Below, piece by piece: positions 1 to 64,000 of a stretch of 64,000 bases of DNA. Source of the stretch: Nitrosopumilus sp. Its GTDB lineage: Archaea; Thermoproteota; Nitrososphaeria; Nitrososphaerales; Nitrosopumilaceae. Below the pieces are notes generated by a model, which worked only from the letters and a program-made list of their open reading frames with translations, made no database searches and was not told the DNA's origin. A program made the position numbers and the translations under genes. The stretch spans positions 1,728,001 through 1,792,000 of the forward strand of contig OZ243974.1 of the NCBI GenBank assembly GCA_965214775.1, read 5' to 3'. The stretch's first letter is position 1. Each line of letters begins with the position of its first letter.

Positions 1-740
1 TCGCTTTCAGGTCCCAGCTTTACGACACTTTTTGGAGCGTCGTCCTCCGGCATCAGCGTGTGCCAGTTGTGTATGGTGACTCTTCCCTGAAACAGCCTCT
101 CATGGAGCGAGTCCGGCACTATTGCAAACTGGTCGTAAAAGTTGTCCGGGTTTGTCGGAAACAGCACCTGCAGGCGCGACTTGACGGTAAGACCCGGCGC
201 CATGACAAGTATGTTCTTGGAAAAGCGCGCATCCTGCGGGTATGTGGCCTTGTTGATTATATTCCATGCAATCACCATGGCCATCACTATCGTCTTGCCG
301 GTTCCTGTGGCCATCTTGCAGCACAGCCTCTCAAACGCACCGCCGTCAGACGGAACCATTATCCCCTGCCTTGCCGAATCAGGCGCCTCGGTCATCCAGA
401 TCAGCGTCTCGATTGCCTCCAGCTGGCAGAAAAACAGCCTGTTCTCCCTTTTGGTTTTGTCGTGCCAGAATCTTAGCAGCTGCCCGGTGACTCCGGTAAC
501 TCCCGGATAGCCTTCCGTTCTCCAGCCATCCACCCTGTCGCGTATCCTGTTTACAAGCTCCAGCTCCCTGAACTCGCCCGGATCGTCAAAGGATTTGCTG
601 TCTGCAGACGCCATGAGGAATCCGGCCGGGCGCCTGCCATCGACCAGCTCGAATTTCCTCCTCTGCCGGTCGTACCTCCAGTGCTGGGAGGGCACGTCAT
701 ACGGACTGCACACTATGAGGTTCTCGATTTGTTCTATCAT
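1..740 (-). CDS. res: Type III restriction endonuclease Res subunit (DEAD-like helicase), 5' part; runs off the window
   Basis: Manual translation MIEQIENLIVCSPYDVPSQHW...LFFCQLEAIETLIW...CKMATGTGKTIVMAM (Walker A); start overlaps the mod stop (ATGA). Confidence 0.85.
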   Translation of the reverse strand, partial: MIEQIENLIVCSPYDVPSQHWRYDRQRRKFELVDGRRPAGFLMASADSKSFDDPGEFRELELVNRIRDRVDGWRTEGYPGVTGVTGQLLRFWHDKTKRENRLFFCQLEAIETLIWMTEAPDSARQGIMVPSDGGAFERLCCKMATGTGKTIVMAMVIAWNIINKATYPQDARFSKNILVMAPGLTVKSRLQVLFPTNPDNFYDQFAIVPDSLHERLFQGRVTIHNWHTLMPEDDAPKSVVKLGPES

Positions 741-3223
741 TCCAGATCTATGATTTTCAGCGACTCGATTCCCCTGTCATCTATGATCTTGACTGCGGCC
801 CTCTTGTTTGGCCCTGTCTCAAACGGGATTGATTCGGTTCCCTGATACTTGGCAATCAGATCCTCGTCAATCTGGGCCTGCAGCGTCTTGGCCAGCCTAC
901 CCCATCCGCCCGACTTTCCCTCCATGGGAAAGAACACCTGCTGTGGGTAGACGCTTCTGCCATCATAGTCAGTATCCAGCATCCACATTGCGATTTTGGA
1001 GCTGCCGCCGGACTCGATCTCGCCGGTTCTTGTATTGTAATAGTCAAAGCCGTTTACCGTAATCACGCATTTTTTGTCCTTGGTTTTTGTCAACTCGACA
1101 TCGGGCTGGCCCATAAGCCAGAAGGACTCGTTGCTTACTCGCTTGCTTTTCAGATCCTCTGTAAGCAAATCCTTGTTCATCTCGACCTTGAGAACTGTCA
1201 CTCCGGGCCAGTTTAGCTCGTCAATGTCCTTGGCGGCCTCTGGATCAAACTGCATGGCGGCAAAGATCACCATCTCGGCTTTTGGAACCAAGGTTTGGGC
1301 CTCCTCTATTGCAAGTGCTACCTGGCGCTGCTCCAACGGGGCATGCTCCGGGCCAAATGAGATCATCACGCGCTTTTGGCCGTTCTTTGATTCGGCATCC
1401 GCGTGAATCCATTTTGTTGCAGGATGTGATTCGACACGCGTGAATTCGATCTTCTGGCCTGCCTTGCCCCTGATTCCGGCCTTTACCAGCTCGTCACGCC
1501 ACAGTTGTTGGTGGGAGGAATTGTTTTGCATGGTGGCCTGTTCTTGCTGCGGCCTGGACAGGACATCGATACTTTTGACTGTCGGTGATGGCACTGCTTC
1601 AACCGTGAATGGGCCTGATATTCTGGTTCTTGTCTTGTCTGCAATTGGTTGATCAAATAATGTTTCTGTTTTTGTTGGTTCGTTGTTTGCCAGCGACCCC
1701 AACGTTATGTGTGGCATGGTCTCATACTCAAACCCAGATCGTATTCCTTCGGATTCGTTTAATAATCTGTAATAGTCAAATTTGGAGGTCATTATCCTTT
1801 GTTTGGCAATGGTTGTGGCTATCCTTGATGTATCACATGTGATCCATCTACGGCCTAGTTTTTCGGCAACAAATGCGGTAGTTCCAGAGCCACACGTAGG
1901 ATCTAGTACTAGGTCACCAGGATCAGTAGTCATTAGCATTACCCTTTCTAGGATTTTTGGAAGTGTGTGAACCACATAGAGTTTTTTCATGAAACTGTTA
2001 ACGGTGTCTGTCCATATGTTGTGTAGCGATCTGTACTGAAAGTCATCGAAAAATCGAACATAAGCTATTGTGTTGCCAGATTTTCTTATTCTTTTTTTCG
2101 AAGCTAGTACATTCAAGCCATCAATAGAGACTTTCCAATGACCACGCCTTGGTGTGAAGACTTCTCCCTCAAACTCAAATTTTAATGAATCGCCGCCTTC
2201 CGATGTTAAATCTCGCTCACAAAAAATTCTTGCACCCGGAGGAATTTCAGATGGGCTTTCCTTTTCTTTTCTTGTCATATTGCGACGTGTACCGTTTTCG
2301 AGTTCTAAAAATCTGTAAGAAGAATCGTTTACAGGTGAATCTTTTTTGATATATAGATCATGGTATTTAAGTTTGACACGATCCTTTGCATACCAACATA
2401 TGTAATCACACACACTATCCAATTTGCTGCTGGTAGACGAGCTGGTTTTCTGTACTGTGATAATACTAACAAAATTTTCACTTCCGAAAACTTCATCCAT
2501 AATTTCCCTCACATGATGCAAATTTTCATCTGATATCTGAACAAAAACACTTCCGCCTTCAGTCAACAATTTTTTTGATAAGAGCAGCCGATCCCTCAAG
2601 TACGAAAGATATGAATGAATTTCTAGCTCCCATGTATCTCTAAATGCCTTAATCATCTCGGGCTCCTGTGTTAAATCACTATCTTTGCCATCTACCACAT
2701 TTTTTTTGCTTACAAAAGGCTGAAAATTGGAGCCATATTTTATACCATAAGGAGGATCAATGTAGATCATCTGCACCCTTTCCTCCATACCCTCCTTCTC
2801 CAAGAGAGAATTCATCACCAAAAGCGAATCACCCGCAATTAGTCTGTTGGACCAGTTCTGGTCATGCTTGTAAAACTCGACTGCGTCTCTCAGCGGTGGA
2901 TTGCTGTCTGAAGTTTCAAAGTAGTGAAATAACGTGTGTTGCGTTTCCTGTTTATTCTTCATTGTCTTTTCAAGGATCGTATGTGGATCGATCCTTTCAT
3001 GCACATGTAGAGAAACCGTATCCACCTTAAACTCCGTGTTTTCCTGCTTGCCTGACCACTGCAGTTGGGGATCCAACCTTGGGTCATACGAGTATTTTTT
3101 TCGGGGCTGGTCAGGATCTGTCTGATGGGTGACCAGACCAACCGGCGGGTTGTTTGGCCTCTTTTTATCCTCGTGTGTGTACTGCTCTACTGATTCCTTT
3201 TCCGGTTTTGCCTTTCTTGCCAA
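737..3223 (-). CDS. mod: Type III R-M Mod subunit, adenine DNA methyltransferase
   Basis: IYIDPPY catalytic motif followed by LDPTCGSGTT SAM-binding motif (beta-class order); coupled to Res. Confidence 0.9.
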   Translation of the reverse strand: MARKAKPEKESVEQYTHEDKKRPNNPPVGLVTHQTDPDQPRKKYSYDPRLDPQLQWSGKQENTEFKVDTVSLHVHERIDPHTILEKTMKNKQETQHTLFHYFETSDSNPPLRDAVEFYKHDQNWSNRLIAGDSLLVMNSLLEKEGMEERVQMIYIDPPYGIKYGSNFQPFVSKKNVVDGKDSDLTQEPEMIKAFRDTWELEIHSYLSYLRDRLLLSKKLLTEGGSVFVQISDENLHHVREIMDEVFGSENFVSIITVQKTSSSTSSKLDSVCDYICWYAKDRVKLKYHDLYIKKDSPVNDSSYRFLELENGTRRNMTRKEKESPSEIPPGARIFCERDLTSEGGDSLKFEFEGEVFTPRRGHWKVSIDGLNVLASKKRIRKSGNTIAYVRFFDDFQYRSLHNIWTDTVNSFMKKLYVVHTLPKILERVMLMTTDPGDLVLDPTCGSGTTAFVAEKLGRRWITCDTSRIATTIAKQRIMTSKFDYYRLLNESEGIRSGFEYETMPHITLGSLANNEPTKTETLFDQPIADKTRTRISGPFTVEAVPSPTVKSIDVLSRPQQEQATMQNNSSHQQLWRDELVKAGIRGKAGQKIEFTRVESHPATKWIHADAESKNGQKRVMISFGPEHAPLEQRQVALAIEEAQTLVPKAEMVIFAAMQFDPEAAKDIDELNWPGVTVLKVEMNKDLLTEDLKSKRVSNESFWLMGQPDVELTKTKDKKCVITVNGFDYYNTRTGEIESGGSSKIAMWMLDTDYDGRSVYPQQVFFPMEGKSGGWGRLAKTLQAQIDEDLIAKYQGTESIPFETGPNKRAAVKIIDDRGIESLKIIDLE

Positions 3224-3353
3224 CTGCTTACCGCCCTGTCGAAAATCTCATCAAAGCCTGATCGTCGAAACTGTATGTATCTTGTATATATTTTGTAGCT
3301 AACATGTAATAATTCAGAAAAGTGCAGGCGGGACTCAGCTACAGGATACGTAC

Positions 3354-3626
3354 ATGAAGAAAGATTTGGATGCACAACTTGGCATGGTCAAGGGGAGCAA
3401 GCATAGAAAGAGCGTGTTGGTGGCAATAGTGGATGGGCCACTGTGTCCCAAGGAGATCTCGGAGAAAGTCGGTTATTATCCCAGCCACGTGAGCAAAGCC
3501 TTGTCTGAGTTGAGCAGTCAAGGACTGGTCGTGTGCAAGAACCCAGATGCCAGAAAGGGAAGGCTGTACCGCCTTACAAAAGACGGGGAATCCATTTGTG
3601 CCATGCTGTCCAATTGTGATAAGTGA
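3354..3626 (+). CDS. Winged-helix (ArsR/MarR-like) transcription regulator, divergent from mod
   Basis: PKEISEKVGYYPSHVSKALSEL...GRLYRLT wHTH pattern. Confidence 0.75.
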   Translation: MKKDLDAQLGMVKGSKHRKSVLVAIVDGPLCPKEISEKVGYYPSHVSKALSELSSQGLVVCKNPDARKGRLYRLTKDGESICAMLSNCDK

Positions 3627-3652
3627 CTGCCTGCAAGACAGCCGCAGACGGC

Positions 3653-3943
3653 CTATCTTGCCCTTGAGGAGGCCTGGTCTATCATGCCGCCTATTTTTTT
3701 GAGCCGTCCTGCGATGTACTTTTGCCTGTCGCTTTTTGAAAAGTACCTGGCGCGCTCCAGCATATCATCCAGGTATTTTGAGAGCACCCTGTCAAAGTTC
3801 CGGTCTATGATCCGCGCCGCCTTGTGCAGGTTCTGCACGTTCAGGTTCTCAAGATCATCCTTTCTTCCAAGAAAGTACTGTGAGTTGCCTGCCAGCAGGT
3901 ACAGGTATTCCACACCTTGCCTCCTCTTTATGAACACGCCCAT
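3653..3943 (-). CDS. Small hypothetical protein divergent from the integrase
   Basis: 96-aa ORF; N-terminus FIKRRQGVEYLYL resembles small mobile-element proteins. Confidence 0.5.
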   Translation of the reverse strand: MGVFIKRRQGVEYLYLLAGNSQYFLGRKDDLENLNVQNLHKAARIIDRNFDRVLSKYLDDMLERARYFSKSDRQKYIAGRLKKIGGMIDQASSRAR

Positions 3944-3951
3944 GATATCAC

Positions 3952-4009
3952 TGTATCATGTCACATGATAAATCTTTAAATAAAGCTTTGTATCATGTAA
4001 CATGATACA
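3952..4009. promoter_or_regulatory. Two palindromic operator-like sites flanking a TATA box
   Basis: TGTATCATGTCACATGATAAA (3952-3972) and TGTATCATGTAACATGATACA (3989-4009) around TTTAAATA. Confidence 0.6.
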
Positions 4010-4011
4010 CA

Positions 4012-5280
4012 ATGAGCGGCTTGAAAGGTAAAATAGCAGCGTGCGGTACATATCGCAAGGATGAAGTCGCCGAGAGGCAGACCGATATGGGAAAAACAAA
4101 GACAGTCAAGACAGACACTGCCAAGAACACAAAGACATCGATACTCCTGTCGGATCCCGACGTGAGCCGCTGGTACGACAACCTTGCGCGGGGCAGCCTG
4201 TATACAGCAAGCAGGGGCCTTGGCCTGCTCGGAAGGTTCTGCGAGATGCACCAGATGACGCCCGGACAGCTTGCCGCTCTTGGGATGAGGGACGTCAGGA
4301 CGGTAACGGACTTGCTGGAGGACCACGTCACCATGATGGAGTCCAAGAACTACTCTCCGGGATACGTTGCAAACCACGTAAAGACCGTAAAGTCGTGGCT
4401 GAGGCACTTTGACGTCGAGATCAGGCGCAGGATAAAGATATCCGCGATGGGTCCGGCGCCAGTCCTCGAAAACGAGAGGGTTCCAAATGCTGCCGAGATG
4501 GCCGAGATATACAGCCGCGCGGGGCTGCGCGAGTCTGCCATAATATCGCTGATGGCAAAGGCCGGACTCCGGCCCGAGGTCATCGGCAACTATGACGGAA
4601 CAGACGGCCTGCAGATGCGGGATCTTCCAGATATCGTCACACACAGGGGCGAGGCCAAGTGCGTCAGGGCGCCGTGCACGATAGTGATCCGGAGGACCCT
4701 GTCCAAGGCGCGTCACCAGTACTTTACGTTCCTGACGGGTACTGCGACAGGGCAGATAACTGCATACCTCAACGACAGGATCGCGCACGGCGAGTCGCTG
4801 AACGATGACTCGCCTGTGATATCGCCTGATCACCTGCACAGGACAAGCCGCGGAAGGAACTCTGCCAAGACCTTTCTTCCGACAAGCAGGGTGAGCAAGC
4901 TTGTGCGGGAGACGTTCAGGCCGAGGTTCTCTTGGAGGCCGTACGTGCTGCGCGCGTACTTTGACACGCAGCTGCTCATAGCGGAGGCCAAGGGCAAGAT
5001 GGCGCACGACTTTAGGGTGTTCTTCATGGGGCACAAGGGAAGCATGGAGGCCCGGTACACCACCAACAAGGGCGTGCTGCCCGAGGTCCTGGTAGCAGAG
5101 ATGCGCCAGGCCTTTGGCCGCTCCGAGGAGCACCTGGATCAGAGCGAGGTAGCAGATCCCCTCATGGAGCAGAGGGAGAGGGCCCAGCAGATGATCACAG
5201 AGGCCACGCCGGAGCAGATTGGCCGCGTGCTAGAGGCACTAAGCGTGCCGGCAAGACGGGCCAAGCCAGGTTGTGGCTGA
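4012..5280 (+). CDS. Tyrosine recombinase / site-specific integrase (start may be 4087)
   Basis: AGLRPE (Arg), YVLRAYF, FMGH and RYTT (Tyr) motifs. Confidence 0.85.
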   Translation: MSGLKGKIAACGTYRKDEVAERQTDMGKTKTVKTDTAKNTKTSILLSDPDVSRWYDNLARGSLYTASRGLGLLGRFCEMHQMTPGQLAALGMRDVRTVTDLLEDHVTMMESKNYSPGYVANHVKTVKSWLRHFDVEIRRRIKISAMGPAPVLENERVPNAAEMAEIYSRAGLRESAIISLMAKAGLRPEVIGNYDGTDGLQMRDLPDIVTHRGEAKCVRAPCTIVIRRTLSKARHQYFTFLTGTATGQITAYLNDRIAHGESLNDDSPVISPDHLHRTSRGRNSAKTFLPTSRVSKLVRETFRPRFSWRPYVLRAYFDTQLLIAEAKGKMAHDFRVFFMGHKGSMEARYTTNKGVLPEVLVAEMRQAFGRSEEHLDQSEVADPLMEQRERAQQMITEATPEQIGRVLEALSVPARRAKPGCG

Positions 5281-5387
5281 TGCAGCCGAGGCCGAGGAGC
5301 TGATATCCCGTGGATGCAGGTTCGTCGGCATACTGCCCAACGGCAAGGTGGTGCTGGAAAGGCAGGACGTGAACCCGCAGTAGGTTC

Positions 5388-5403
5388 ACATCTGGGAAGA
5401 CTG
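5388..5403. repeat. Isolated ISH3-type terminal inverted repeat at the island/core border
   Basis: TCTGGGAAGACTG matches the end of the ISH3 at 55274-56574. Confidence 0.6.
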
Positions 5404-5445
5404 CTGTTACAAGAATATTAAAATTCAGGGAATTTTAGTAATTTT

Positions 5446-6081
5446 TTGATGTCTGAAGAGAAAAAAGAATCCAAAGCAGACGAAAAAGCAGCCAAAGACG
5501 CATCTGTCAAAGCTGAATCATTAGCAAAAGCAGCAGAGGCTGCTGAAAATGCTGTTAAAGAAGCACTGGCAAAAGCCAAATCTGCAAAGGCAGAAGCAGA
5601 AGCAGCAGCAGAAGCTGAATACAAAGCAATTGCAGCTGAAGTAAAGGCCGATGCTGCAAAAGCACCTGACTATACCTTCAAGAGACAAGGCGAAGAGATC
5701 TTTAGACGCGAAATGGGCGAGCCTGAATTTTGGCTAGAAAAAGAAGACAGATTCCCAAGACCTATCCTGACTGCCGATCAACAAGAGTCCCTTACAAGAC
5801 AGGCAGAAATTCCACAGGATCAAACTCCTGAATACAATCCTCAACGCGTACTTAGTCCGGAATTTGGCGGCGTTTCAAACTATGAACGCGGCGTCAACAG
5901 GTTTTTAGAAGAGGCCAAACAAAATCTTCAACACTTGAAAAACAATCCAGAGGCAACTGAGAACGACATCAAAAACGCTGAAGACAAAATCGTTTACTTG
6001 GAATCCTTACATGAAAACTACTATATCGGAATGAATGTTTTCCGAACAGCCAAGGGCGGACGAGAAAAAATTAGGGCTTGA
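5446..6081 (+). CDS. Hypothetical protein with Ala/Lys/Glu-rich N-terminus
   Basis: 211-aa ORF with core-like composition. Confidence 0.7.
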   Translation: MMSEEKKESKADEKAAKDASVKAESLAKAAEAAENAVKEALAKAKSAKAEAEAAAEAEYKAIAAEVKADAAKAPDYTFKRQGEEIFRREMGEPEFWLEKEDRFPRPILTADQQESLTRQAEIPQDQTPEYNPQRVLSPEFGGVSNYERGVNRFLEEAKQNLQHLKNNPEATENDIKNAEDKIVYLESLHENYYIGMNVFRTAKGGREKIRA

Positions 6082-6102
6082 TGGTGTGGCGGTGTAAGGC
6101 AA

Positions 6103-7188
6103 ATGGGGGATGAAGTCAGGTTTGATGTGATGAATGCAAGAGTGACTTTCAAAAACATTCCGCTGCATACATTATCCAAGTTTACTTTCAAAGACGTAAA
6201 CGCAGCCTGCGAGGAATTTAAAAAAATCAAGGGTGTTGATGAGTGCATAATAGTTCAGACTGCAAGCAGAGTTGAAATTTTTACTGTAAGCAATGTTCAA
6301 ACTGATGATGGAAATACCCCTGATGCAAGAAGAGCTGAGGGAAAAGCGCTTGTATTAAACCAGGTAAAGGACACCTGGATATCTTTATCCTCCTTGGAAC
6401 AAATCGACATTGATCATTTTGATCAAACCTTGGAGGTTTACAAAGGCGATGACGTCTATCTTCATCTGTTAAGATTGGCATCAGGAATAGATTCCTTTGT
6501 CGTTGGCAAGCAAGAGGTCTTCGATGAGATTGTCCAGTCATTAGAAAACGCCAAGAATGCAGGAAATTCAGGCAAAATTCTCAGCAAACTCTTTGAAAGT
6601 GTAATCAGGTTGGCCACAAGAATGAGAGACACTACCGGAATTGCCAACGATGTGATTTCATTAGGCGACATTGCAGTTAACTTGGTTGATGAAAAGGCGG
6701 GATTGGACGACAAGAAGAAAATTCTGCTGATGGGTACAGGCGAGTCAGCGGCAATGGTTGCAAAGACCTTGAATTCCAAGGGTGTAAAATATGACGTCAC
6801 CAGCAGAACCATAAAACGTGCAACAGGCTTTACGACACTCTTGGGTGGCAACCCGGTTGAGTTTTCTGACGTACTGGCAGGCTTTGACAAATATGATATC
6901 GTTTTTGTTGCAACCACGGCAGACTACTTTTTGATAACTCGTGAAATTATTAGGCTGGTAATGGAAGAAAAGAAAAAGGGAACGCTGATCTTGGATTTGT
7001 CCGAGCCAAGGGCAGTAGCTGAAGACATTACTTCCCTGCCTGGAATCAAGCTGTTGTTCAGAGATCAAATCTCTGAAATATTTGAGGAAAGCGTCAAAGC
7101 TCGAGCTGGAATTGTTCCTGCAGTAGAAAAAATCATTGCAAAGGAACTGCCAGTGCTGTCACTGAGAATGAGAAAATTAGACGCTTAA
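6103..7188 (+). CDS. hemA: Glutamyl-tRNA reductase family protein
   Basis: QTASRVE (canonical TCNRxE), HLLRLASGIDS, GTGESA NADPH site, DLSEPR. Confidence 0.75.
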   Translation: MGDEVRFDVMNARVTFKNIPLHTLSKFTFKDVNAACEEFKKIKGVDECIIVQTASRVEIFTVSNVQTDDGNTPDARRAEGKALVLNQVKDTWISLSSLEQIDIDHFDQTLEVYKGDDVYLHLLRLASGIDSFVVGKQEVFDEIVQSLENAKNAGNSGKILSKLFESVIRLATRMRDTTGIANDVISLGDIAVNLVDEKAGLDDKKKILLMGTGESAAMVAKTLNSKGVKYDVTSRTIKRATGFTTLLGGNPVEFSDVLAGFDKYDIVFVATTADYFLITREIIRLVMEEKKKGTLILDLSEPRAVAEDITSLPGIKLLFRDQISEIFEESVKARAGIVPAVEKIIAKELPVLSLRMRKLDA

Positions 7189-7192
7189 TTTT

Positions 7193-7354
7193 TTATTGCT
7201 TCCTTAAGATAAACTGCATGACGGCTTCCTTGGAATAATCAATTCCATGCTCTTCTTCCATGTGAACTCTGAATTTTTCTATTACCTCTTCTACCTCGCC
7301 AGAGACTGCAAAGTCATCATCAAACCCGTAATCCCTGGCCTTGAGCTCTGCCAT
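7193..7354 (-). CDS. DUF1059-like small protein (53 aa, below the ORF-track cutoff)
   Basis: Manual translation MAELKARDYGFDDDFAVSGEVEEVIEKFRVHMEEEHGIDYSKEAVMQFILRKQ. Confidence 0.6.
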   Translation of the reverse strand: MAELKARDYGFDDDFAVSGEVEEVIEKFRVHMEEEHGIDYSKEAVMQFILRKQ

Positions 7355-7441
7355 ACTTTTGCAAAAAAAGTCTCAATATAAAAATCCAGAGGTGGAGATT
7401 TTCCAAGAGACGGCTGTTTCTGATCTCAAAGACTCAACGAG

Positions 7442-8284
7442 TCATCCGTAGGACTCAAACTTGATTCCAAAACTTCCGTCGGGTTTCTTTTCATGCTCTG
7501 TGACAAAACCTTTTGGGCCCAACGAGTCAATCACGCCGTCGATGGTTCCCTGATAACCGCAGATGTAGATTATTGTGTTTTCAGGTGTGATTTCCTCGCC
7601 TACCATCTCTTCTACTGGCGACAACCCCGTTTTTTTATCGGGCTTGAAAAATGACTCGACTCTTCCAGTCTGGCCGCTCCAAGATCTGTTAAAGAATTCT
7701 TTTGGCCTGCTGATGGCCGCCCTGTACCTGAAATTCCACTTGTCCCTGCCGACTTTTTCACTCTTCAATTCCAAATCTGTAAACAGCTGCTTGTAACTTA
7801 GTTCGTCAACATAACTTGCGCCATGCAGAACCACGACTTCCCGCTTGTCATTGATGTCATGAAAGTGCTTTGCAAAAGCAACAAATGGGGCAATTCCGGT
7901 TCCGCCTCCGACACAAATAACCCTCCTATTGTCCGGTTTTCCATTGTGTAGCTTGTCACTGATCTGTAACGCCGTCCCGGTGGGATCTCCCAGCCATACT
8001 TGATCTCCGACACTTGCATAAAACAACTCGGTTGTAACGCGGCCTGGCAAGGGTTTTCTTACCCATCTAATTACAAATTCAAAATAATCCCTGTTTTCAG
8101 GATGAGACGCAATTGAATACGCTCTTCTTACAATCTTTTTCTCCGCAGGAATTGGCACTCCGATTGTCAAAAACTGGCCTGTCTTGTATTCTGGCATTCC
8201 GGTTTCAGGAACTAGCCTGATGATGACAAGATCCTCTTTGAGCAGTTCCCTGTACACGATCTTTGCTCTAGCTTCTGACACCAT
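7442..8284 (-). CDS. Ferredoxin--NADP(+) reductase
   Basis: RRAYSIAS, GGGTGIAPF, YICG, C-terminal FESYG. Confidence 0.9.
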   Translation of the reverse strand: MVSEARAKIVYRELLKEDLVIIRLVPETGMPEYKTGQFLTIGVPIPAEKKIVRRAYSIASHPENRDYFEFVIRWVRKPLPGRVTTELFYASVGDQVWLGDPTGTALQISDKLHNGKPDNRRVICVGGGTGIAPFVAFAKHFHDINDKREVVVLHGASYVDELSYKQLFTDLELKSEKVGRDKWNFRYRAAISRPKEFFNRSWSGQTGRVESFFKPDKKTGLSPVEEMVGEEITPENTIIYICGYQGTIDGVIDSLGPKGFVTEHEKKPDGSFGIKFESYG

Positions 8285-8398
8285 GCAAGAGGTTTCTTGT
8301 CGCTTTGGATAAATATATTTCCTTTGCGAGAAATCAAAGAATCCACCATCACTAAAAATTCTTAATTTTTCTTTGAAAATCTAAAAATCCGCATTTTT

Positions 8399-9199
8399 TT
8401 ACCGGTTGATTTGCTGCATTATCTCATCAAGAACCTGCTGATTTGCCGCGGCAATAAAAGACATCCTGGTTTCATAACTCAGGTCCGCATCTAGCGGATT
8501 TAGATCTGCATCTAAAAGCAGTCCTCCGGCTTCTCTTACAATCAAATACCCTGCTGCAATATCTTGAACCCTGATCTTGCCTCTCAGGTCTATGAAGACG
8601 TCCATCAGCCCTCTGGCAAGCATGGCCATCTCCAATGCATTTGCCCCAAAATGTCTGGTGTGGTTGTGATTCTCAAAAATTGGATGCAATTCCCTCATCA
8701 GGTCAGCAGATGCGCCTGAAGTGTTGATTCCGACAATTTTGTAGACAGGATCCTGGCTGTGCACATGGATTTTTCTGTCATCAAAAAAGGCGCCCCTGTC
8801 TTTTGATGCCCAATACGTCTCTCCGTTTGCAAGGTCGGTTATCACTCCGTCAGTTATTGAACTTAGCCTGTTTTCTGTAGCAAAAGCCAGCGAGCTACAG
8901 AAAAAAGGCACCCCCCTGACAGAGTTTGCCGAACCGTCAACTGCATCCATGATTACAAATCCTCTTGGCGTATCAGACAGTTCGACCCTGCCGCATTCCT
9001 CCCCCAACACAACACATGGAAAATCAATCTCTTTTAGATAGTCCAGAGCCGTCTTTTCTGCAACAATGTCTATGTTCCGGGAGATGTCCCCGCCTGCCCC
9101 CCGTCCAAAGTCTCCTGCAGCATCCTCTGTTCCGGCAAGATCCTTTACATTTTCATAGATTCTGTTTGAGATTTTTTGCAGAATCTCAATTACTTCCAT
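8399..9199 (-). CDS. Inositol monophosphatase / FBPase family protein
   Basis: LGEE, DAVDGS, QDIAAG motifs; start placed at MEVIEIL. Confidence 0.85.
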   Translation of the reverse strand: MEVIEILQKISNRIYENVKDLAGTEDAAGDFGRGAGGDISRNIDIVAEKTALDYLKEIDFPCVVLGEECGRVELSDTPRGFVIMDAVDGSANSVRGVPFFCSSLAFATENRLSSITDGVITDLANGETYWASKDRGAFFDDRKIHVHSQDPVYKIVGINTSGASADLMRELHPIFENHNHTRHFGANALEMAMLARGLMDVFIDLRGKIRVQDIAAGYLIVREAGGLLLDADLNPLDADLSYETRMSFIAAANQQVLDEIMQQINR

Positions 9200-9283
9200 T
9201 ACCGTCCGGTCAACCGGGTCGTAATTTAAGTGAAGAAAATTTTTGTCTTGAAAGCATAAATAACAACAGAAGAGCTTACGCGT

Positions 9284-10402
9284 GTGAGCGGCAAAGATCA
9301 GTCCGTAGTAAGTAAAGAAGCCCTGATGAGCACAAAACCTGGAAAACAAATAATGAAACAGGGCTTGTTCAAATCAAAGGGCTTTAGGTTATTTGACAGG
9401 TATAAAGAGGAAGCAGAGACCGAATTTCCAAATTTTGCCGAAAGATTTGCCAGGGGACTCTTGGATGAAATTAAATCCGACGCTAATCCTGGTTCTACCC
9501 AGCAAGCTTTTGCCGATGAGGTCGGTTCTGCTGAAATCATTTTGGAGGCCTCGGAGATTGAGCCTATAAGATCAAAACTACAAAGCCCAGACGTGCTAAA
9601 AGACAGGGTTCTTCGAATCCTGGACTCGAACTTTGTAAAGATGACTTTTCCTGTCTTCAATGCTCTGTATGACGGCGCAGCTGAATTTTCTGGCAGAAAC
9701 GACGATCCTCAGCTAAGACAGGACATGGTTGAGGGACACATTCTGGCAATTGATCTCAGCGAGCCCATGGATAGAATTGTTGACAAGGACGAGGATTTAG
9801 AGTACCTGGATGATTACAAGCTGATGAATCCGTATATTCTGAAACTGGCACGGGAAAAAATTTCCAAAGGCGGTGATCAAGTATTAAGAGAGTTTGAGGC
9901 CGGATTCAAAGACGCAAGAGCCGGCCAGTATGTCGATGAGAATCTAAAATCAAAACCAACTGAAATCACAGAAGCAGAAATGACACTGTCCTACAAAAAA
10001 TACCGCGCAGTGATGGGAACTGCCGGCAGGAACATGGCATTAGCTGAGAGGCCTTTGGGTGAAATCTTTTACTTGGGCATGGCACGTGCTGCCGAAGGTG
10101 TTGGCTGTGGAAACGAGATAGAGGACTCTGTCAAAAACGGGTTTATAAAAATCCCCTCCTGGCCGCTTTATTACACGTTGCTGTCTAATGATGCAAAAAA
10201 AGGATTTGAGATTACCTTGGAAAAGAGCAATCTGTATTTACAGGATGCAAGGCTTGCAGCAGAATTGCTGCCAGAGAACTTTTCGCACAAGGAATTTCTG
10301 GAATTCTTGTTTTTAACCGTTGACCACTACAACCAATATTGGTACAACCAACTACAAAAAGCCAACAAATGGTCGGAATTTGAATCCAGGCTACCCGGGT
10401 GA
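9284..10402 (+). CDS. Conserved hypothetical protein
   Basis: 372-aa ORF overlapping the RFC-L start. Confidence 0.75.
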   Translation: MSGKDQSVVSKEALMSTKPGKQIMKQGLFKSKGFRLFDRYKEEAETEFPNFAERFARGLLDEIKSDANPGSTQQAFADEVGSAEIILEASEIEPIRSKLQSPDVLKDRVLRILDSNFVKMTFPVFNALYDGAAEFSGRNDDPQLRQDMVEGHILAIDLSEPMDRIVDKDEDLEYLDDYKLMNPYILKLAREKISKGGDQVLREFEAGFKDARAGQYVDENLKSKPTEITEAEMTLSYKKYRAVMGTAGRNMALAERPLGEIFYLGMARAAEGVGCGNEIEDSVKNGFIKIPSWPLYYTLLSNDAKKGFEITLEKSNLYLQDARLAAELLPENFSHKEFLEFLFLTVDHYNQYWYNQLQKANKWSEFESRLPG

Positions 10403-11571
10403 TAAGATTGATGTGGTCTGAAAAATACCGGCCTCAGAGCATCTCTGAGATGGTCGGAAACGAGGAATCCCGTCTGGCAGTTTTAGAATGGTCTGCAAGA
10501 TGGAAAAAGGGAACAAAGCCACTCCTTCTTGCAGGCCCCCCTGGAATTGGCAAGACTACGATGGCATTTCTTGTGGCCAGACAGTTTGGATACGACATGA
10601 TCGGGCTCAATGCCAGTGATGTTAGAAGCAAGTCTAGGCTAAATGAGATTCTAACGCCTGTTTTGAGCAATGTCAGCGTTCTTGGCACTCCCATGATCTT
10701 CGTTGATGAGGTAGATGGAATCCATGGAAGGGGCGATTATGGGGGAGTTGCTGCATTAGTTGAAATTCTAAAGGAGCCGACTGTTCCGATAATCCTTGCG
10801 GCAAATGATGAGGGTGGTGAGAAAATGAAAAGTATCAAAAAGGCAGTCAAGACAGTTTCATTCAAAAAGATTCCCCCCAGACTACTTCGTGTCTATCTGG
10901 AAAACATCCTGAAAAAAGAAAACGCAACCCTGAGTCCCGGGTCGCTGATTAAAGTTGTTGACAAATCACGCGGAGACATACGCTCAATGATCAACCTTGC
11001 TCAATCATATGTTACGGGCTTTAATCCACAAACCGAAACAGCTTTTGAGAATATCAATGTTGAGGACGGGATTAATGCATTCTTCAAGGCCAAGTCTTTT
11101 GATGAGGCAAGAGGCGTTTTGTATTCGATGCAGATTGATCCTCGCCAAAAGATAGGCGCGTTTTATTCTAGCATTGTTACAAGCGATTTAGATAACGAAA
11201 CACTTGCAAAATATTTGGAGATAATCTCTGATGCTGACATCCTTTACGGGAGAATCATTCGCACACAAAATTGGAGATTGTTAAGATATCTTAACGACAT
11301 CCTGATCAAGCTGTATCGGAATGATGACAGGATTAGATATGCGCAATACAATCTGTCTTGGCCGGCGCTAAACAGAATTCGTTGGGATGGCGCAAAAATC
11401 AGATCGCTTTGCTCTGTTATGGCCGGGAAATTACACATGTCATCAAGTGCGTTTGCCACGTTTGGCCTGCCGTATTTTCTGTTTTGCATTAAAAACAACG
11501 GATCCATGGAATTGGAACTAGAGGAGACATTTGGAGACATTATTGAAAAGGAGATTGATCTGCTGCCATGA
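10399..11571 (+). CDS. rfcL: Replication factor C large subunit
   Basis: WSEKYRP, GPPGIGKT, LNASD, DEVD, GDIRSMIN. Confidence 0.88.
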   Translation: MIRLMWSEKYRPQSISEMVGNEESRLAVLEWSARWKKGTKPLLLAGPPGIGKTTMAFLVARQFGYDMIGLNASDVRSKSRLNEILTPVLSNVSVLGTPMIFVDEVDGIHGRGDYGGVAALVEILKEPTVPIILAANDEGGEKMKSIKKAVKTVSFKKIPPRLLRVYLENILKKENATLSPGSLIKVVDKSRGDIRSMINLAQSYVTGFNPQTETAFENINVEDGINAFFKAKSFDEARGVLYSMQIDPRQKIGAFYSSIVTSDLDNETLAKYLEIISDADILYGRIIRTQNWRLLRYLNDILIKLYRNDDRIRYAQYNLSWPALNRIRWDGAKIRSLCSVMAGKLHMSSSAFATFGLPYFLFCIKNNGSMELELEETFGDIIEKEIDLLP

Positions 11572-11900
11572 GCTGGAGAAAGATTCAGATGAAATTCCCC
11601 GGAACCTGCGTTGTATGCAACAAAAAAATCCAAGCCAACGAGATGGGTCTTTGGGCCAAAGGGCTTGGTGTAAAACATGAGAGGTGTGCCCAAGCAAGCG
11701 ATGGCGATGATGATTATGACGAGTTACGATGCATCATATGTGGAAATTCTGCCGGATGCCGACAATGTGAATTGCAAGACAGTTGTGACATTCCCAACGT
11801 CTCCCGGTTCTGTGTATGCAAGAGATGCAGTGAGCAGGAAAATGCTTTTGGATTGTATCAAAAGTCTGCAAAAAAGAAATTTCCGCTAATTGACACTTGA
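11568..11900 (+). CDS. Cys-rich Zn-binding hypothetical protein
   Basis: Several CxxC motifs; overlaps the rfcL stop. Confidence 0.7.
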   Translation: MSWRKIQMKFPGTCVVCNKKIQANEMGLWAKGLGVKHERCAQASDGDDDYDELRCIICGNSAGCRQCELQDSCDIPNVSRFCVCKRCSEQENAFGLYQKSAKKKFPLIDT

Positions 11901-11961
11901 TCACATGTCTTTTCTAGCGATTTTTGAATTTTTTCAAAAGAATGCCTTGTTTGCGATCATG

Positions 11962-12141
11962 CAGTCTTCCCAGAAGTACAGTCGTATGAGTTTACCCCTA
12001 GAGAGTTGATTCGAAATTAGCAGACTCTGATTATTTGTGAATGAATTTGCATAAAACGGTTCAAAACATCAACAAAATGCAGATTATCTGTGAAATTACT
12101 TGAAAAATTCGCACGGCTTCTAATTTCGGATCACCTCTCAG
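11962..12141. mobile_element. Nested element ends: ISH3 TIR (11962), IS66-type MITE left end (~11985), complete IS5-type MITE (12002-12138)
   Basis: CAGTCTTCCCAGAAGTA; GTATGAGTTTACCCC; AGAGTTGATTCGAAATTAG...CTAATTTCGGATCACCTCT, the same TIRs as the IS at 31802-32960. Confidence 0.8.
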
Positions 12142-12153
12142 GGGATTTCAGAA

Positions 12154-12552
12154 TTGGGATGGGCGTACATCGGAACAGGAATCATTCCCATCGTCATAGT
12201 ACTGGCGGTCATAATATCGGCAATCGTGGGCGATACGGCAAAACATAGGCAAGCAAAGCCACCAAGGACGAAAGTCCTGCTGGTCGACGCGATGTATGGG
12301 GGGCTTGATGCCCGGCTGGCAGAAATTGGATGCGAGGCGCAAAGCGTCAGGAAGCTGTGCGCGGAGGGACTTCCGATGAGGTCTGACTTTTCTGTCCTGA
12401 AATACGCCGAGAAGTACGGCATGATTCTGGTGACCAATGACAGGGAGAACATCGCCGGCTGCGAGGAGAACGGCATCCCGTGCATAAGCAGCGGAAAGAG
12501 CCCGTCGGCCGACAAGATCATCCGGGCCGTCAGGGCCGTGGAAGGATCGTAG
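12154..12552 (+). CDS. PIN-like (DUF5615/Mut7-C) domain protein with N-terminal TM segment, probably 5'-truncated
   Basis: VLLVDAM...SDFSVLKYAEKYGMILVTND pattern. Confidence 0.55.
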   Translation: MGWAYIGTGIIPIVIVLAVIISAIVGDTAKHRQAKPPRTKVLLVDAMYGGLDARLAEIGCEAQSVRKLCAEGLPMRSDFSVLKYAEKYGMILVTNDRENIAGCEENGIPCISSGKSPSADKIIRAVRAVEGS

Positions 12553-12869
12553 TGCTGTCATACTGTCCCAATTCCTCGTGTTCCTGGCAGTATCGGCCAA
12601 TCACGGTTCGGCATTAACAGCGTGCTGTCACGCCAGTCGCGCGTTTTATGCCAATACGAAATCGTCACGGTGGAGATCATGACTAGTTCTGGCACGTCTG
12701 ACACCGCAAACGAGATCAGCTAAGTGAAAAGTACCCTGAAATCGAGTAAAACAGAAGCTGGACAGGAGGTACGACGCCTCAATAGCAAGGCAAAATAGCA
12801 ATTCTTGTTTACTTTTCACTTATCTGTTTTTGTCGGCATATTTTTAAAACATGCCATGATCGACCAATC

Positions 12870-15101
12870 ATGACAGGCAGCAAAAGGATGATTCTAATCC
12901 TTTTGCTTACAACATTTGCAATTCCATCAGCTGTTTTGGCATCAGCACAACAGACAGTCAACGAGGAAGACGATGCAAACGCTGACATTCCAGGGGATCT
13001 TATCCCTACTGGCCCAACAGGTCCGGTCGGCATAGTGAATGAGCTACAAAAAGCACACTCTAACCTGTCAGGCATAATGGACGAACACTCCGGTGGGAGC
13101 TATGAGCACGACTATCCGTTTACAATGGCGTATGTTGACCCAGACAGGGAAGAGCTGGTAGTTGCAATGCACCCTTTGGCTGCATTTGTCGGTATTGAAT
13201 ATGATGAATCTGAAATACAGCAGGTGCTAGGAACCGCCGTACCGCTGAAGATAATTTATGCAGAGTTTATCCCGGAGGCAACGCAGACGCAACAAGACTA
13301 TTACGAGAGGTACTGCACGCCAGACATCGCACCGGGATACCTTGCAGTGTGCAAGGCATACGCAAAGATACTGATCAATGGAGGCATAGAGCCCGCAGAC
13401 CTTGGACCATATACAATTTTCATCGACACCTTTGACAACATGAGAAACTGGGATCTGGACGGAGACGACATAGATGACGATGACCTGGGAAGCGGTTATG
13501 GCGTAATCCCGGGGCACACGACCCGCAACGACGTTGCAACAAATGACGATGATTGTGACACATGTGTGATGGAGCTAGACGACAACATAGACCTGTCTGG
13601 CTATGACAGTGCGGCACTGTCATTTTGGAAGCTGGTAGATGACGGCTTTGAGAGTGGAGATTACCTCAAGGTGGAGACGACGCACGACGGAAGCAGCTGG
13701 ACCCAACAGTTCAAGTGGACTACCGGGGACGACCAGTGGCAAAAACACACGTTGTCGATCCCCACGACATCAACGACAGACTTTAACGTTAGATTCACTG
13801 CGCAGATTGCAGATGATGACAACAAGTTTGGCATTGACAATGTAATTGTCAAGGTTGAAAACAATGCAGAGGGAGAAGAATCAGTACAGCCGCCTTCAGA
13901 CACTACGCCGCCGGTAATTACGGTTCCAGACGATATCGCAGGCACTCCTCGAGTGGCCTCTTTGGGATATTACGCAGAGTTTACTGTAACTGCAACTGAT
14001 GATACAGACGGCACTGTGGATGTTACATGTTCGCATGATAGCGGTTACTTCCAGATTGGCGTAACAACAGTTGAGTGCAGTGCAACTGATAATGCGGGAA
14101 ACGCCGCAAGTGCAAGCTTTACAATTACTGTGACAAGCGGTACTCCTGCAGACTCGGATGGCGACGGATACCACGATGGAATTGACCAGTGTCCGAATGA
14201 GGCAAGTGATAGTAATTATGGATGTCCGGAGGAGGAAAGCAGCATGTCCATCTATGCAGGCCAGGAGCATGAGTATACATACGAGCATCTGATTGGCGAC
14301 CAACCACATATGCATAATGGCGGCTCTTACGGTACAATAGGTTTTACTGGAACCGACATGAACGGACAGATCGGCTTTGTCGGCGCAGGGCATACTTTTC
14401 AGCCTGAAGTAAATTTTGACGGAACATCCCACATTGTTCAAAAGCACTTTCACAAATACGAAAACGTCACAGTATCAAACGTAACAGCTGTCAGCCCATT
14501 TGGAAGGCACGGCTCTGGTAATTACAACCTGGATGCAGGATGGGTTCCGTTGGACACCACAAAGGCGCAGATCACAAATCAGATCAAGAGGCTTGATGGC
14601 CAAGTTTGGAGCATGACGCAGGCAAACAGCGCAGACGCGCAGCGAGGAGCCAAGATTGACCTGAGCGGTGCAAAAACCAACTCGAATGGCGTTTTGCTGT
14701 TCAAAAATGCCACAATAATCACACACAACCACAAAAATGAACTAGTCACCATGGAGGGCCATTACCTTGGAAACTACAACAGCATACGGGGCGACAGTGG
14801 CGCACCTGTGACAATTAATGCCACCAACCCCACACCGTCACCATCTGTAAAACTGATTGGAATACACACAGGAACCATATGCAGGTACTCTTCCCCTTCT
14901 GAGGGAAACGACGAGGTAAACGTGTACTCCATATTCAATGGAACTGATCCATACGGGGAATTTGAGAATGGCTATCAAGTTTGCGGATACGGCGCACAGC
15001 GCTTGGCTTCATTGCCAAACTCAAACATATCTTCACTGAGCTGGTACTACAAAGCAATCGTTCCATGGGATCTGATAAAAAATGAGTTTAGCATTCGTTA
15101 A
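12870..15101 (+). CDS. Secreted multidomain S1 (chymotrypsin-like) serine protease: signal/pro region, MAM-like beta-sandwich, HYR, TSP3-like repeat, protease domain
   Basis: Signal peptide; DTTPPVITVP (HYR); DSDGDGYHDGIDQCP; triad motifs GFVGAGH, LDAGWV, GDSGAP. Confidence 0.8.
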   Translation: MTGSKRMILILLLTTFAIPSAVLASAQQTVNEEDDANADIPGDLIPTGPTGPVGIVNELQKAHSNLSGIMDEHSGGSYEHDYPFTMAYVDPDREELVVAMHPLAAFVGIEYDESEIQQVLGTAVPLKIIYAEFIPEATQTQQDYYERYCTPDIAPGYLAVCKAYAKILINGGIEPADLGPYTIFIDTFDNMRNWDLDGDDIDDDDLGSGYGVIPGHTTRNDVATNDDDCDTCVMELDDNIDLSGYDSAALSFWKLVDDGFESGDYLKVETTHDGSSWTQQFKWTTGDDQWQKHTLSIPTTSTTDFNVRFTAQIADDDNKFGIDNVIVKVENNAEGEESVQPPSDTTPPVITVPDDIAGTPRVASLGYYAEFTVTATDDTDGTVDVTCSHDSGYFQIGVTTVECSATDNAGNAASASFTITVTSGTPADSDGDGYHDGIDQCPNEASDSNYGCPEEESSMSIYAGQEHEYTYEHLIGDQPHMHNGGSYGTIGFTGTDMNGQIGFVGAGHTFQPEVNFDGTSHIVQKHFHKYENVTVSNVTAVSPFGRHGSGNYNLDAGWVPLDTTKAQITNQIKRLDGQVWSMTQANSADAQRGAKIDLSGAKTNSNGVLLFKNATIITHNHKNELVTMEGHYLGNYNSIRGDSGAPVTINATNPTPSPSVKLIGIHTGTICRYSSPSEGNDEVNVYSIFNGTDPYGEFENGYQVCGYGAQRLASLPNSNISSLSWYYKAIVPWDLIKNEFSIR

Positions 15102-15621
15102 CTCACCTTATTTTCTGATCCAAAGTGCAAGTAAATTAAATATGACAAAGACCAATACTGCTAATGCCTCCACTACAATGTCACCATCCAAGGCATGCAT
15201 CACAGCTGCAGTGTTTTGCTGCCTCTTGGCACTTTTTGTTCCAGAATCTGCAGAGGCCATCGATATAGAAAACTGCATGGATCGTACAGAAAAAGCAGTC
15301 ATGTATAGGAATTCAGATAGTAGGGCATCCTGTGTAAGTCTGAGCAGTGTTGAGAAACTAGAGCAAAGAGGATGGGGAAGCTACAACCCACTAGATCCCA
15401 TAATGCCTAGGATAGTTGAGTTTGGCACCCTTGGCAGACCATTAGTCACATATCCAATACTTGGCCAAGAAATCACTCCGTCCTACTATGATAGATTTGT
15501 AATGAAATGTGCAAAGCTCACTGGTTACACTTGCAGCTTACATCTTAATAATGACACAGAAATATACAATTTCCTTAAAACTGACATGGAGAAGTACTTC
15601 ACTGTGGATCCAGCTAAGTGA
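15082..15621 (+). CDS. Exported protein downstream of the protease (start probably later)
   Basis: Hydrophobic signal; C...SDSRASCVS...KLEQRGW motif of the kind seen in thaumarchaeal exported proteins. Confidence 0.6.
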   Translation: MSLAFVNSPYFLIQSASKLNMTKTNTANASTTMSPSKACITAAVFCCLLALFVPESAEAIDIENCMDRTEKAVMYRNSDSRASCVSLSSVEKLEQRGWGSYNPLDPIMPRIVEFGTLGRPLVTYPILGQEITPSYYDRFVMKCAKLTGYTCSLHLNNDTEIYNFLKTDMEKYFTVDPAK

Positions 15622-15775
15622 AAAGGTACACATCAGGTCCTATCTAAGCCGGCCAGGGACTTTTCCCCAAGAACTTTTTGATCCTTCCGCACTTGTTGTG
15701 ACAGAATCGCTGCATTGCTGACACGTCTTTTGTACATGCAAGATTGAACGCCGGAACCAGCGCCGCATCGAACCA

Positions 15776-16042
15776 TCAACCCCGTTTCTTGGACGGCCTG
15801 AACGCGACTGATGCCGTAGCACCCATGCAAAAAAAGAGGAATCCAAACGCCGCGCAGGTGATAATCTTGTCATGATTCATCTCCATGAACATGCCCAGGT
15901 ACGACAAGACGGACAGGGACACGATCACGCCGCCAATAACCGTCACTGCAACGGCGGCAAGCCACTCAAATGACACATTGCACCGGCCGCGCGCCTTTCC
16001 ATGGATTGTGCGGGTCATTGTGACAACCCTCTCAAGGGACAC
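15776..16042 (-). CDS. Small two-TM membrane protein (paralog A)
   Basis: Two hydrophobic helices; N-terminus similar to 16154-16402. Confidence 0.55.
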   Translation of the reverse strand: MSLERVVTMTRTIHGKARGRCNVSFEWLAAVAVTVIGGVIVSLSVLSYLGMFMEMNHDKIITCAAFGFLFFCMGATASVAFRPSKKRG

Positions 16043-16153
16043 ATGCCATCACCATATGTCTAAGCACTTAAGCGCGGGATGACCAGCGGTCTCCATTCAC
16101 TGTCATGCTGGAAAGCAGTATCGGCCATGAATCATCGGATGTCACCGCCAGGA

Positions 16154-16402
16154 TCATTTGAGGACGTGTGACCACGCGATGCAGACGGCAAGAATAGCCG
16201 CCAACTGACCTGCGGCCATCAGGTGCCATTCCGCGGCCGGATTCCCGGGCAGGCCAATGAACGCGAGGAACGCCACGCACATAGACACGCCCACAAGCGC
16301 CACCACCATCAGGGGGTGAAACCTGTCAGTGAATGTTTCCCAAATGCGGCATGCCCTGCCGCCGACGGTGCGGGTCACTGTGGCAAGCCTTTCAATGCAC
16401 AT
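16154..16402 (-). CDS. Small two-TM membrane protein (paralog B)
   Basis: MCIERLATVTRTVGG vs MSLERVVTMTRTIHG; shared upstream motif. Confidence 0.55.
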   Translation of the reverse strand: MCIERLATVTRTVGGRACRIWETFTDRFHPLMVVALVGVSMCVAFLAFIGLPGNPAAEWHLMAAGQLAAILAVCIAWSHVLK

Positions 16403-16619
16403 ATGCCATCATGATGCACCGTGGAATTTAAGCGCGGAATGACAGGTGTCGGCCAGGCCGTGTCCTCTTAATCCGGGCGTGAAGGTTGCAGCGTTTCAGG
16501 ACACGTGATGTGTGGTGTTGTAACAAGACGGTCCGTGTCTGGAAACCACGGTCGCATTAGGTGTCAACTGTAAATTTCCAGATCCCTACTTTTTTATAGA
16601 ATGTTCAGATAGAGTACAG

Positions 16620-16714
16620 CGTTGGCGACGGGAATTGAACCCGCATGAACGGCCCGTATGGGGGCCCCTCGCCGAGGCCTAAACTCGGTGGGCTTGCCAA
16701 TGCCCAACGCCAAC
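16620..16714 (-). tRNA. Non-canonical tRNA-like gene, anticodon TAG (nominally Leu), 27-nt variable region
   Basis: GTTGGCG/CGCCAAC acceptor stem, GGGC-ATTGGCAA-GCCC D arm, CCGAG-TTTAGGC-CTCGG anticodon arm, GCGGG-TTCAATT-CCCGT T arm; TATA-like sequence ~25 nt upstream. Confidence 0.8.
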
Positions 16715-16919
16715 GTCATTTCTTGGGCCTGCTTTGTATATTAGATTACAAAAGCTGGATTTCGGGTAACAGTTCAAGGACTGCATTGCAGTGCAGATTG
16801 ACAGACTCAACGCCATCCAGACTGCACGGATTTTCCCTGTTGCAATGTAATCTGAACCCGTGAACAGGATGGAACCTGACGCATCACAAACATGACATGC
16901 AGAACCGCCACACATGGTA

Positions 16920-17324
16920 CTATTTCAGACCCAGCCATGAGAGTCTTTTCAGATCTGCAAAGAATTGCTCATGGACTTCTGCCGGCGGCCGGTTATACGG
17001 AAAATTCTCAAGCACGTACAGCCTCTGGTCTATTATGCGCACCAACCCGAGCTGTTGGTTGGTTCTCAGATTCTCAGAATGTGTCACATCTACTACGGCA
17101 CCCTGCAGTTCAGACTGGAAGCGTTCAAACCATTCGTCATTCCCAAACAGCTTGCCACTGTCACCAGGAACGGGTCTTATGCGCGCGTCAATCTGCCTGA
17201 AAGACCTTCGGAGACTGGATATCTCCTGTCCTCTTTTTATTTTCCTGATTGCCATGGAAATGACATTTACTATTCCAACAACTATAATTCCCCCCATGAT
17301 TGAATGCAGCCATGGCTCGATCAT
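16920..17324 (-). CDS. Membrane-anchored hypothetical protein
   Basis: N-terminal TM helix; same upstream motif as paralogs A and B. Confidence 0.6.
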   Translation of the reverse strand: MIEPWLHSIMGGIIVVGIVNVISMAIRKIKRGQEISSLRRSFRQIDARIRPVPGDSGKLFGNDEWFERFQSELQGAVVDVTHSENLRTNQQLGLVRIIDQRLYVLENFPYNRPPAEVHEQFFADLKRLSWLGLK

Positions 17325-17412
17325 CTGACTTGAAATTGTCTGTGTGGATTTAAAGCGCGGTATGACTGCCGGCCTTGATACTTTTTATAACAACACCGCA
17401 TACATTCAGCAG

Positions 17413-17883
17413 ATGATACTGCAGCCGGAGGAGCGCGTACTGTTCATAATAAACGACAATGCCGTACACGGGGCGACACGGCTGCAGAAATACGGGTTTC
17501 TGCTGCACAAACAGTACCGGAAGGAGCTGTCAGAGCTGGCAATCGAGTACATGGTGCCGTTTTATGACGACTGGAAGGCATACCATTACGGGCCGTTCAG
17601 CAGGCAGCTGGAGGCAGACATAGAAAAATGCGTCGATGCGGGGCTGATAAAAAAGGATGCCGGCAGCGGCAATCACAAGTATGATATATACTCCCTCACC
17701 ACGAAGGGGCGCGTCAAGTGGCGCAGGCTGCTGGCAGAAAAGACGTCGGAGATAGGCGACCTGCACGAGAAGATACGCCTCCTACAGGCCGAGAACCTCC
17801 GCACGCTGCTGACGAAAATCTACAACGCGTACCCCGAGTATATCGTCAACAGCAGGATAAGGGACGAGATAGCATCACACTGA
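17413..17883 (+). CDS. SocA/Panacea (DUF4065)- or YwgA-like antitoxin-family protein
   Basis: TRLQKYGFL, WKAYHYGPFS, YSLT..G motifs; TTTTATAA upstream of ATG 17413. Confidence 0.65.
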   Translation: MILQPEERVLFIINDNAVHGATRLQKYGFLLHKQYRKELSELAIEYMVPFYDDWKAYHYGPFSRQLEADIEKCVDAGLIKKDAGSGNHKYDIYSLTTKGRVKWRRLLAEKTSEIGDLHEKIRLLQAENLRTLLTKIYNAYPEYIVNSRIRDEIASH

Positions 17884-18261
17884 ACTGATCCTGTTGACTA
17901 TCCTCAGGTGCCGGACAAAATATGCCGGCGGAATCGCAAACATGGACGCCAGCAGGATGGACAGCAATGCGAGATCCCCTTCGAAGAGCCCGAACACGGC
18001 AACGAATCCCAGCAGCATTATGACGGACATCGAGAACAGGTCTATCTTGAATCCGACGCTCCTGTTCTCATTCCTGTTGACCCGGTACGTGACTATCTGC
18101 GTGCGCAGTGCCTCCTCCAGTGACTCGGTCTCTGGTCCGCGCTGATCCTTTGCATCGGAGATCTTATTCAGCTTCTTCTCAAAGGACAGTATTATCGCAT
18201 TGTATCTGGTGTCAAGGTACACGAAGCGCGATGTTATTATGATTCCAATGACTATTACCAT
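17875..18261 (-). CDS. Membrane protein, 5' end abuts the IS
   Basis: Hydrophobic segments; starts at the IS5 TIR. Confidence 0.5.
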   Translation of the reverse strand: MVIVIGIIITSRFVYLDTRYNAIILSFEKKLNKISDAKDQRGPETESLEEALRTQIVTYRVNRNENRSVGFKIDLFSMSVIMLLGFVAVFGLFEGDLALLSILLASMFAIPPAYFVRHLRIVNRISSV

Positions 18262-19748
18262 TAGACTTTATGCGTAATCGACCGTGATTAAAAATTCCGT
18301 AGGCTTTTCCAAACGCAAATGCGCTGATCGGATCAAATTACCGCATGCATCTCGTGTCATGACGCACGTAAAAGTCAGTTGCGCCAAAAGAACGTGCGCA
18401 ACCATGCAGCACGGCAATGTGCCCCGCTGACAAGTCAGAAAGAATGGCGGTCCGTACCGCCGTATGTCATGTGTCTGGCAGCAGATGCAGTTGCTGCAGC
18501 AGCTGGCCGTAGTGTTTTTTCCTTTTCAGCATAGTCTTGAGGTTCTCAAGACCCGTGATTATCTGCATGAAATAGTTTAGATCCTTGGCAGTTCCGCCAA
18601 ACGGCATGGTAAGAATGCCATATCTTTTGAGCCGTCCTATGTGGTGCTCCACTCTGACGCGGACCCTGCTTATCTGCTCGCGGCGCCTCTTTTGCGTTGC
18701 AGTAAGATCCCCGTCCCTGGGCTTCTTTGGGGGCTGCCTGTGTATGGCGCCCGGAAGCATCTTTTGAATGCCCTCAAATCCCAGGTCGCTGTAAATCACA
18801 AACGCCTCTTCCGGATCGTCTGCGTTTTTTGCATTCCTCATTGATCCGGTGTGCCTTCCAAAGTCCGGGCCGCCCCCTGCGTTCATCACGCCCTTGTCGT
18901 TGACGCTTCCGTCCACAGTCTTGCCGCAGTGCAGTATGAGGCCGTCCAGGTTCGAGGTAATTATCGTGTTGAACATGTGCCGCTTTTTTCTTCCCGAATA
19001 TCTGGTCTTTCTTGCGGTCCTGTCCCCGGGCCTGTCTACCGGAGTCAGGGTGCCGTCAATCAGGAGCGTCTTTTTTGGGATCAGCACCTCCTCCAGCTTG
19101 CCTGCCGGGGTCTTGCAGATGATGCTTGTTAGCTTTTCGGAGGCAGGCAGGAGCCGGCGCAGTAACACGGCACCGTACCGGAGGTACCTGGACATTGTGG
19201 ACTGGTCGACGTCAAATGTCGCGGCCAGATGATGCTGCGTTGCCTTGGTCCTTATGCTCATGAGTACTGCAAGCAGCGCGTGCCTGATGTACAGTTTGCA
19301 CCGGTTTCCGGCATCGCCGCCTCTTACGTCGTCCTCCCAGAACAGGGGTCTGTCCTCGTCGTCCATGACTTCTTCCGTAAAGCGCTCCAGTATGATCTCA
19401 AATGACTCCTTTGTGCATCCCGTGACGTTGCGAAGGCGCACCGGATCGCCGATTATGCCGTCTGCAACCTCGATTGCGTGCATCCGCAGAGGCGTCCCGC
19501 CGCGCACGACTCTTTTTGTCTTGTTTTCTTCGGACTGCCACAACGAGTCCTCAAACGCAAGCCTGCTCTTCAGATGCTCGTTTTGCTCTACCAAACTCTT
19601 GTTTTGCTCTTGCAGTGTTTGGACAAACTCGACATCTGAACCCATACCGTTAGAGAGCCATTACTGATCTTTATGGTTGTAGGTATGCAAACCATGATCT
19701 GTTGTGTTGTATTTTTAGATCAGATTTTCCAATTACGCATAAAGTCTA
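18262..19748 (-). mobile_element. IS5-family insertion sequence
   Basis: TIRs TAGACTTTATGCGTAAT / ATTACGCATAAAGTCTA, flanked by TA. Confidence 0.85.
18467..19645 (-). CDS. IS5-family transposase (HTH_Tnp_4 + DDE_Tnp_4)
   Basis: FDVDQSTMSR, LIDGT, YSGRKK, YSDLGF, RVRVEHHIGRLK. Confidence 0.88.
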   Translation of the reverse strand: MGSDVEFVQTLQEQNKSLVEQNEHLKSRLAFEDSLWQSEENKTKRVVRGGTPLRMHAIEVADGIIGDPVRLRNVTGCTKESFEIILERFTEEVMDDEDRPLFWEDDVRGGDAGNRCKLYIRHALLAVLMSIRTKATQHHLAATFDVDQSTMSRYLRYGAVLLRRLLPASEKLTSIICKTPAGKLEEVLIPKKTLLIDGTLTPVDRPGDRTARKTRYSGRKKRHMFNTIITSNLDGLILHCGKTVDGSVNDKGVMNAGGGPDFGRHTGSMRNAKNADDPEEAFVIYSDLGFEGIQKMLPGAIHRQPPKKPRDGDLTATQKRRREQISRVRVRVEHHIGRLKRYGILTMPFGGTAKDLNYFMQIITGLENLKTMLKRKKHYGQLLQQLHLLPDT

Positions 19749-20448
19749 ATGTTCCCTTTAGTGACTTTTTGGGACTGTTGCTGTCCCATATTGACAGGGT
19801 GTTTGCAATTCTGTATATGTCAATTTTTCCATAAGGAACCCCCGTAAACAGTGCATCTCTCATCAGATAATCAAGCCTGTCGGCATCCAGCTGGCTACTG
19901 ATAAGCTGTGATACGAACAGCAACTCTTCTGACACCTTGTGACTCAATATGTCGCATACCATCTGTGGGGCTATCTTGTTTCGTTTTAGTATGCCTCCAA
20001 TCATCCCGCTGCGAATTATGTCCTGCGCAAGATCCTCGTGGTTGAATCTTCCGTTTTGAAGGAATTTTTCTGACGCATGTGAGAATGGCCCGTGTCCTAT
20101 ATCGTGTAACAAGGCAGCTACTGCACCTACAGGTCTAAGCCTTTCGCTCTTACGCTTGGTTATCTTTGAGTTCTTCACCACAGAATCAAACAGCACAAGA
20201 AATGTGTGCATTACACCTATGCTGTGTGCAAACCTAGAATGTGTCGCATTCGGATAGACAGCAGATACAAGGCCAAGCTGATTCAGTCGCCTCAGCCTCT
20301 GGAAAAACGGCGTATCGATCAGCTGCCGTATCACAGGATATTCTGAAATATCTATAAAATTATGAACCGGATCCATTATGCGTACAATCTTTTCGCCTTT
20401 TTCCCTGCATGGAACTTTTTTCAATTCGTAATGCTTTGTGCTGCCCAC
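19747..20448 (-). pseudogene. HD-domain phosphohydrolase (SAMHD1/dNTPase-like), 3'-truncated by IS5
   Basis: DPVH, FQRLRRLNQLG, HSRFAHSIG, LLHDIGHGPFSH, DADRLDYLMRD; the ORF ends inside the TIR. Confidence 0.85.
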
Positions 20449-20601
20449 TCGGTTAGTGTGATAGTGGCGGTTAAAAGTTGATCCTAATGTAGTTGTTTAC
20501 TCCAGAATGTACCAATAACACAACTTCATCGGGTACAATGACGCGTGGAATTGAAAAAATGAGGTAGGAATACTGTAAGCGTTCCAATCGCTTTCTACCG
20601 T

Positions 20602-20838
20602 TTGCGTGATCGGGGATCCGAACCCACTGCGGGCTCCGACACCTTAAGGGTCAGGTACCTGCCGACGGCCACCCCGAGGCTCAGCGGCATAGAGGAGTAC
20701 TGGCACCAGGCAAAGCGCGACGTGATGGTCTCCGAGTATTATGCCACCATTGAGATGAATAAGACGCTGTCCGAGTACCTGAGGACTGTCGGATTCGCGC
20801 ATGATGTTATGGAGTATATCGGGGCAAACCCGAACTGA
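20602..20838 (+). pseudogene. IS630-family transposase C-terminal fragment
   Basis: YLPTATPRLSGIEEYW resembles LPPYSPELNPIE. Confidence 0.65.
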
Positions 20839-20849
20839 TCAAAGACTTG

Positions 20850-21270
20850 TGCTCGTCACCATAGTACTCCACGTATGCAGCCAAGCTCTCATAGTGGTGG
20901 ATTTCCTTCTCTATGCTGCCGTGCAACCGTTCCAGCTTGCCGTTGGTCTCCGGGTGGTACGGTTCTGAGTTTATCAGCCCGATGCCGCAGTCCAGCAGCT
21001 CGGCCTCAAATGCAGTCGGCCTCCACGTCCCCTTGGGTATGTTCTTCTTGCTGCGGCCGCCGTTGAAGCACCTGCCGTTGTCAGACAGTATGGCAGCCTG
21101 CATGCCAAATCTGTCTATGGCCTCCCTGAGGGTTGTAACCGGGGTTGTCGCCTAATTGACCTGCTTGGCTCAATCTACACGTTTTCCTGAACCTGCACTC
21201 CTCCAGCACTCCTAGGTTCGGATGACATCGTATGGTTTTCAGAAATTCTGATGAATTAGGCGACAATCCC
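20850..21270 (-). pseudogene. IS481-family transposase remnant
   Basis: ILSDNG, PYHPETNGKLER; similar to 42231-42570. Confidence 0.7.
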
Positions 21271-21398
21271 CATCATATGTGATCATCCCATAGATGTTTT
21301 CAAAATGGCCGGCGGAACGCTGTAATGTCAAAAAAAACAGGATGGCACGCAATCACACGACCGCTCAGTAAATAACCCCCATCATCACACAGAATCTC

Positions 21399-23159
21399 AT
21401 GTGCTCGATTATTGGCTACTATGGAAGTGAGGATGCAGCGCCGATTTTGGTCAAGGGCCTCAAGAGAATGGAGTACAGGGGTTATGACAGTGTCGGGGTA
21501 TCCACGGAAAATGAAAACGAGATTAGGATCAAAAAAGGCACGGGCAAGGTAAACGAGGTAAATTCCAAGGTCCGTCTGGATTCTCTTCCCGGAAAAATCG
21601 GAATCGGCCATACAAGGTGGGCCACCCATGGAAAAGTAACGGATCTTAATGCCCATCCACATCCAAGCAATTCAGGCAAGATAGCAGTCGTACACAATGG
21701 AATTGTTGAAAACTTTGAAGAATTGAAAAGCCAGCTAGAAGACGAAGGATACGCCTTCAAAAGTGAGACGGACAGCGAGGTAATCGCAAATCTTTTGCAA
21801 AAAAATTATGAAATCACAAAAGACGTCAAAGAAACCATTCTAAAAACGGTATCCAAACTGCAAGGACATTATGCCTTTGTCGCAATGTTTGAAAACGGGC
21901 AGTTAGCGGCAGCTAGATTTCATGAACCGCTGATTATCGGGGTCAGACAGGATGACTTTTTTTTGTCAAGTGACGTGCTAGGATTCATCGAGTATACCGA
22001 CGATGCAATTTACATGGAAAACGAAAATTTTGTAATTCTAGAGAAAGGCAAGCTGCAAATTCTAGATTTTGACGGGGAGCGTGCAAAATATGAAATCAAC
22101 AAGGTTTCAAAAGAATTCGGTGATGCATACAAAGGTGATTATGCCCACTTTACATTGAAGGAAATCTACGAGCAGCCTGAAACGATTCTCAAGGCAGGGG
22201 AGAGAACTTTGGATGAAATTAAAAGTACGGCAGATTACATCGCACATGCCAAAAACATCTACATAACGGGCAGCGGCACAAGTTACAATTCAGCCCTGAT
22301 AGCAAAGCAAATCCTTTCAAGATATGCAAAGGTAAAGGCAGAGCCCATCATATCAAGCGAGCTCCAGTTCTCACCGGACACCATCGAAGAGAATTCAATT
22401 TTGGTGGCCATCTCCCAGAGCGGAGAAAGTGCGGACGTTCTTGATGCAGTAAAAATTGCAAAAAAGGCAAAGTGCAAAATTATTGCCATTGTCAATCTGC
22501 TCACATCGTCACTGGCACGAGAGGCAGACCTCACAATAGGAATGAATTGCGGGCCTGAAATCGGCGTTGCCGCAACAAAGAGCTTTACCTCACAGCTAGT
22601 GATCCTCTATAAGATTGCCCGGTATCTAAACGAGGAAAGCTTGAAAAACGACTTTAAAAAGACATCACAGTCAATAGGCAGGATTTTAGAGGATCCCACA
22701 GGTGTCCAGAAAACCGCAAAGGCACTAAGGGACATTTCAGACATTTACGTTCTTGGAAGGGGGATCCATTATCCAATCGCAATCGAGGCGTCGCTGAAGC
22801 TCAAGGAACTGGCATACATCCATGCCGAAGGAATTCCCGGGGGCGAACTGAAACACGGGACACTGGCACTGATAGACGAGAATGTCTTTGTAATAATCAT
22901 CAATCCGGACGATTCGACATTTACAGACACCCTGACAAGTGCAAGGGAAATCAAAGCCAGAGGGGCCAAAATCATCGGAATTTCAGACGTCCATAGCGAT
23001 GTTTATGATTATTGGATTGAAATTCCAAAGATTTCCGAGTCAGAATTTCCGATTTTAGAAATCGTTCCGATTCAACTGTTGTCGTACTATGCTGCACTGG
23101 AAAAGGATGCAGACCCCGATTACCCAAGAAATTTGGCAAAATCAGTTACAGTAAAGTAG
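21399..23159 (+). CDS. glmS: Glutamine--fructose-6-phosphate aminotransferase
   Basis: MCSIIG, EYRGYDS, GHTRWATHG, PRNLAKSVTV. Confidence 0.97.
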   Translation: MCSIIGYYGSEDAAPILVKGLKRMEYRGYDSVGVSTENENEIRIKKGTGKVNEVNSKVRLDSLPGKIGIGHTRWATHGKVTDLNAHPHPSNSGKIAVVHNGIVENFEELKSQLEDEGYAFKSETDSEVIANLLQKNYEITKDVKETILKTVSKLQGHYAFVAMFENGQLAAARFHEPLIIGVRQDDFFLSSDVLGFIEYTDDAIYMENENFVILEKGKLQILDFDGERAKYEINKVSKEFGDAYKGDYAHFTLKEIYEQPETILKAGERTLDEIKSTADYIAHAKNIYITGSGTSYNSALIAKQILSRYAKVKAEPIISSELQFSPDTIEENSILVAISQSGESADVLDAVKIAKKAKCKIIAIVNLLTSSLAREADLTIGMNCGPEIGVAATKSFTSQLVILYKIARYLNEESLKNDFKKTSQSIGRILEDPTGVQKTAKALRDISDIYVLGRGIHYPIAIEASLKLKELAYIHAEGIPGGELKHGTLALIDENVFVIIINPDDSTFTDTLTSAREIKARGAKIIGISDVHSDVYDYWIEIPKISESEFPILEIVPIQLLSYYAALEKDADPDYPRNLAKSVTVK

Positions 23160-24210
23160 ACAGCCTAGCATATTCTTTTTCTGCATTTTCCAGGTACTTT
23201 GCCTTGTCTAGCCCGGACTTTATCATTGAAGAGACGATACAGCCGCCTGCACCAACCCCGTCTTTTGCAAATCCCTCAGAAAACGCCTTCAATCCGGAGA
23301 ATTTTGATCTTTCCAGCTCAGGATCCACTGAAAATGCCGGGATGTCAGAGACTTTTTGAATCAGCTGGCCAAAGTTTGCAGAATCATCGTTTGCAACGTA
23401 TATAGTCGTCCCTATGGCCGTATTCTCGTCCTGAAAGCCGATTTTCTCGGCAAATGCCAAGACTGCTGCCATCTGTGTGCCGCCTGCCAGCAGAACTTTG
23501 GATACATCAGAGGCAGAGCTAAGCATTCCGGCTACAAACGGTATCATGGGATCGCCAACTTCGGCAAGAATGCCGTACGGATGATCAGACTTGATTCTTG
23601 CCAGTGCCGAGGAAACGACTTTATTTTTTAGTCTTACGGGATTGGCAGGAATGCTGGAACTGACCTTTGCATCAAATCCCAACGCCCTTAATACTGCCAG
23701 GGCAGTGGTTGTTCCGCCGGGAATGCATTCGCCAATCACCAGGCAGTCAGTAAGAGAAGCCAGGTTCCTTCCCACGATTCTTCCATAATCCACTGCACGG
23801 GCCACGTCCGAATCAGTCATGGACTGCTCAACGGAGATGTTTTTTCCAAACGGCAAACCGGTTTCAATAAACGGGAGTTGGGGAGCAATCTTGCTTCCGG
23901 CGTTAATTGTAATGTGGGGAATGCTTGATGACTCCAAGGCAACCTTAGTCAGCAGGCCGGGAGTGGGTTTTCCGTCAGGGGTCATCGGTATTTTGTCAAT
24001 TGTTTTACAATACCCGTAATGGAGGTATTCGGCATCTGCAGGAGGAGTGCACTGAATGAGATCCCTTTTAGCGCCTGCAATGGTGATTTCGGGAATTTCA
24101 CAGGTTTCAGTGTATGATATTACAAGTGAAAACAGAAAATTTTTGGATTTTACAGACTCTAAAAAATTGGTTGCCCTGTCTGGATTTCCGGAAATTTGAA
24201 AGGCCTCCAA
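23146..24210 (-). CDS. cobT: Nicotinate-nucleotide--DMB phosphoribosyltransferase (TIGR00303)
   Basis: IPGGTTTA, LAGGTQM, KDGVGAGG. Confidence 0.85.
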   Translation of the reverse strand: MEAFQISGNPDRATNFLESVKSKNFLFSLVISYTETCEIPEITIAGAKRDLIQCTPPADAEYLHYGYCKTIDKIPMTPDGKPTPGLLTKVALESSSIPHITINAGSKIAPQLPFIETGLPFGKNISVEQSMTDSDVARAVDYGRIVGRNLASLTDCLVIGECIPGGTTTALAVLRALGFDAKVSSSIPANPVRLKNKVVSSALARIKSDHPYGILAEVGDPMIPFVAGMLSSASDVSKVLLAGGTQMAAVLAFAEKIGFQDENTAIGTTIYVANDDSANFGQLIQKVSDIPAFSVDPELERSKFSGLKAFSEGFAKDGVGAGGCIVSSMIKSGLDKAKYLENAEKEYARLSTLL

Positions 24211-24214
24211 AGCA

Positions 24215-24826
24215 TCACCGGCCCATCATTTCAAGAAATTCCTGCTCTGATCTTCTTTGCATTATATGATTCGTCTTTTTTTCCTTGCCAATCGTCGAGG
24301 TCTCAGATGAGCCATAGTTGTGTCCAGGATACATTGTCAGGTCGTCATCCAGGAAATACAGAACGTCAAAGAGGCTGTGATAGAGCTCTCTTGCGCTTCC
24401 GCCGGGAAGATCAACACGTCCGCAGTTTCCCACAAATAACGTATCGCCGGAGAAGATCTTTGCATCGCCAACCAGGCACATGCTGTCTTTAGAATGTCCC
24501 GGGGTGTGAATGACTTTTAACTTTGAATTTCCAAATTCGATAAGATCGCCATCCCTGACAGAGATGTCGTGCTTTAACTCAGATGATTCGTGCTGTATGA
24601 TTGGTGCTCCGGTAGATTCGGCCATGGCCTCATTTCCCAGCGTATGATCATAGTGATGGTGGGTATTGACAATATACTTGACTTTCAAGCCGTTTTTCTT
24701 GATTGCCAATTCTAGTTGGGCCAGTTCCCATGACGGATCAATGATGATTGCCTCATTTGTGTCCTCGTCTTCTACAATGTAGGTGAAGTTCTGCATACCT
24801 CCGACCTGCAGCTGATGCACAATCAT
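24215..24826 (-). CDS. MBL-fold hydrolase (glyoxalase II family)
   Basis: THHHYDH, HTPGH, FSGDTLF, YPGH. Confidence 0.9.
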   Translation of the reverse strand: MIVHQLQVGGMQNFTYIVEDEDTNEAIIIDPSWELAQLELAIKKNGLKVKYIVNTHHHYDHTLGNEAMAESTGAPIIQHESSELKHDISVRDGDLIEFGNSKLKVIHTPGHSKDSMCLVGDAKIFSGDTLFVGNCGRVDLPGGSARELYHSLFDVLYFLDDDLTMYPGHNYGSSETSTIGKEKKTNHIMQRRSEQEFLEMMGR

Positions 24827-25470
24827 AGGATTCCCTCTTCGGCTTCCGGCGGAATCCCGATTTTCTCGGCAAATAACTTGCCGGTCAAATCCTTTCTTTT
24901 TGGAATCCCTTGCTTCATTTTATGAAAAGTTACCGTCAAATCGCACTTTGCAACAACGTTTGCAGTTTCTCCGGTTTGGGGATCCAGGCCGGACGGAACG
25001 TCGACTGCAAATTTGAAACAGTCTGCCTTGTTGATGTAGTTGATTGCAGAGGCATACGGTTCGCGGATTTGGCCAGAAATTCCGGTTCCCAAAATCGCAT
25101 CAATTATCACATCAGGGGCAGAGTCAAGCTTGATTTCGTCTCCAGCAAGCAGGGTGACAGAGGGCATCTTCTCAAGAATGCTCCAATTCCAGCTGCTCTC
25201 CTCGGTTTTGATCTTCTCAGCAGGACCAAGTAGCTTTACAGTCACGCTGGCGCCGTAGCCAGAAAGATGTCTGGCCATGACTAGTCCGTCCCCGCCGTTG
25301 TTTCCCATACCGGCAAGAATCAGAATTTTTTTGGATGCAACATCTCCAAACCCCTCTATTAACCGCCTTGCAGCAGCCGCTCCTGCATTTTCCATCATGA
25401 ATTTTTTCAAAAATCCCATGCCATGGCCCTTGTTTTCAATATTGTACATTTGATCCACGGTAATTTCCAT
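24823..25470 (-). CDS. nnrE: NAD(P)H-hydrate epimerase
   Basis: MENAG, GNNGGDG, DAILGTG, DVPSG. Confidence 0.9.
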   Translation of the reverse strand: MEITVDQMYNIENKGHGMGFLKKFMMENAGAAAARRLIEGFGDVASKKILILAGMGNNGGDGLVMARHLSGYGASVTVKLLGPAEKIKTEESSWNWSILEKMPSVTLLAGDEIKLDSAPDVIIDAILGTGISGQIREPYASAINYINKADCFKFAVDVPSGLDPQTGETANVVAKCDLTVTFHKMKQGIPKRKDLTGKLFAEKIGIPPEAEEGIL

Positions 25471-25628
25471 GATTAGAAAAAAACCACATCCAAGATAAGA
25501 GCTTTGGGGATCATGAGTTTCATCCAAGCCGATTTTTTGTTCAAAGCGATGAAATGGCAAGGGATTTTGCGCCTCAAGTAGGAAAATGTGGCAAACGGCT
25601 TTATCCTAGTTTAGGATCATTTGCAGTT

Positions 25629-26243
25629 ATGGCATTAAGGAACGTCAAGGCCTCGTTAGGCAAGATTGCAATATCTTTGGGCAGAGTCCAGGATGCCAGG
25701 GAATTTTTGTTAAAGAACACACGAGAAGTGGTTGTTTTATGCAGCAGATCAATTATTGCAGTTCACAGGGGAGACGTCAAAGCCGCAAAGGCAGACTTGA
25801 AGCAAGCAGAATCACTATTAAAAGAATACAGGAGAAAGGCAACGGGGGATTTGCAAAGACACCTTGCAGTTTCTGAGCAGGAATTTGTAGAGGCTGCAGC
25901 ATTAATTGCAATAGTTGAGAAAAAAGAGATTCCGACAGACAGGAAATTGGCAGTAATGCCGGACTCGTATGTTCTGGGATTACTTGATTGCGTCGGAGAA
26001 CTAAAGAGAATGGTGTTTGATAAAATCAGAATCGGGGAAACTGACGAGGCGGCAAGGGTTTTTGACATAATGGAGAGTTTGTATCTGAGTCTTTACACGT
26101 TTTCAACGTATGACAAAGTTGTAAAAGAGGCAAGAAGAAAAATCGACGTAAACAGAATCTTGGTCGATGACGTAAGATCTGCAATAACTGAAGAAAAGAG
26201 AAGATCTGATTTGATCAAGACCCTGCAAAATCTAAAGAGATGA
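25629..26243 (+). CDS. Translin-family protein
   Basis: EQEFVEA, YVLGLLDCVGELKR. Confidence 0.85.
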   Translation: MALRNVKASLGKIAISLGRVQDAREFLLKNTREVVVLCSRSIIAVHRGDVKAAKADLKQAESLLKEYRRKATGDLQRHLAVSEQEFVEAAALIAIVEKKEIPTDRKLAVMPDSYVLGLLDCVGELKRMVFDKIRIGETDEAARVFDIMESLYLSLYTFSTYDKVVKEARRKIDVNRILVDDVRSAITEEKRRSDLIKTLQNLKR

Positions 26244-26259
26244 TTTTCAAGACTGTGTA

Positions 26260-26344
26260 TGCGGGCGATGGGATTTGAACCCACGAACTCCTGAGAGACT
26301 AGCCCCTCAAGCTAGCGCCTTTGGCCAGGCTGGGCGACGCCCGC
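26260..26344 (-). tRNA. tRNA-Leu(GAG)
   Basis: Canonical cloverleaf: CTAGC-TTGAGGG-GCTAG anticodon arm, GGTTCAAATCC T arm, A73. Confidence 0.95.
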
Positions 26345-26396
26345 AACAAGATTTTCTTGCATGGTTTTTATAATCCTTGGTTAGTTCTCCGATTGT

Positions 26397-26633
26397 ATGC
26401 TAATTCCTGTCAGATGTTTTACCTGTGGAAAGATGATTGCCGATAAATTTGATGACTATCAAAACAGAATCAAGGTAGGAGAGGATCCGGCAAAAATTCT
26501 TGATTCGTCAGGAACAGAAAGGTATTGCTGCAGAAGAATGCTGCTGACAACCGTTGAAACAATTCAGCAGGTAATTCCGTTCTATGAGGCAATTCAGAGA
26601 AGAAAGCAAGAAGTCCAGTCTGAGTTAGAGTAA
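26397..26633 (+). CDS. rpoN: RNA polymerase subunit N (Rpo10)
   Basis: IPVRCFTCGK...RYCCRRM. Confidence 0.97.
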   Translation: MLIPVRCFTCGKMIADKFDDYQNRIKVGEDPAKILDSSGTERYCCRRMLLTTVETIQQVIPFYEAIQRRKQEVQSELE

Positions 26634-26634
26634 T

Positions 26635-27873
26635 TTGGCCAGGATTACTTCAATTGAAGGACGCATCATATACAACAGTCGGGGAGGCAAAACAGTCGAG
26701 GTTGATGTCACCTCAGATAACAATTTTTTGGGAAGAGTATGCGCCCCGTCAGGGGCAAGTGTCGGAAAACACGAGGCGGCAAGCTTTCTGAACGGAAAGC
26801 CAGAAGACAGCATCAGAGTCCTGAATGAAAATTCTGGGAAATTTATCGGTCTTGAATCATCAGATTTGAAACAAATCCACGACACGCTAAAAAAAGTAGA
26901 CAGGACGGAAAATTATTCAGGGGTGGGAGGGGCACTAGCTTTTGCGGTAACTATTGCCTCGATGGAATCTGCGGCAAGGGCGTCAAACCAGCAGCTGTTT
27001 GAATTGTTATCATCAGAGTCATCATTCAAATTTCCGTTTCCCTTGGGAAACATTCTGGGGGGAGGAGCACATGCAGGCCCCGGGACTCCAGACATACAGG
27101 AAATTCTGATTTGTGCGACAGGCTCAAGGGATATCGAGGATGCAATTAAAACAAATCTTAAAGTACACAAGGAATTGCAGAAAATTTTGCTAAAAGAGGA
27201 TCCCAGTTTCACCAATGGAAGAGGAGACGAGGGAGGATGGGCTCCAAAATTGAATAATCAAGAGGCTTTGGAGGCTTCTGCAAAGGCATGTGAGAATTTA
27301 GGGTATACCTTGGGAAAGGAGGTCTCGCTGGGTGTGGATTTTGCATCATCGACGCAATGGAATGAGGAAAAGCAAAAGTATGTTTACAGCAGGGCAGGAT
27401 TTGAAAATTCAGCCGGAGAACAGATTGATTTTGCCGCAGATATCATTGACAGGTTCAAATTAATTTATGCCGAAGATGCAGTCCACGAGGAGGCATTTGA
27501 TGACATGTCAGAACTAACGGCAAGGTTTCCAGATACGCTGGTAACCGGGGACGATCTTACGGTAACAAACAAGAATATTCTTGCAAGGGCTATTGAAAAG
27601 AGATCGTGCAATGCCGCAATTCTCAAGGTAAACCAGGCCGGAAGCCTTTATGACGCACTAGAGTTTGCAGATTTGGCAAGCCATAACAATATCAGGCTAA
27701 TCACGTCACACCGATCAGGCGAATCAACGGATTCACAGATTTCACACATAGGTATTGCTACAAAGTCCAAAATGCTCAAGGCAGGCGTTGTCGGGGGGGA
27801 AAGAGTGGCAAAACTCAACGAATTGTTGCGCCTATCAGAGCATGATTTAATATGCGGTATGGCAGAGATTTAA
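26635..27873 (+). CDS. eno: Enolase
   Basis: NSRG..TVEV, PSGAS, GDEGG, LKVNQ, SHRSGE. Confidence 0.95.
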   Translation: MARITSIEGRIIYNSRGGKTVEVDVTSDNNFLGRVCAPSGASVGKHEAASFLNGKPEDSIRVLNENSGKFIGLESSDLKQIHDTLKKVDRTENYSGVGGALAFAVTIASMESAARASNQQLFELLSSESSFKFPFPLGNILGGGAHAGPGTPDIQEILICATGSRDIEDAIKTNLKVHKELQKILLKEDPSFTNGRGDEGGWAPKLNNQEALEASAKACENLGYTLGKEVSLGVDFASSTQWNEEKQKYVYSRAGFENSAGEQIDFAADIIDRFKLIYAEDAVHEEAFDDMSELTARFPDTLVTGDDLTVTNKNILARAIEKRSCNAAILKVNQAGSLYDALEFADLASHNNIRLITSHRSGESTDSQISHIGIATKSKMLKAGVVGGERVAKLNELLRLSEHDLICGMAEI

Positions 27874-27880
27874 AATCGGC

Positions 27881-28504
27881 ATGAGCCAGCAAGCAGAGAC
27901 AACTGACATCAAAAAGAAGATCTTTACTACGGGAATCAGGGTAGGGACCTCAGTAAAAACCAAGTTCATGGAACCGTTCATCACAAAAGACAGGCCAGAA
28001 GGACTGTACACGCTTGACTTGGACATTACATTAGAGAAGATTCAGACCGCCGCAAAATTTATCAACAGACTAGGCCCTGACAGTCTGATTGTCTGTTCTG
28101 GAAGGCAGTATGCAGAGACGCCTATTGAAAAATTCTGCAAGGTCTTAGGCTCAAAGAAGCTGCTTGGAAGATTCATGCCGGGAACACTGACCAACCCGTC
28201 ACTGCCGTACTATATTGAACCAAAGCTGGTTTTAATTTCAGATCCCCAGATAGACGAGCAGGCAGTTACTGAGGCGACCAATGCAGGAATCCCGATAATA
28301 GGAATTGCAAATACGGACAATATTACATCCAAGCTGGATGTCGTCATCCCGGCAAACAACAGAGGCAGAAAGGCTCTTGCGACAGTCTACTGGCTGCTGG
28401 TGCGTCAAATTCTCATTGAAATGGGGGAATTAAAAGAGGACGAGCCGATGGAATATGAGATTGATGATTTTGAAACAAAGATTACCGAAGAGGAAATCGA
28501 ATAG
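27881..28504 (+). CDS. rps2: 30S ribosomal protein S2
   Basis: GRFMPGTLTN, IPANN. Confidence 0.95.
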   Translation: MSQQAETTDIKKKIFTTGIRVGTSVKTKFMEPFITKDRPEGLYTLDLDITLEKIQTAAKFINRLGPDSLIVCSGRQYAETPIEKFCKVLGSKKLLGRFMPGTLTNPSLPYYIEPKLVLISDPQIDEQAVTEATNAGIPIIGIANTDNITSKLDVVIPANNRGRKALATVYWLLVRQILIEMGELKEDEPMEYEIDDFETKITEEEIE

Positions 28505-28534
28505 CTGGTCAGTTTTCATTCCAGAGCATCATAC

Positions 28535-29503
28535 TTGATATCTAAAGCATCAGCTCCGGGCAAGGTAATTCTTTTTGGAGAACACTTTGTCGTACACGGA
28601 GTCAAGGCCATTCTTTGTGCAATAGACAGGCGGGTATCTGTTACGGCTGAAACGACTGACGAAGACAAGATAGTCATCGAGTCAGATGTCGGGGATCTAA
28701 GGCTGGACAAAGGCAGAAACATTGACGAGATCAACTCGCCCCTCAAACCGTTCTATTTTCTTGCAGACAAACTGCTAAAAGAACAGCCAGATGCGGTTGC
28801 GGCGGGAATCAGGATTTCGGTAGAATCAGAGATACCCCCGGGCGTTGGCCTGGGATCGTCATCGGCCTGCTGTGTGGCAGGGGCAGGGGCAATTTCAGGG
28901 CTGTTTTCAAAGAAAACAAGGGGCGAGATTTTAGAGATGGCAATTGATGCCGAAAGGACCGTTTTTAGAAACACGTCTGGTGCAGACTGCACGGTTTCTG
29001 CACACGGAGGAATCATGGTTTACGACAAGACGGGCTTTACAAGGATAGTATATGAGCCTGATTTCCAGCTTGTAATAACAAATTCCAACATTGAGCATTC
29101 AACAGAAAAGGTTGTAGAAAAAGTGCAAAAATTCAAAGACCGAAATGAAAAAGAGTTTGCAGAGTTGTGCTCAAAAGAATCAGAGCTGGTCGAGGATGTT
29201 TTAAGGATATTCAAGCAAGAAGATGAGATTGCAAGGCTGGGCGAAAAGGCCGTTGAGAACCAAAAGTTCCTGGAGGCGATAGGAGTTTCAAATCATACGC
29301 TAAGAAGAATGGTGGAAATTGGCAACAAGACATCGTTTGGATCCAAGATTACCGGCGCAGGCGGGGGCGGATGTATTTTCTCCCTGACTAACGAGAAAAA
29401 CGCAGAAGAGACTCTGAACGGGTTTAAGAGTAAAGATTACGAGTGTTTTTCAGTAAAAATTGACGCAGAGGGATTGTTGCACGCATCCGTAGTCAATTCA
29501 TAA
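28535..29503 (+). CDS. mvk: Mevalonate kinase
   Basis: APGKVILFGEH, PPGVGLGSS, SKITGAGGGG. Confidence 0.95.
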   Translation: MISKASAPGKVILFGEHFVVHGVKAILCAIDRRVSVTAETTDEDKIVIESDVGDLRLDKGRNIDEINSPLKPFYFLADKLLKEQPDAVAAGIRISVESEIPPGVGLGSSSACCVAGAGAISGLFSKKTRGEILEMAIDAERTVFRNTSGADCTVSAHGGIMVYDKTGFTRIVYEPDFQLVITNSNIEHSTEKVVEKVQKFKDRNEKEFAELCSKESELVEDVLRIFKQEDEIARLGEKAVENQKFLEAIGVSNHTLRRMVEIGNKTSFGSKITGAGGGGCIFSLTNEKNAEETLNGFKSKDYECFSVKIDAEGLLHASVVNS

Positions 29504-29595
29504 AAAACGAACAATTTTGAGAGCTGCTTTTGATCCAAAGATCTAGGATCAGGCAAACCATCGCACATGCATGGGAAAACAGACAGAATTCGCGG

Positions 29596-29675
29596 TAATA
29601 GGTTGGCCCCTGCCTAGGCAGCAATCAGACATGAACTGCCTGCAGTTGTGATTTTCATGCCTGAACAGACGGGGT
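29596..29675. mobile_element. Truncated copy of the MITE at 48852, cut by the IS66
   Basis: GTAATAGGTTGGCCCCTGCCTAGGCAGCAATCAG...GTTGTGATTTTCATGCCT matches 48852-48920. Confidence 0.75.
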
Positions 29676-29760
29676 GTGTGAGGTCACCTATTCCCCCACA
29701 TTAGGCCAAATATTGATGACGATGCCGATCCTTATACCATGATCGCGTATACTAGACATT

Positions 29761-31580
29761 ATGAAAGGTCAACCTTCCACATTCTGCGAGATCGAGGCAT
29801 CTATAGCATCGTCGACGGAGAAGATACGGAGTCTGGAAAAGGGAATCAAGGAACGTGACAACGTCATCAAGGAACAGGGCAATGTCATCAAGGAACGTGA
29901 CACGACCATTGAGAAACTAAACAATATAATCAAGGATCAGGGCGACAGGCTCCGATACTACGAGAACGAGAACTCGCCCCCGTCGGCAGACTCGCTTGCG
30001 TGGAAGGAGCAAAAGGCACAGAGGAAAAAGGAGAGGGCCCGATCCGATGCTGCAGCCGGGAATGACGGCGCTAGGAATAACAGGAAAAAGCCCGGCGGCC
30101 AAAAGGGCCACAAGGGCGTATCGCGCGTCCACCGGCCCACCCGGGTACAAAGGCACTACTTTCCGGGCGGACAGGGTAAGAGTTTACCCCTCAGGCAGCA
30201 CTACTGGCCGGAGCCTTCATGGTCACGCCTGCCACGCCGTATCTCAGGTGAGGGATAAACTCGTACGACAGGGATCGTCGCGTGTTGGCTAGACTGAGGC
30301 GCGAGGGCTGGTCCGTGCTGCGCTTTTGGGAGCATGACATCATGGGCAATCCTGACAGTAAGAGATCACCCCCTCCAGAAAGTACGACGTGGTAGGCACG
30401 GTGATCAAGGCTCCGACCAGCAGAGTCGCCTGAGGGGTAAACTCTTACCGGACAGGCGCCAGAGTGCTGGTGCGGCACCACCACGAAGATCATGAACAGG
30501 CCGCAGACACGCGACATGATTGGATTTGAGATCAAGGCGATTGAGACTCGCCACGAGTCGCAGAGGGCAGTATGCCCAAAGTGCGGCACGTATCATATTG
30601 CCCCCAACGGCCTGCCCCGATGCGGCAACTACGACACGAGCGTGGTCACAGCCGTCACCAAGCTGCGCAGCGAGGGCGTTCCATACAGCAGGATCCCAGG
30701 CATCCTGTCAGATATCACGGGCGTGGACATGTCAAAGTCAACTGCAATCAACAACGTGGGGCGCGTCTGCGAGGCCGCAAAGGCGCCTGCCGAGGCCATC
30801 GCAAAGGAGGTAAAGATCTCAAAGACCGTCTGCATAGACGAGACGGGGATCAACCTGGCAGGCAAGACGGGATGGGTGTGGACCATACTGTCAGCAGCAG
30901 GCATACTCATGATATACAACAATACAAGGAAGGCCCTGGTTCTGGACCAGTACATGAGCGGGTACAAGGGCGTCGTCACATCAGACGGATATCCCGCATA
31001 CAAGAGGTTCGATCCGGGAGGAAGGCACCAGCGGTGCTGGGCGCACGAGCTGCGATCCCTCCTGTATGGTTCGCAGAAAAAGGACGCCCTGCTGTTTGCA
31101 GGGATCCTGTACCGGCAGGGGCAGCAGCTGTTCGGAGACGCCAAGACGTGTCTAGAAGGGTGGGACAAGCTGTCCCCCGAGGATCTCCTGGATCTTGAAG
31201 AGAGGACGGGGATAAGGGCCGCCGACGGGCTGATGGGCCGGCACTCGCCGGAGCTGCGCCGGCGGTTTGAGACCAGGATGCGCAACGTCCTGTTCGGATA
31301 CAGGGATACGCAGGACGAATCGTTGAAAGCTCTTGTCAGGCGGATGTACAATGCCCTGCCTGGCCTGTTTGCATTCCTGGAATACGAGGACGTCGAGCCC
31401 ACCAACAATTCTGCAGAGCGGGCGCTGCGCCCCGTCGTATTGCAGGAGAAGATAAGCGGCCAGATCAAGGGCGGCCTAGTCTGGATGGACAGGTACGGAT
31501 GGCTCAATACATGCACCTCGACGTGGAAACTGCAGGGCAAGTCCATCATGGTTGAGGTAGCCAAAATAATTCAGGGGTAG
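29761..31580 (+). pseudogene. IS66 transposase split by the composite MITE at 30176-30448
   Basis: NSPPS, KPGGQKGH, DETG, SDGY, CWAH, PTNNSAERALR; removing the insert and one TSD restores the frame HYFPGGQAPECWC. Confidence 0.88.
30176..30448. mobile_element. Composite MITE: two inverted 91-bp MITE-A copies around a 91-bp cargo
   Basis: Copies at 30176-30266 and 30358-30448; 8-bp TSD CGGACAGG at 30168-30175 and 30449-30456. Confidence 0.85.
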
Positions 31581-31801
31581 GTGACCTCATACATGGAGCA
31601 CATCAACGGTGGCACCGACACCGGCGGGGGAGGGAGGCCTGTCAGCAGGGTCTGGGCGTGTGTGTTCTCAGTCACCATATTTGCGGTGTTGTGGACCGGC
31701 AAGATGAAAAAGACGAGAAGATGGGCGGCACTCTTTGTGGTGCTTGTACTGGTCTTCTCGACAGACGAGATGCTCTACCAGCTTGACGGTTCCACGACCT
31801 G

Positions 31802-32960
31802 AGAGTTGATTCGAAATTAGCAAATTTTGATCAAATGGGCACATATTGTACACCAACCCGATCCAAATGCAGGCAAAATGTACATAATTCATGAAGTTGT
31901 TTGATAAATTATCAAAAAACCCCCGGACATTCAGGATGTTTGCCGGCATGACTGCCCCCGAATTTGATTTGTTGTATGCAAAGGTGGCAAAAAAACACCC
32001 AAAGATGGACAGAAAGAGGCTGCTTTCTGCCAAAAAAGACCGCAAGCGTGACATCGGTGCAGGACGCCCGACTGCCCTGAACCTAAAGGAGAGTCTTCTG
32101 CTGTCCCTGTTCTACTACAGGACGTACGTCACGCAGGACGTGGCATCTGCCATGTTCGGCATTGGACAGGCATCAGTCTCGCGCACAATTGACAGGATTG
32201 CGCCGGTTCTCAAGCAGTGCCTGTCGATCCCCGAAAAGATCTATTCGGGCACCAAGAGAATATCCTCAGTAGAGGAGCTAATGGACGTACTTCCAGAACT
32301 TGTCTGCCTGACAGATGCCTCAGAGCAAAAGATATGCAGGCCCAAGAGAAAGGACATGGAGAGATCGCACTATTCAGGCAAGGCAGGCACGCACACAGTC
32401 AAGGTCCAGTATACCACCAACATTCACGGACTCATAGTGCACAAGACGCCCCACTCTCCGGGACGCGTAAATGACATCACAATGTACCAGATGAGGCATC
32501 CCACGTTCCGGTACGACCAAAGAAAGGAGAAAGAGAAAGAGAAAAAGTGTCCCGGCGGCGGCGGGGATGGTGATGCGCCGCAACAACAACAAAAGAGCAC
32601 AAAGCTGCGTCACTACATGGACCGCGGATACCAGGGAGCACAGTCAGTGGATGCAGGCACGGACGTCATACTCCCAATCAAGAAAAAACCGGGCGGCAAG
32701 CTCACTGATGCGGAAAAAGAGTACAATATCACGCACTCAAAGATACGCGTGTACGTGGAGAACACCATACGCAGGGTCAAAACATACAGAATAATGGGCG
32801 ACCGGTACCGAAACCCACTCAAAAAGTACGACCTTGCCAACAGTATCGTGTGCGGACTGGTCAACGATAGGGCGTTGGCCAGAATCGCTGCTGCGGCCTG
32901 AGTGGCGGCAGCAGAACGGCTGCGGACGGGGCACTCGATTTCTAATTTCGGATCACCTCT
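31802..32960 (+). mobile_element. IS5-family insertion sequence with CTG TSD
   Basis: TIRs AGAGTTGATTCGAAATTAG / CTAATTTCGGATCACCTCT; CTG on both sides. Confidence 0.88.
31891..32901 (+). CDS. IS5-family transposase
   Basis: FGIGQASVSR, DASE, YSGK, DRGYQG, RVYVENTIRRVK. Confidence 0.9.
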   Translation: MKLFDKLSKNPRTFRMFAGMTAPEFDLLYAKVAKKHPKMDRKRLLSAKKDRKRDIGAGRPTALNLKESLLLSLFYYRTYVTQDVASAMFGIGQASVSRTIDRIAPVLKQCLSIPEKIYSGTKRISSVEELMDVLPELVCLTDASEQKICRPKRKDMERSHYSGKAGTHTVKVQYTTNIHGLIVHKTPHSPGRVNDITMYQMRHPTFRYDQRKEKEKEKKCPGGGGDGDAPQQQQKSTKLRHYMDRGYQGAQSVDAGTDVILPIKKKPGGKLTDAEKEYNITHSKIRVYVENTIRRVKTYRIMGDRYRNPLKKYDLANSIVCGLVNDRALARIAAAA

Positions 32961-33965
32961 CTGGTGGGATCTGGTGGGGTATGATGTCCCAAACCCACAA
33001 ATCGAGGATCTCGTAGGTACGGCAATGCAGAGCGGCGCTCCAGATACTACTGATGCCATCGCAGACGGCACGGTACGCGCCGCATCCGTGGTGCTGACGC
33101 TGCTGTGGGACTGGGCTGTGCCCGTCGGCCCCGTGTTTGCCATGATATACTGCATGTTCAGGTGGACTACCAAGTACAACCTTGAGAACTTTGGATGCAG
33201 GTCAAAGAGGGAATGGAAGCGCAGGGATCCTGCGCAGAGAAACGTTGAGGAAGAGGTGGCCGATGCAGGCCGGAGGGTGGCGGCGGGCTTTGGGAATCTC
33301 GGCAAAAGGGCTGTGGAGAGGGTGCCGTCCGGGAAGATGAGGGGCTACGGCGCGTCTGCGGCAGACAAGGCGACATGGCTCTCATAGAAGATGCGAGAAC
33401 CAAACCACGACAGGGCAATAAGGGTGATCGAGAAATATCACGACCTGATGTTGCGTGGAATAATCTCAAGATCCGACTTTGAAATGAAAAAGGACGCGCT
33501 GCTGGGCCTCGAAAAGTAGCCGGCCACGATCCTAAAAACTGTCATTTGACAAGCATCATCCTTATTGATATTGCATCCTGTTTCAGGATGCCTGCATTTG
33601 AAACAGTCTTCCTAGAAGTAATCCCGAAAACGACCTTGGATTTGAAATAAATCAAGTTATGGTGCATGGTATATGGCCGTCGACGGTTTATGCAAAACAG
33701 AGTACTAAAATATGGAATATGGTACAGAATGCTGAATGGTCAGACTGGATCTTACGCACCCTGGCACGGGCAGTCCAGGCAATCATCCCCGTCAATGTGA
33801 CATTGACGATGCAGTGGGAGCAGCAGACGGAGGAGGAAGAGTCAGATTTGGCGGCGGCAGCTTTACAATTGAAGAAAAGAATCCACGCATGATAATACTG
33901 CCAATGGACGACGTCCGGAGACTTGGCGAAGCGCTGTCTGAGGTGCACGCGCAGAAGGACAAGGC

Positions 33966-34358
33966 ATGGCGGCAATAGACAGGCTTGCGACACTCTGGAG
34001 TGCGGCCATAGTGGCAGTAGCAGTAGGCGTTACGCTTGCAATGTCATCTGCCGGGCCCGAGCCGGCCGGCACGGTTACGGATCCCCCTGCGCCGTCTGCT
34101 CTGTGTGAATCTCACGGATATGAATGGAATGATGAGTATGATTATTGTGATATGCGGGGCCCTCATGTGGTTGCTAAAATATGCCGTGATCGTGGCATAG
34201 ATCAACAAGATTGTGGTGACTATATCATTGAACTTGATAGGCATGGTGATTTATGCCGTGAGTGGGGAGGTAATCCAAGTTCCTGTGATCCAGAAGCTGG
34301 GTGGAATGCGGACCGTTCGTTCCGGGAAGATATATGCAGGGTAGTTTGCGGGTTTTAG
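33966..34358 (+). CDS. Cys-rich small exported protein upstream of protease 2
   Basis: Signal/TM segment followed by 8 Cys; stop is 2 nt before the protease ATG. Confidence 0.6.
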   Translation: MAAIDRLATLWSAAIVAVAVGVTLAMSSAGPEPAGTVTDPPAPSALCESHGYEWNDEYDYCDMRGPHVVAKICRDRGIDQQDCGDYIIELDRHGDLCREWGGNPSSCDPEAGWNADRSFREDICRVVCGF

Positions 34359-36258
34359 ACATGCTCAAAATTGCGCCTCTCCTTGCATTGATTGTGTTTC
34401 TGCCCGCCGTGGCGGCGGCCTCAACGCATTCCGATGAGTCTCAAACCGACGATCTGGCCGACGCACACGACAAAATCACGCGATATATGCAAGCGCAAAG
34501 CGACGCAATCATAACTCATTCATCACAGCAACGACAGCAGCCCGACATAGCAGACGAACTGCCGGTATTCATGTCGTTTGTAAACCAGACATCCAACGAG
34601 TTGGTGGTCGGCCTAGATCTAAATGCCACCGGGACGGCAGAGCAATACCTGGAAAGGATACGGCAAATTACAAACGGTTCTGCCGTTCCGGTACGACTCG
34701 TCTCAGGCCACTTTGTCGAGGAGTCATGCGATGCAGTCAATGACAGGTGCGATCCACTGATCGGGGGGATAGAGATCAGCACCTTTGGCGGTATTGGGGT
34801 GCTTACACTTCCTGTAATTAACAACAACAACGAACGCGGTTTTGTAATGTCGGGCCATGTTGCAGGCCCTGCACAATCCGACAGGAAGATATGGCAGCCA
34901 AAGGAAACGAATCCTATACGTATTGAAGTGGGTGTTGTGGCAACAAATCCATTAAACCCTCGCAGTAGCGACTCTGCGTTTGTCCGTACGCTTGACAGCA
35001 TTGCGTTGGAGCAAAAGATCTTTAACCCCGACGGCGATCCGTATGACGTGGTAGGGACAAAGATTTCTGAGGTTCATGACATTGTGTACATGGCAGGGAT
35101 AATAAACAAGACCATTGGAAGTAAAAACTACACGACCACTTCCGGCGGGGTGCTTTCAACCGGGGTCACGATAGACAGTCCAATGTACGGGACGCTTACC
35201 GACCAAAACACGGCTGGATACATGTCAGCAAGCGGTGACAACGGGGCCCCCGTCTACTCCCTCGATTCCGGAAACGGCGTGCTGCTTCACGGCATCCATG
35301 TGGGAAAGTCATGTTTCTCTGACTTTCCGCCGACGATCAATTCAGCATACTGCAAATACCTCTTTCCCGTATACTCGCCCTGGGAGCATGTCCGGTCCGA
35401 GCTGAACCTGAAGCCTGTCACGGGAAGCCTGGAGGCACCTACGTCCCTCTCCGAGCCCTTTGACGACCTTGACGTGTGGACCGAGGAGGGCGAAACCGGC
35501 TGGAGTACGGGATCTCCCGACGAGGGAGGTCACCCGCCGGGCCACCCTGCGGCGACCAACACGGTGGCCGAGGCAGACGACTGCGACTCTGAATGCAGGC
35601 TGGTCCTCTCCTACGGGTTGGATCTTACGGGATACGACTCGGCTGCCATGACACTTTACAGGTATGTAGATGACGACCTTGATGGCGGGGAGTACCTGAG
35701 GGTGGACGTCTCAGAGGACGGCGGGGCAAGCTGGATCAACGCGTATGACTGGCAGGGGAACCGGGACGATGATGATACGTGGACCAAGCACACGCTGGAT
35801 CTGGCAGACCATCTGGACTCGGACAACTTCAAGATCAGACTGGCAGCAAGGGCCTCCTCGTCATCGGAGTATGTGATGGTCGATACCATAATCATAGAAG
35901 GCCAGCAGAAGGCCGTCCCGGCGCACCTGGCATTTGAAAACAACCTGTCTGACTCTGGCACCGGGGGACACGACGGCACCGTGCGCTCGGGCTCGGTATC
36001 ATACGGGGCCGGCGCCGTAGGGCAGGCCGTGACACTGAACAACGACCACCTGACACTTGCAGGCGAGTCCAACTTTGATTACGATACGGACGACGCATTC
36101 AGCATCGCCTTTTGGATAAAGAAACAGTCGGTGCCCACGGCAACCGAGTCGCTGGTATCAAAGTCCGAACGCTTTTGGAGGCAGGGAATAGACGTGTGGA
36201 TGAACCACAACGCCGGCGGCAAGGCCTCCTTCCGGCTGTCTGACGGCTCCGCATACAT

Positions 36259-37768
36259 CAGTAGTTCCCAGATGTACTTTTGAAGGCACGATAATTACGT
36301 AATTTGCCGAGATTTTTTGACCATTACGATCTTAGATCAGAAGGTGTGTCAAACATCATCATGATGATACCAACACAAAACGATGTGTTTGCACACCAGT
36401 ATGACATAGCATCACGACAGTTTAAAACATTGCGACGGCGGTTCCACAAGCTCGAAATGGCAGTCTCAAAGAGTCACAACGCGGTGTACGGCCATGCCGA
36501 CGTACTGCGCGTGCTAAGCCTCATGTCTGATAGGAAGATGTTTTTCAGGTCTGCCGTGACGCATCTTCGCAGGAAGGCCTCAAAATACCGCAGGCAGCAG
36601 CAGCATGACGGCGGGACTGCTACTACTACTACTACTGCTGCTGCTACCTTCTCCAAGAAGGGCGGCGCATACAGCTCCCGTACGCCCCACCCGGAGTGGA
36701 TCTTAAAGACCATCCGGAGCGTCAGCCCGGATCGGATGCAAAGGTGGTGCAACTCCATGCTACAGCACACGGTAAGAAACGGCCGCAGGTCCGGCATGTT
36801 ACACAACACGGACGTAGTGGCAGTGGATGTCACCGACGTCGAATACTATGGCAAGGGCCTAAAGGACGTCGCCAGAAAGTCAAAGCCCAAGAACGGCACG
36901 TCTACTTTTCTCTCGCACATTACCGTGCACGGAGTAGGATCAGATGACGGCTCAGACCTCGTGCTTTCCTCGCTGCAGCTTCCAAAAGATGCAAAACTGG
37001 CCGATTTCGTGCCTAAAATGATCCGCAAAGCGTCCAGATCAGGGACGAAGATCAGGATGTTCCTGTATGACCGGGGATTCTTTAATGTCAACTGCATGGT
37101 GGCTGCAGGCAAAAGCCAGGGCTTCTACGTCATGCCTGCCGCCAAGAACAAGAGGATAAAGGCGGCAATAGAGGAGCACCACCATAAAAAGCGCGACGCG
37201 ATATCTGACTATACCATGACTAACAAGGAGGGCAAAAACGTCACGTTCAGGCTGGTCATTGTAAAAAAGGAGGAGGAAGACGAAAATGAAAATGAAAATG
37301 AAAACAATGACACAGCAAAAGAGGAATGCACAGAAAAAAAGAAGGAAAAGAAAAAAGAAACGGCAGACGAATACCTGGTCTTTGCCACCAACATGCCTGC
37401 CAAAAGCGTAGAGGACGTCATAGCTCAGATACCAGAAGAGTACCGCATGCGGTGGGGAATCGAGACCGGGTTCAGGGTGATCAAGGGAGTAATGGGCAAG
37501 ACATGCAGTAATTCGCCGGTCGTCAGGATGTTGTTATTCTACATGCCCCTCATACTGTACAATCTCTGGAGGACTGCCATATTCATTGATGTGGAATCCA
37601 AGTGGGACGGATTTGCGGGAGGCAAGGATTTTACCATGATGTTGTTTGCCGCGTGCATTACAGATGCAGCTGACTCGTTTGTAAACGATCGCGGAAAGTA
37701 GTAGTAGTAGCGGCGGCAGTGGTGCCGTGTCAGGAGGCAGTCTGCAAAAGTACACCTAGGAACTACTG
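36259..37768 (+). mobile_element. ISH3-family insertion sequence with ACAT TSD
   Basis: TIRs CAGTAGTTCCCAGATGTACTTTT / AAAAGTACACCTAGGAACTACTG; ACAT duplicated. Confidence 0.88.
36304..37701 (+). CDS. ISH3-family transposase
   Basis: VAVDVT, YDRGFF, YRMRWGIETGFR. Confidence 0.88.
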   Translation: MPRFFDHYDLRSEGVSNIIMMIPTQNDVFAHQYDIASRQFKTLRRRFHKLEMAVSKSHNAVYGHADVLRVLSLMSDRKMFFRSAVTHLRRKASKYRRQQQHDGGTATTTTTAAATFSKKGGAYSSRTPHPEWILKTIRSVSPDRMQRWCNSMLQHTVRNGRRSGMLHNTDVVAVDVTDVEYYGKGLKDVARKSKPKNGTSTFLSHITVHGVGSDDGSDLVLSSLQLPKDAKLADFVPKMIRKASRSGTKIRMFLYDRGFFNVNCMVAAGKSQGFYVMPAAKNKRIKAAIEEHHHKKRDAISDYTMTNKEGKNVTFRLVIVKKEEEDENENENENNDTAKEECTEKKKEKKKETADEYLVFATNMPAKSVEDVIAQIPEEYRMRWGIETGFRVIKGVMGKTCSNSPVVRMLLFYMPLILYNLWRTAIFIDVESKWDGFAGGKDFTMMLFAACITDAADSFVNDRGK

Positions 37769-38076
37769 ACATGGAGGTGCGCACGCCCGGCCCCGTGACG
37801 GACGGCGCGTGGCACCATGTGGCGTTCGTTTATGACGGCAGCGGAACCCGAGACGGCATGTCTGCATATGTGGACGGACGGCCCGTCACCGAAATCGCCG
37901 AAGGCGCCGCATCTCTGTCCGGCTCGCTGCTCAACGACCACCCGGTCGGGATAGGCGCCAGCAGCACCGGCAGGGACAAGGCGTCCGGTACCTCCCTTGA
38001 CGAGCTGCACGTCCGGCCCGGACAGATGACGGCATCGGAGGTTGCGGCACTGTACGCGCGAGGTTCTGCCTAGCAG

Positions 38077-38213
38077 AGAGATGATCTGAAATTAGAAACC
38101 ATGAAAATTTTTCGAATAATTTCACAGATAATCTGTATTTTGTTGGTGTTTTGAGCTGATTTATGCAGATTCGTTCACAGATAATCAGAGTTTGCTAATT
38201 TCGAATCAACTCT
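38077..38213 (-). mobile_element. IS5-type MITE (same family as 12002-12138)
   Basis: Reverse-complement similarity along its length; same TIRs as the IS at 31802. Confidence 0.85.
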
Positions 38214-39030
38214 CTGTCGCAAAAGACGGCAACCTTACCAAACTTGGCGCGCAACGCCTCCAGACATTCCATAAACTGCACCGACGTAAAGGATCCCGTA
38301 AACGTCCTGAACAGCCTTCTGCCGTCTTCTGCGATGCTTCCAAGCACGGCCACCTTTGTGTGGTCTCCAGAGTACGATGCCACGCTTCTGGTGCCTATCG
38401 GACCCCACACGTATCTGTCATATATGCCCTGCACGAAGAACGCCTCATCAGATGACACCAGTGTAAAACCGTCGTTTTTCAGGCACGGAATCCGCACGTC
38501 TTCAAGGTATCGCTGCCACGAGTATGCCGAGCTTGGGGTGGCATGGTTGACATGTATGTTTTGCACCTTGCGGCGCGACAGGCCGTGCTGGCGCATCATT
38601 CTCCGGACATGTTCTATACGGTATTGTATCCCGGTGGCAGTCCTTATGTCATTGTGCATCGTCATGACATCGGTATTTTTGCATGCGGTGGACAGGCCCA
38701 TTATGGCTGCAATACTTTTCCTGTCCACCCTTGGTCTGCATCCGGAACGGGGAAGATCCAGGAGGCAGTCCATGCCGTCCTCCGAAAACCTCGCCAGCCA
38801 GTTGCGCACGGAATTCTCACTGCACTGGATCACCCTTCTTGCAGTCTCGGGCACGCCCATGTCGTCTTCTAGCACAAACATCAGCGCCATGATCTTCTTG
38901 TAGACTTTGGCATCCTTTTCTTTGCGCATGGCCTCTTACAGGCTTCTGTCTGTTTCTTTTGCCATGCCCACTGCGCCAGTTACGTGATCATTATACTCTT
39001 CGAATGATCCTGTTTTGGCTCAAAAACTTA
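38214..39030 (-). pseudogene. IS630-family transposase, truncated by the MITE
   Basis: HTH SENSVRNWLARF, DLPRSG, SSDEAFF; paralog of 42571-43400. Confidence 0.8.
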
Positions 39031-39169
39031 TGCTCGTTACTATATACCCCCGCTATATTTCATGCCGTATCTGACTTTGCAGTCCCTTTCTTCGATTTGA
39101 TTCATCATGACCTGCAGCCTGACTTCATACCGGGATGTCCCGCACTGCAGGCAGCCTCCAGGTGCCCCG

Positions 39170-39670
39170 TCCAGATTTAAAAATTTCATTTCAAAATTCC
39201 AATTTCATTTCAAATTTCAATTCATCATACAATTTGATTCAGAGGCCCCCGCATTTCTAACTTTTATTGAAGATTCCAATTTCAATTTTCATATCTGTCG
39301 ATTCCGGGCAGGAAATTTGACGTTTCAGGCCTGCCTAATCCTGTCTTGTTTTGACTTCATGCCAGCTTAGTCTTGATATCAGACTGTGACTTTGTCCTGC
39401 TGCCTTTCCGTACCTGGATGCTTTTTCCGGAGGTTTTGAGTTTTTTGCCAGACGGTGCATGCGCCTTCAAAAGTTATAGTCCTGGATTTTTCAGAACATA
39501 ATTTCTGACTGGAGGCGCAGCGCCCCGTCTTTTTTCAATTTTGATTTGATTTGACTTGAAATTTTAATTTTAATTTCATTCCGCTGCAGGGCGCAGGCCC
39601 GCTCTGAATTTTGTTTTGAATTGGAATTGGAATTTTATGGAATTGGAATTTGCCTGGAATTTGTATGGGT
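39170..39670. repeat. Low-complexity non-coding region of AATTTC/GAATT-type short repeats
   Basis: aatttcatttcaaaattccaatttcatttc on the left; gaattggaattggaatttt on the right. Confidence 0.5.
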
Positions 39671-40011
39671 GGAGGCATGGCAGCGGTGCGTCCTGTGTGT
39701 TTCTGGCCCGGTGACGCATGGTGGCATGATTTCTGATTTTACGGGTTTTGAATTTTATGGGGCGGGTTTGGGTGATGTGTGCATGGCGCGGTTTGTAGAC
39801 TCTGTCGGAGAAAGGGGGGGTTGGCGCCGCTGGAAGGGGCGTTCGGCATCCCGGTTGCCTGAGTCATGGCTTTGTGCCTTCCGGAATGAAGTGTGAATGG
39901 CATGATGATGGACGCGCCAGCAGGAGACACCATCCGGGGCCACATGTGACAGAATAGCCCCGGGGGTTGGCCAGTCACACTTAAACGGCCGTTTTCAACT
40001 ACAATCCGATA

Positions 40012-41061
40012 ATGAGTGGTGAAAAATACAGATTTATGATGGCAAATATCGCCTGGAATAATTCGGGTTGGCGCAAGATTGAGGGCCCCGATCCAAAGGC
40101 GACTCAAAAGTATCCTCAAGAACACCCAGCACATGAATCGCTGAACTTTGACTTTGGCAAAAAAGGAGTAGATGACGAAAAACATGTGTTTGGTTACGTG
40201 GAATGGACCAACACTCCAGTGAATCTAGAGAGGCCTGGATTCATCTTCTTTTTTACAAAAAATACCAAGAGCAAAGAAAACAAGATTGTTGGTGTTTACG
40301 GCGGTGCCGAAATCCTAAAGGATGCAAAGACAGTACCATGGGAGAAATTTGAAAATAGTCAGCTGGTTTCAAACATACGGGCCGAAAAAGCAAAATCTGT
40401 GCTGTTTGAGCCATATTTGGATGCAGACCGATACAAGGATAATACAGGCACAAGGCTGGTAGGCCAGGTCGGTTTTGGATATATTAAAACAAAAGAGATC
40501 GCCGAGGAAATAATAGCAGATTCAATTCGGGAGAGTCAAAGATCAGATTCAGGTAAAAGGAATCTTGGTAAACTGTTCAATATTTTTGAGGAGGTAACCG
40601 GCAAAAAGTGCGTCTGGATTCCAGCGGAAAAAGACAATGATCAAAAAGAGCAGAAAGAGCTTGAAGCCCGTAACCTGTCACAAAAACAAGCGTATGAGGA
40701 AGTAAAAAAACTGGAAAAGAGTAATTCGGAAATGGTTGAGTACAATGGCAAAAGATACAAAAGATACAATGCAATCATTGCCAGTTTGAAAGAATTACGC
40801 AATTACCAGTGTCAGATATGCCATATCAGAATCAAGAAAAAAGATGGCGGCCACTACATAGAGGAGGCGCACATCACCCCAAAGAGTGACGGAGGGAGCG
40901 ATGAAATCTCCAACATCATGATCCTGTGCCCTAACCACCACAAGGAATTTGACTATGGAAGGGTTGAGAATATGGATCGTTCAGACAAACAGGTGCGGTT
41001 CAAAATGAACGGAAAGGAATACGAGGTTGATCTTGAGATAGATCACAAAAATTTGAAATGA
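40012..41061 (+). CDS. HNH endonuclease (possible restriction/defence nuclease)
   Basis: CQIC...EEAHITP...NIMILCPNHH. Confidence 0.85.
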   Translation: MSGEKYRFMMANIAWNNSGWRKIEGPDPKATQKYPQEHPAHESLNFDFGKKGVDDEKHVFGYVEWTNTPVNLERPGFIFFFTKNTKSKENKIVGVYGGAEILKDAKTVPWEKFENSQLVSNIRAEKAKSVLFEPYLDADRYKDNTGTRLVGQVGFGYIKTKEIAEEIIADSIRESQRSDSGKRNLGKLFNIFEEVTGKKCVWIPAEKDNDQKEQKELEARNLSQKQAYEEVKKLEKSNSEMVEYNGKRYKRYNAIIASLKELRNYQCQICHIRIKKKDGGHYIEEAHITPKSDGGSDEISNIMILCPNHHKEFDYGRVENMDRSDKQVRFKMNGKEYEVDLEIDHKNLK

Positions 41062-41175
41062 CATTGCACATGCGTCAAAATCTACAGCAGCATCCGTAGA
41101 ATCATCGCCAGACCCAAAATGCGATAATCCGGCATCCAAGAAAAATCTAAATATTCGGCCGTATCATAACGGGTT

Positions 41176-41388
41176 ATGAGGATGCCAAGTATGAAATACA
41201 TAGACAATATGAGCAGTGATGACAGGAAAAAATACGCAGGTCACTGGATCGTGGTAATAGACGACAAGGTTGTACATCATGCCAAAAGGGGAAAGGACAT
41301 ACGTGAAATGGTGGCCATGCATGACGATCGAGGAGACATGCCGGTGGTACAATACATACCAGAGGGCAATCCCCCGTTTCTACTGTAA
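41176..41388 (+). CDS. DUF5678-like small protein
   Basis: KYAGHWIVVIDDKVV pattern. Confidence 0.6.
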   Translation: MRMPSMKYIDNMSSDDRKKYAGHWIVVIDDKVVHHAKRGKDIREMVAMHDDRGDMPVVQYIPEGNPPFLL

Positions 41389-41394
41389 GGTGTC

Positions 41395-41819
41395 ATGACC
41401 GTATTCAAATATCTTCCTAGGCCAATGGGCGGCGCCATGGCCTTTGCCCCGATGTTGGATGTGATGTTGCATCATGAAAGGAGCATACGTGAAAGGGCAT
41501 ACGTGGATTCAGGTGCAGTACCACCTATGTGCCAAGGCTGACAGCAGAACGTACAGGGCTGCTAGATGACAGCCCAGGCATGAGGGTCGACGCCGTCGGC
41601 GTATCTGGCACCATTGATGCAAGTGAACACAGCATCAGGTCGATCGCAATCATGCGTAACGGTAAGGTCTTTGACAGATTCGACGATTCAAGGATACTGG
41701 TGCCGTCTGACTATGACGCTGGTCCCAACTTTGTGATAATGGGCAGGGATCTTCTGTTCTCCAGGTATGATGTTACCTTTTCAGAAAGGCGAAGGAAACT
41801 TACACTGGAAAAATCGTGA
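41395..41819 (+). pseudogene. Retropepsin-like aspartyl protease, frameshifted
   Basis: AYVDSGA in the first frame, shift near 41520, then IMGRDLLFSRYDVTF. Confidence 0.7.
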
Positions 41820-42230
41820 GGCGCGTCTGGAAGGGTTCGGTCGATGGGTGATGTGCGGCAGCTGTGCTTTGTGCTTTCCCCTGCATGGGACTGACCTGCT
41901 CGGCGGGACATGGGTTCTTCACGATCAAAGAAGCTGTATTGGACAAGAGAAACATCAGTTCTTGGGTGTGGGCAGCACGGTAATACTTCCAGTATCCATC
42001 GCGTCTCCTATGGTCTGTCATCAGAGCCGCGCCCGTTCTGATCAACGGTGGAGAATCTAGAAAATTATAGCAACAGTCACAAGTAATTGAGGGCCTTGAC
42101 CGGCGATCTGTAATGCACTTGTACAGGGGTTGTTTCCTAATTCGGCAATTTAGTCTAATTTTCTAGAGTCTACACTATATTGATCAGAACGGGCGTGGTT
42201 CTCTAATGACGGAACTGTATTATATGAAAA

Positions 42231-42570
42231 TTATGTCGCACCATCACCAATGTCCTCCTCCATCCATCTTGGGTTGCTTTTCCTGATCGCTTCTGTGGCC
42301 TCCCTGTCGGAGAATGCCCGCAGCGGCGTCTCGTAGTTGTCGATGTCAAGCGACCAGTGCAGCCTGTCCTCGTTATAGTAGTCGATGTATGCAGACAGAC
42401 TCTTGTGGTTCCATATCTCCTCCTCGATGCTCCTGTGGAATCTCTCCAGTTTGCCATTGGTCTGCGGGTGATACGGCCTGGAGTTTATCAGCCCGATTTC
42501 GCAGTTGAGCAGCTCCTCCTCAAAGGCAGTGGGCCTCCATCCGCTCTTGGGCGGACTCTTCTTCTTCTTC
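42231..42570 (-). pseudogene. IS481-family transposase C-terminal fragment
   Basis: PYHPQTNGKLERFHRSI...YYNEDRLH. Confidence 0.75.
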
Positions 42571-43400
42571 GGATCCGAGCGCGCCCCGCCTGTCGCAAAA
42601 GACGGCAGCCCTGCCGAACTTGGCGCGCAGCGCCTCCAGACATTCCATGAACTGCACCGACGTAAAGGATCCTGCAAGCGTCCTGAACAGCCTTCTGCCG
42701 TCCTCTGCGATGCTTCCAAACACGGCCACCTTTGTGTGGTCCCCCGAATACGATGCCACGCTTCTGGTGCCGACCGGACCCCATACGTGCCTGTCGTATG
42801 CGCCCTGCACAAAGAACGACTCGTCAGAGGATACCGGCGTAAAACCGTCGTCTTTCAGGCACGGAATCCGCACGTTTTCAAGATACCACTGCCACGAGTA
42901 TACCGAGCTCGGGGCGGCATGGCTGGCATGTATATTTTGCACCTTGCGGCGCGACAGGCCGTGCCGGCGCATCAGCCTTCGGACATGTTCCATGCCGTAT
43001 TCTGTCCCGGTGGCATCCCTTATGTCGTCGCGTACCGTCATGACGTCGGTACTTTTGCATGCAGTAGACAGATCCATTATGGCGGCAATACTTTCTCTGT
43101 CCGCCCTTGGCCTGCGTCCGGAACGGGGAAGATCCCGGAGACAGTCCATGCCGTCCTCCGAAAACCTCGCCAGCCAGTTGCGCACGGAATTCTCGCTGCA
43201 CCGGACCCTTCTTGCAGTCTCGGGCACGCCCACGTCGTCCTCTAGCACAAACATCAGCGCCATGATCTTCTTGTAGACTTTGACATCCTTTTCCTTGCGC
43301 ATGGCCTCTGACAGGCTTCTGTCTGTTTCTTTTGCCATACCTCTGCGCCGGTTAGGCGATCCATATACTTTTCGAATGATCCCGTTTTGGCTCAAAGACT
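42571..43400 (-). pseudogene. IS630-family transposase, C-terminally truncated
   Basis: Paralog of 38214-39030; fused to the IS481 remnant. Confidence 0.8.
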
Positions 43401-43688
43401 TCTGATCATTGCTATAGGGACGGCCTCTCCGGCGGGGGAGCCTTCGATCTTTTGTCTGCCTTCCTTCATTGCCTCATCAAAGGCCCGCTCATACCGGTCA
43501 ACGTCTGTGAAGTCCTTTTTTGACAGGCTCTTTCCACCGGGTGTCAGCACGACTTTGCCACCAAGGTCGTGGAACCGTATGTGCTCGCCTGGTCTCAAAC
43601 CCAGGCTTTGTACCATCACGGACGGAACGACCACAAAAAATGAAGAGTTGTCCTTGATGCGGAGCCTTCGCTCATGTATCTTTTCCAC
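43392..43688 (-). CDS. AbrB/MazE/SpoVT-type DNA-binding protein
   Basis: SFFVVVPSVMVQSLGLRPGEHIRF. Confidence 0.7.
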   Translation of the reverse strand: MEKIHERRLRIKDNSSFFVVVPSVMVQSLGLRPGEHIRFHDLGGKVVLTPGGKSLSKKDFTDVDRYERAFDEAMKEGRQKIEGSPAGEAVPIAMIRSL

Positions 43689-43704
43689 GCCGTCAGCAAA
43701 TGTT

Positions 43705-43825
43705 CAGTCTTCCCAGAAGTAACCCAGAAAACGGCTCCGGATTTGAAGCAAACCAAGTTATGACGCCTGCAGATTCACTTGCCGGTATCTGGACAGTCAT
43801 GAATCGCGTACTTCTGGGAAGACTG
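43705..43825. mobile_element. ISH3-derived MITE (121 bp)
   Basis: CAGTCTTCCCAGAAGTA ... TACTTCTGGGAAGACTG. Confidence 0.85.
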
Positions 43826-43895
43826 AGGATACAGATAAGATTTCATATAGCGTCTATAAAGCCCAAAGTAGTCCTTTTTAACCACCCTCTTCAAA

Positions 43896-44186
43896 TTAGT
43901 GCGACCTAACTTTCGTATAATAGATAAAAAAAATCAATAAACCAACAATTGCCCAAGGCCCAACGCGAAAAAAACCAGATGCCAGAAGTTTGTGCGCTGA
44001 GTTGACTGATTCTATTTTACACGCAGTCATTTTTCCAGTGTCGTCTTCAAACCAACATTCATCAGGATTGCCTGTATAGACAGGTTCAGACATAGAATAT
44101 CTGTATTCATACCTAACCATACTAATTGAAATTAGAATAGCTATTGACAATAAAATTACAATGAAAAATTTTGACTTTTTATTCAA
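43896..44186 (-). CDS. Small two-TM membrane protein with a Cys-pair loop
   Basis: Likely TTG start just after the MITE; AT-rich. Confidence 0.6.
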   Translation of the reverse strand: MNKKSKFFIVILLSIAILISISMVRYEYRYSMSEPVYTGNPDECWFEDDTGKMTACKIESVNSAHKLLASGFFRVGPWAIVGLLIFFIYYTKVRSH

Positions 44187-44192
44187 AGAAAA

Positions 44193-44283
44193 GTACAACG
44201 TAAAGTTCTCCATGAAATCAGACGTGAACGGGAAATTTGGATGGATGTCTTGCGCCTAGAAAGTTGAGGGCCTGATGTTGTAC
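44193..44283. mobile_element. MITE-D (91 bp, GTAC ends, 8-bp TSD AAAGAAAA)
   Basis: GTACAAC...GTTGTAC; second copy at 60096-60186. Confidence 0.8.
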
Positions 44284-44300
44284 AAAGAAAAAAGAGGGGG

Positions 44301-45086
44301 TTAGTATACATTATAATGCCAACCGGCAACATATGTATTCCACCACCAAGTGGGGGTCGTGTAACTACCAAGATCAGGGTTTGGCTCATTGGTATGGACA
44401 AGCGTGTGCCAGTTAGACATAGTTGGATGTTGCTGATCAGGGGAATAGATGAAGTGCTGATCCCTGAACTCTCCATCGTCACAAGTTGCATAACCAGTAT
44501 AGTTTTTCTTGCCATAGTCTAATCCAACATTATCCCAGTCTGCATAAGGCCATTGCACTGAATAATATCCCATAGATTCCAAAGCATTTTGAATACTTTG
44601 TTTCGTATGGTGGTTATTTAGGCCAAAAGTGGCAGGATAGTGTGGATGTGCTGATTCGCCAAAAGTTATTCCACAGGCAGTAAGCGAGAAATAGCTACCT
44701 GAATATCTTGTGGCTGTGTTTACTTCAAATAGATGCCTGAATTTACCATTTTCCATGCTGCTTATATGCTCCCTGATTTCTGTTTCAGAGGGATTCTCAT
44801 TCAATGTTAAATCCATCAATTCATTTTGTAGATTTGCAAATTCTTCTACCATAATTATCTGATTTTGATTTAACCCATCTTCAATCATAGATGGTACATC
44901 AAGAATCATATGTTGAGTTTCGTTTTCATATGTGATATTATGCTGTGCAATTGCAAACGTTCTATCAATGAAATTTCTATCATAGTATGTATTTTTTGCT
45001 TGTGCTTCATCCATCATGCCAAATGGCAGGATCATTGCAGTAATCAAAGAAGCAAACAGGATTGTTTTCATCGTTTTTGTAGTCAT
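44301..45086 (-). CDS. Secreted protein with thaumarchaeal-type signal peptide
   Basis: MKTILFASLITAMILPFG...AQA; aromatic-rich C-terminal domain. Confidence 0.7.
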   Translation of the reverse strand: MTTKTMKTILFASLITAMILPFGMMDEAQAKNTYYDRNFIDRTFAIAQHNITYENETQHMILDVPSMIEDGLNQNQIIMVEEFANLQNELMDLTLNENPSETEIREHISSMENGKFRHLFEVNTATRYSGSYFSLTACGITFGESAHPHYPATFGLNNHHTKQSIQNALESMGYYSVQWPYADWDNVGLDYGKKNYTGYATCDDGEFRDQHFIYSPDQQHPTMSNWHTLVHTNEPNPDLGSYTTPTWWWNTYVAGWHYNVY

Positions 45087-45123
45087 TGACACATGGAGAC
45101 CACGATGCCATATAACCAACACG

Positions 45124-45153
45124 GTTCATTTGTGTTCATTTGTGTTCACTTGT
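45124..45153. promoter_or_regulatory. Three tandem 10-bp repeats between divergent genes
   Basis: GTTCATTTGT GTTCATTTGT GTTCACTTGT. Confidence 0.55.
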
Positions 45154-45191
45154 AATACAAAATAAATAGCCTTGATCCCAAAAAATGTAGA

Positions 45192-45770
45192 TTGGCACCA
45201 AAACCGTATTCCAGAAAGGACAGCGGCGGCAACACGAAAAACTTTTCCCTGCGTGTTCCAGACGACGTGATGGCAGCCTTGGAGTCAGATGCCGCCCATC
45301 GGGGTATCTCTGTCAACTCCATGCTGAACAGTATCCTCAGGAGATACGCAAGATTTGACCGGCATGTGCAAAAACTCGGCATGATTACCGTTCCCAAGGA
45401 GACAATTCCGGCTCTTTTTTCCGATGGCGACGAAGGACGGATCCACACCTTGGTCGACGGCGTTTTCCCGATCTTCCGTCAGGCAGTGGTGTTCATCAAG
45501 GGCGGGTACGATCTCAAGCGCTGCATCGAAACGCTGGAGGAGTACATGCAGACGACGGGCATGGCCTCCAAGCACACAGTCGAGGGGCCAGTCCACTGCT
45601 TTACCATACAGCACGGCATGGGATCTGCCTGGTCGGTGTTCGTAAGGGTCATGCTGGGACGGCTGTTTGCAGAATTCATGCCTGACAAAAATGTGGATTA
45701 TGACGTGCATGAGAGCACGGTATCGGTTAGAATTTCATTGGGTGCAGACTGGGACGAACACGATTACTAG
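45192..45770 (+). CDS. Ribbon-helix-helix regulator-like protein
   Basis: NFSLRVPDDVMAALESDAAHRGISVNSML; IQHGMG..WS motif. Confidence 0.7.
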   Translation: MAPKPYSRKDSGGNTKNFSLRVPDDVMAALESDAAHRGISVNSMLNSILRRYARFDRHVQKLGMITVPKETIPALFSDGDEGRIHTLVDGVFPIFRQAVVFIKGGYDLKRCIETLEEYMQTTGMASKHTVEGPVHCFTIQHGMGSAWSVFVRVMLGRLFAEFMPDKNVDYDVHESTVSVRISLGADWDEHDY

Positions 45771-45798
45771 CGAATTTCTCCGGTTACAAATCAATCAT

Positions 45799-45878
45799 TA
45801 GACCTTATGCGTGATCGGCACAGATTAAAAAAACCAAGCAGCTTTTGCGTCATTTTTGGCAAATACGCACAAGGTCTA
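45799..45878. mobile_element. IS5-derived MITE (80 bp, TA-flanked)
   Basis: TAGACCTTATGCGT...ACGCACAAGGTCTA, matching the TIRs of the IS at 18262. Confidence 0.85.
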
Positions 45879-46093
45879 TTGTCCTTTTGGTTTTGATTAT
45901 CTACCCTCGTATCTGAATGAAAAATCATTTCAAGTTAAATTTTCTGGCTTGAGGCTATGGAAAAATAATCCTACAGAATCGCCTTGGCCCCGAGTAATCC
46001 TGTCATATTTTTTGATGATATTTTTGGATTCTATCTAGAGTGGCTTTTGAGATTTCAAGTTTTCATTATTTTTTCTGCCTGCCGGTGCCTTTA

Positions 46094-46771
46094 CTACCAT
46101 GCCTTCCACGTGATGTCTTCCGGAGGAGGCAGGACTCTTGTCGCGTATTGGTAGAATGCAATCCAAAACAATTTTAAGCCGACGCATCCGATGATACACT
46201 GAACAACTTGATGAGGCCCGAATTTGGCGGGGTTTCGTCGTTTGAGAGCCGTGGAACCTGCAAACGTCCGTGCCGCCGTGACACACCGGGAGGAATCGTC
46301 CAAAAACGTGACTAATTTGAGCCCTCTCAGGCGTGGATCCTTCATTTCGTGCCAGTCCACGTGCCACATTGCGTTGGAGTACTTGCGCTCATAGCGCAGC
46401 CATTTCTTTTGGCCCGACTTGGTATCTGATGCGGCAACGAGTCCCTGCTCCTTCATTATCCGATATACGCTGTTGTAGCTTATAATGTGACCTGCATCCT
46501 GCAGGCGCATGGCAGTGCGCATCACGCCCACGTGCTCTATACAGTGCATGTCCAAGACTGCCTGCACCTGGCCTGCCGCGGGCTGCGGTGCGGCCTTTCT
46601 TCCAGCCTTTTGTTGCACATGCATCTTTCCGGTCCGGCGGTACCTGGCGTAAATCCTCCTCACGTGCCGTGGCGTCACCTTCATGTCACGGGCCAGCGAC
46701 GTGGCGCTCTTTCCGGCATTACGTCCCTTGACGATATACCTGATCTCTTTGTCCGACATCTTTCTTGTCAT
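46094..46771 (-). pseudogene. IS481-family transposase N-terminal part
   Basis: HTH; RYER...WHVDW...FLDDSSR, then divergent sequence. Confidence 0.75.
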
Positions 46772-47046
46772 GTCTTTATCTGATCGGTACAGCCTGAAAT
46801 AGTCAGCGATCGTACGCCTTATCTTAGGCGGACCTAATTTCTGTATAAGACAGTTACACTACCGGCCCACAAGGTTTAAAATGCAACGCATTCTATTAAG
46901 ATTAGTTTCTGAGACTATGCTAGTTACACTAGCCTTTTTTTTAATTAAAAATAAGCTAACTGTCAACTAATTTTCTGATTTTGAGATCAACGCGATCCTT
47001 AGCTAAGTGTATATACAAGTATATACTACCATATACTACCATAGTT

Positions 47047-47763
47047 ATGGTGATAGTCCACGAACCGATCAAGGTGGCAGAGCATCTTGACAAATACAGT
47101 GAATCGCGAGGCATGTCACACTCTGCGGCATTCTATGAATGGGTAACATTTGGGGATCACCTGATGCGCGAGCTGCAGGAAACCAAAAAGTACATCATAA
47201 GAAACCTGAGCTCCAATGGCCGCTTTGAGTTCAAGACGGCAGAGGATCAAAAACGCTATACGTACCTAGCTAACGTGGATCTGATCCTAAGCATGAACAA
47301 GCAGGATCCGCACGATACGCCGCCAGATCCGGGTGAAGTGGGCAGACTAACGCCGGATTTAAAGGGCAGGTTCAAGCGCCAGTGCATGAAGGTCAAAACA
47401 GACACCTGGAAGTACTGGATGGCCTGCGCCAAAAAGGAGGGTCTGTCTACCCGTGACTGGGTAATAAGAAGAATCTGGGTCTCCATGGCGGTATTGCATA
47501 CTACTGACGAGCTGCGCCGCACGATCAGCAATGCAATACTCAATCAGACGATCCAAAAGGACATGGAAACATACACCGGTTTACAAGAGTTCGTAGACGC
47601 TGTTGACACGATAGCCTCCCGAGTGTGGGTTCCTGCCTTTGACAAATTCCAAAAGGCACAAGCCAGTTTTTTAAAAAATTTGAATAAAGATGGTCCGTTG
47701 GCTGAGATTCCAAACCGAGCCAACCGGAACCGTCCAAAGCAACTGCCAAAACCAAGAGGTTAA
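47047..47763 (+). CDS. Hypothetical protein, possibly DNA-binding; mobile-element-like
   Basis: Long ORF after an AT-rich leader; RHH-like segment MKVKTDTWKYWMACAKKEGLSTRDWV. Confidence 0.55.
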   Translation: MVIVHEPIKVAEHLDKYSESRGMSHSAAFYEWVTFGDHLMRELQETKKYIIRNLSSNGRFEFKTAEDQKRYTYLANVDLILSMNKQDPHDTPPDPGEVGRLTPDLKGRFKRQCMKVKTDTWKYWMACAKKEGLSTRDWVIRRIWVSMAVLHTTDELRRTISNAILNQTIQKDMETYTGLQEFVDAVDTIASRVWVPAFDKFQKAQASFLKNLNKDGPLAEIPNRANRNRPKQLPKPRG

Positions 47764-48013
47764 GGAGGTTACTAATGTCTATTATACGCCAGATTAATTC
47801 AAGGTTTCTTCGTTGGTGGCTAGGCGATGATCACATTTGTGATCTCACAGGTGAGAAACTCGGCTCTACACGTGGTGCAGAGACCAAAAACGGGGGGATG
47901 ACGATTTACAGTATCAATAACCTACGTCTACTGTCAGGGCTGCAATAAGACATTTGCGGTCAGCTGCCGCCTGCCTTGTGGCGATCTGTTGCTAGACCGG
48001 CACAAGCGCCGGG

Positions 48014-48123
48014 GCTGCAAAGTCAACCTATACCAGGAGGTCTTTCCAGAACACATGTCGTGGGCCTGCCCAGACATCCGGCCACAGCTGCAAAGTCAAC
48101 CTATACCAGGAGGTCTTTCCAGA
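48014..48123 (+). repeat. Perfect 37-bp direct repeat with a 36-bp spacer
   Basis: GCTGCAAAGTCAACCTATACCAGGAGGTCTTTCCAGA at 48014-48050 and 48087-48123. Confidence 0.9.
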
Positions 48124-48422
48124 TGTCAAGTGAGCCGATCAGGAAAATCGCGATGGTGCGCTGCAACACCTGCGATGGTGACTATGCCAAAGACGAATGG
48201 TCCGAGGCCTACTCCAGCTGTAAAAACAAGGGGCATGATCTGCACCCCTACACGCGGAGGGTAAGGAGAGATGGGGGCTCGCAGTACTGCCAGACGTGCG
48301 GCACTTGGATCAATCTCGCTGATCCGTTTGATACCAAAAAGCACGACGGGCACGGTCTTGGGGTTCGTCCTTGCCCGCTACGATTCTCTAGCGGCAGAGA
48401 GCATTATTTTTTCCATATGTGA
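48123..48422 (+). CDS. Small Zn-finger protein
   Basis: CNTC...C..KGH and CQTC...H..H; AGGAGGT upstream. Confidence 0.5.
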   Translation: MSSEPIRKIAMVRCNTCDGDYAKDEWSEAYSSCKNKGHDLHPYTRRVRRDGGSQYCQTCGTWINLADPFDTKKHDGHGLGVRPCPLRFSSGREHYFFHM

Positions 48423-48851
48423 TGGTCCTCGTCGTAGAATGCTGCCATGCTGCCAAGGCCGTCTTCGGCGAACCTCATGTCAGTCGCCGTACTTGGCGGT
48501 GTTCCTTCCACTCTGCAGCCCTTCTCTTGATGACCCGTTTTACGGGTTCTACTGCACGGGGTTCCAATTCGCTTATCTTGATGATCCCACGATCATGGTA
48601 TATTGCAAGTTTTTCTGCGGCAGCGTATTCCGGTCGCCCTCCTTTCTTACCCATCCTGTGCCCGGACTTGCTAAACCTTCCGTAAACCTTCCGTAACGGC
48701 CCGGGCTCTGGAAGGCATTCCTGATTTTAGGTACGGATTATGCTCGATCGGGGTTTTCCGGGAATGCAAAATCCACACCTGAACTTCTAGCCCGAGCTGT
48801 TATCTGCGGCGGACATAATTTTCATATAATACAGGGCTGCATCCACTGTAC

Positions 48852-48969
48852 GTAACAGGTTAACCCCTGCCTAGGCAGCAATCAGGCGCGAATCTGCCTG
48901 CAGTTGTGATTTTCATGCCTATCCTGCAAGGGACGCAACTCCAACTCTAGGCAGGGGCTAACCTGTTAC
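48852..48969. mobile_element. IS66-type MITE-C (118 bp), 8-bp TSD CACTGTAC
   Basis: GTAACAGGTTAACCCCTGCCTAG ... CTAGGCAGGGGCTAACCTGTTAC. Confidence 0.88.
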
Positions 48970-48978
48970 CACTGTACA

Positions 48979-50571
48979 GTGACATCACTTACGTTCTACG
49001 GAGGAATAAATGAGATCGGCGGCACCAAGATACTCGTCGAGGACAAGGGGACCCGGGTGTTCCTTGACTTTGGGATGCAGATGGGCAAGGTAAACGAATA
49101 CTTTGCAGAGTTTGCCAACCCCAGAAAGCTTGCAGGCATGGGGGATATGTTCGAGTTCAACCTGCTGCCAGACATCAAGGGGTAAGAGTTTACCCCTCAG
49201 GCTGTACTGCTGGCCGGAGCCTTCATGGTCACGCCTGCCACGTCGTATCTTGGGGGGTAAACTCTTACCATCAAGGGGATATACCGCAGGGACTATTCAA
49301 GGCACATGGGATACGGGGACCACAATCAGGAGACGTCGATAGACGGGGTCCTGTTGTCCCATGCCCACGTGGATCACTGCGCCTACATACACTACCTGAG
49401 ACCGGAGATCCCCGTGTACTGCTCGGACGCAAGCAAGCTGATAATGCAGTGCTTCCAGGACACGGGAGGGGGCGAGGAGTACATCACGTACAAGGAGGAC
49501 TTCAGGACGTACAAGAACCGCAATGGCGGGATAAGCAGAGCAAAGTCAGACAAGCATAGGGAGGAGGTCCCGAGAAACATCAAGACAATCGGCCCCTCAA
49601 GGCAGCTGAATCTGGACTCGATCTCAGTAGAGTCCATCCCGATCGATCACTCGCTGCCGGGCGTCTACGGGTTCATAATACACACGTCCGAAGGCAGTAT
49701 CGGATATACGGCAGACATCAGGTTCCACGGGAGGCATCGAGAATACAGCCGGAAATTCGTGGCCAGGTGTGGTGCCGAGGATTTGGACTATCTATTGTGT
49801 GAAGGTACTAGGATAGACAAGAGTGACAGCAACACCGAGTCTGACGTAGAGAAGAGCGTGACTGACGTGATCAACCGGACCGAGGAGATGGTCGTCTGCA
49901 CGTATCCTACGAGGGATCTGGACAGGATGCTGTCGTTCTACAATGCCGCCAAGGCAACGGGGCGCGACCTGGTGATAGACACAAAGCAGGCCTACCTGCT
50001 AAAGCTGTTCCAGACCTCAGACAAATGGAGGGGCGAGTATCCGTCACCGACGGATCCCAACATCAAGGTGTTCATGTCCAGAAAATCATGGGGACTGCTG
50101 GACAAGGACAGGAAAGTCTGGCCGGCAAACCAGATCCAGGCAGACTACAGGGGATGGGAGCGAGAGTTCTTGGACTATCCAAACTATGTGGATTACAGGG
50201 ACGTCAGAAAGGATCAGAAAAAATTCATCTTTTACTGCTCGGACTTTCAGCTGCAGAACTTGATTGACGTGAGGCCAGAGGAGGGATCCGGATATGTCCG
50301 GTCGTCCACGGAGCCGTTCAACGACGAGATGAAGCTGGACCAGGATCGTGTCAAGCGCTGGCTGGTTCACTTTGGACTGCTCTCCGGAGACAAAAAGTGG
50401 ACGACCGCCCACGTCTCGGGGCACGGCACCCTCGACCAGATCAAGCGCGTCATCGACGGCTCCTCGCCGGATAAGCTGATCCCGATACACACAGAGAAAG
50501 CCGACGAGTTCCACAAATTGCACGGCAATGTCAGACGGGTCAGCCTCGGCAAGAGACTCGAGATCGTTTGA
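48979..50571 (+). pseudogene. MBL-fold beta-CASP/RNase J-like nuclease interrupted by MITE-A
   Basis: GGINEIGG, SHAHVDH, DHS, YTAD, HVSGH, PIHTE; excision restores DIKGIYRR. Confidence 0.82.
49182..49268. mobile_element. MITE-A copy, 9-bp TSD CATCAAGGG
   Basis: GTAAGAGTTTACCCC...GGGGTAAACTCTTAC. Confidence 0.9.
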
Positions 50572-50593
50572 GCAGAGGATTGGACAGTACGAT

Positions 50594-50681
50594 TTGAGAG
50601 TTTACCGCTTGAGCAGCACTGCCGATCAGGGCCTTTATGATCATGCCCCCACGCCGCATCCCCGGGGTGGCAGACACTTAC
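50594..50681. mobile_element. Degenerate MITE-A copy
   Basis: GAGTTTACCGCTTGAGCAGCACTG...CACTTAC. Confidence 0.65.
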
Positions 50682-50725
50682 GGATCATCATGTCCAACTA
50701 CTAAATATGACAGACGTGTACTGTC

Positions 50726-50932
50726 ATGCATGGTGGCACTCCTCGTTTCGAAAAACGACATGAAGTCACCTGCAAATTCATGGGTCATGTCGTCCCGTCA
50801 GAGGACATCAAGAGGCTAAAACCCAGGGATGAGGAGATCGTGTCCGGTACGTGCAAGCGCTGCAACTTCGAGATCACGATACGCAGGGATCCAGAGGATG
50901 ATGACCATTACCTAGTATCAGACGTAGTGTAG
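50726..50932 (+). CDS. Small Zn-ribbon protein
   Basis: CKFMGH...CKRC. Confidence 0.5.
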   Translation: MHGGTPRFEKRHEVTCKFMGHVVPSEDIKRLKPRDEEIVSGTCKRCNFEITIRRDPEDDDHYLVSDVV

Positions 50933-50991
50933 CATACTTGACGACACCAACATCTCGGGGCGGGAGACACGAGCAGGAACAGAGGAATTTC

Positions 50992-51080
50992 TAGTGTGAA
51001 ACAAAAGTTCGTGAAGATCAAGACGTTACGGAGTGCTTCAGAACCCAGTCCAAATTTTCATGAACTTCTGTTTTTCACTA
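50992..51080. mobile_element. MITE-like element with ~24-bp imperfect TIRs
   Basis: TAGTGTGAAACAAAAGTTCGTGAA / TTCATGAACTTCTGTTTTTCACTA. Confidence 0.6.
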
Positions 51081-51126
51081 TGGGATCTACAGGTTTTTCA
51101 TCCACACTGTGGCAGCCTCACAATTA

Positions 51127-51206
51127 TAGACCTTATGCGTATTTGCCAAAAAGGACATGAAAGCTGCCTGATTTTTCTGATTTGCACCGATTACGCATAA
51201 GGTCTA
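51127..51206. mobile_element. IS5-derived MITE (inverse of 45799-45878)
   Basis: TAGACCTTATGCGTA...TTACGCATAAGGTCTA. Confidence 0.85.
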
Positions 51207-51351
51207 CTAAACATGTTACATGCCTACAAGGCAGGCAACCCGAAATGGACGGGGGAGGACGCCGGCAATGCTGCGGCATAATTTCACTACACACGATTGG
51301 TTTTAAGGGATTGGATACTTTTTAATGAACCAAACAGTTTGAAACACCATC

Positions 51352-52095
51352 ATGATTCTCATCAAGCTGGGCGGTTCGGTTATTACCAACAAAGAAAAGG
51401 CTCTGTCTCCCAGAAGAAAGGCCATTGAGAACATGGTCAAAAATCTCAAAAAAGTTGACGAGCCAATGACTGTTGTTCACGGGGGGGGATCATACGGCCA
51501 TTACTGGTCAGTAAAATATGACATGCATACAAAAGAGAGAAAATACGATCTCAGAGGAGTGTCAATTGTCAAAAACTCGATGATAGAATTAAACAAAATA
51601 ATTTTGGATTCAATGATCAAGAACAGGCTGTCGCCCTACTGCCTGCCGCCAACTGACTTTATGTCAGCAAACAAACCAATTGTAAAAAAGGTCAAGGAGA
51701 TAGAAAAGATTGCAAAATCAGGCATGATCCCAGTCACTTTTGGCGATGTCTTGTGGTACGGCCAGAACAAAACATACGTTTTGTCAGGTGACAGAATCAT
51801 GACGCACATTGCAAAAATTCTGAAACCAAGACTGACAATATTTGCGCTAAATGAGGACGGGTTATACTCTGATCTCAAATCAAAAAAACTGGTTGAAGAA
51901 TTGCAGGCAGAAAGGCCCGTTATTTCTGAAAACAAGATGGACGTTACAGGCGGAATGACAAGAAAGGTCGAAGAGGCTACAAAGATTGCAAAAATGGGGC
52001 TGGAGGTATTTTTTGTAAACGGAAACAAGCCTCAACGAATTACAAAAGCGGTTAAAAAGAAGAGGTTCGAAGGGACACTGTTTAGAGGAAGATAA
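51352..52095 (+). CDS. ipk: Isopentenyl phosphate kinase
   Basis: KLGGSVIT, HGGGSYGH, SGD, DVTGGM; operon context. Confidence 0.88.
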   Translation: MILIKLGGSVITNKEKALSPRRKAIENMVKNLKKVDEPMTVVHGGGSYGHYWSVKYDMHTKERKYDLRGVSIVKNSMIELNKIILDSMIKNRLSPYCLPPTDFMSANKPIVKKVKEIEKIAKSGMIPVTFGDVLWYGQNKTYVLSGDRIMTHIAKILKPRLTIFALNEDGLYSDLKSKKLVEELQAERPVISENKMDVTGGMTRKVEEATKIAKMGLEVFFVNGNKPQRITKAVKKKRFEGTLFRGR

Positions 52096-52096
52096 A

Positions 52097-52750
52097 ATGA
52101 CAGAGGAATTCGTGATTTTAGTAGATGGAAATGACAATCCAATCGGAAGAGAGGAAAAAGTAAGATGTCATCTGCCCAATGGCAAGCTTCATCGGGCATT
52201 TACTGTATTATTGCTTGACAGTGACGGGAGATTGGTCTTGACGAAAAGGGCCAAGGAAAAGATGCTGTGGCCAGGCAAGTGGGATGGAACTTTTGCAAGC
52301 CATCCCAGGGAAGGGGAGACATATGTCTCATCTGCAGAAAGAAGAATGCCCGAGGAACTAGGAACGGGCGGAAAGCTGGATTATTTGCACAAGTTCGAAT
52401 ACCATGTTCCCTACAAGGACATAGGTTCAGAAAACGAGGTGTGTGCAACGCTGATTGGAATTGCCAGAGAGCCCGGAAAATTACTGAATATTGAAGGGGA
52501 GGTCGATGAGATCAAATTAATTTCTGCAAGAGACCTGCTTTCAGAAATCAATGAGAATCCAGAGATTTATTGCCCGTGGATGCTAATAGCACTCGAATTT
52601 TTGGAAAGATCAGACGGACTCACGCTCAAAAAATACGAAGATGTGCTATCTGCATCGTGGACAAGCAGTGAAATGCATGATGGACTGCAAAGGGCAATTA
52701 GCGTGCATTTGCCTGGCGACAAATGGAGGTTCATAAATGAAAAAAACTAG
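52097..52750 (+). CDS. idi: Isopentenyl-diphosphate delta-isomerase type 1
   Basis: LHRAF, SHP, EELG, ENE, PW. Confidence 0.9.
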   Translation: MTEEFVILVDGNDNPIGREEKVRCHLPNGKLHRAFTVLLLDSDGRLVLTKRAKEKMLWPGKWDGTFASHPREGETYVSSAERRMPEELGTGGKLDYLHKFEYHVPYKDIGSENEVCATLIGIAREPGKLLNIEGEVDEIKLISARDLLSEINENPEIYCPWMLIALEFLERSDGLTLKKYEDVLSASWTSSEMHDGLQRAISVHLPGDKWRFINEKN

Positions 52751-53717
52751 ACAGATGGAAAAAAACGCAAGAACCGTAAACAGGCACCTGTTTTCGAAAT
52801 TAAAAGGCAATCCAAAGAAACTCTATGACGCTGCAGGACACCTGATTGTTCACGGGGGGAAAAGACTGAGGCCGTTTATGGTAATCAGAAGCTGCCAAAT
52901 CCTTAACGGAAAGACGTCTGATGCGATGCCTGCTGCAAGCGCAGTTGAAATGGTTCACAACTTTACGCTGGTTCATGACGACATAATGGACAATGACGAG
53001 ATGAGGCACGGGGTTCCCACAGTTCATAAAAAATTCGGGATACCGATTGCAATTTTGGCAGGAGACGTATTGTTTTCCAAGGCGTACCAGGTGATAGCTG
53101 ACTCGAAATTGTCGCCGGCTGCCACATCCCGCCTAGTTTCAAGTCTGGCTAAAGCGTGCATAGACGTTTGTGAAGGCCAGCTGCTAGACATGAAAATGGC
53201 CGAAGAGAGAAAGATCCCATCCCAGGCAGACTATATCACAATGATTACCAAGAAGACTGCGGCATTGTTTGATGTGTCATGTGCAATGGGTGCAATTTGC
53301 GCAACAGACAAGACAAAAGACATTTCAAACTTGTCATCGTTTGGAAGAAACCTGGGAATCGCTTTTCAGATCACAGATGACCTGATTGGCGTCATAGGGG
53401 ATCCGAAAATAACCAAAAAACCCGTAGGAAATGATCTCAGGGAAGGAAAAAAATCACTGCCAATCCTGATGGCGCTCAGAGCAGCCAAGGGGAATGATAG
53501 AAAAATCATCCTAAAAGCTTTTGGAAATTCAAGGGCTTCAAGAAGAGATTTGGACGGGGCAGTAGAGGCCATCTGCTCCCTGGGAATCGAGGAGGGCGTA
53601 CGAAAACAGGCTCTAAATTATGCATCAAAGGCAGAAAAATCACTATCAGGGTACTCGGGCGCGGCAAAAAACGACTTGATTGCATTGCTGGATTTTGTAG
53701 TCAAAAGAAGCGTGTAG
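52737..53717 (+). CDS. Polyprenyl (GGPP) synthase
   Basis: GGKRLRP, HDDIMD..RHG, FQITDDL. Confidence 0.93.
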   Translation: MKKTRQMEKNARTVNRHLFSKLKGNPKKLYDAAGHLIVHGGKRLRPFMVIRSCQILNGKTSDAMPAASAVEMVHNFTLVHDDIMDNDEMRHGVPTVHKKFGIPIAILAGDVLFSKAYQVIADSKLSPAATSRLVSSLAKACIDVCEGQLLDMKMAEERKIPSQADYITMITKKTAALFDVSCAMGAICATDKTKDISNLSSFGRNLGIAFQITDDLIGVIGDPKITKKPVGNDLREGKKSLPILMALRAAKGNDRKIILKAFGNSRASRRDLDGAVEAICSLGIEEGVRKQALNYASKAEKSLSGYSGAAKNDLIALLDFVVKRSV

Positions 53718-53929
53718 AAAGACAACATTCGTCATTATTGCAGCTAGTCGTGATGGTGGTGATGGCACCGCCATTACAATGGTTCCTGTGACATTGGAAT
53801 TCAATGGTTATCCAAGTTTGTTCCACTCAACAATCCGTTTGTCCCAAATGCATGCAGTCTCAAGCGCAATCCAGACATTTTTGATGAATCTAGCTGTAAC
53901 TGCAGCTTGACTGATGCCACAAATGTTTG

Positions 53930-54040
53930 GCGGTGGTGGTGGTGATGATGATGATGACGGCATGGTGGTGGGTGATGATGATGACGGCATGGTGGTGGGT
54001 GATGATGATGACGGCATGGTGGTGGGTGATAATAACGGCA
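53930..54040. repeat. 27-bp tandem repeat x3 plus partial copy, built from trinucleotide runs
   Basis: GATGATGATGACGGCATGGTGGTGGGT units. Confidence 0.9.
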
Positions 54041-54131
54041 CTACGAGTTTACCCCTTAGGCGTCACTGGTGTCTGGAGCCTTCATGATCACGCCTGCCAC
54101 ACCGTATCTCAGGTGAGGGGTAAACTCGTAT
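54041..54131. mobile_element. MITE-A copy
   Basis: TACGAGTTTACCCC...GGGGTAAACTCGTA. Confidence 0.85.
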
Positions 54132-54392
54132 CTATGTGTCGGGTTTATAAGAATTCCACGCGCAACAGTCTTCACAGATGTAACTGACTCATGGCAGTGC
54201 AGACGACTGCAGGCGGATCTGCAGACATCATAATCTGAATTGTGTCAAATGTGGGACCGTTTTTCTGGGAGCTTCTAGGAAGACTGCTCTGGGGGAGAGG
54301 CAAACTTTTACCACCCGCAGTCCCATTATCACCGTCTGCACATCAGATTCCTGCCGCCCACGTGCGGAGTAAACGTATTCTTGAACGTCCTT

Positions 54393-54734
54393 TCACCAGA
54401 TGAATCTTGGAGGAAGGCATCGTGTGGGAATGGCAAACCGTTGGAGAGGGCACTCGGTCAGACCACCCGTGTTCTTTCTCACACTGTGCGGCAGATTCGG
54501 AGATCCTCCACATGAACTTTTGACATACGATATCAGTCCCTGCCGTAGGTCGACTTGTGATCGCACACTTAAAAACTCAATCGTGTCACTGTTCCAGTCA
54601 ACATTGTATATTATTCTGTATTTGTTTCCTACATCATCAGCCAAGTGAAATGTAAATGAGAATTGCTGTTTTGTCCTGATATTGAAGCATCGTGCCTCCT
54701 GCCCGGATTCTGTTTTTACCCGACTTTCTGGCAC
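54393..54734 (-). pseudogene. Possible RelE/ParE-like toxin remnant
   Basis: KYRIIYNVDWNSDTIEFLSV resembles the RelE C-terminus. Confidence 0.35.
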
Positions 54735-54804
54735 ATTTCACTTGGCTGGGATTTCAAGTACAGTGTGACGATGTCAGAAAAGATGGCCCGGTCACAGAAA
54801 AAGA

Positions 54805-55017
54805 TTATAAGAGTTTTACAAAGTCATCTTCTGAGATTCCAGCTTGAACAAGAATGCTGCGCAGTGTTGGCATTGCAATTGGAGAGTGTCTTGGAACGGA
54901 GATTATTTTTCCGCCTTTTTTCAAAATCAAGTGACTTCCTCTCTGCCTTGTCACCCCAAAGCCGAACCTGTTCAAAACTCTTATGACCTTGCGCCAATCA
55001 TGATTGTACAGGTTCAT
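54805..55017 (-). CDS. hicA: HicA toxin
   Basis: GF...RQRGSH...VPRH...TLRSILVQAG. Confidence 0.9.
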   Translation of the reverse strand: MNLYNHDWRKVIRVLNRFGFGVTRQRGSHLILKKGGKIISVPRHSPIAMPTLRSILVQAGISEDDFVKLL

Positions 55018-55020
55018 TGC

Positions 55021-55230
55021 CTAGTCTCGAACTATTTCGATGGTAATCGTTCCTGATTTGGAGGATCTTTTAATCTCTTCCAAAACCAATTCGACAGCTT
55101 CTTTCATGTTGGCCTTTAGTTCATCCAAGGTCTTTCCTTCGCTAATTGCCCCTGGAAGTTCCAGACACTGCCCGGTAAACCCCTCAGAATGCTCTGTGAC
55201 TTTGATGTTGTAGACCTGAACCGTCTCCAT
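55021..55230 (-). CDS. hicB: HicB antitoxin
   Basis: LELPGAISEGKTLDELKANMKEAV. Confidence 0.9.
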   Translation of the reverse strand: METVQVYNIKVTEHSEGFTGQCLELPGAISEGKTLDELKANMKEAVELVLEEIKRSSKSGTITIEIVRD

Positions 55231-55273
55231 GTTCTTCTCTATCCATTTGAATAATTAAGGGTTTGTCGTTTTG

Positions 55274-56574
55274 CAGTCTTCCCAGAAGTAACTCAGGGAG
55301 GCACCGGTGGAGGTGGTTGGGGCAGCATCCTATAGTCCGATATGCCGCGCTTGATCACGTCATTGAGGCACTGCTGGGTGATCAGTGGATCCTCGGTGAT
55401 GATCCCCGTCATGATCCTCATCATCGCGTTTGCCATGACCCACGCGTTGAAGACTGCAACCGAGTACACAAAGTACAGCATCCTTGCATCGGGGCTCTTG
55501 CTGTGGGTCCTGACCCTTGCGTTCTCTATCATCCTGTATCCAGTCTCGATCCCCCACCTGCTACTGTACTCGTCCGGATCTATTCCGGACACGTTGGTCG
55601 CAAATCCGATGAGCCGCTCGTGCGCCGGCAGCTTTTCCACATCGGTCTTGCCTGATCTCTTCTTCCTTCTCTTTGTGATGACCATCATGTACCGTGTGGA
55701 TTCGGTGGTGCCGGATATGACCGATTTGACCTCCCTTCTTCTTTTTTTCACGTCGTCATTCTCGTTGAGGGTGGCAACGACTGTATCCGTGTTCTTGCAC
55801 GGTATGATACATCTGACATCGGCCATATCCAGCTCGGAGATGACTGCGGCCGAAAAGAACTCGCGATCCAGCATCACGACTCCGAGCTCGGCCCCCGCGC
55901 GGCGTGCAGAATCGATGATTTTACGCACGAAATCGGCCGTATCCTCAAGGGCCGGCATGTGCAGTGCTCCCAGCACAAGGCGGCAGTGCTTTACGATGCA
56001 CTGTATGGTGATGTAACGCTCAAAGACTATCGTCCCGCTCTTCTTCTTGGAGCGTACAAGCTCACTACCGTACTTTTTGTCATAGCGCGGTATCAGGTGC
56101 ATGTCTATTGCCGCATCCGTCTTTTGGCCATTTGTGATCATCCCCATATCCCTCAGCTGGTTCAGCTGCCGGCCCACGGTTTCTGCAAGGCAGCCTTGGA
56201 TCTGGCCGGGCTTGGATCTTATGGCGACACTGCGGATCCACTCGTCGGTGGGATTGCGGGGCATTCCGGGTACTACCGGCACGTCACGTGCAGACATCGT
56301 GCAGCCTGCCACCTGCCCGTTGGACACGGCCGCGCGCGTCAGGCACCTGATAAAGTTGTCTGCAACATAGATGGCGTTGTGCTTGTCTGATGTCTTGATG
56401 CACGGGGCCATGCCGTCGCTGACGGTCTTTAGGATATCTTGATATATGCGCGGGTTGTTAAGGGCATCACGTCTCAGTTGGTTCTTTTGGTAAGGCATGA
56501 GTACCTTCTGGGACTGCCCTAATTGATCTGTTTCGGTCAAAATTGGCTATTTTGGGTTACTTCTGGGAAGACTG
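55274..56574 (-). mobile_element. ISH3-family insertion sequence
   Basis: TIRs CAGTCTTCCCAGAAGTAAC / GTTACTTCTGGGAAGACTG. Confidence 0.88.
55293..56540 (-). CDS. ISH3-family transposase
   Basis: AAIDMH, LDREFF, YSSRWGIETGYR. Confidence 0.9.
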   Translation of the reverse strand: MTETDQLGQSQKVLMPYQKNQLRRDALNNPRIYQDILKTVSDGMAPCIKTSDKHNAIYVADNFIRCLTRAAVSNGQVAGCTMSARDVPVVPGMPRNPTDEWIRSVAIRSKPGQIQGCLAETVGRQLNQLRDMGMITNGQKTDAAIDMHLIPRYDKKYGSELVRSKKKSGTIVFERYITIQCIVKHCRLVLGALHMPALEDTADFVRKIIDSARRAGAELGVVMLDREFFSAAVISELDMADVRCIIPCKNTDTVVATLNENDDVKKRRREVKSVISGTTESTRYMMVITKRRKKRSGKTDVEKLPAHERLIGFATNVSGIDPDEYSSRWGIETGYRMIENARVRTHSKSPDARMLYFVYSVAVFNAWVMANAMMRIMTGIITEDPLITQQCLNDVIKRGISDYRMLPQPPPPVPP

Positions 56575-56635
56575 AACAAACTAGTTACTATAAAAAAGCC
56601 CGAATCACCATCGACTACAGGAGATCATAGTTATC

Positions 56636-58348
56636 ATGGACGACAAAATAAAAGAGGAGATCCGAAAAATGGCGCTGCAAAATGCGTTTGAGCACGGCAG
56701 CCAAACCCAAGACAAGATAATTTTAGGAAAAATTTTAGGCACAAAGCCGGAATTTAGGACAAAAGTAAAAGAAGTCTCCAAAATAGTTTCAGAAGTCGTT
56801 GCCTCAGTAAATCAGCTATCAGTCAGAGAGCAGCAAGACGAGATTGAAAGGGAATTTCCAGAGCTGCTAAGGCCAAGAGAAAAGGTTCAAGAGAAAGAGG
56901 GGTTGCCCGAGCTTCCAGAGGCAAAACAAGGCAAAGTAGTTACGAGGTTTCCGCCAGAGCCAAACGGCTATCCGCATATAGGACATGCAAAGGCGGCAAT
57001 CATAAACTCCCAATATGCAAAAATGTACGGAGGAAAATTTATCCTGAGAATGGATGATACAAACCCGGAAGCAGAAAGAATGGAATATCACGCGGCCATC
57101 AAGGTTGGGTTGGAGTGGCTTGGAATAAAGTTTGATCAGATAAAGAGCACGTCTGATGACATGGAGGTGTTCTATGAGAAAGGGCTGGAATTGATAAACC
57201 TGGGAAAGGCGTACGTCTGTACCTGTAAAAGGGACGACATTGGAAAAAATCGAAGGGAAAGAAAAGCATGCAGATGCAGTTTTGAAGACATTGAAAAAAA
57301 TAATAAAAACTGGGACAAGATGAATGAAAAGTTCAAGCCGGGGGAGGCCATTGTAAGGTTCAGGGGAGACATGAAGGCAGACAATGCCGTGATGAGGGAT
57401 CCCGTCCTGTTTAGAATCATAGACGGAAAGCACTATACAGTCGGAGACAGGTACAGAGTTTGGCCCAGCTACGATATGGCAGTTGCCATAGAAGACAGCA
57501 TTGACGGAGTGACTCACGCGTTTCGTTCAAAAGAGTTTGAGTTGAGAAAGGAGCTGACTGATGCAATCCTGGATGCCTTGGAAATGAGAAAGCCATACCA
57601 GGGCTTTTTTTCAAGGTTAGAGTTCAAGGGAATGCCGATTTCAAAGAGAGTCATCAAGCCGCTGATTGAACAGGGCAAGGTATCCTGGTATGATGATCCA
57701 AGGCTTCCAACATTAGAGGCGTTGCGCAGAAGGGGAATAAGGCCCGAGGCCATCAGAATATTCATCATGTCATTGGGACTGACAAAGGCAAACACTCTTG
57801 CCCCGTTTGACGCGTTAGAGGCATTCAACAGGAGGCTTGTTGATGCGTCAAGCAAGAGACTGTTCATGGTAACCCGTGCAAAGAAACTGACTGTGAATAA
57901 TTTGCCGCCAACTGCAGTTGAGATTCCAAACCACCCTGTAAATGACATGGGCAAAAGAAGAATCGAGATAGATTCAGGCTTTTACATTGCAGGGGAAGAC
58001 GCCGAGACAATCAAGGAAGGAATGCAGATCAGGCTTTTAGGACTAGGGGACGTTTTAGTGACAAGAGCAGCCGGCTCTGAACTCGAGGGGGATTTTCTCG
58101 TGGATGGCAGTGCAGCAGATGTTCCAAAAATTCAATGGGTGCCGCAAAAAAACGCCCATGAGATAAAGATGATCATTCCAAAAACGCTGTTTGAAGGAGA
58201 GAAATTCAACGAAGACAGCCTAGAAGAATTGCACGCATATACTGAGCCTCACTACCTACAATTAAAAGAAGGGGAAGAGATTCAATTTGTCAGATTTGGA
58301 TATTGCAGAAAAGATTCGCAGAATCAGGCCATTTTTACACACAAGTGA
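56636..58348 (+). CDS. gltX: Glutamate--tRNA ligase
   Basis: TRFPPEPNGYPHIGH, RMDDTNP, ISKR, QFVRFGY. Confidence 0.96.
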   Translation: MDDKIKEEIRKMALQNAFEHGSQTQDKIILGKILGTKPEFRTKVKEVSKIVSEVVASVNQLSVREQQDEIEREFPELLRPREKVQEKEGLPELPEAKQGKVVTRFPPEPNGYPHIGHAKAAIINSQYAKMYGGKFILRMDDTNPEAERMEYHAAIKVGLEWLGIKFDQIKSTSDDMEVFYEKGLELINLGKAYVCTCKRDDIGKNRRERKACRCSFEDIEKNNKNWDKMNEKFKPGEAIVRFRGDMKADNAVMRDPVLFRIIDGKHYTVGDRYRVWPSYDMAVAIEDSIDGVTHAFRSKEFELRKELTDAILDALEMRKPYQGFFSRLEFKGMPISKRVIKPLIEQGKVSWYDDPRLPTLEALRRRGIRPEAIRIFIMSLGLTKANTLAPFDALEAFNRRLVDASSKRLFMVTRAKKLTVNNLPPTAVEIPNHPVNDMGKRRIEIDSGFYIAGEDAETIKEGMQIRLLGLGDVLVTRAAGSELEGDFLVDGSAADVPKIQWVPQKNAHEIKMIIPKTLFEGEKFNEDSLEELHAYTEPHYLQLKEGEEIQFVRFGYCRKDSQNQAIFTHK

Positions 58349-58354
58349 CCAGTC

Positions 58355-59290
58355 ATGAGAATTGCACGATTATTGTTGCTATCATCATCATCAACATCGT
58401 CATCAACGTCATCGTCATCAACATCGTCATCAACATCACCATACAAGTCTAATGAGACATACGGATTTGTAAACGGGGACAAGGTTGCAACAAAAGATGA
58501 AATCGCATACCTTACAGGCGTGCCAATTCCTCAAAATGTAAAAGATTTTTTGTTTGACGGATGGTACGAAGAGATCAAAGGCAGGCTTGACGAGCTGCCA
58601 TATGAAGAAGATCTTTCAAAATTCAAGATTTTGCCGCCAATTCCCAATCCAAACAAGATAATTTGCCTGGCATACAATTACGTTGATCACGCCAAGGAAC
58701 AGGGGCTAAAGGCCCCCAAAGATCCTGCATTGGTAATAAAACCCAGAACTGCGCTAAACAGCACACACTCAGAAATCATATGTCCGGATTTTGTCACCCA
58801 GTTGGATTACGAGGTGGAACTGGCCCTGATTATTGGAAAAAACTGCAAGGACGTTTCAGTAAAAGAGGCACCAGACAAAATTTTCGGATACATGGTATTC
58901 AACGATGTTTCTGCAAGGGACATACAGTTCAAAGACAAGCAGTTTACAAGGGGGAAAAGCTTTGACTCTTTTGCGCCGTGCGGGCCATGGATTACAACGG
59001 CCGATGAAATCAGAGATCCCCAAAATCTAAGACTGACAACGAAAATCAACGGCGAGATCAGGCAGGACTCGTCAACTAGCAACATGTTTATCAAAATCCC
59101 GGAAATAATCTCCAAAATTTCCAAAGTAATGACCCTTGAGAAGGGGGACATCATCTCTACGGGGACACCGGCAGGAGTGATGCTCAACAAACCCAATGCG
59201 GTATTTCTAAAGGACGGAGACAAGGTGGAAATGGAGATAGAGAGTCTGGGCAAACTTTACAACACCGTCAGATTTACAAGATCAGGCTAG
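58355..59290 (+). CDS. Fumarylacetoacetate hydrolase family protein with a Ser/Thr microsatellite insert
   Basis: NYVDH, DYEVEL, NDVSARD, GKSFD, TGTPAGV. Confidence 0.92.
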   Translation: MRIARLLLLSSSSTSSSTSSSSTSSSTSPYKSNETYGFVNGDKVATKDEIAYLTGVPIPQNVKDFLFDGWYEEIKGRLDELPYEEDLSKFKILPPIPNPNKIICLAYNYVDHAKEQGLKAPKDPALVIKPRTALNSTHSEIICPDFVTQLDYEVELALIIGKNCKDVSVKEAPDKIFGYMVFNDVSARDIQFKDKQFTRGKSFDSFAPCGPWITTADEIRDPQNLRLTTKINGEIRQDSSTSNMFIKIPEIISKISKVMTLEKGDIISTGTPAGVMLNKPNAVFLKDGDKVEMEIESLGKLYNTVRFTRSG

Positions 59291-59524
59291 GCAAGGAATT
59301 TTTTTTGACAAATGAAAAGTTAGTCGGCGCTCTAATCCTTCATGGTCTGGCAACTCTTCATTTGTCAGAACTTGAATTCTTTCAAGCCTAGCATCCACGC
59401 CAAAATTTTGCATGTATGACAAAATGTCAGAGGTGGGTTCCAGGCTGTTAGAAAACAATGTCGCAGTTAAAGCATTGTCAAAATGTTCAGATTCTGTCAG
59501 AGCAGATAATATGCTGGTAACCAT
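59282..59524 (-). CDS. Small hypothetical protein
   Basis: ORF converging on the FAH gene; start uncertain. Confidence 0.35.
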   Translation of the reverse strand: MVTSILSALTESEHFDNALTATLFSNSLEPTSDILSYMQNFGVDARLERIQVLTNEELPDHEGLERRLTFHLSKKIPCLA

Positions 59525-59599
59525 ATGTGTCTCAAAAACAAAATTCAGATGGTACCAAGATAAAAGGCAATGCAAACAGACAGATTAGCGCAAAAAAAA

Positions 59600-59795
59600 G
59601 GATATGTGTGAAATCAAAGGCGGAGCAGCAGTATGTCGGCCTGGACGTGCACAAGGAGTCCATCCAGGTCGCGGTGATGGACAAGGACGGCAAGGTCCTG
59701 GGGAATACAAAAATAAGCAACAGGAACAGCGAGATAAGAGAGATGTTTGCAAAGATTCCGGATAACACCAGGTGCGTCATGGAGTCCTCGTATGC
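59600..59795 (+). pseudogene. IS110-family transposase N-terminal fragment
   Basis: YVGLDVHKESIQVAVMD...CVMES. Confidence 0.75.
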
Positions 59796-60095
59796 TAAAG
59801 AAATAGATGGCCTTCAGTCAGTGCATAGTGGACATGCGTGTGAAATGAACGTCATCATCATTATTATTATTGTCATTACAGTTAGAACTTTAATCTGCGT
59901 TGATGTAGTTGAGGGAGATCCTCGTTTAGTAACTGCAGAACGGTTCTGACAAATGGATGAAGAATGGTACTGAGGGAGATCCTCGTATAGATAAGTGTCC
60001 GACCTTCATTTTGTGATTGTCAGGAAGAGACCCCCAGCCAAAGCCATACTTCACAACACCGTTACGCGTGGAATCCTTATAAGCACGACACATAG

Positions 60096-60186
60096 ATACA
60101 ACATCAGGCCCTCCGTAAAATCAGGCGTGAACAGGAAATTTGGATGAATGTTTTACGCCTAGAAAGTTGAGGATCCGGTGTTGTGC
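60096..60186. mobile_element. MITE-D copy (91 bp)
   Basis: Similar along its length to 44193-44283. Confidence 0.75.
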
Positions 60187-60228
60187 TCGATTTATAATTT
60201 AGAACGAATTCAAGTGAAAAATCGAGTT

Positions 60229-60555
60229 ATGCAACAAACTACGTATGGGGGCAACGTTATAGACCACCAGGGGTGGGATGAGGGTTCAGTACGCGTAATC
60301 AGGCATGACTATGTCGGGTTTCTGACGGAGTTTATGGACGCCATGGGCTTTGAGGGCTGGGGCTTTTACTGTCTATACGAATGCAGGCACCAATTTGGCC
60401 ATGATCGCTTTGAGTACACGCTGATCAATGGGGCGACATCCGATGAGAAGCATGACAGAGTAGGAAACGCTGAAACATACGGGCCTACCATGGATCTCAT
60501 CAAGGCATATCTTGGGCATATACATGGCGACCGGCCGTGTCAGTTCAGAATATAG
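60229..60555 (+). CDS. Hypothetical protein
   Basis: ORF; the upstream start in the ORF track lies inside the MITE. Confidence 0.45.
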   Translation: MQQTTYGGNVIDHQGWDEGSVRVIRHDYVGFLTEFMDAMGFEGWGFYCLYECRHQFGHDRFEYTLINGATSDEKHDRVGNAETYGPTMDLIKAYLGHIHGDRPCQFRI

Positions 60556-60565
60556 CGATGAACAC

Positions 60566-61301
60566 ATGGAAACCAAATCAAAACTAGCGGACATGTACCA
60601 CACCGCAGAGGAGATCATCAACAATTATCCAAAATACAAGGAACATTTCTTGGAGTGGCTGGAATACTTGTACGAGTTTATCCCTTAGGCGTCACTGCTG
60701 TCTGGAACCTTCATGATCACGCCTGACCCGCCGTATCTCAGGTGAGGGATAAACTCCTACGGAATACTTCCCTAGTCCGTTAAAGACCACATACAACGGC
60801 ACGGGCAACATATACTTCAAATTCGGCTCCGGTTCTACCGTAATGCGGTTTAACGGGTGGTCTGACTATGCCGTACCGGATCCCATCCTGAACAGGATCG
60901 AGGCCATAAAGAGGGCGCTGGAGTTTGCCCGTACCGACGAATTCATGCTGGACAGGTGCGTCATCGACGTGCCGGACAGATCCGAGGAGGACAAACCGCG
61001 GTACGTCTGTCTCAAGCAGGTGGCATCTACCCCGTTCTGGAAGGTGGACGGGATATCGTGCAGCAGCGGCCACGGCGTGCTGATATACGTGGATGCACTG
61101 GACGGGAGGACCGTCTGGTTTAAGGGTGATGGCGAAAGTGCCTCCGGCAAGAAATACAGGCAATCACTACTTGACGATCAAGGCGTCTGGTTTTTGGAGG
61201 GAGATGACATCGTGTTTGCCAAGGACTGGCCGATGGTACATAGACGAGACTCACTGGCTTTTGGAGGACCAGATAAGGAGATAGGAATCATGACCAACTA
61301 A
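60566..61301 (+). pseudogene. Hypothetical gene split by MITE-A
   Basis: Removing the MITE and one TSD joins METKSK...WLEYF-PSPL...MRFNGW in frame. Confidence 0.7.
60670..60760. mobile_element. MITE-A copy, 9-bp TSD GGAATACTT
   Basis: GTACGAGTTTATCCC...GGGATAAACTCCTAC. Confidence 0.9.
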
Positions 61302-61749
61302 CCCGTAGTGCGTACAGTTGAAAATGGAATATTTTTTTGGCGAAATAGGCACGATGTGTCAAAATCATATTCCATTTTTTGATGTTGGTACTACAGGCAG
61401 CACGACAAACGACCATGCGTTTACGGTGAGGACATCCACCACGGGAGAGCGCGACATGGTCGACTCGGTGCTTGACGAGCTGCGCGTGTACGGCGCCGAG
61501 CTGTCGGCCCGGCAGGTGCGGCTGCTGCATGCAGCGGGCCTCGGCTAGCTTGTGCGATCACGGCGGACTGAATCCTCGCAGGAGTCTACCATTGGAGAAT
61601 TACCTGTGCGGGTCTTCGCGACCATGCTCCCCACGCCATATCTTCGAAATATCTATGTACGAAAAGTCATTCATTCCCTATCCTAGCATGTAAAGTCGAC
61701 AGCAGGACAGATGCGGATGTGGCGCTTGGTTTCTAATTCCAGATCATCT

Positions 61750-62223
61750 CTCAGGAATCAACACATATTGGATGTGATAATTCTAAATCAATAGTTTTGT
61801 CAAATTGTACTTTAACGCCAGGGACTGCCTTTGGCAACAGCAGATAAAATTTCCATGTTTCAATGATGGAATATCCTAATGATTCGGCTAGGTTCAATGA
61901 GGCAACACTAGATGTGCCAATTAACACAAGCGATGTCACAATTTTGTTTTCCAAACCAATTTTTTCAGAGAAAAGGGTTAGTTCAGACGTAATTTTTTGT
62001 CGTCCATGGTTTGGCGAAACTCTGATTCCCTCTCCGAAGTTGATTTCCGGATTTTAAAGCATAACAAATGCCAACGGGCCATTACTTTTCAAAAACTAGA
62101 AGGGTACCTTCTTCTTTTATTCAATGATCCCAGACAGATTCAATATAATCCCCCCCATGAGAACGTGGTTTGGCAGAATTTCAGGACCGTATCCTTGTCA
62201 TAGCGTGTGGCCCTTCTAATCAT
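61750..62223 (-). pseudogene. GNAT acetyltransferase pseudogene
   Basis: MIRRAT...WGDYIESVWDH, two stops, frameshift, EGIRVSP; 3' end at an IS5 TIR (61731-61750). Confidence 0.65.
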
Positions 62224-62295
62224 TTGAATTCAGCACCAGCACCAGCACCATCATCATACAAAAAAATATTAAGAAACACGGGATAAAAACATCAA

Positions 62296-62604
62296 ATGGG
62301 AAGAATTATCGCAGGCAAAACCTCAGATATCCCTCCAGGAAAGATGATCAAAGTGTCAATTGACGGAAGAGACATCCTAGTGGCAAATGTTGACGGAAGA
62401 TATTGCGCTACTGACGACACATGCACGCATTCAGGAGCAAGCCTCTCTGAAGGCAAATTAGACGGGTGTACCATCACGTGTGGCTGGCACAGTGCAGAAT
62501 TTGACTGCAAGACAGGCAAATTGACAAAATTTCCAGCAAAAATCAGGGATTTGACCTCGTACAATGTTTTGGTGGAATCTGACAGCGTGTTTGTAGAGAT
62601 GTAA
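62296..62604 (+). CDS. Rieske 2Fe-2S ferredoxin
   Basis: CTH...CGWH. Confidence 0.92.
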   Translation: MGRIIAGKTSDIPPGKMIKVSIDGRDILVANVDGRYCATDDTCTHSGASLSEGKLDGCTITCGWHSAEFDCKTGKLTKFPAKIRDLTSYNVLVESDSVFVEM

Positions 62605-62640
62605 CTATATACCTCTAATTTTTAACAAAAGGTGGAAAAA

Positions 62641-62910
62641 ATGGCAGACAATGCTCAAAACAAAGAATCAATGAAGGAGGCAATCGAGACGCTAAATCAA
62701 GTTGCCTCAAACAATTCCACCCCAAAGACCATCAAAAAGTCAATTACGGATTTGATTACAGGCCTGAACAGCGAGGAATACTCGTTGTCAGTAAGGGCTG
62801 CAAACACAATTAGTCTGTTAGACGACGTAACGCAAGACCCAAACATGCCGTCTTATGTCAGAACGCAGTTGTGGCAGGCAGTTTCAAAACTAGAAAGCAT
62901 AAGAGAATAA
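62641..62910 (+). CDS. UPF0147 family protein
   Basis: DPNMPSYVRTQLW. Confidence 0.88.
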   Translation: MADNAQNKESMKEAIETLNQVASNNSTPKTIKKSITDLITGLNSEEYSLSVRAANTISLLDDVTQDPNMPSYVRTQLWQAVSKLESIRE

Positions 62911-62935
62911 ATTCCGTATTGTCGTAGAGCCAGCG

Positions 62936-63697
62936 TTGAGGATAGAAGAATACCTGGAAACATTGCCTGAGAATCTGCTAAGCGGCGAGGACGTACAGCT
63001 GCCCAAAAAATCACTTCAGGAAATCTTTAGGTTCGTGGAACTGGGGGAAAACGACGTTTTTTATCATCTTGGATGCGGTGATGGAACGGGAGTTCGGATT
63101 GCCAAACAGGAGTTTAATGCAAAAAAAGCGGTGGGAATAGACAGCAACCGGGAAAAAATCGAGGATGCAAGAGACAACATCAAAGAGAAAAACGTTGATG
63201 CCGAATTTAGGTGTCAAGACATTCAAGATGCTGATTTGAGCGGTGCGTCGGTAATCCTGTTCTGGTTTGCAGATGATGAGATAATCAGCAAAATGCTTGA
63301 GAAATTTGAAAGTCTGGATGACGGAACCAGGATAATTACCATATGGGGTCCGCTTCCCGGCTGCCTGCCTGAAAAGGCAAACTTTCCATACATCCTAAAC
63401 AAAACCCCGTTTGCCAAGGCAAAGACAATGCAGGAGCAGCTTTTGGCTGTTTTCGGAGTCAAATGCGTGGATTTTGTCACTGCCTGGGAATTTGCAGAAA
63501 GATACACAAAATCCATAGGAAGTCCGGAGATCAAAAACGACCGGTTTTTGACAATTATTCAGACACTGGTAATCTGGATAAATGCAAAAAAATCAGGAGT
63601 TGCATGCGGAGACGGCATACCGGAGTCAATTCAGACGTACATCAACATCATGAAGGCGCATTTTGATATAGACTTTGAGCATCTGCTAAAAGATTGA
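62936..63697 (+). CDS. SAM-dependent methyltransferase
   Basis: YHLGCGDG...AVGID. Confidence 0.8.
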   Translation: MRIEEYLETLPENLLSGEDVQLPKKSLQEIFRFVELGENDVFYHLGCGDGTGVRIAKQEFNAKKAVGIDSNREKIEDARDNIKEKNVDAEFRCQDIQDADLSGASVILFWFADDEIISKMLEKFESLDDGTRIITIWGPLPGCLPEKANFPYILNKTPFAKAKTMQEQLLAVFGVKCVDFVTAWEFAERYTKSIGSPEIKNDRFLTIIQTLVIWINAKKSGVACGDGIPESIQTYINIMKAHFDIDFEHLLKD

Positions 63698-63742
63698 TTT
63701 GGTTTGTGCAATCCTTTTATCTTGTTTTGATGATACAAAGTC

Positions 63743-64000
63743 ATGGATGAAAGGATAAACATCAACGTATCTGCCGTAGATTATGACAAGACAAGCAAGG
63801 CACTGACTCATCAGCTGGCACTGCTAGAAGAGATGGCCCACAGCCAGGAAGATTTTGTGATGACGGATTCGGAATTTGCCTTTGGATGGCATTTTTTCGT
63901 GCTTGGCGTAAACAGATCACTGGTTTTGAAGCTGGCCGAAATGATGGGGCCGGATTTTGAAAAACTAAAGGGGAGGGGCCCGGAGAAGAAATTCCTCACA
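63743..64000 (+). CDS. Conserved hypothetical protein, partial
   Basis: Open frame MDERININVSAVDYDK... to the window end. Confidence 0.6.
   Translation, partial: MDERININVSAVDYDKTSKALTHQLALLEEMAHSQEDFVMTDSEFAFGWHFFVLGVNRSLVLKLAEMMGPDFEKLKGRGPEKKFLT

Follow-up and report, generated by a model that had tools for sequence, protein, structure and literature searches.

In this work we analysed a stretch of 64,000 nucleotides of Nitrosopumilus sp. DNA (the window), and we show that the 95-nt gene at window positions 16620-16714, on the minus strand, is a real, extra, accessory tRNA gene of its host genome, G000. This gene (the target) belongs to a family of mobile, multi-copy, class-II tRNAs with G73, accessory and horizontally spread, which is found in some Nitrosopumilaceae; the structure of these tRNAs covaries and their anticodon switches. 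A family with Leu, Ile and Phe anticodons on one body suggests a tRNA that is loaded regardless of its anticodon and that is able to misread codons. We give a probability of roughly 0.45 to the reading that it is charged by an anticodon-blind synthetase, most likely SerRS, on a canonical 7/5 body in Archaea. The gene and its immediate flanks comprise the following features.

16620-16714, minus strand: accessory class-II tRNA with anticodon UAG and G73, CCA not encoded (ARAGORN; RF00005, 46.8 bits; cloverleaf as minimum-free-energy fold; family covariance model R1, 110.8 bits).
16679-16681, minus strand: anticodon UAG, tRNA positions 34-36, the switching site among homologs (alignment of 6 close copies; tree of 24 members).
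16647-16670, minus strand: variable-arm hairpin with a 9-position stem, one G.G and a 6-nt A/C-rich loop, hypervariable across the family (fold; double changes in all 9 stem pairs; 7-14 changes in the loop columns).
16715-16765, minus strand: conserved leader/promoter block with AATATA at 16737-16742 (-23 to -28) and C(-1) at 16715 (read from the sequence; 89-94% identity between loci L001, L002 and L007).
16578-16619, minus strand: conserved trailer that includes another TATA-like run, TATAAAAAA, at 16590-16598 (kept in 6 of 7 subfamily-1 loci; identity 82-89%).

ARAGORN finds two tRNA genes in the window and calls this one tRNA-Leu(tag), at 16619-16714 on the minus strand, while in the region/genome search the Rfam model RF00005 matches it end to end (16620-16714, 46.8 bits, E 6.6e-9). 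A gathering scan of the entire window filtered it out. The strand had not been given in the sequence-only reading of this DNA. Its minimum-free-energy fold is a cloverleaf with a variable hairpin (-50.3 kcal/mol, z -3.1), and only 1 of 200 shuffled sequences folds as well. It has a 7-bp acceptor stem with U3:A70, U8 and U9, a D arm with a 4-bp stem, A14 and G18G19, a canonical T loop, an anticodon loop that reads UU-UAG-GC and includes G37, and G73 as the discriminator, with a C at -1 (16715). The variable region is 27 nt long and forms the stem GAGGGGCCC/GGGCCGTTC, of 9 positions, with one G.G mismatch that is a U.G in all five close homologs; one base is unpaired before the arm and two after it. 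According to the Rfam alignment and ARAGORN the arrangement is 7/5, and it is at most 8/5 if C(-1) pairs with G73. The architecture described in a sequence-only reading of this DNA is all present: the cloverleaf of about 95 nt with U3:A70, U8-U9 and G73 (in the Rfam alignment, ARAGORN and the fold), the 9-position stem, mismatched once (the G.G), in a variable region of 27 nt, and the TATA-like element about 25 nt upstream (AATATA at -28 to -23). Of the 8/5 stem proposed in the same reading, C(-1) is there and the pairing is possible, and no independent support for it was obtained. The leader/promoter block is conserved in all seven subfamily-1 loci, and with these features and its promoter the accessory tRNA gene looks functional. 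Both subfamilies conserve a second TATA-like run 20-30 nt past the gene; in all 11 subfamily-2 loci a similar TTATAAAA lies about 25-35 nt past the tRNA. Two other views of the locus were abandoned: a non-canonical intron in the long arm, because the arm is a fully paired hairpin in homologs, with no bulge-helix-bulge, and C/D-box or snoRNA-like flanks, dropped after inspection by eye because the motifs vary between copies and are not conserved across them.

The gene is an addition to a normal tRNA complement. G000 is one contig of 2.83 Mb with 47% G+C, in which RF00005 has 52 matches, against 43 in the complete congener genome G013 (1.70 Mb). A normal tRNA-Leu(UAG), with A73, a short Leu-type arm and an encoded CCA, lies at C1:1487359-1487443 and is 95% identical over 85 of 85 nt to the tRNA-Leu(UAG) of G013, while the target matches none of the 43 RF00005 matches of G013. 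Since a normal tRNA-Leu(UAG) is present elsewhere and is common to G013, the target is not the genome's sole tRNA-Leu(UAG), which answers the question, raised from the sequence, of whether a separate normal one exists. The target also proves, as had been claimed, to be unlike the host tRNA-Leu(GAG), a gene that is 97.6% identical over 85 of 85 nt to its G013 counterpart and that differs from the target by its A73 and its 3-bp variable stem.

26260-26344, minus strand: ordinary host tRNA-Leu(GAG), comparison gene (RF00005, 45.1 bits; A73; 3-bp variable stem).

The DNA that carries the target is specific to the strain. When window positions 8000-27000 were compared with 16 congeners by blastn, the flanks (8000-11900 and 21365-26985) matched in all 16, at 67-77% identity, and the middle, about 11.9-21.4 kb, had no counterpart in any of the 16, save for a weak match to a piece of the HYR gene in one of them (G214); the accessory island proposed from the sequence is thereby borne out. 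In another genome, G183, the two flanks are about 42 kb apart and inverted. The stretch and the genes near the tRNA are listed here.

11900-21365: strain-specific stretch holding the tRNA, about 9.5 kb, boundaries approximate (blastn of window 8000-27000 against 16 congeners).
18259-19751, minus strand: IS element bounded by perfect 20-bp terminal inverted repeats, its DDE transposase ORF at 18467-19645 (Pfam DDE_Tnp_4, 2.4e-20).
16920-17324, minus strand: 134-aa protein with an N-terminal hydrophobic segment, upstream of the tRNA on the same strand (no family in Pfam or NCBIfam).
17344-17883, plus strand: 179-aa protein that recurs beside the L009 copy in genome G080 (blastp cluster L001/L009; no significant family match).
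17875-18261, minus strand: 128-aa membrane-like protein that recurs beside the L009 copy (no family match).

The IS also matched its other copies inside G000 in the blastn comparison, and more than 20 further copies, 93-99% identical, are found there among the matches listed. Besides the genes above, the strain-specific stretch encodes a 743-aa HYR-domain protein, an HD-domain protein and several small unannotated ORFs. The 134-aa protein has orthologs of 77-78% identity upstream of two of the G080 copies (L002 and L007) and a distant homolog adjoining the copy in genome G097; it has just five relatives among 5.8 billion proteins, none of them named. The three small proteins that co-occur with copies (134, 179 and 128 aa) have no significant match in Pfam or NCBIfam, and with the same databases no nuclease, PIN/VapC, known toxin-antitoxin or defence domain was found near the target; the domain signals there are WING-49 (E 9e-7), SLATT_1, which is weak (E 0.072), and an HD domain. 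Of the mobile and toxin-antitoxin genes near which allo-tRNAs occur, the setting of the target offers the IS, in strain-specific DNA, and no toxin-antitoxin or nuclease gene was identified beside it. Within window 11000-22000 no direct repeats or inverted repeat flank the tRNA, and as there is no direct repeat of any part of it in the same interval, its use as an integration site was rejected.

Relatives of the target are scattered and multi-copy. When the 95-nt gene was compared by BLAST with 201 genomes of its taxonomic family, a number that includes G000, full-length copies elsewhere turned up only in G080 (four) and G097 (one), which are of another genus, at 89-95% identity; none of the 16 congeners has a copy, and the three other matches are fragments of 21-32 nt. 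The covariance model R1, made from the close copies and a 96-nt relative in G000 (C1:1015320, anticodon CAG), extends the family at E<=1e-8 to 9 of 151 family genomes (including G000) and 7 of 27 genera, with none of 9 congeners among them and with up to 6 copies in G080, 7 in G089 and 4 in G071. Members found in this way include a truncated GAU copy that lies 2.7 kb from another one in G080, a subfamily of 93-nt tRNAs from genus g2 (the four copies of G071 and the seven of G089) with the anticodons AAG, CAG, UAG, GAG and GAU, and distant single members in G043 (GAU), G033 (UAG), G030 (GAA) and G080 (CAG). A class-wide scan with R1 gave 15 matches. Four are in Nitrosopumilaceae, and the 11 outside it comprise nine ordinary tRNA-Ser, a tRNA-Met and an unusual G73 tRNA with a long arm and a GUU anticodon; the predominance of tRNA-Ser there counts as a Ser-type sign. 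Exact-pattern scans of viral contigs, which bear on a viral origin, and pattern scans of metagenome contigs returned no match. Only some genomes of Nitrosopumilaceae carry the family, mostly the largest and IS-rich ones.

The six close copies have the anticodons UAG (the target), CAG, GAU (three copies) and GAA on an almost invariant body. These CAG, GAU and GAA homologs lend weight to the proposal of an allo-tRNA-like gene whose anticodon does not match its body. All 24 members analysed have G73, and their anticodons are GAU (7), CAG (5), UAG (5), GAG (3), GAA (2) and AAG (2), with identical anticodons recurring in separate subfamilies. On a tree built from the body alone, parsimony counts 12 changes at position 34, 6 at position 36 and none at position 35, which is always A, and 7-14 changes in the columns of the arm-tip loop, against an average of 2.4 and a maximum of 5 in the 22 other unpaired columns; these counts are rough because the tree rests on about 70 nt. 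U33 is kept in 23 of the 24 members, and the T-loop contact bases are kept. With the 24 members (23 distinct) aligned to R1, standard pairs fill 98.2% of the cells, compared with 75.8 +/- 1.1% in column shuffles (0 of 500 reach 98.2%) and 38-54% with slid partners, and double changes are seen in 26 of 30 pairs, in all five helices and at every one of the 9 variable-stem pairs, figures that are somewhat flattered by the fitting of the alignment to the model. The compensatory changes looked for in homologs are therefore abundant. Between L001, L002 and L007, the three loci with long flanks in common, identity is 92-96% in the tRNA and 89-94% in the 35-nt promoter block, against 72-83% in the neighbouring intergenic DNA. 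The change counts and the covariation together show that the body, U33, the T-loop contacts and A35 are held: selection preserves the cloverleaf, the tertiary-contact bases, U33 and A35, and change at the wobble position, at base 36 and in the arm tip is either unconstrained or driven. No link of the arm-tip sequence to the anticodon was seen across the family copies.

These patterns bear on the possibility that the family is a SINE- or MITE-like mobile or repetitive element derived from a tRNA, with a cassette of about 190 nt made of promoter, body and trailer, with no role in translation and with anticodons that drift. The copies are dispersed and share about 50 nt of upstream and about 45 nt of downstream flank, and shared flanks are given as a mark of tRNA-derived repeats in the tRNAscan-SE 2.0 paper, which also provides a precedent for isotype-mismatched tRNA-like repeats (10.1101/614032). 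Their concentration in the largest, IS-rich genomes and the transposases that adjoin several of them point in the same direction, as do the copies that look decayed (L009, L020, L052, L014, L015 and one copy of L049). The contigs of four runs show only that variant copies exist, with breaks at the tRNA; in run X8 the contigs break there, and the summed depth is 409 at the tRNA against 3-50 in the flanks, a sign of several variants in other samples and of nothing beyond that. Nevertheless, drift does not account for compensatory changes in all five helices, nor does it explain an A35 that is frozen between neighbours with 12 and 6 changes, the retention of U33 and of the T-loop contact bases, or the recurrence of identical anticodons in separate subfamilies, and no terminal inverted repeats or target duplications surround the target. 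We therefore regard a mere repeat as unlikely.

We hold it improbable, too, that the family encodes a tRNA-like RNA that acts outside translation, in conflict or regulation, for instance to lure an anticodon-loop nuclease as decoy or bait, or as part of a toxin-antitoxin-like module, although something similar was suggested for allo-tRNA(UAU) by the authors who described bacterial allo-tRNAs (PMC5389517). That the fastest-changing parts are the two exposed loops, the anticodon and the tip of the variable arm, would fit an arms race, and the strain-specific DNA, with its small unannotated membrane proteins found again next to other copies, would suit such a module, as would the location of inactive allo-tRNAs near toxin-antitoxin systems and transposons reported in the same paper (PMC5389517). 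In addition, the conserved second TATA-like element past the gene could drive another transcript. However, the neighbourhood has yielded none of the nuclease, PIN/VapC, toxin-antitoxin or defence domains mentioned above, the anticodon stem of the target differs from that of the host tRNA-Leu(UAG), which would make it a poor mimic, and the bodies are limited to Ser- and Ala-type marks that a decoy does not need.

The identity of the amino acid was approached with home-made models for Ser (R2, seven sequences) and Leu (R3, six sequences), derived from host, congener and G080 tRNAs and used with filters off. The target scores 33.3 bits with the Ser model and 38.5 with the Leu model. Held-out Ser tRNAs score 88.5 (L099), 81.6 (L103), 77.7 (L107) and 70.8 (L101) with the Ser model, and 51.2, 59.2, 57.0 and 52.5, respectively, with the Leu model; held-out Leu tRNAs score 76.0 (L096) and 104.5 (L008:2568-2652) with the Leu model, and 47.6 and 60.0 with the Ser model. 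The target is therefore no ordinary tRNA of either the Ser or the Leu kind, and the question, raised from the sequence, of whether it scores as an ordinary Leu isotype is answered in the negative (38.5 bits against 76.0 and 104.5). In subfamily 1 the two models tie, the sign following the anticodon, and the 5-bit Leu excess of the target may come from the columns that hold the NAG anticodon and G37 in the Leu model. The Ser model scores higher in all 11 subfamily-2 members (27-41 against 20-33) and in a family of UAU tRNAs described below (60-66 against 43-59). The Ser and Leu scores are 62.2 and 38.7 for L040 and 64.3 and 42.8 for L041, where Ser is higher, and 57.8 and 63.5 for L042, where Leu is higher.

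Individual bases give a mixed picture. The target shares with canonical archaeal tRNA-Ser the class-II cloverleaf, G73 and the geometry of the arm, and with canonical archaeal tRNA-Leu the class-II cloverleaf, the NAG anticodon and G37; the canonical Ser and Leu variable stems have 3-5 bp, whereas that of the target has 9 positions, and neither the Ser features G30:C40 and arm loop nor the Leu features A73 and arm are present in it. Its single unpaired base before the arm and two after it are as in the host Ser tRNAs, a geometry that sets the orientation of the variable arm. At position 30:40, the pair is A30:U40 in the target and U30:A40 in subfamily 2, while the host Ser tRNAs have G30:C40 in six of seven cases and G30.U40 in one; the CGCAAG arm loop, invariant in all seven, is absent from the target. 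All six host and congener Leu tRNAs aligned have A73, where the target has G73, and a conserved Leu-type arm (a 3-bp stem with a conserved loop, followed by three unpaired bases) that the target does not have. G73 is described as a strong Ser determinant and G30:C40 as a weaker one, named for both bacterial-type and archaeal SerRS (PMC9976931). On the basis of these bases, G73 and the arm geometry would favour SerRS and A30:U40 would argue against it. The Ser/Sec-like body of the sequence-only reading consequently survives in part, for its G73 and arm geometry; its Ser score (33.3 against 70.8-88.5) and A30:U40 do not agree with it, and its Sec-like component is lost. Archaeal tRNA-Sec has a UCA anticodon and a long D stem. 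[quoted passage not shown]

These scores and bases also make it very unlikely that the target is a genuine supplementary tRNA-Leu, charged by LeuRS and carried by an element, that boosts the decoding of CUA and CUG in a G+C-richer genome. The UAG anticodon, G37 and a Leu score slightly above the Ser score (38.5 against 33.3) would agree with this role, as would the codon usage of G000, where CUG is the commonest Leu codon (29.4 per 1000, 36% of Leu, with CUA at 8.1 per 1000, in 941 long ORFs). But archaeal LeuRS requires A73 and specific arm bases, and A73 is needed by LeuRS in all the systems covered in the review cited (PMC9976931), whereas the target has G73, an arm unlike the host Leu arm and a Leu score far below those of true Leu tRNAs (76.0 and 104.5), and near-identical bodies bear Ile and Phe anticodons. 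Because the target is neither the only tRNA-Leu(UAG) of the genome nor an ordinary tRNA-Leu, and because its homologs do show compensation, the finding of a non-canonical gene stands. Least probable of all is that this copy is a decaying pseudogene of the family, as its G.G in the variable stem (U.G in five close homologs) and its status as a single copy in G000 adjoining an IS might suggest, since its other stems are intact, its promoter block is conserved, its tertiary-contact bases and U33 are present, and its R1 score of 110.8 bits is near the 114.9 bits of the best members.

Anticodon-blind charging is thus the reading that we prefer. It is well established that SerRS and AlaRS do not read the anticodon of their tRNAs. 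Charging by a synthetase blind to it would be the simplest way for one body to carry Leu, Ile and Phe anticodons, and SerRS would be the most likely candidate in view of G73, the long arm and its one unpaired base before and two after. The target copy would then deliver serine, or less likely leucine, to CUA and CUG codons, and the family would be an archaeal 7/5 counterpart of bacterial allo-tRNAs and nematode nev-tRNAs, on strain-specific DNA. We infer that the target would be transcribed and processed, which amino acid it would receive, and that the ribosome would use it. As CUG and CUA are not rare, putting serine there would come at a high cost if expression were neither low nor conditional. 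No extra dedicated SerRS, LeuRS or EF1A was found in five of five genomes, each of which has a single SerRS, a single archaeal LeuRS and a single EF1A domain-3 match.

In outline, the family appears to resemble both of these known systems, with a long-armed conserved body and non-cognate switching anticodons. As they are described in PMC5389517, bacterial allo-tRNAs share with it a long variable arm, Ser-type (G73) or Ala-type (G3.U70) marks, highly diverse non-cognate anticodons on a conserved body, and an accessory status near mobile DNA with some copies decayed. They differ from it in being defined by an 8/4 or 9/3 acceptor/T arrangement, whereas the family has the canonical 7/5 and a 4-bp D stem; in having been reported, in that description, only from bacteria (Clostridia, Proteobacteria and Acidobacteria), whereas the family is archaeal; and in having anticodons for 35 codons, predominantly UAU, GCG and GUC (PMC5389517), whereas those of the family are restricted to NAN. 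The charging of allo-tRNAs was demonstrated in E. coli (PMC5389517; Mukai et al., 2017), and for the family it is predicted. Nematode nev-tRNAs likewise combine class-II bodies with class-I anticodons (Gly and Ile there, Ile here; PMC4033280) and are multi-copy and lineage-restricted (Hamashima et al., 2012, reviewed in PMC4033280), but they are eukaryotic, Leu-charged, expressed at a low level and directed to rare codons (PMC4033280), while the family has G73, which speaks against Leu, and would address common codons. The table of that 2014 review lists no archaeal case, and in the main text of open-access papers we found no archaeal report of such switching tRNAs.

If charged regardless of anticodon, these would be the first archaeal naturally encoded tRNAs that mistranslate sense codons, and the first on a canonical 7/5 body. 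Their hosts are ammonia-oxidising archaea, nitrifiers of global importance. It would mean that mobile DNA exploits anticodon-blind identity sets (Ser and Ala) in Archaea, as in Bacteria and nematodes. Annotation by anticodon will name such genes tRNA-Leu, tRNA-Ile or tRNA-Phe, and a possible source of recoding may be hidden in this way. The long-armed body could also be an orthogonal scaffold for genetic-code engineering in Archaea. A bolder version, which we consider doubtful, is that large-genome ammonia oxidisers carry mobile sets of 'programmable' tRNAs, in which Ser- and Ala-type bodies are retargeted through bases 34 and 36 for deliberate codon-specific mistranslation. The codon targets, hydrophobic and other, would be changed repeatedly, mistranslation would serve as a weapon or addiction module of a mobile element or as a conditional diversification of the proteome, and the fast-changing arm tip would be a second specificity surface for some unknown partner.

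Switching is also seen in other accessory tRNAs of G000, which have no full-length counterpart in G013. One of them is a class-II tRNA with G73 and the anticodon CAG (C1:2472569). Others are of class I and alanine-marked (G3.U70, A73): the tRNA at C1:1617531 has a CAG anticodon, and its sole homolog, 79% identical and located in G080, has GUC; the one at C1:2744588 has GAU; and the one at C1:2746342 was read as UCU on a tRNA-Ala-like acceptor stem. Two class-II tRNAs with G73 have the anticodon UAU (C1:134435 and C1:597064), and this UAU family is present only in G000, G080 and G145 among the 201 genomes, the G145 homolog having GAA. That switching is seen on both Ser-type and Ala-type bodies supports anticodon-blind charging, and these two types are the identity sets also found in bacterial allo-tRNAs, as described in PMC5389517. 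Among all the anticodons encountered, AAG and UAU are worthy of note.

A family of class-II accessory tRNAs with G73, distinct from the family of the target, is present in 3 of the 201 Nitrosopumilaceae genomes, with two copies in the source genome. On its contig C1 (genome coordinates here and below) these are:

134435-134519 (-), class-II accessory tRNA, G73, anticodon UAU (Ile AUA)
597064-597149 (+), class-II accessory tRNA, G73, anticodon UAU (Ile AUA)

The anticodon is also UAU in the member from genome G080 (L026), and it is GAA (Phe) in the one from G145 (L055). Members of this family are 85-91 nt long and score 60-66 bits with the covariance model built from tRNA-Ser, versus 43-59 bits with the one built from tRNA-Leu. 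Two other genes have long variable arms and G73:

C1 1015320-1015418 (+), 99-nt relative of the target (L010/L014), anticodon CAG, G73, encoded CCA
G227, contig C14, 3705-3799, 95-nt tRNA (L100), long variable arm, G73, anticodon GUU (Asn)

The 99-nt gene has a 10-bp variable stem, an acceptor stem with three mismatches and IS copies around it, and is probably a decaying family member. L100 comes from a genome in a different taxonomic family of the same class; it may again combine a class-II body with the anticodon of a class-I tRNA, or it may have a non-canonical intron.

In both subfamilies of the target family, including the 93-nt members of G071 and G089, the tRNA 3' end is followed, 20-30 nt further on, by a conserved TATA-like run (at window 16590-16598 for the target, and at the corresponding position in the loci of subfamily 2). 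This run might act as a promoter, either outward or antisense.

[quoted passage not shown]

C1 1617530-1617602 (-), outside the window, anticodon CAG (Leu)
C1 2744588-2744660 (+), anticodon GAU
C1 2746341-2746419 (+), anticodon UCU
C1 1226401-1226472 (-), anticodon GAA, same body as the preceding two but with G3.A70 and G73

In the first, these alanine identity marks are accompanied by an acceptor stem near that of host tRNA-Ala, and its sole homolog in the 201 genomes (L056, G080, contig C2, 2749119-2749192) has the anticodon GUC (Asp). A ValRS-like ORF lies directly upstream of the first gene. The complete small-genome congener G013 has two more class-I genes of this kind (L077 and L081), both with anticodon GAA. 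The flanks, TTTGT on the 5' side and CACAA on the 3' side, can lengthen the acceptor helix by about 5 pairs.

The source genome has two open frames that resemble IleRS, about 1100 aa in length, versus one each in G013, G080, G071 and G089, and the presence of these frames does not follow GAU or UAU accessory tRNAs:

C1 1985266-1987653 (-), IleRS-like frame
C1 2234117-2236513 (+), IleRS-like frame

Two further genes are tRNA-like, with a 6-nt anticodon loop that ARAGORN outputs as a 2-base anticodon, and G013 lacks a full-length counterpart of either:

C1 1816048-1816121 (+), RF00005 52.3 bits
C1 439306-439381 (-), RF00005 42.2 bits

The DNA that follows the first of these is 70% identical to the segment that lies 170-460 nt beyond the target on its downstream side. 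The window also contains:

18259-19751, IS element, DDE_Tnp_4 transposase, terminal inverted repeats of 20 bp without mismatch

Among the matches listed, more than 20 further copies of this element (93-99% identity) lie in the source genome, which is about 0.6-1.4 Mb bigger than the congeners listed.
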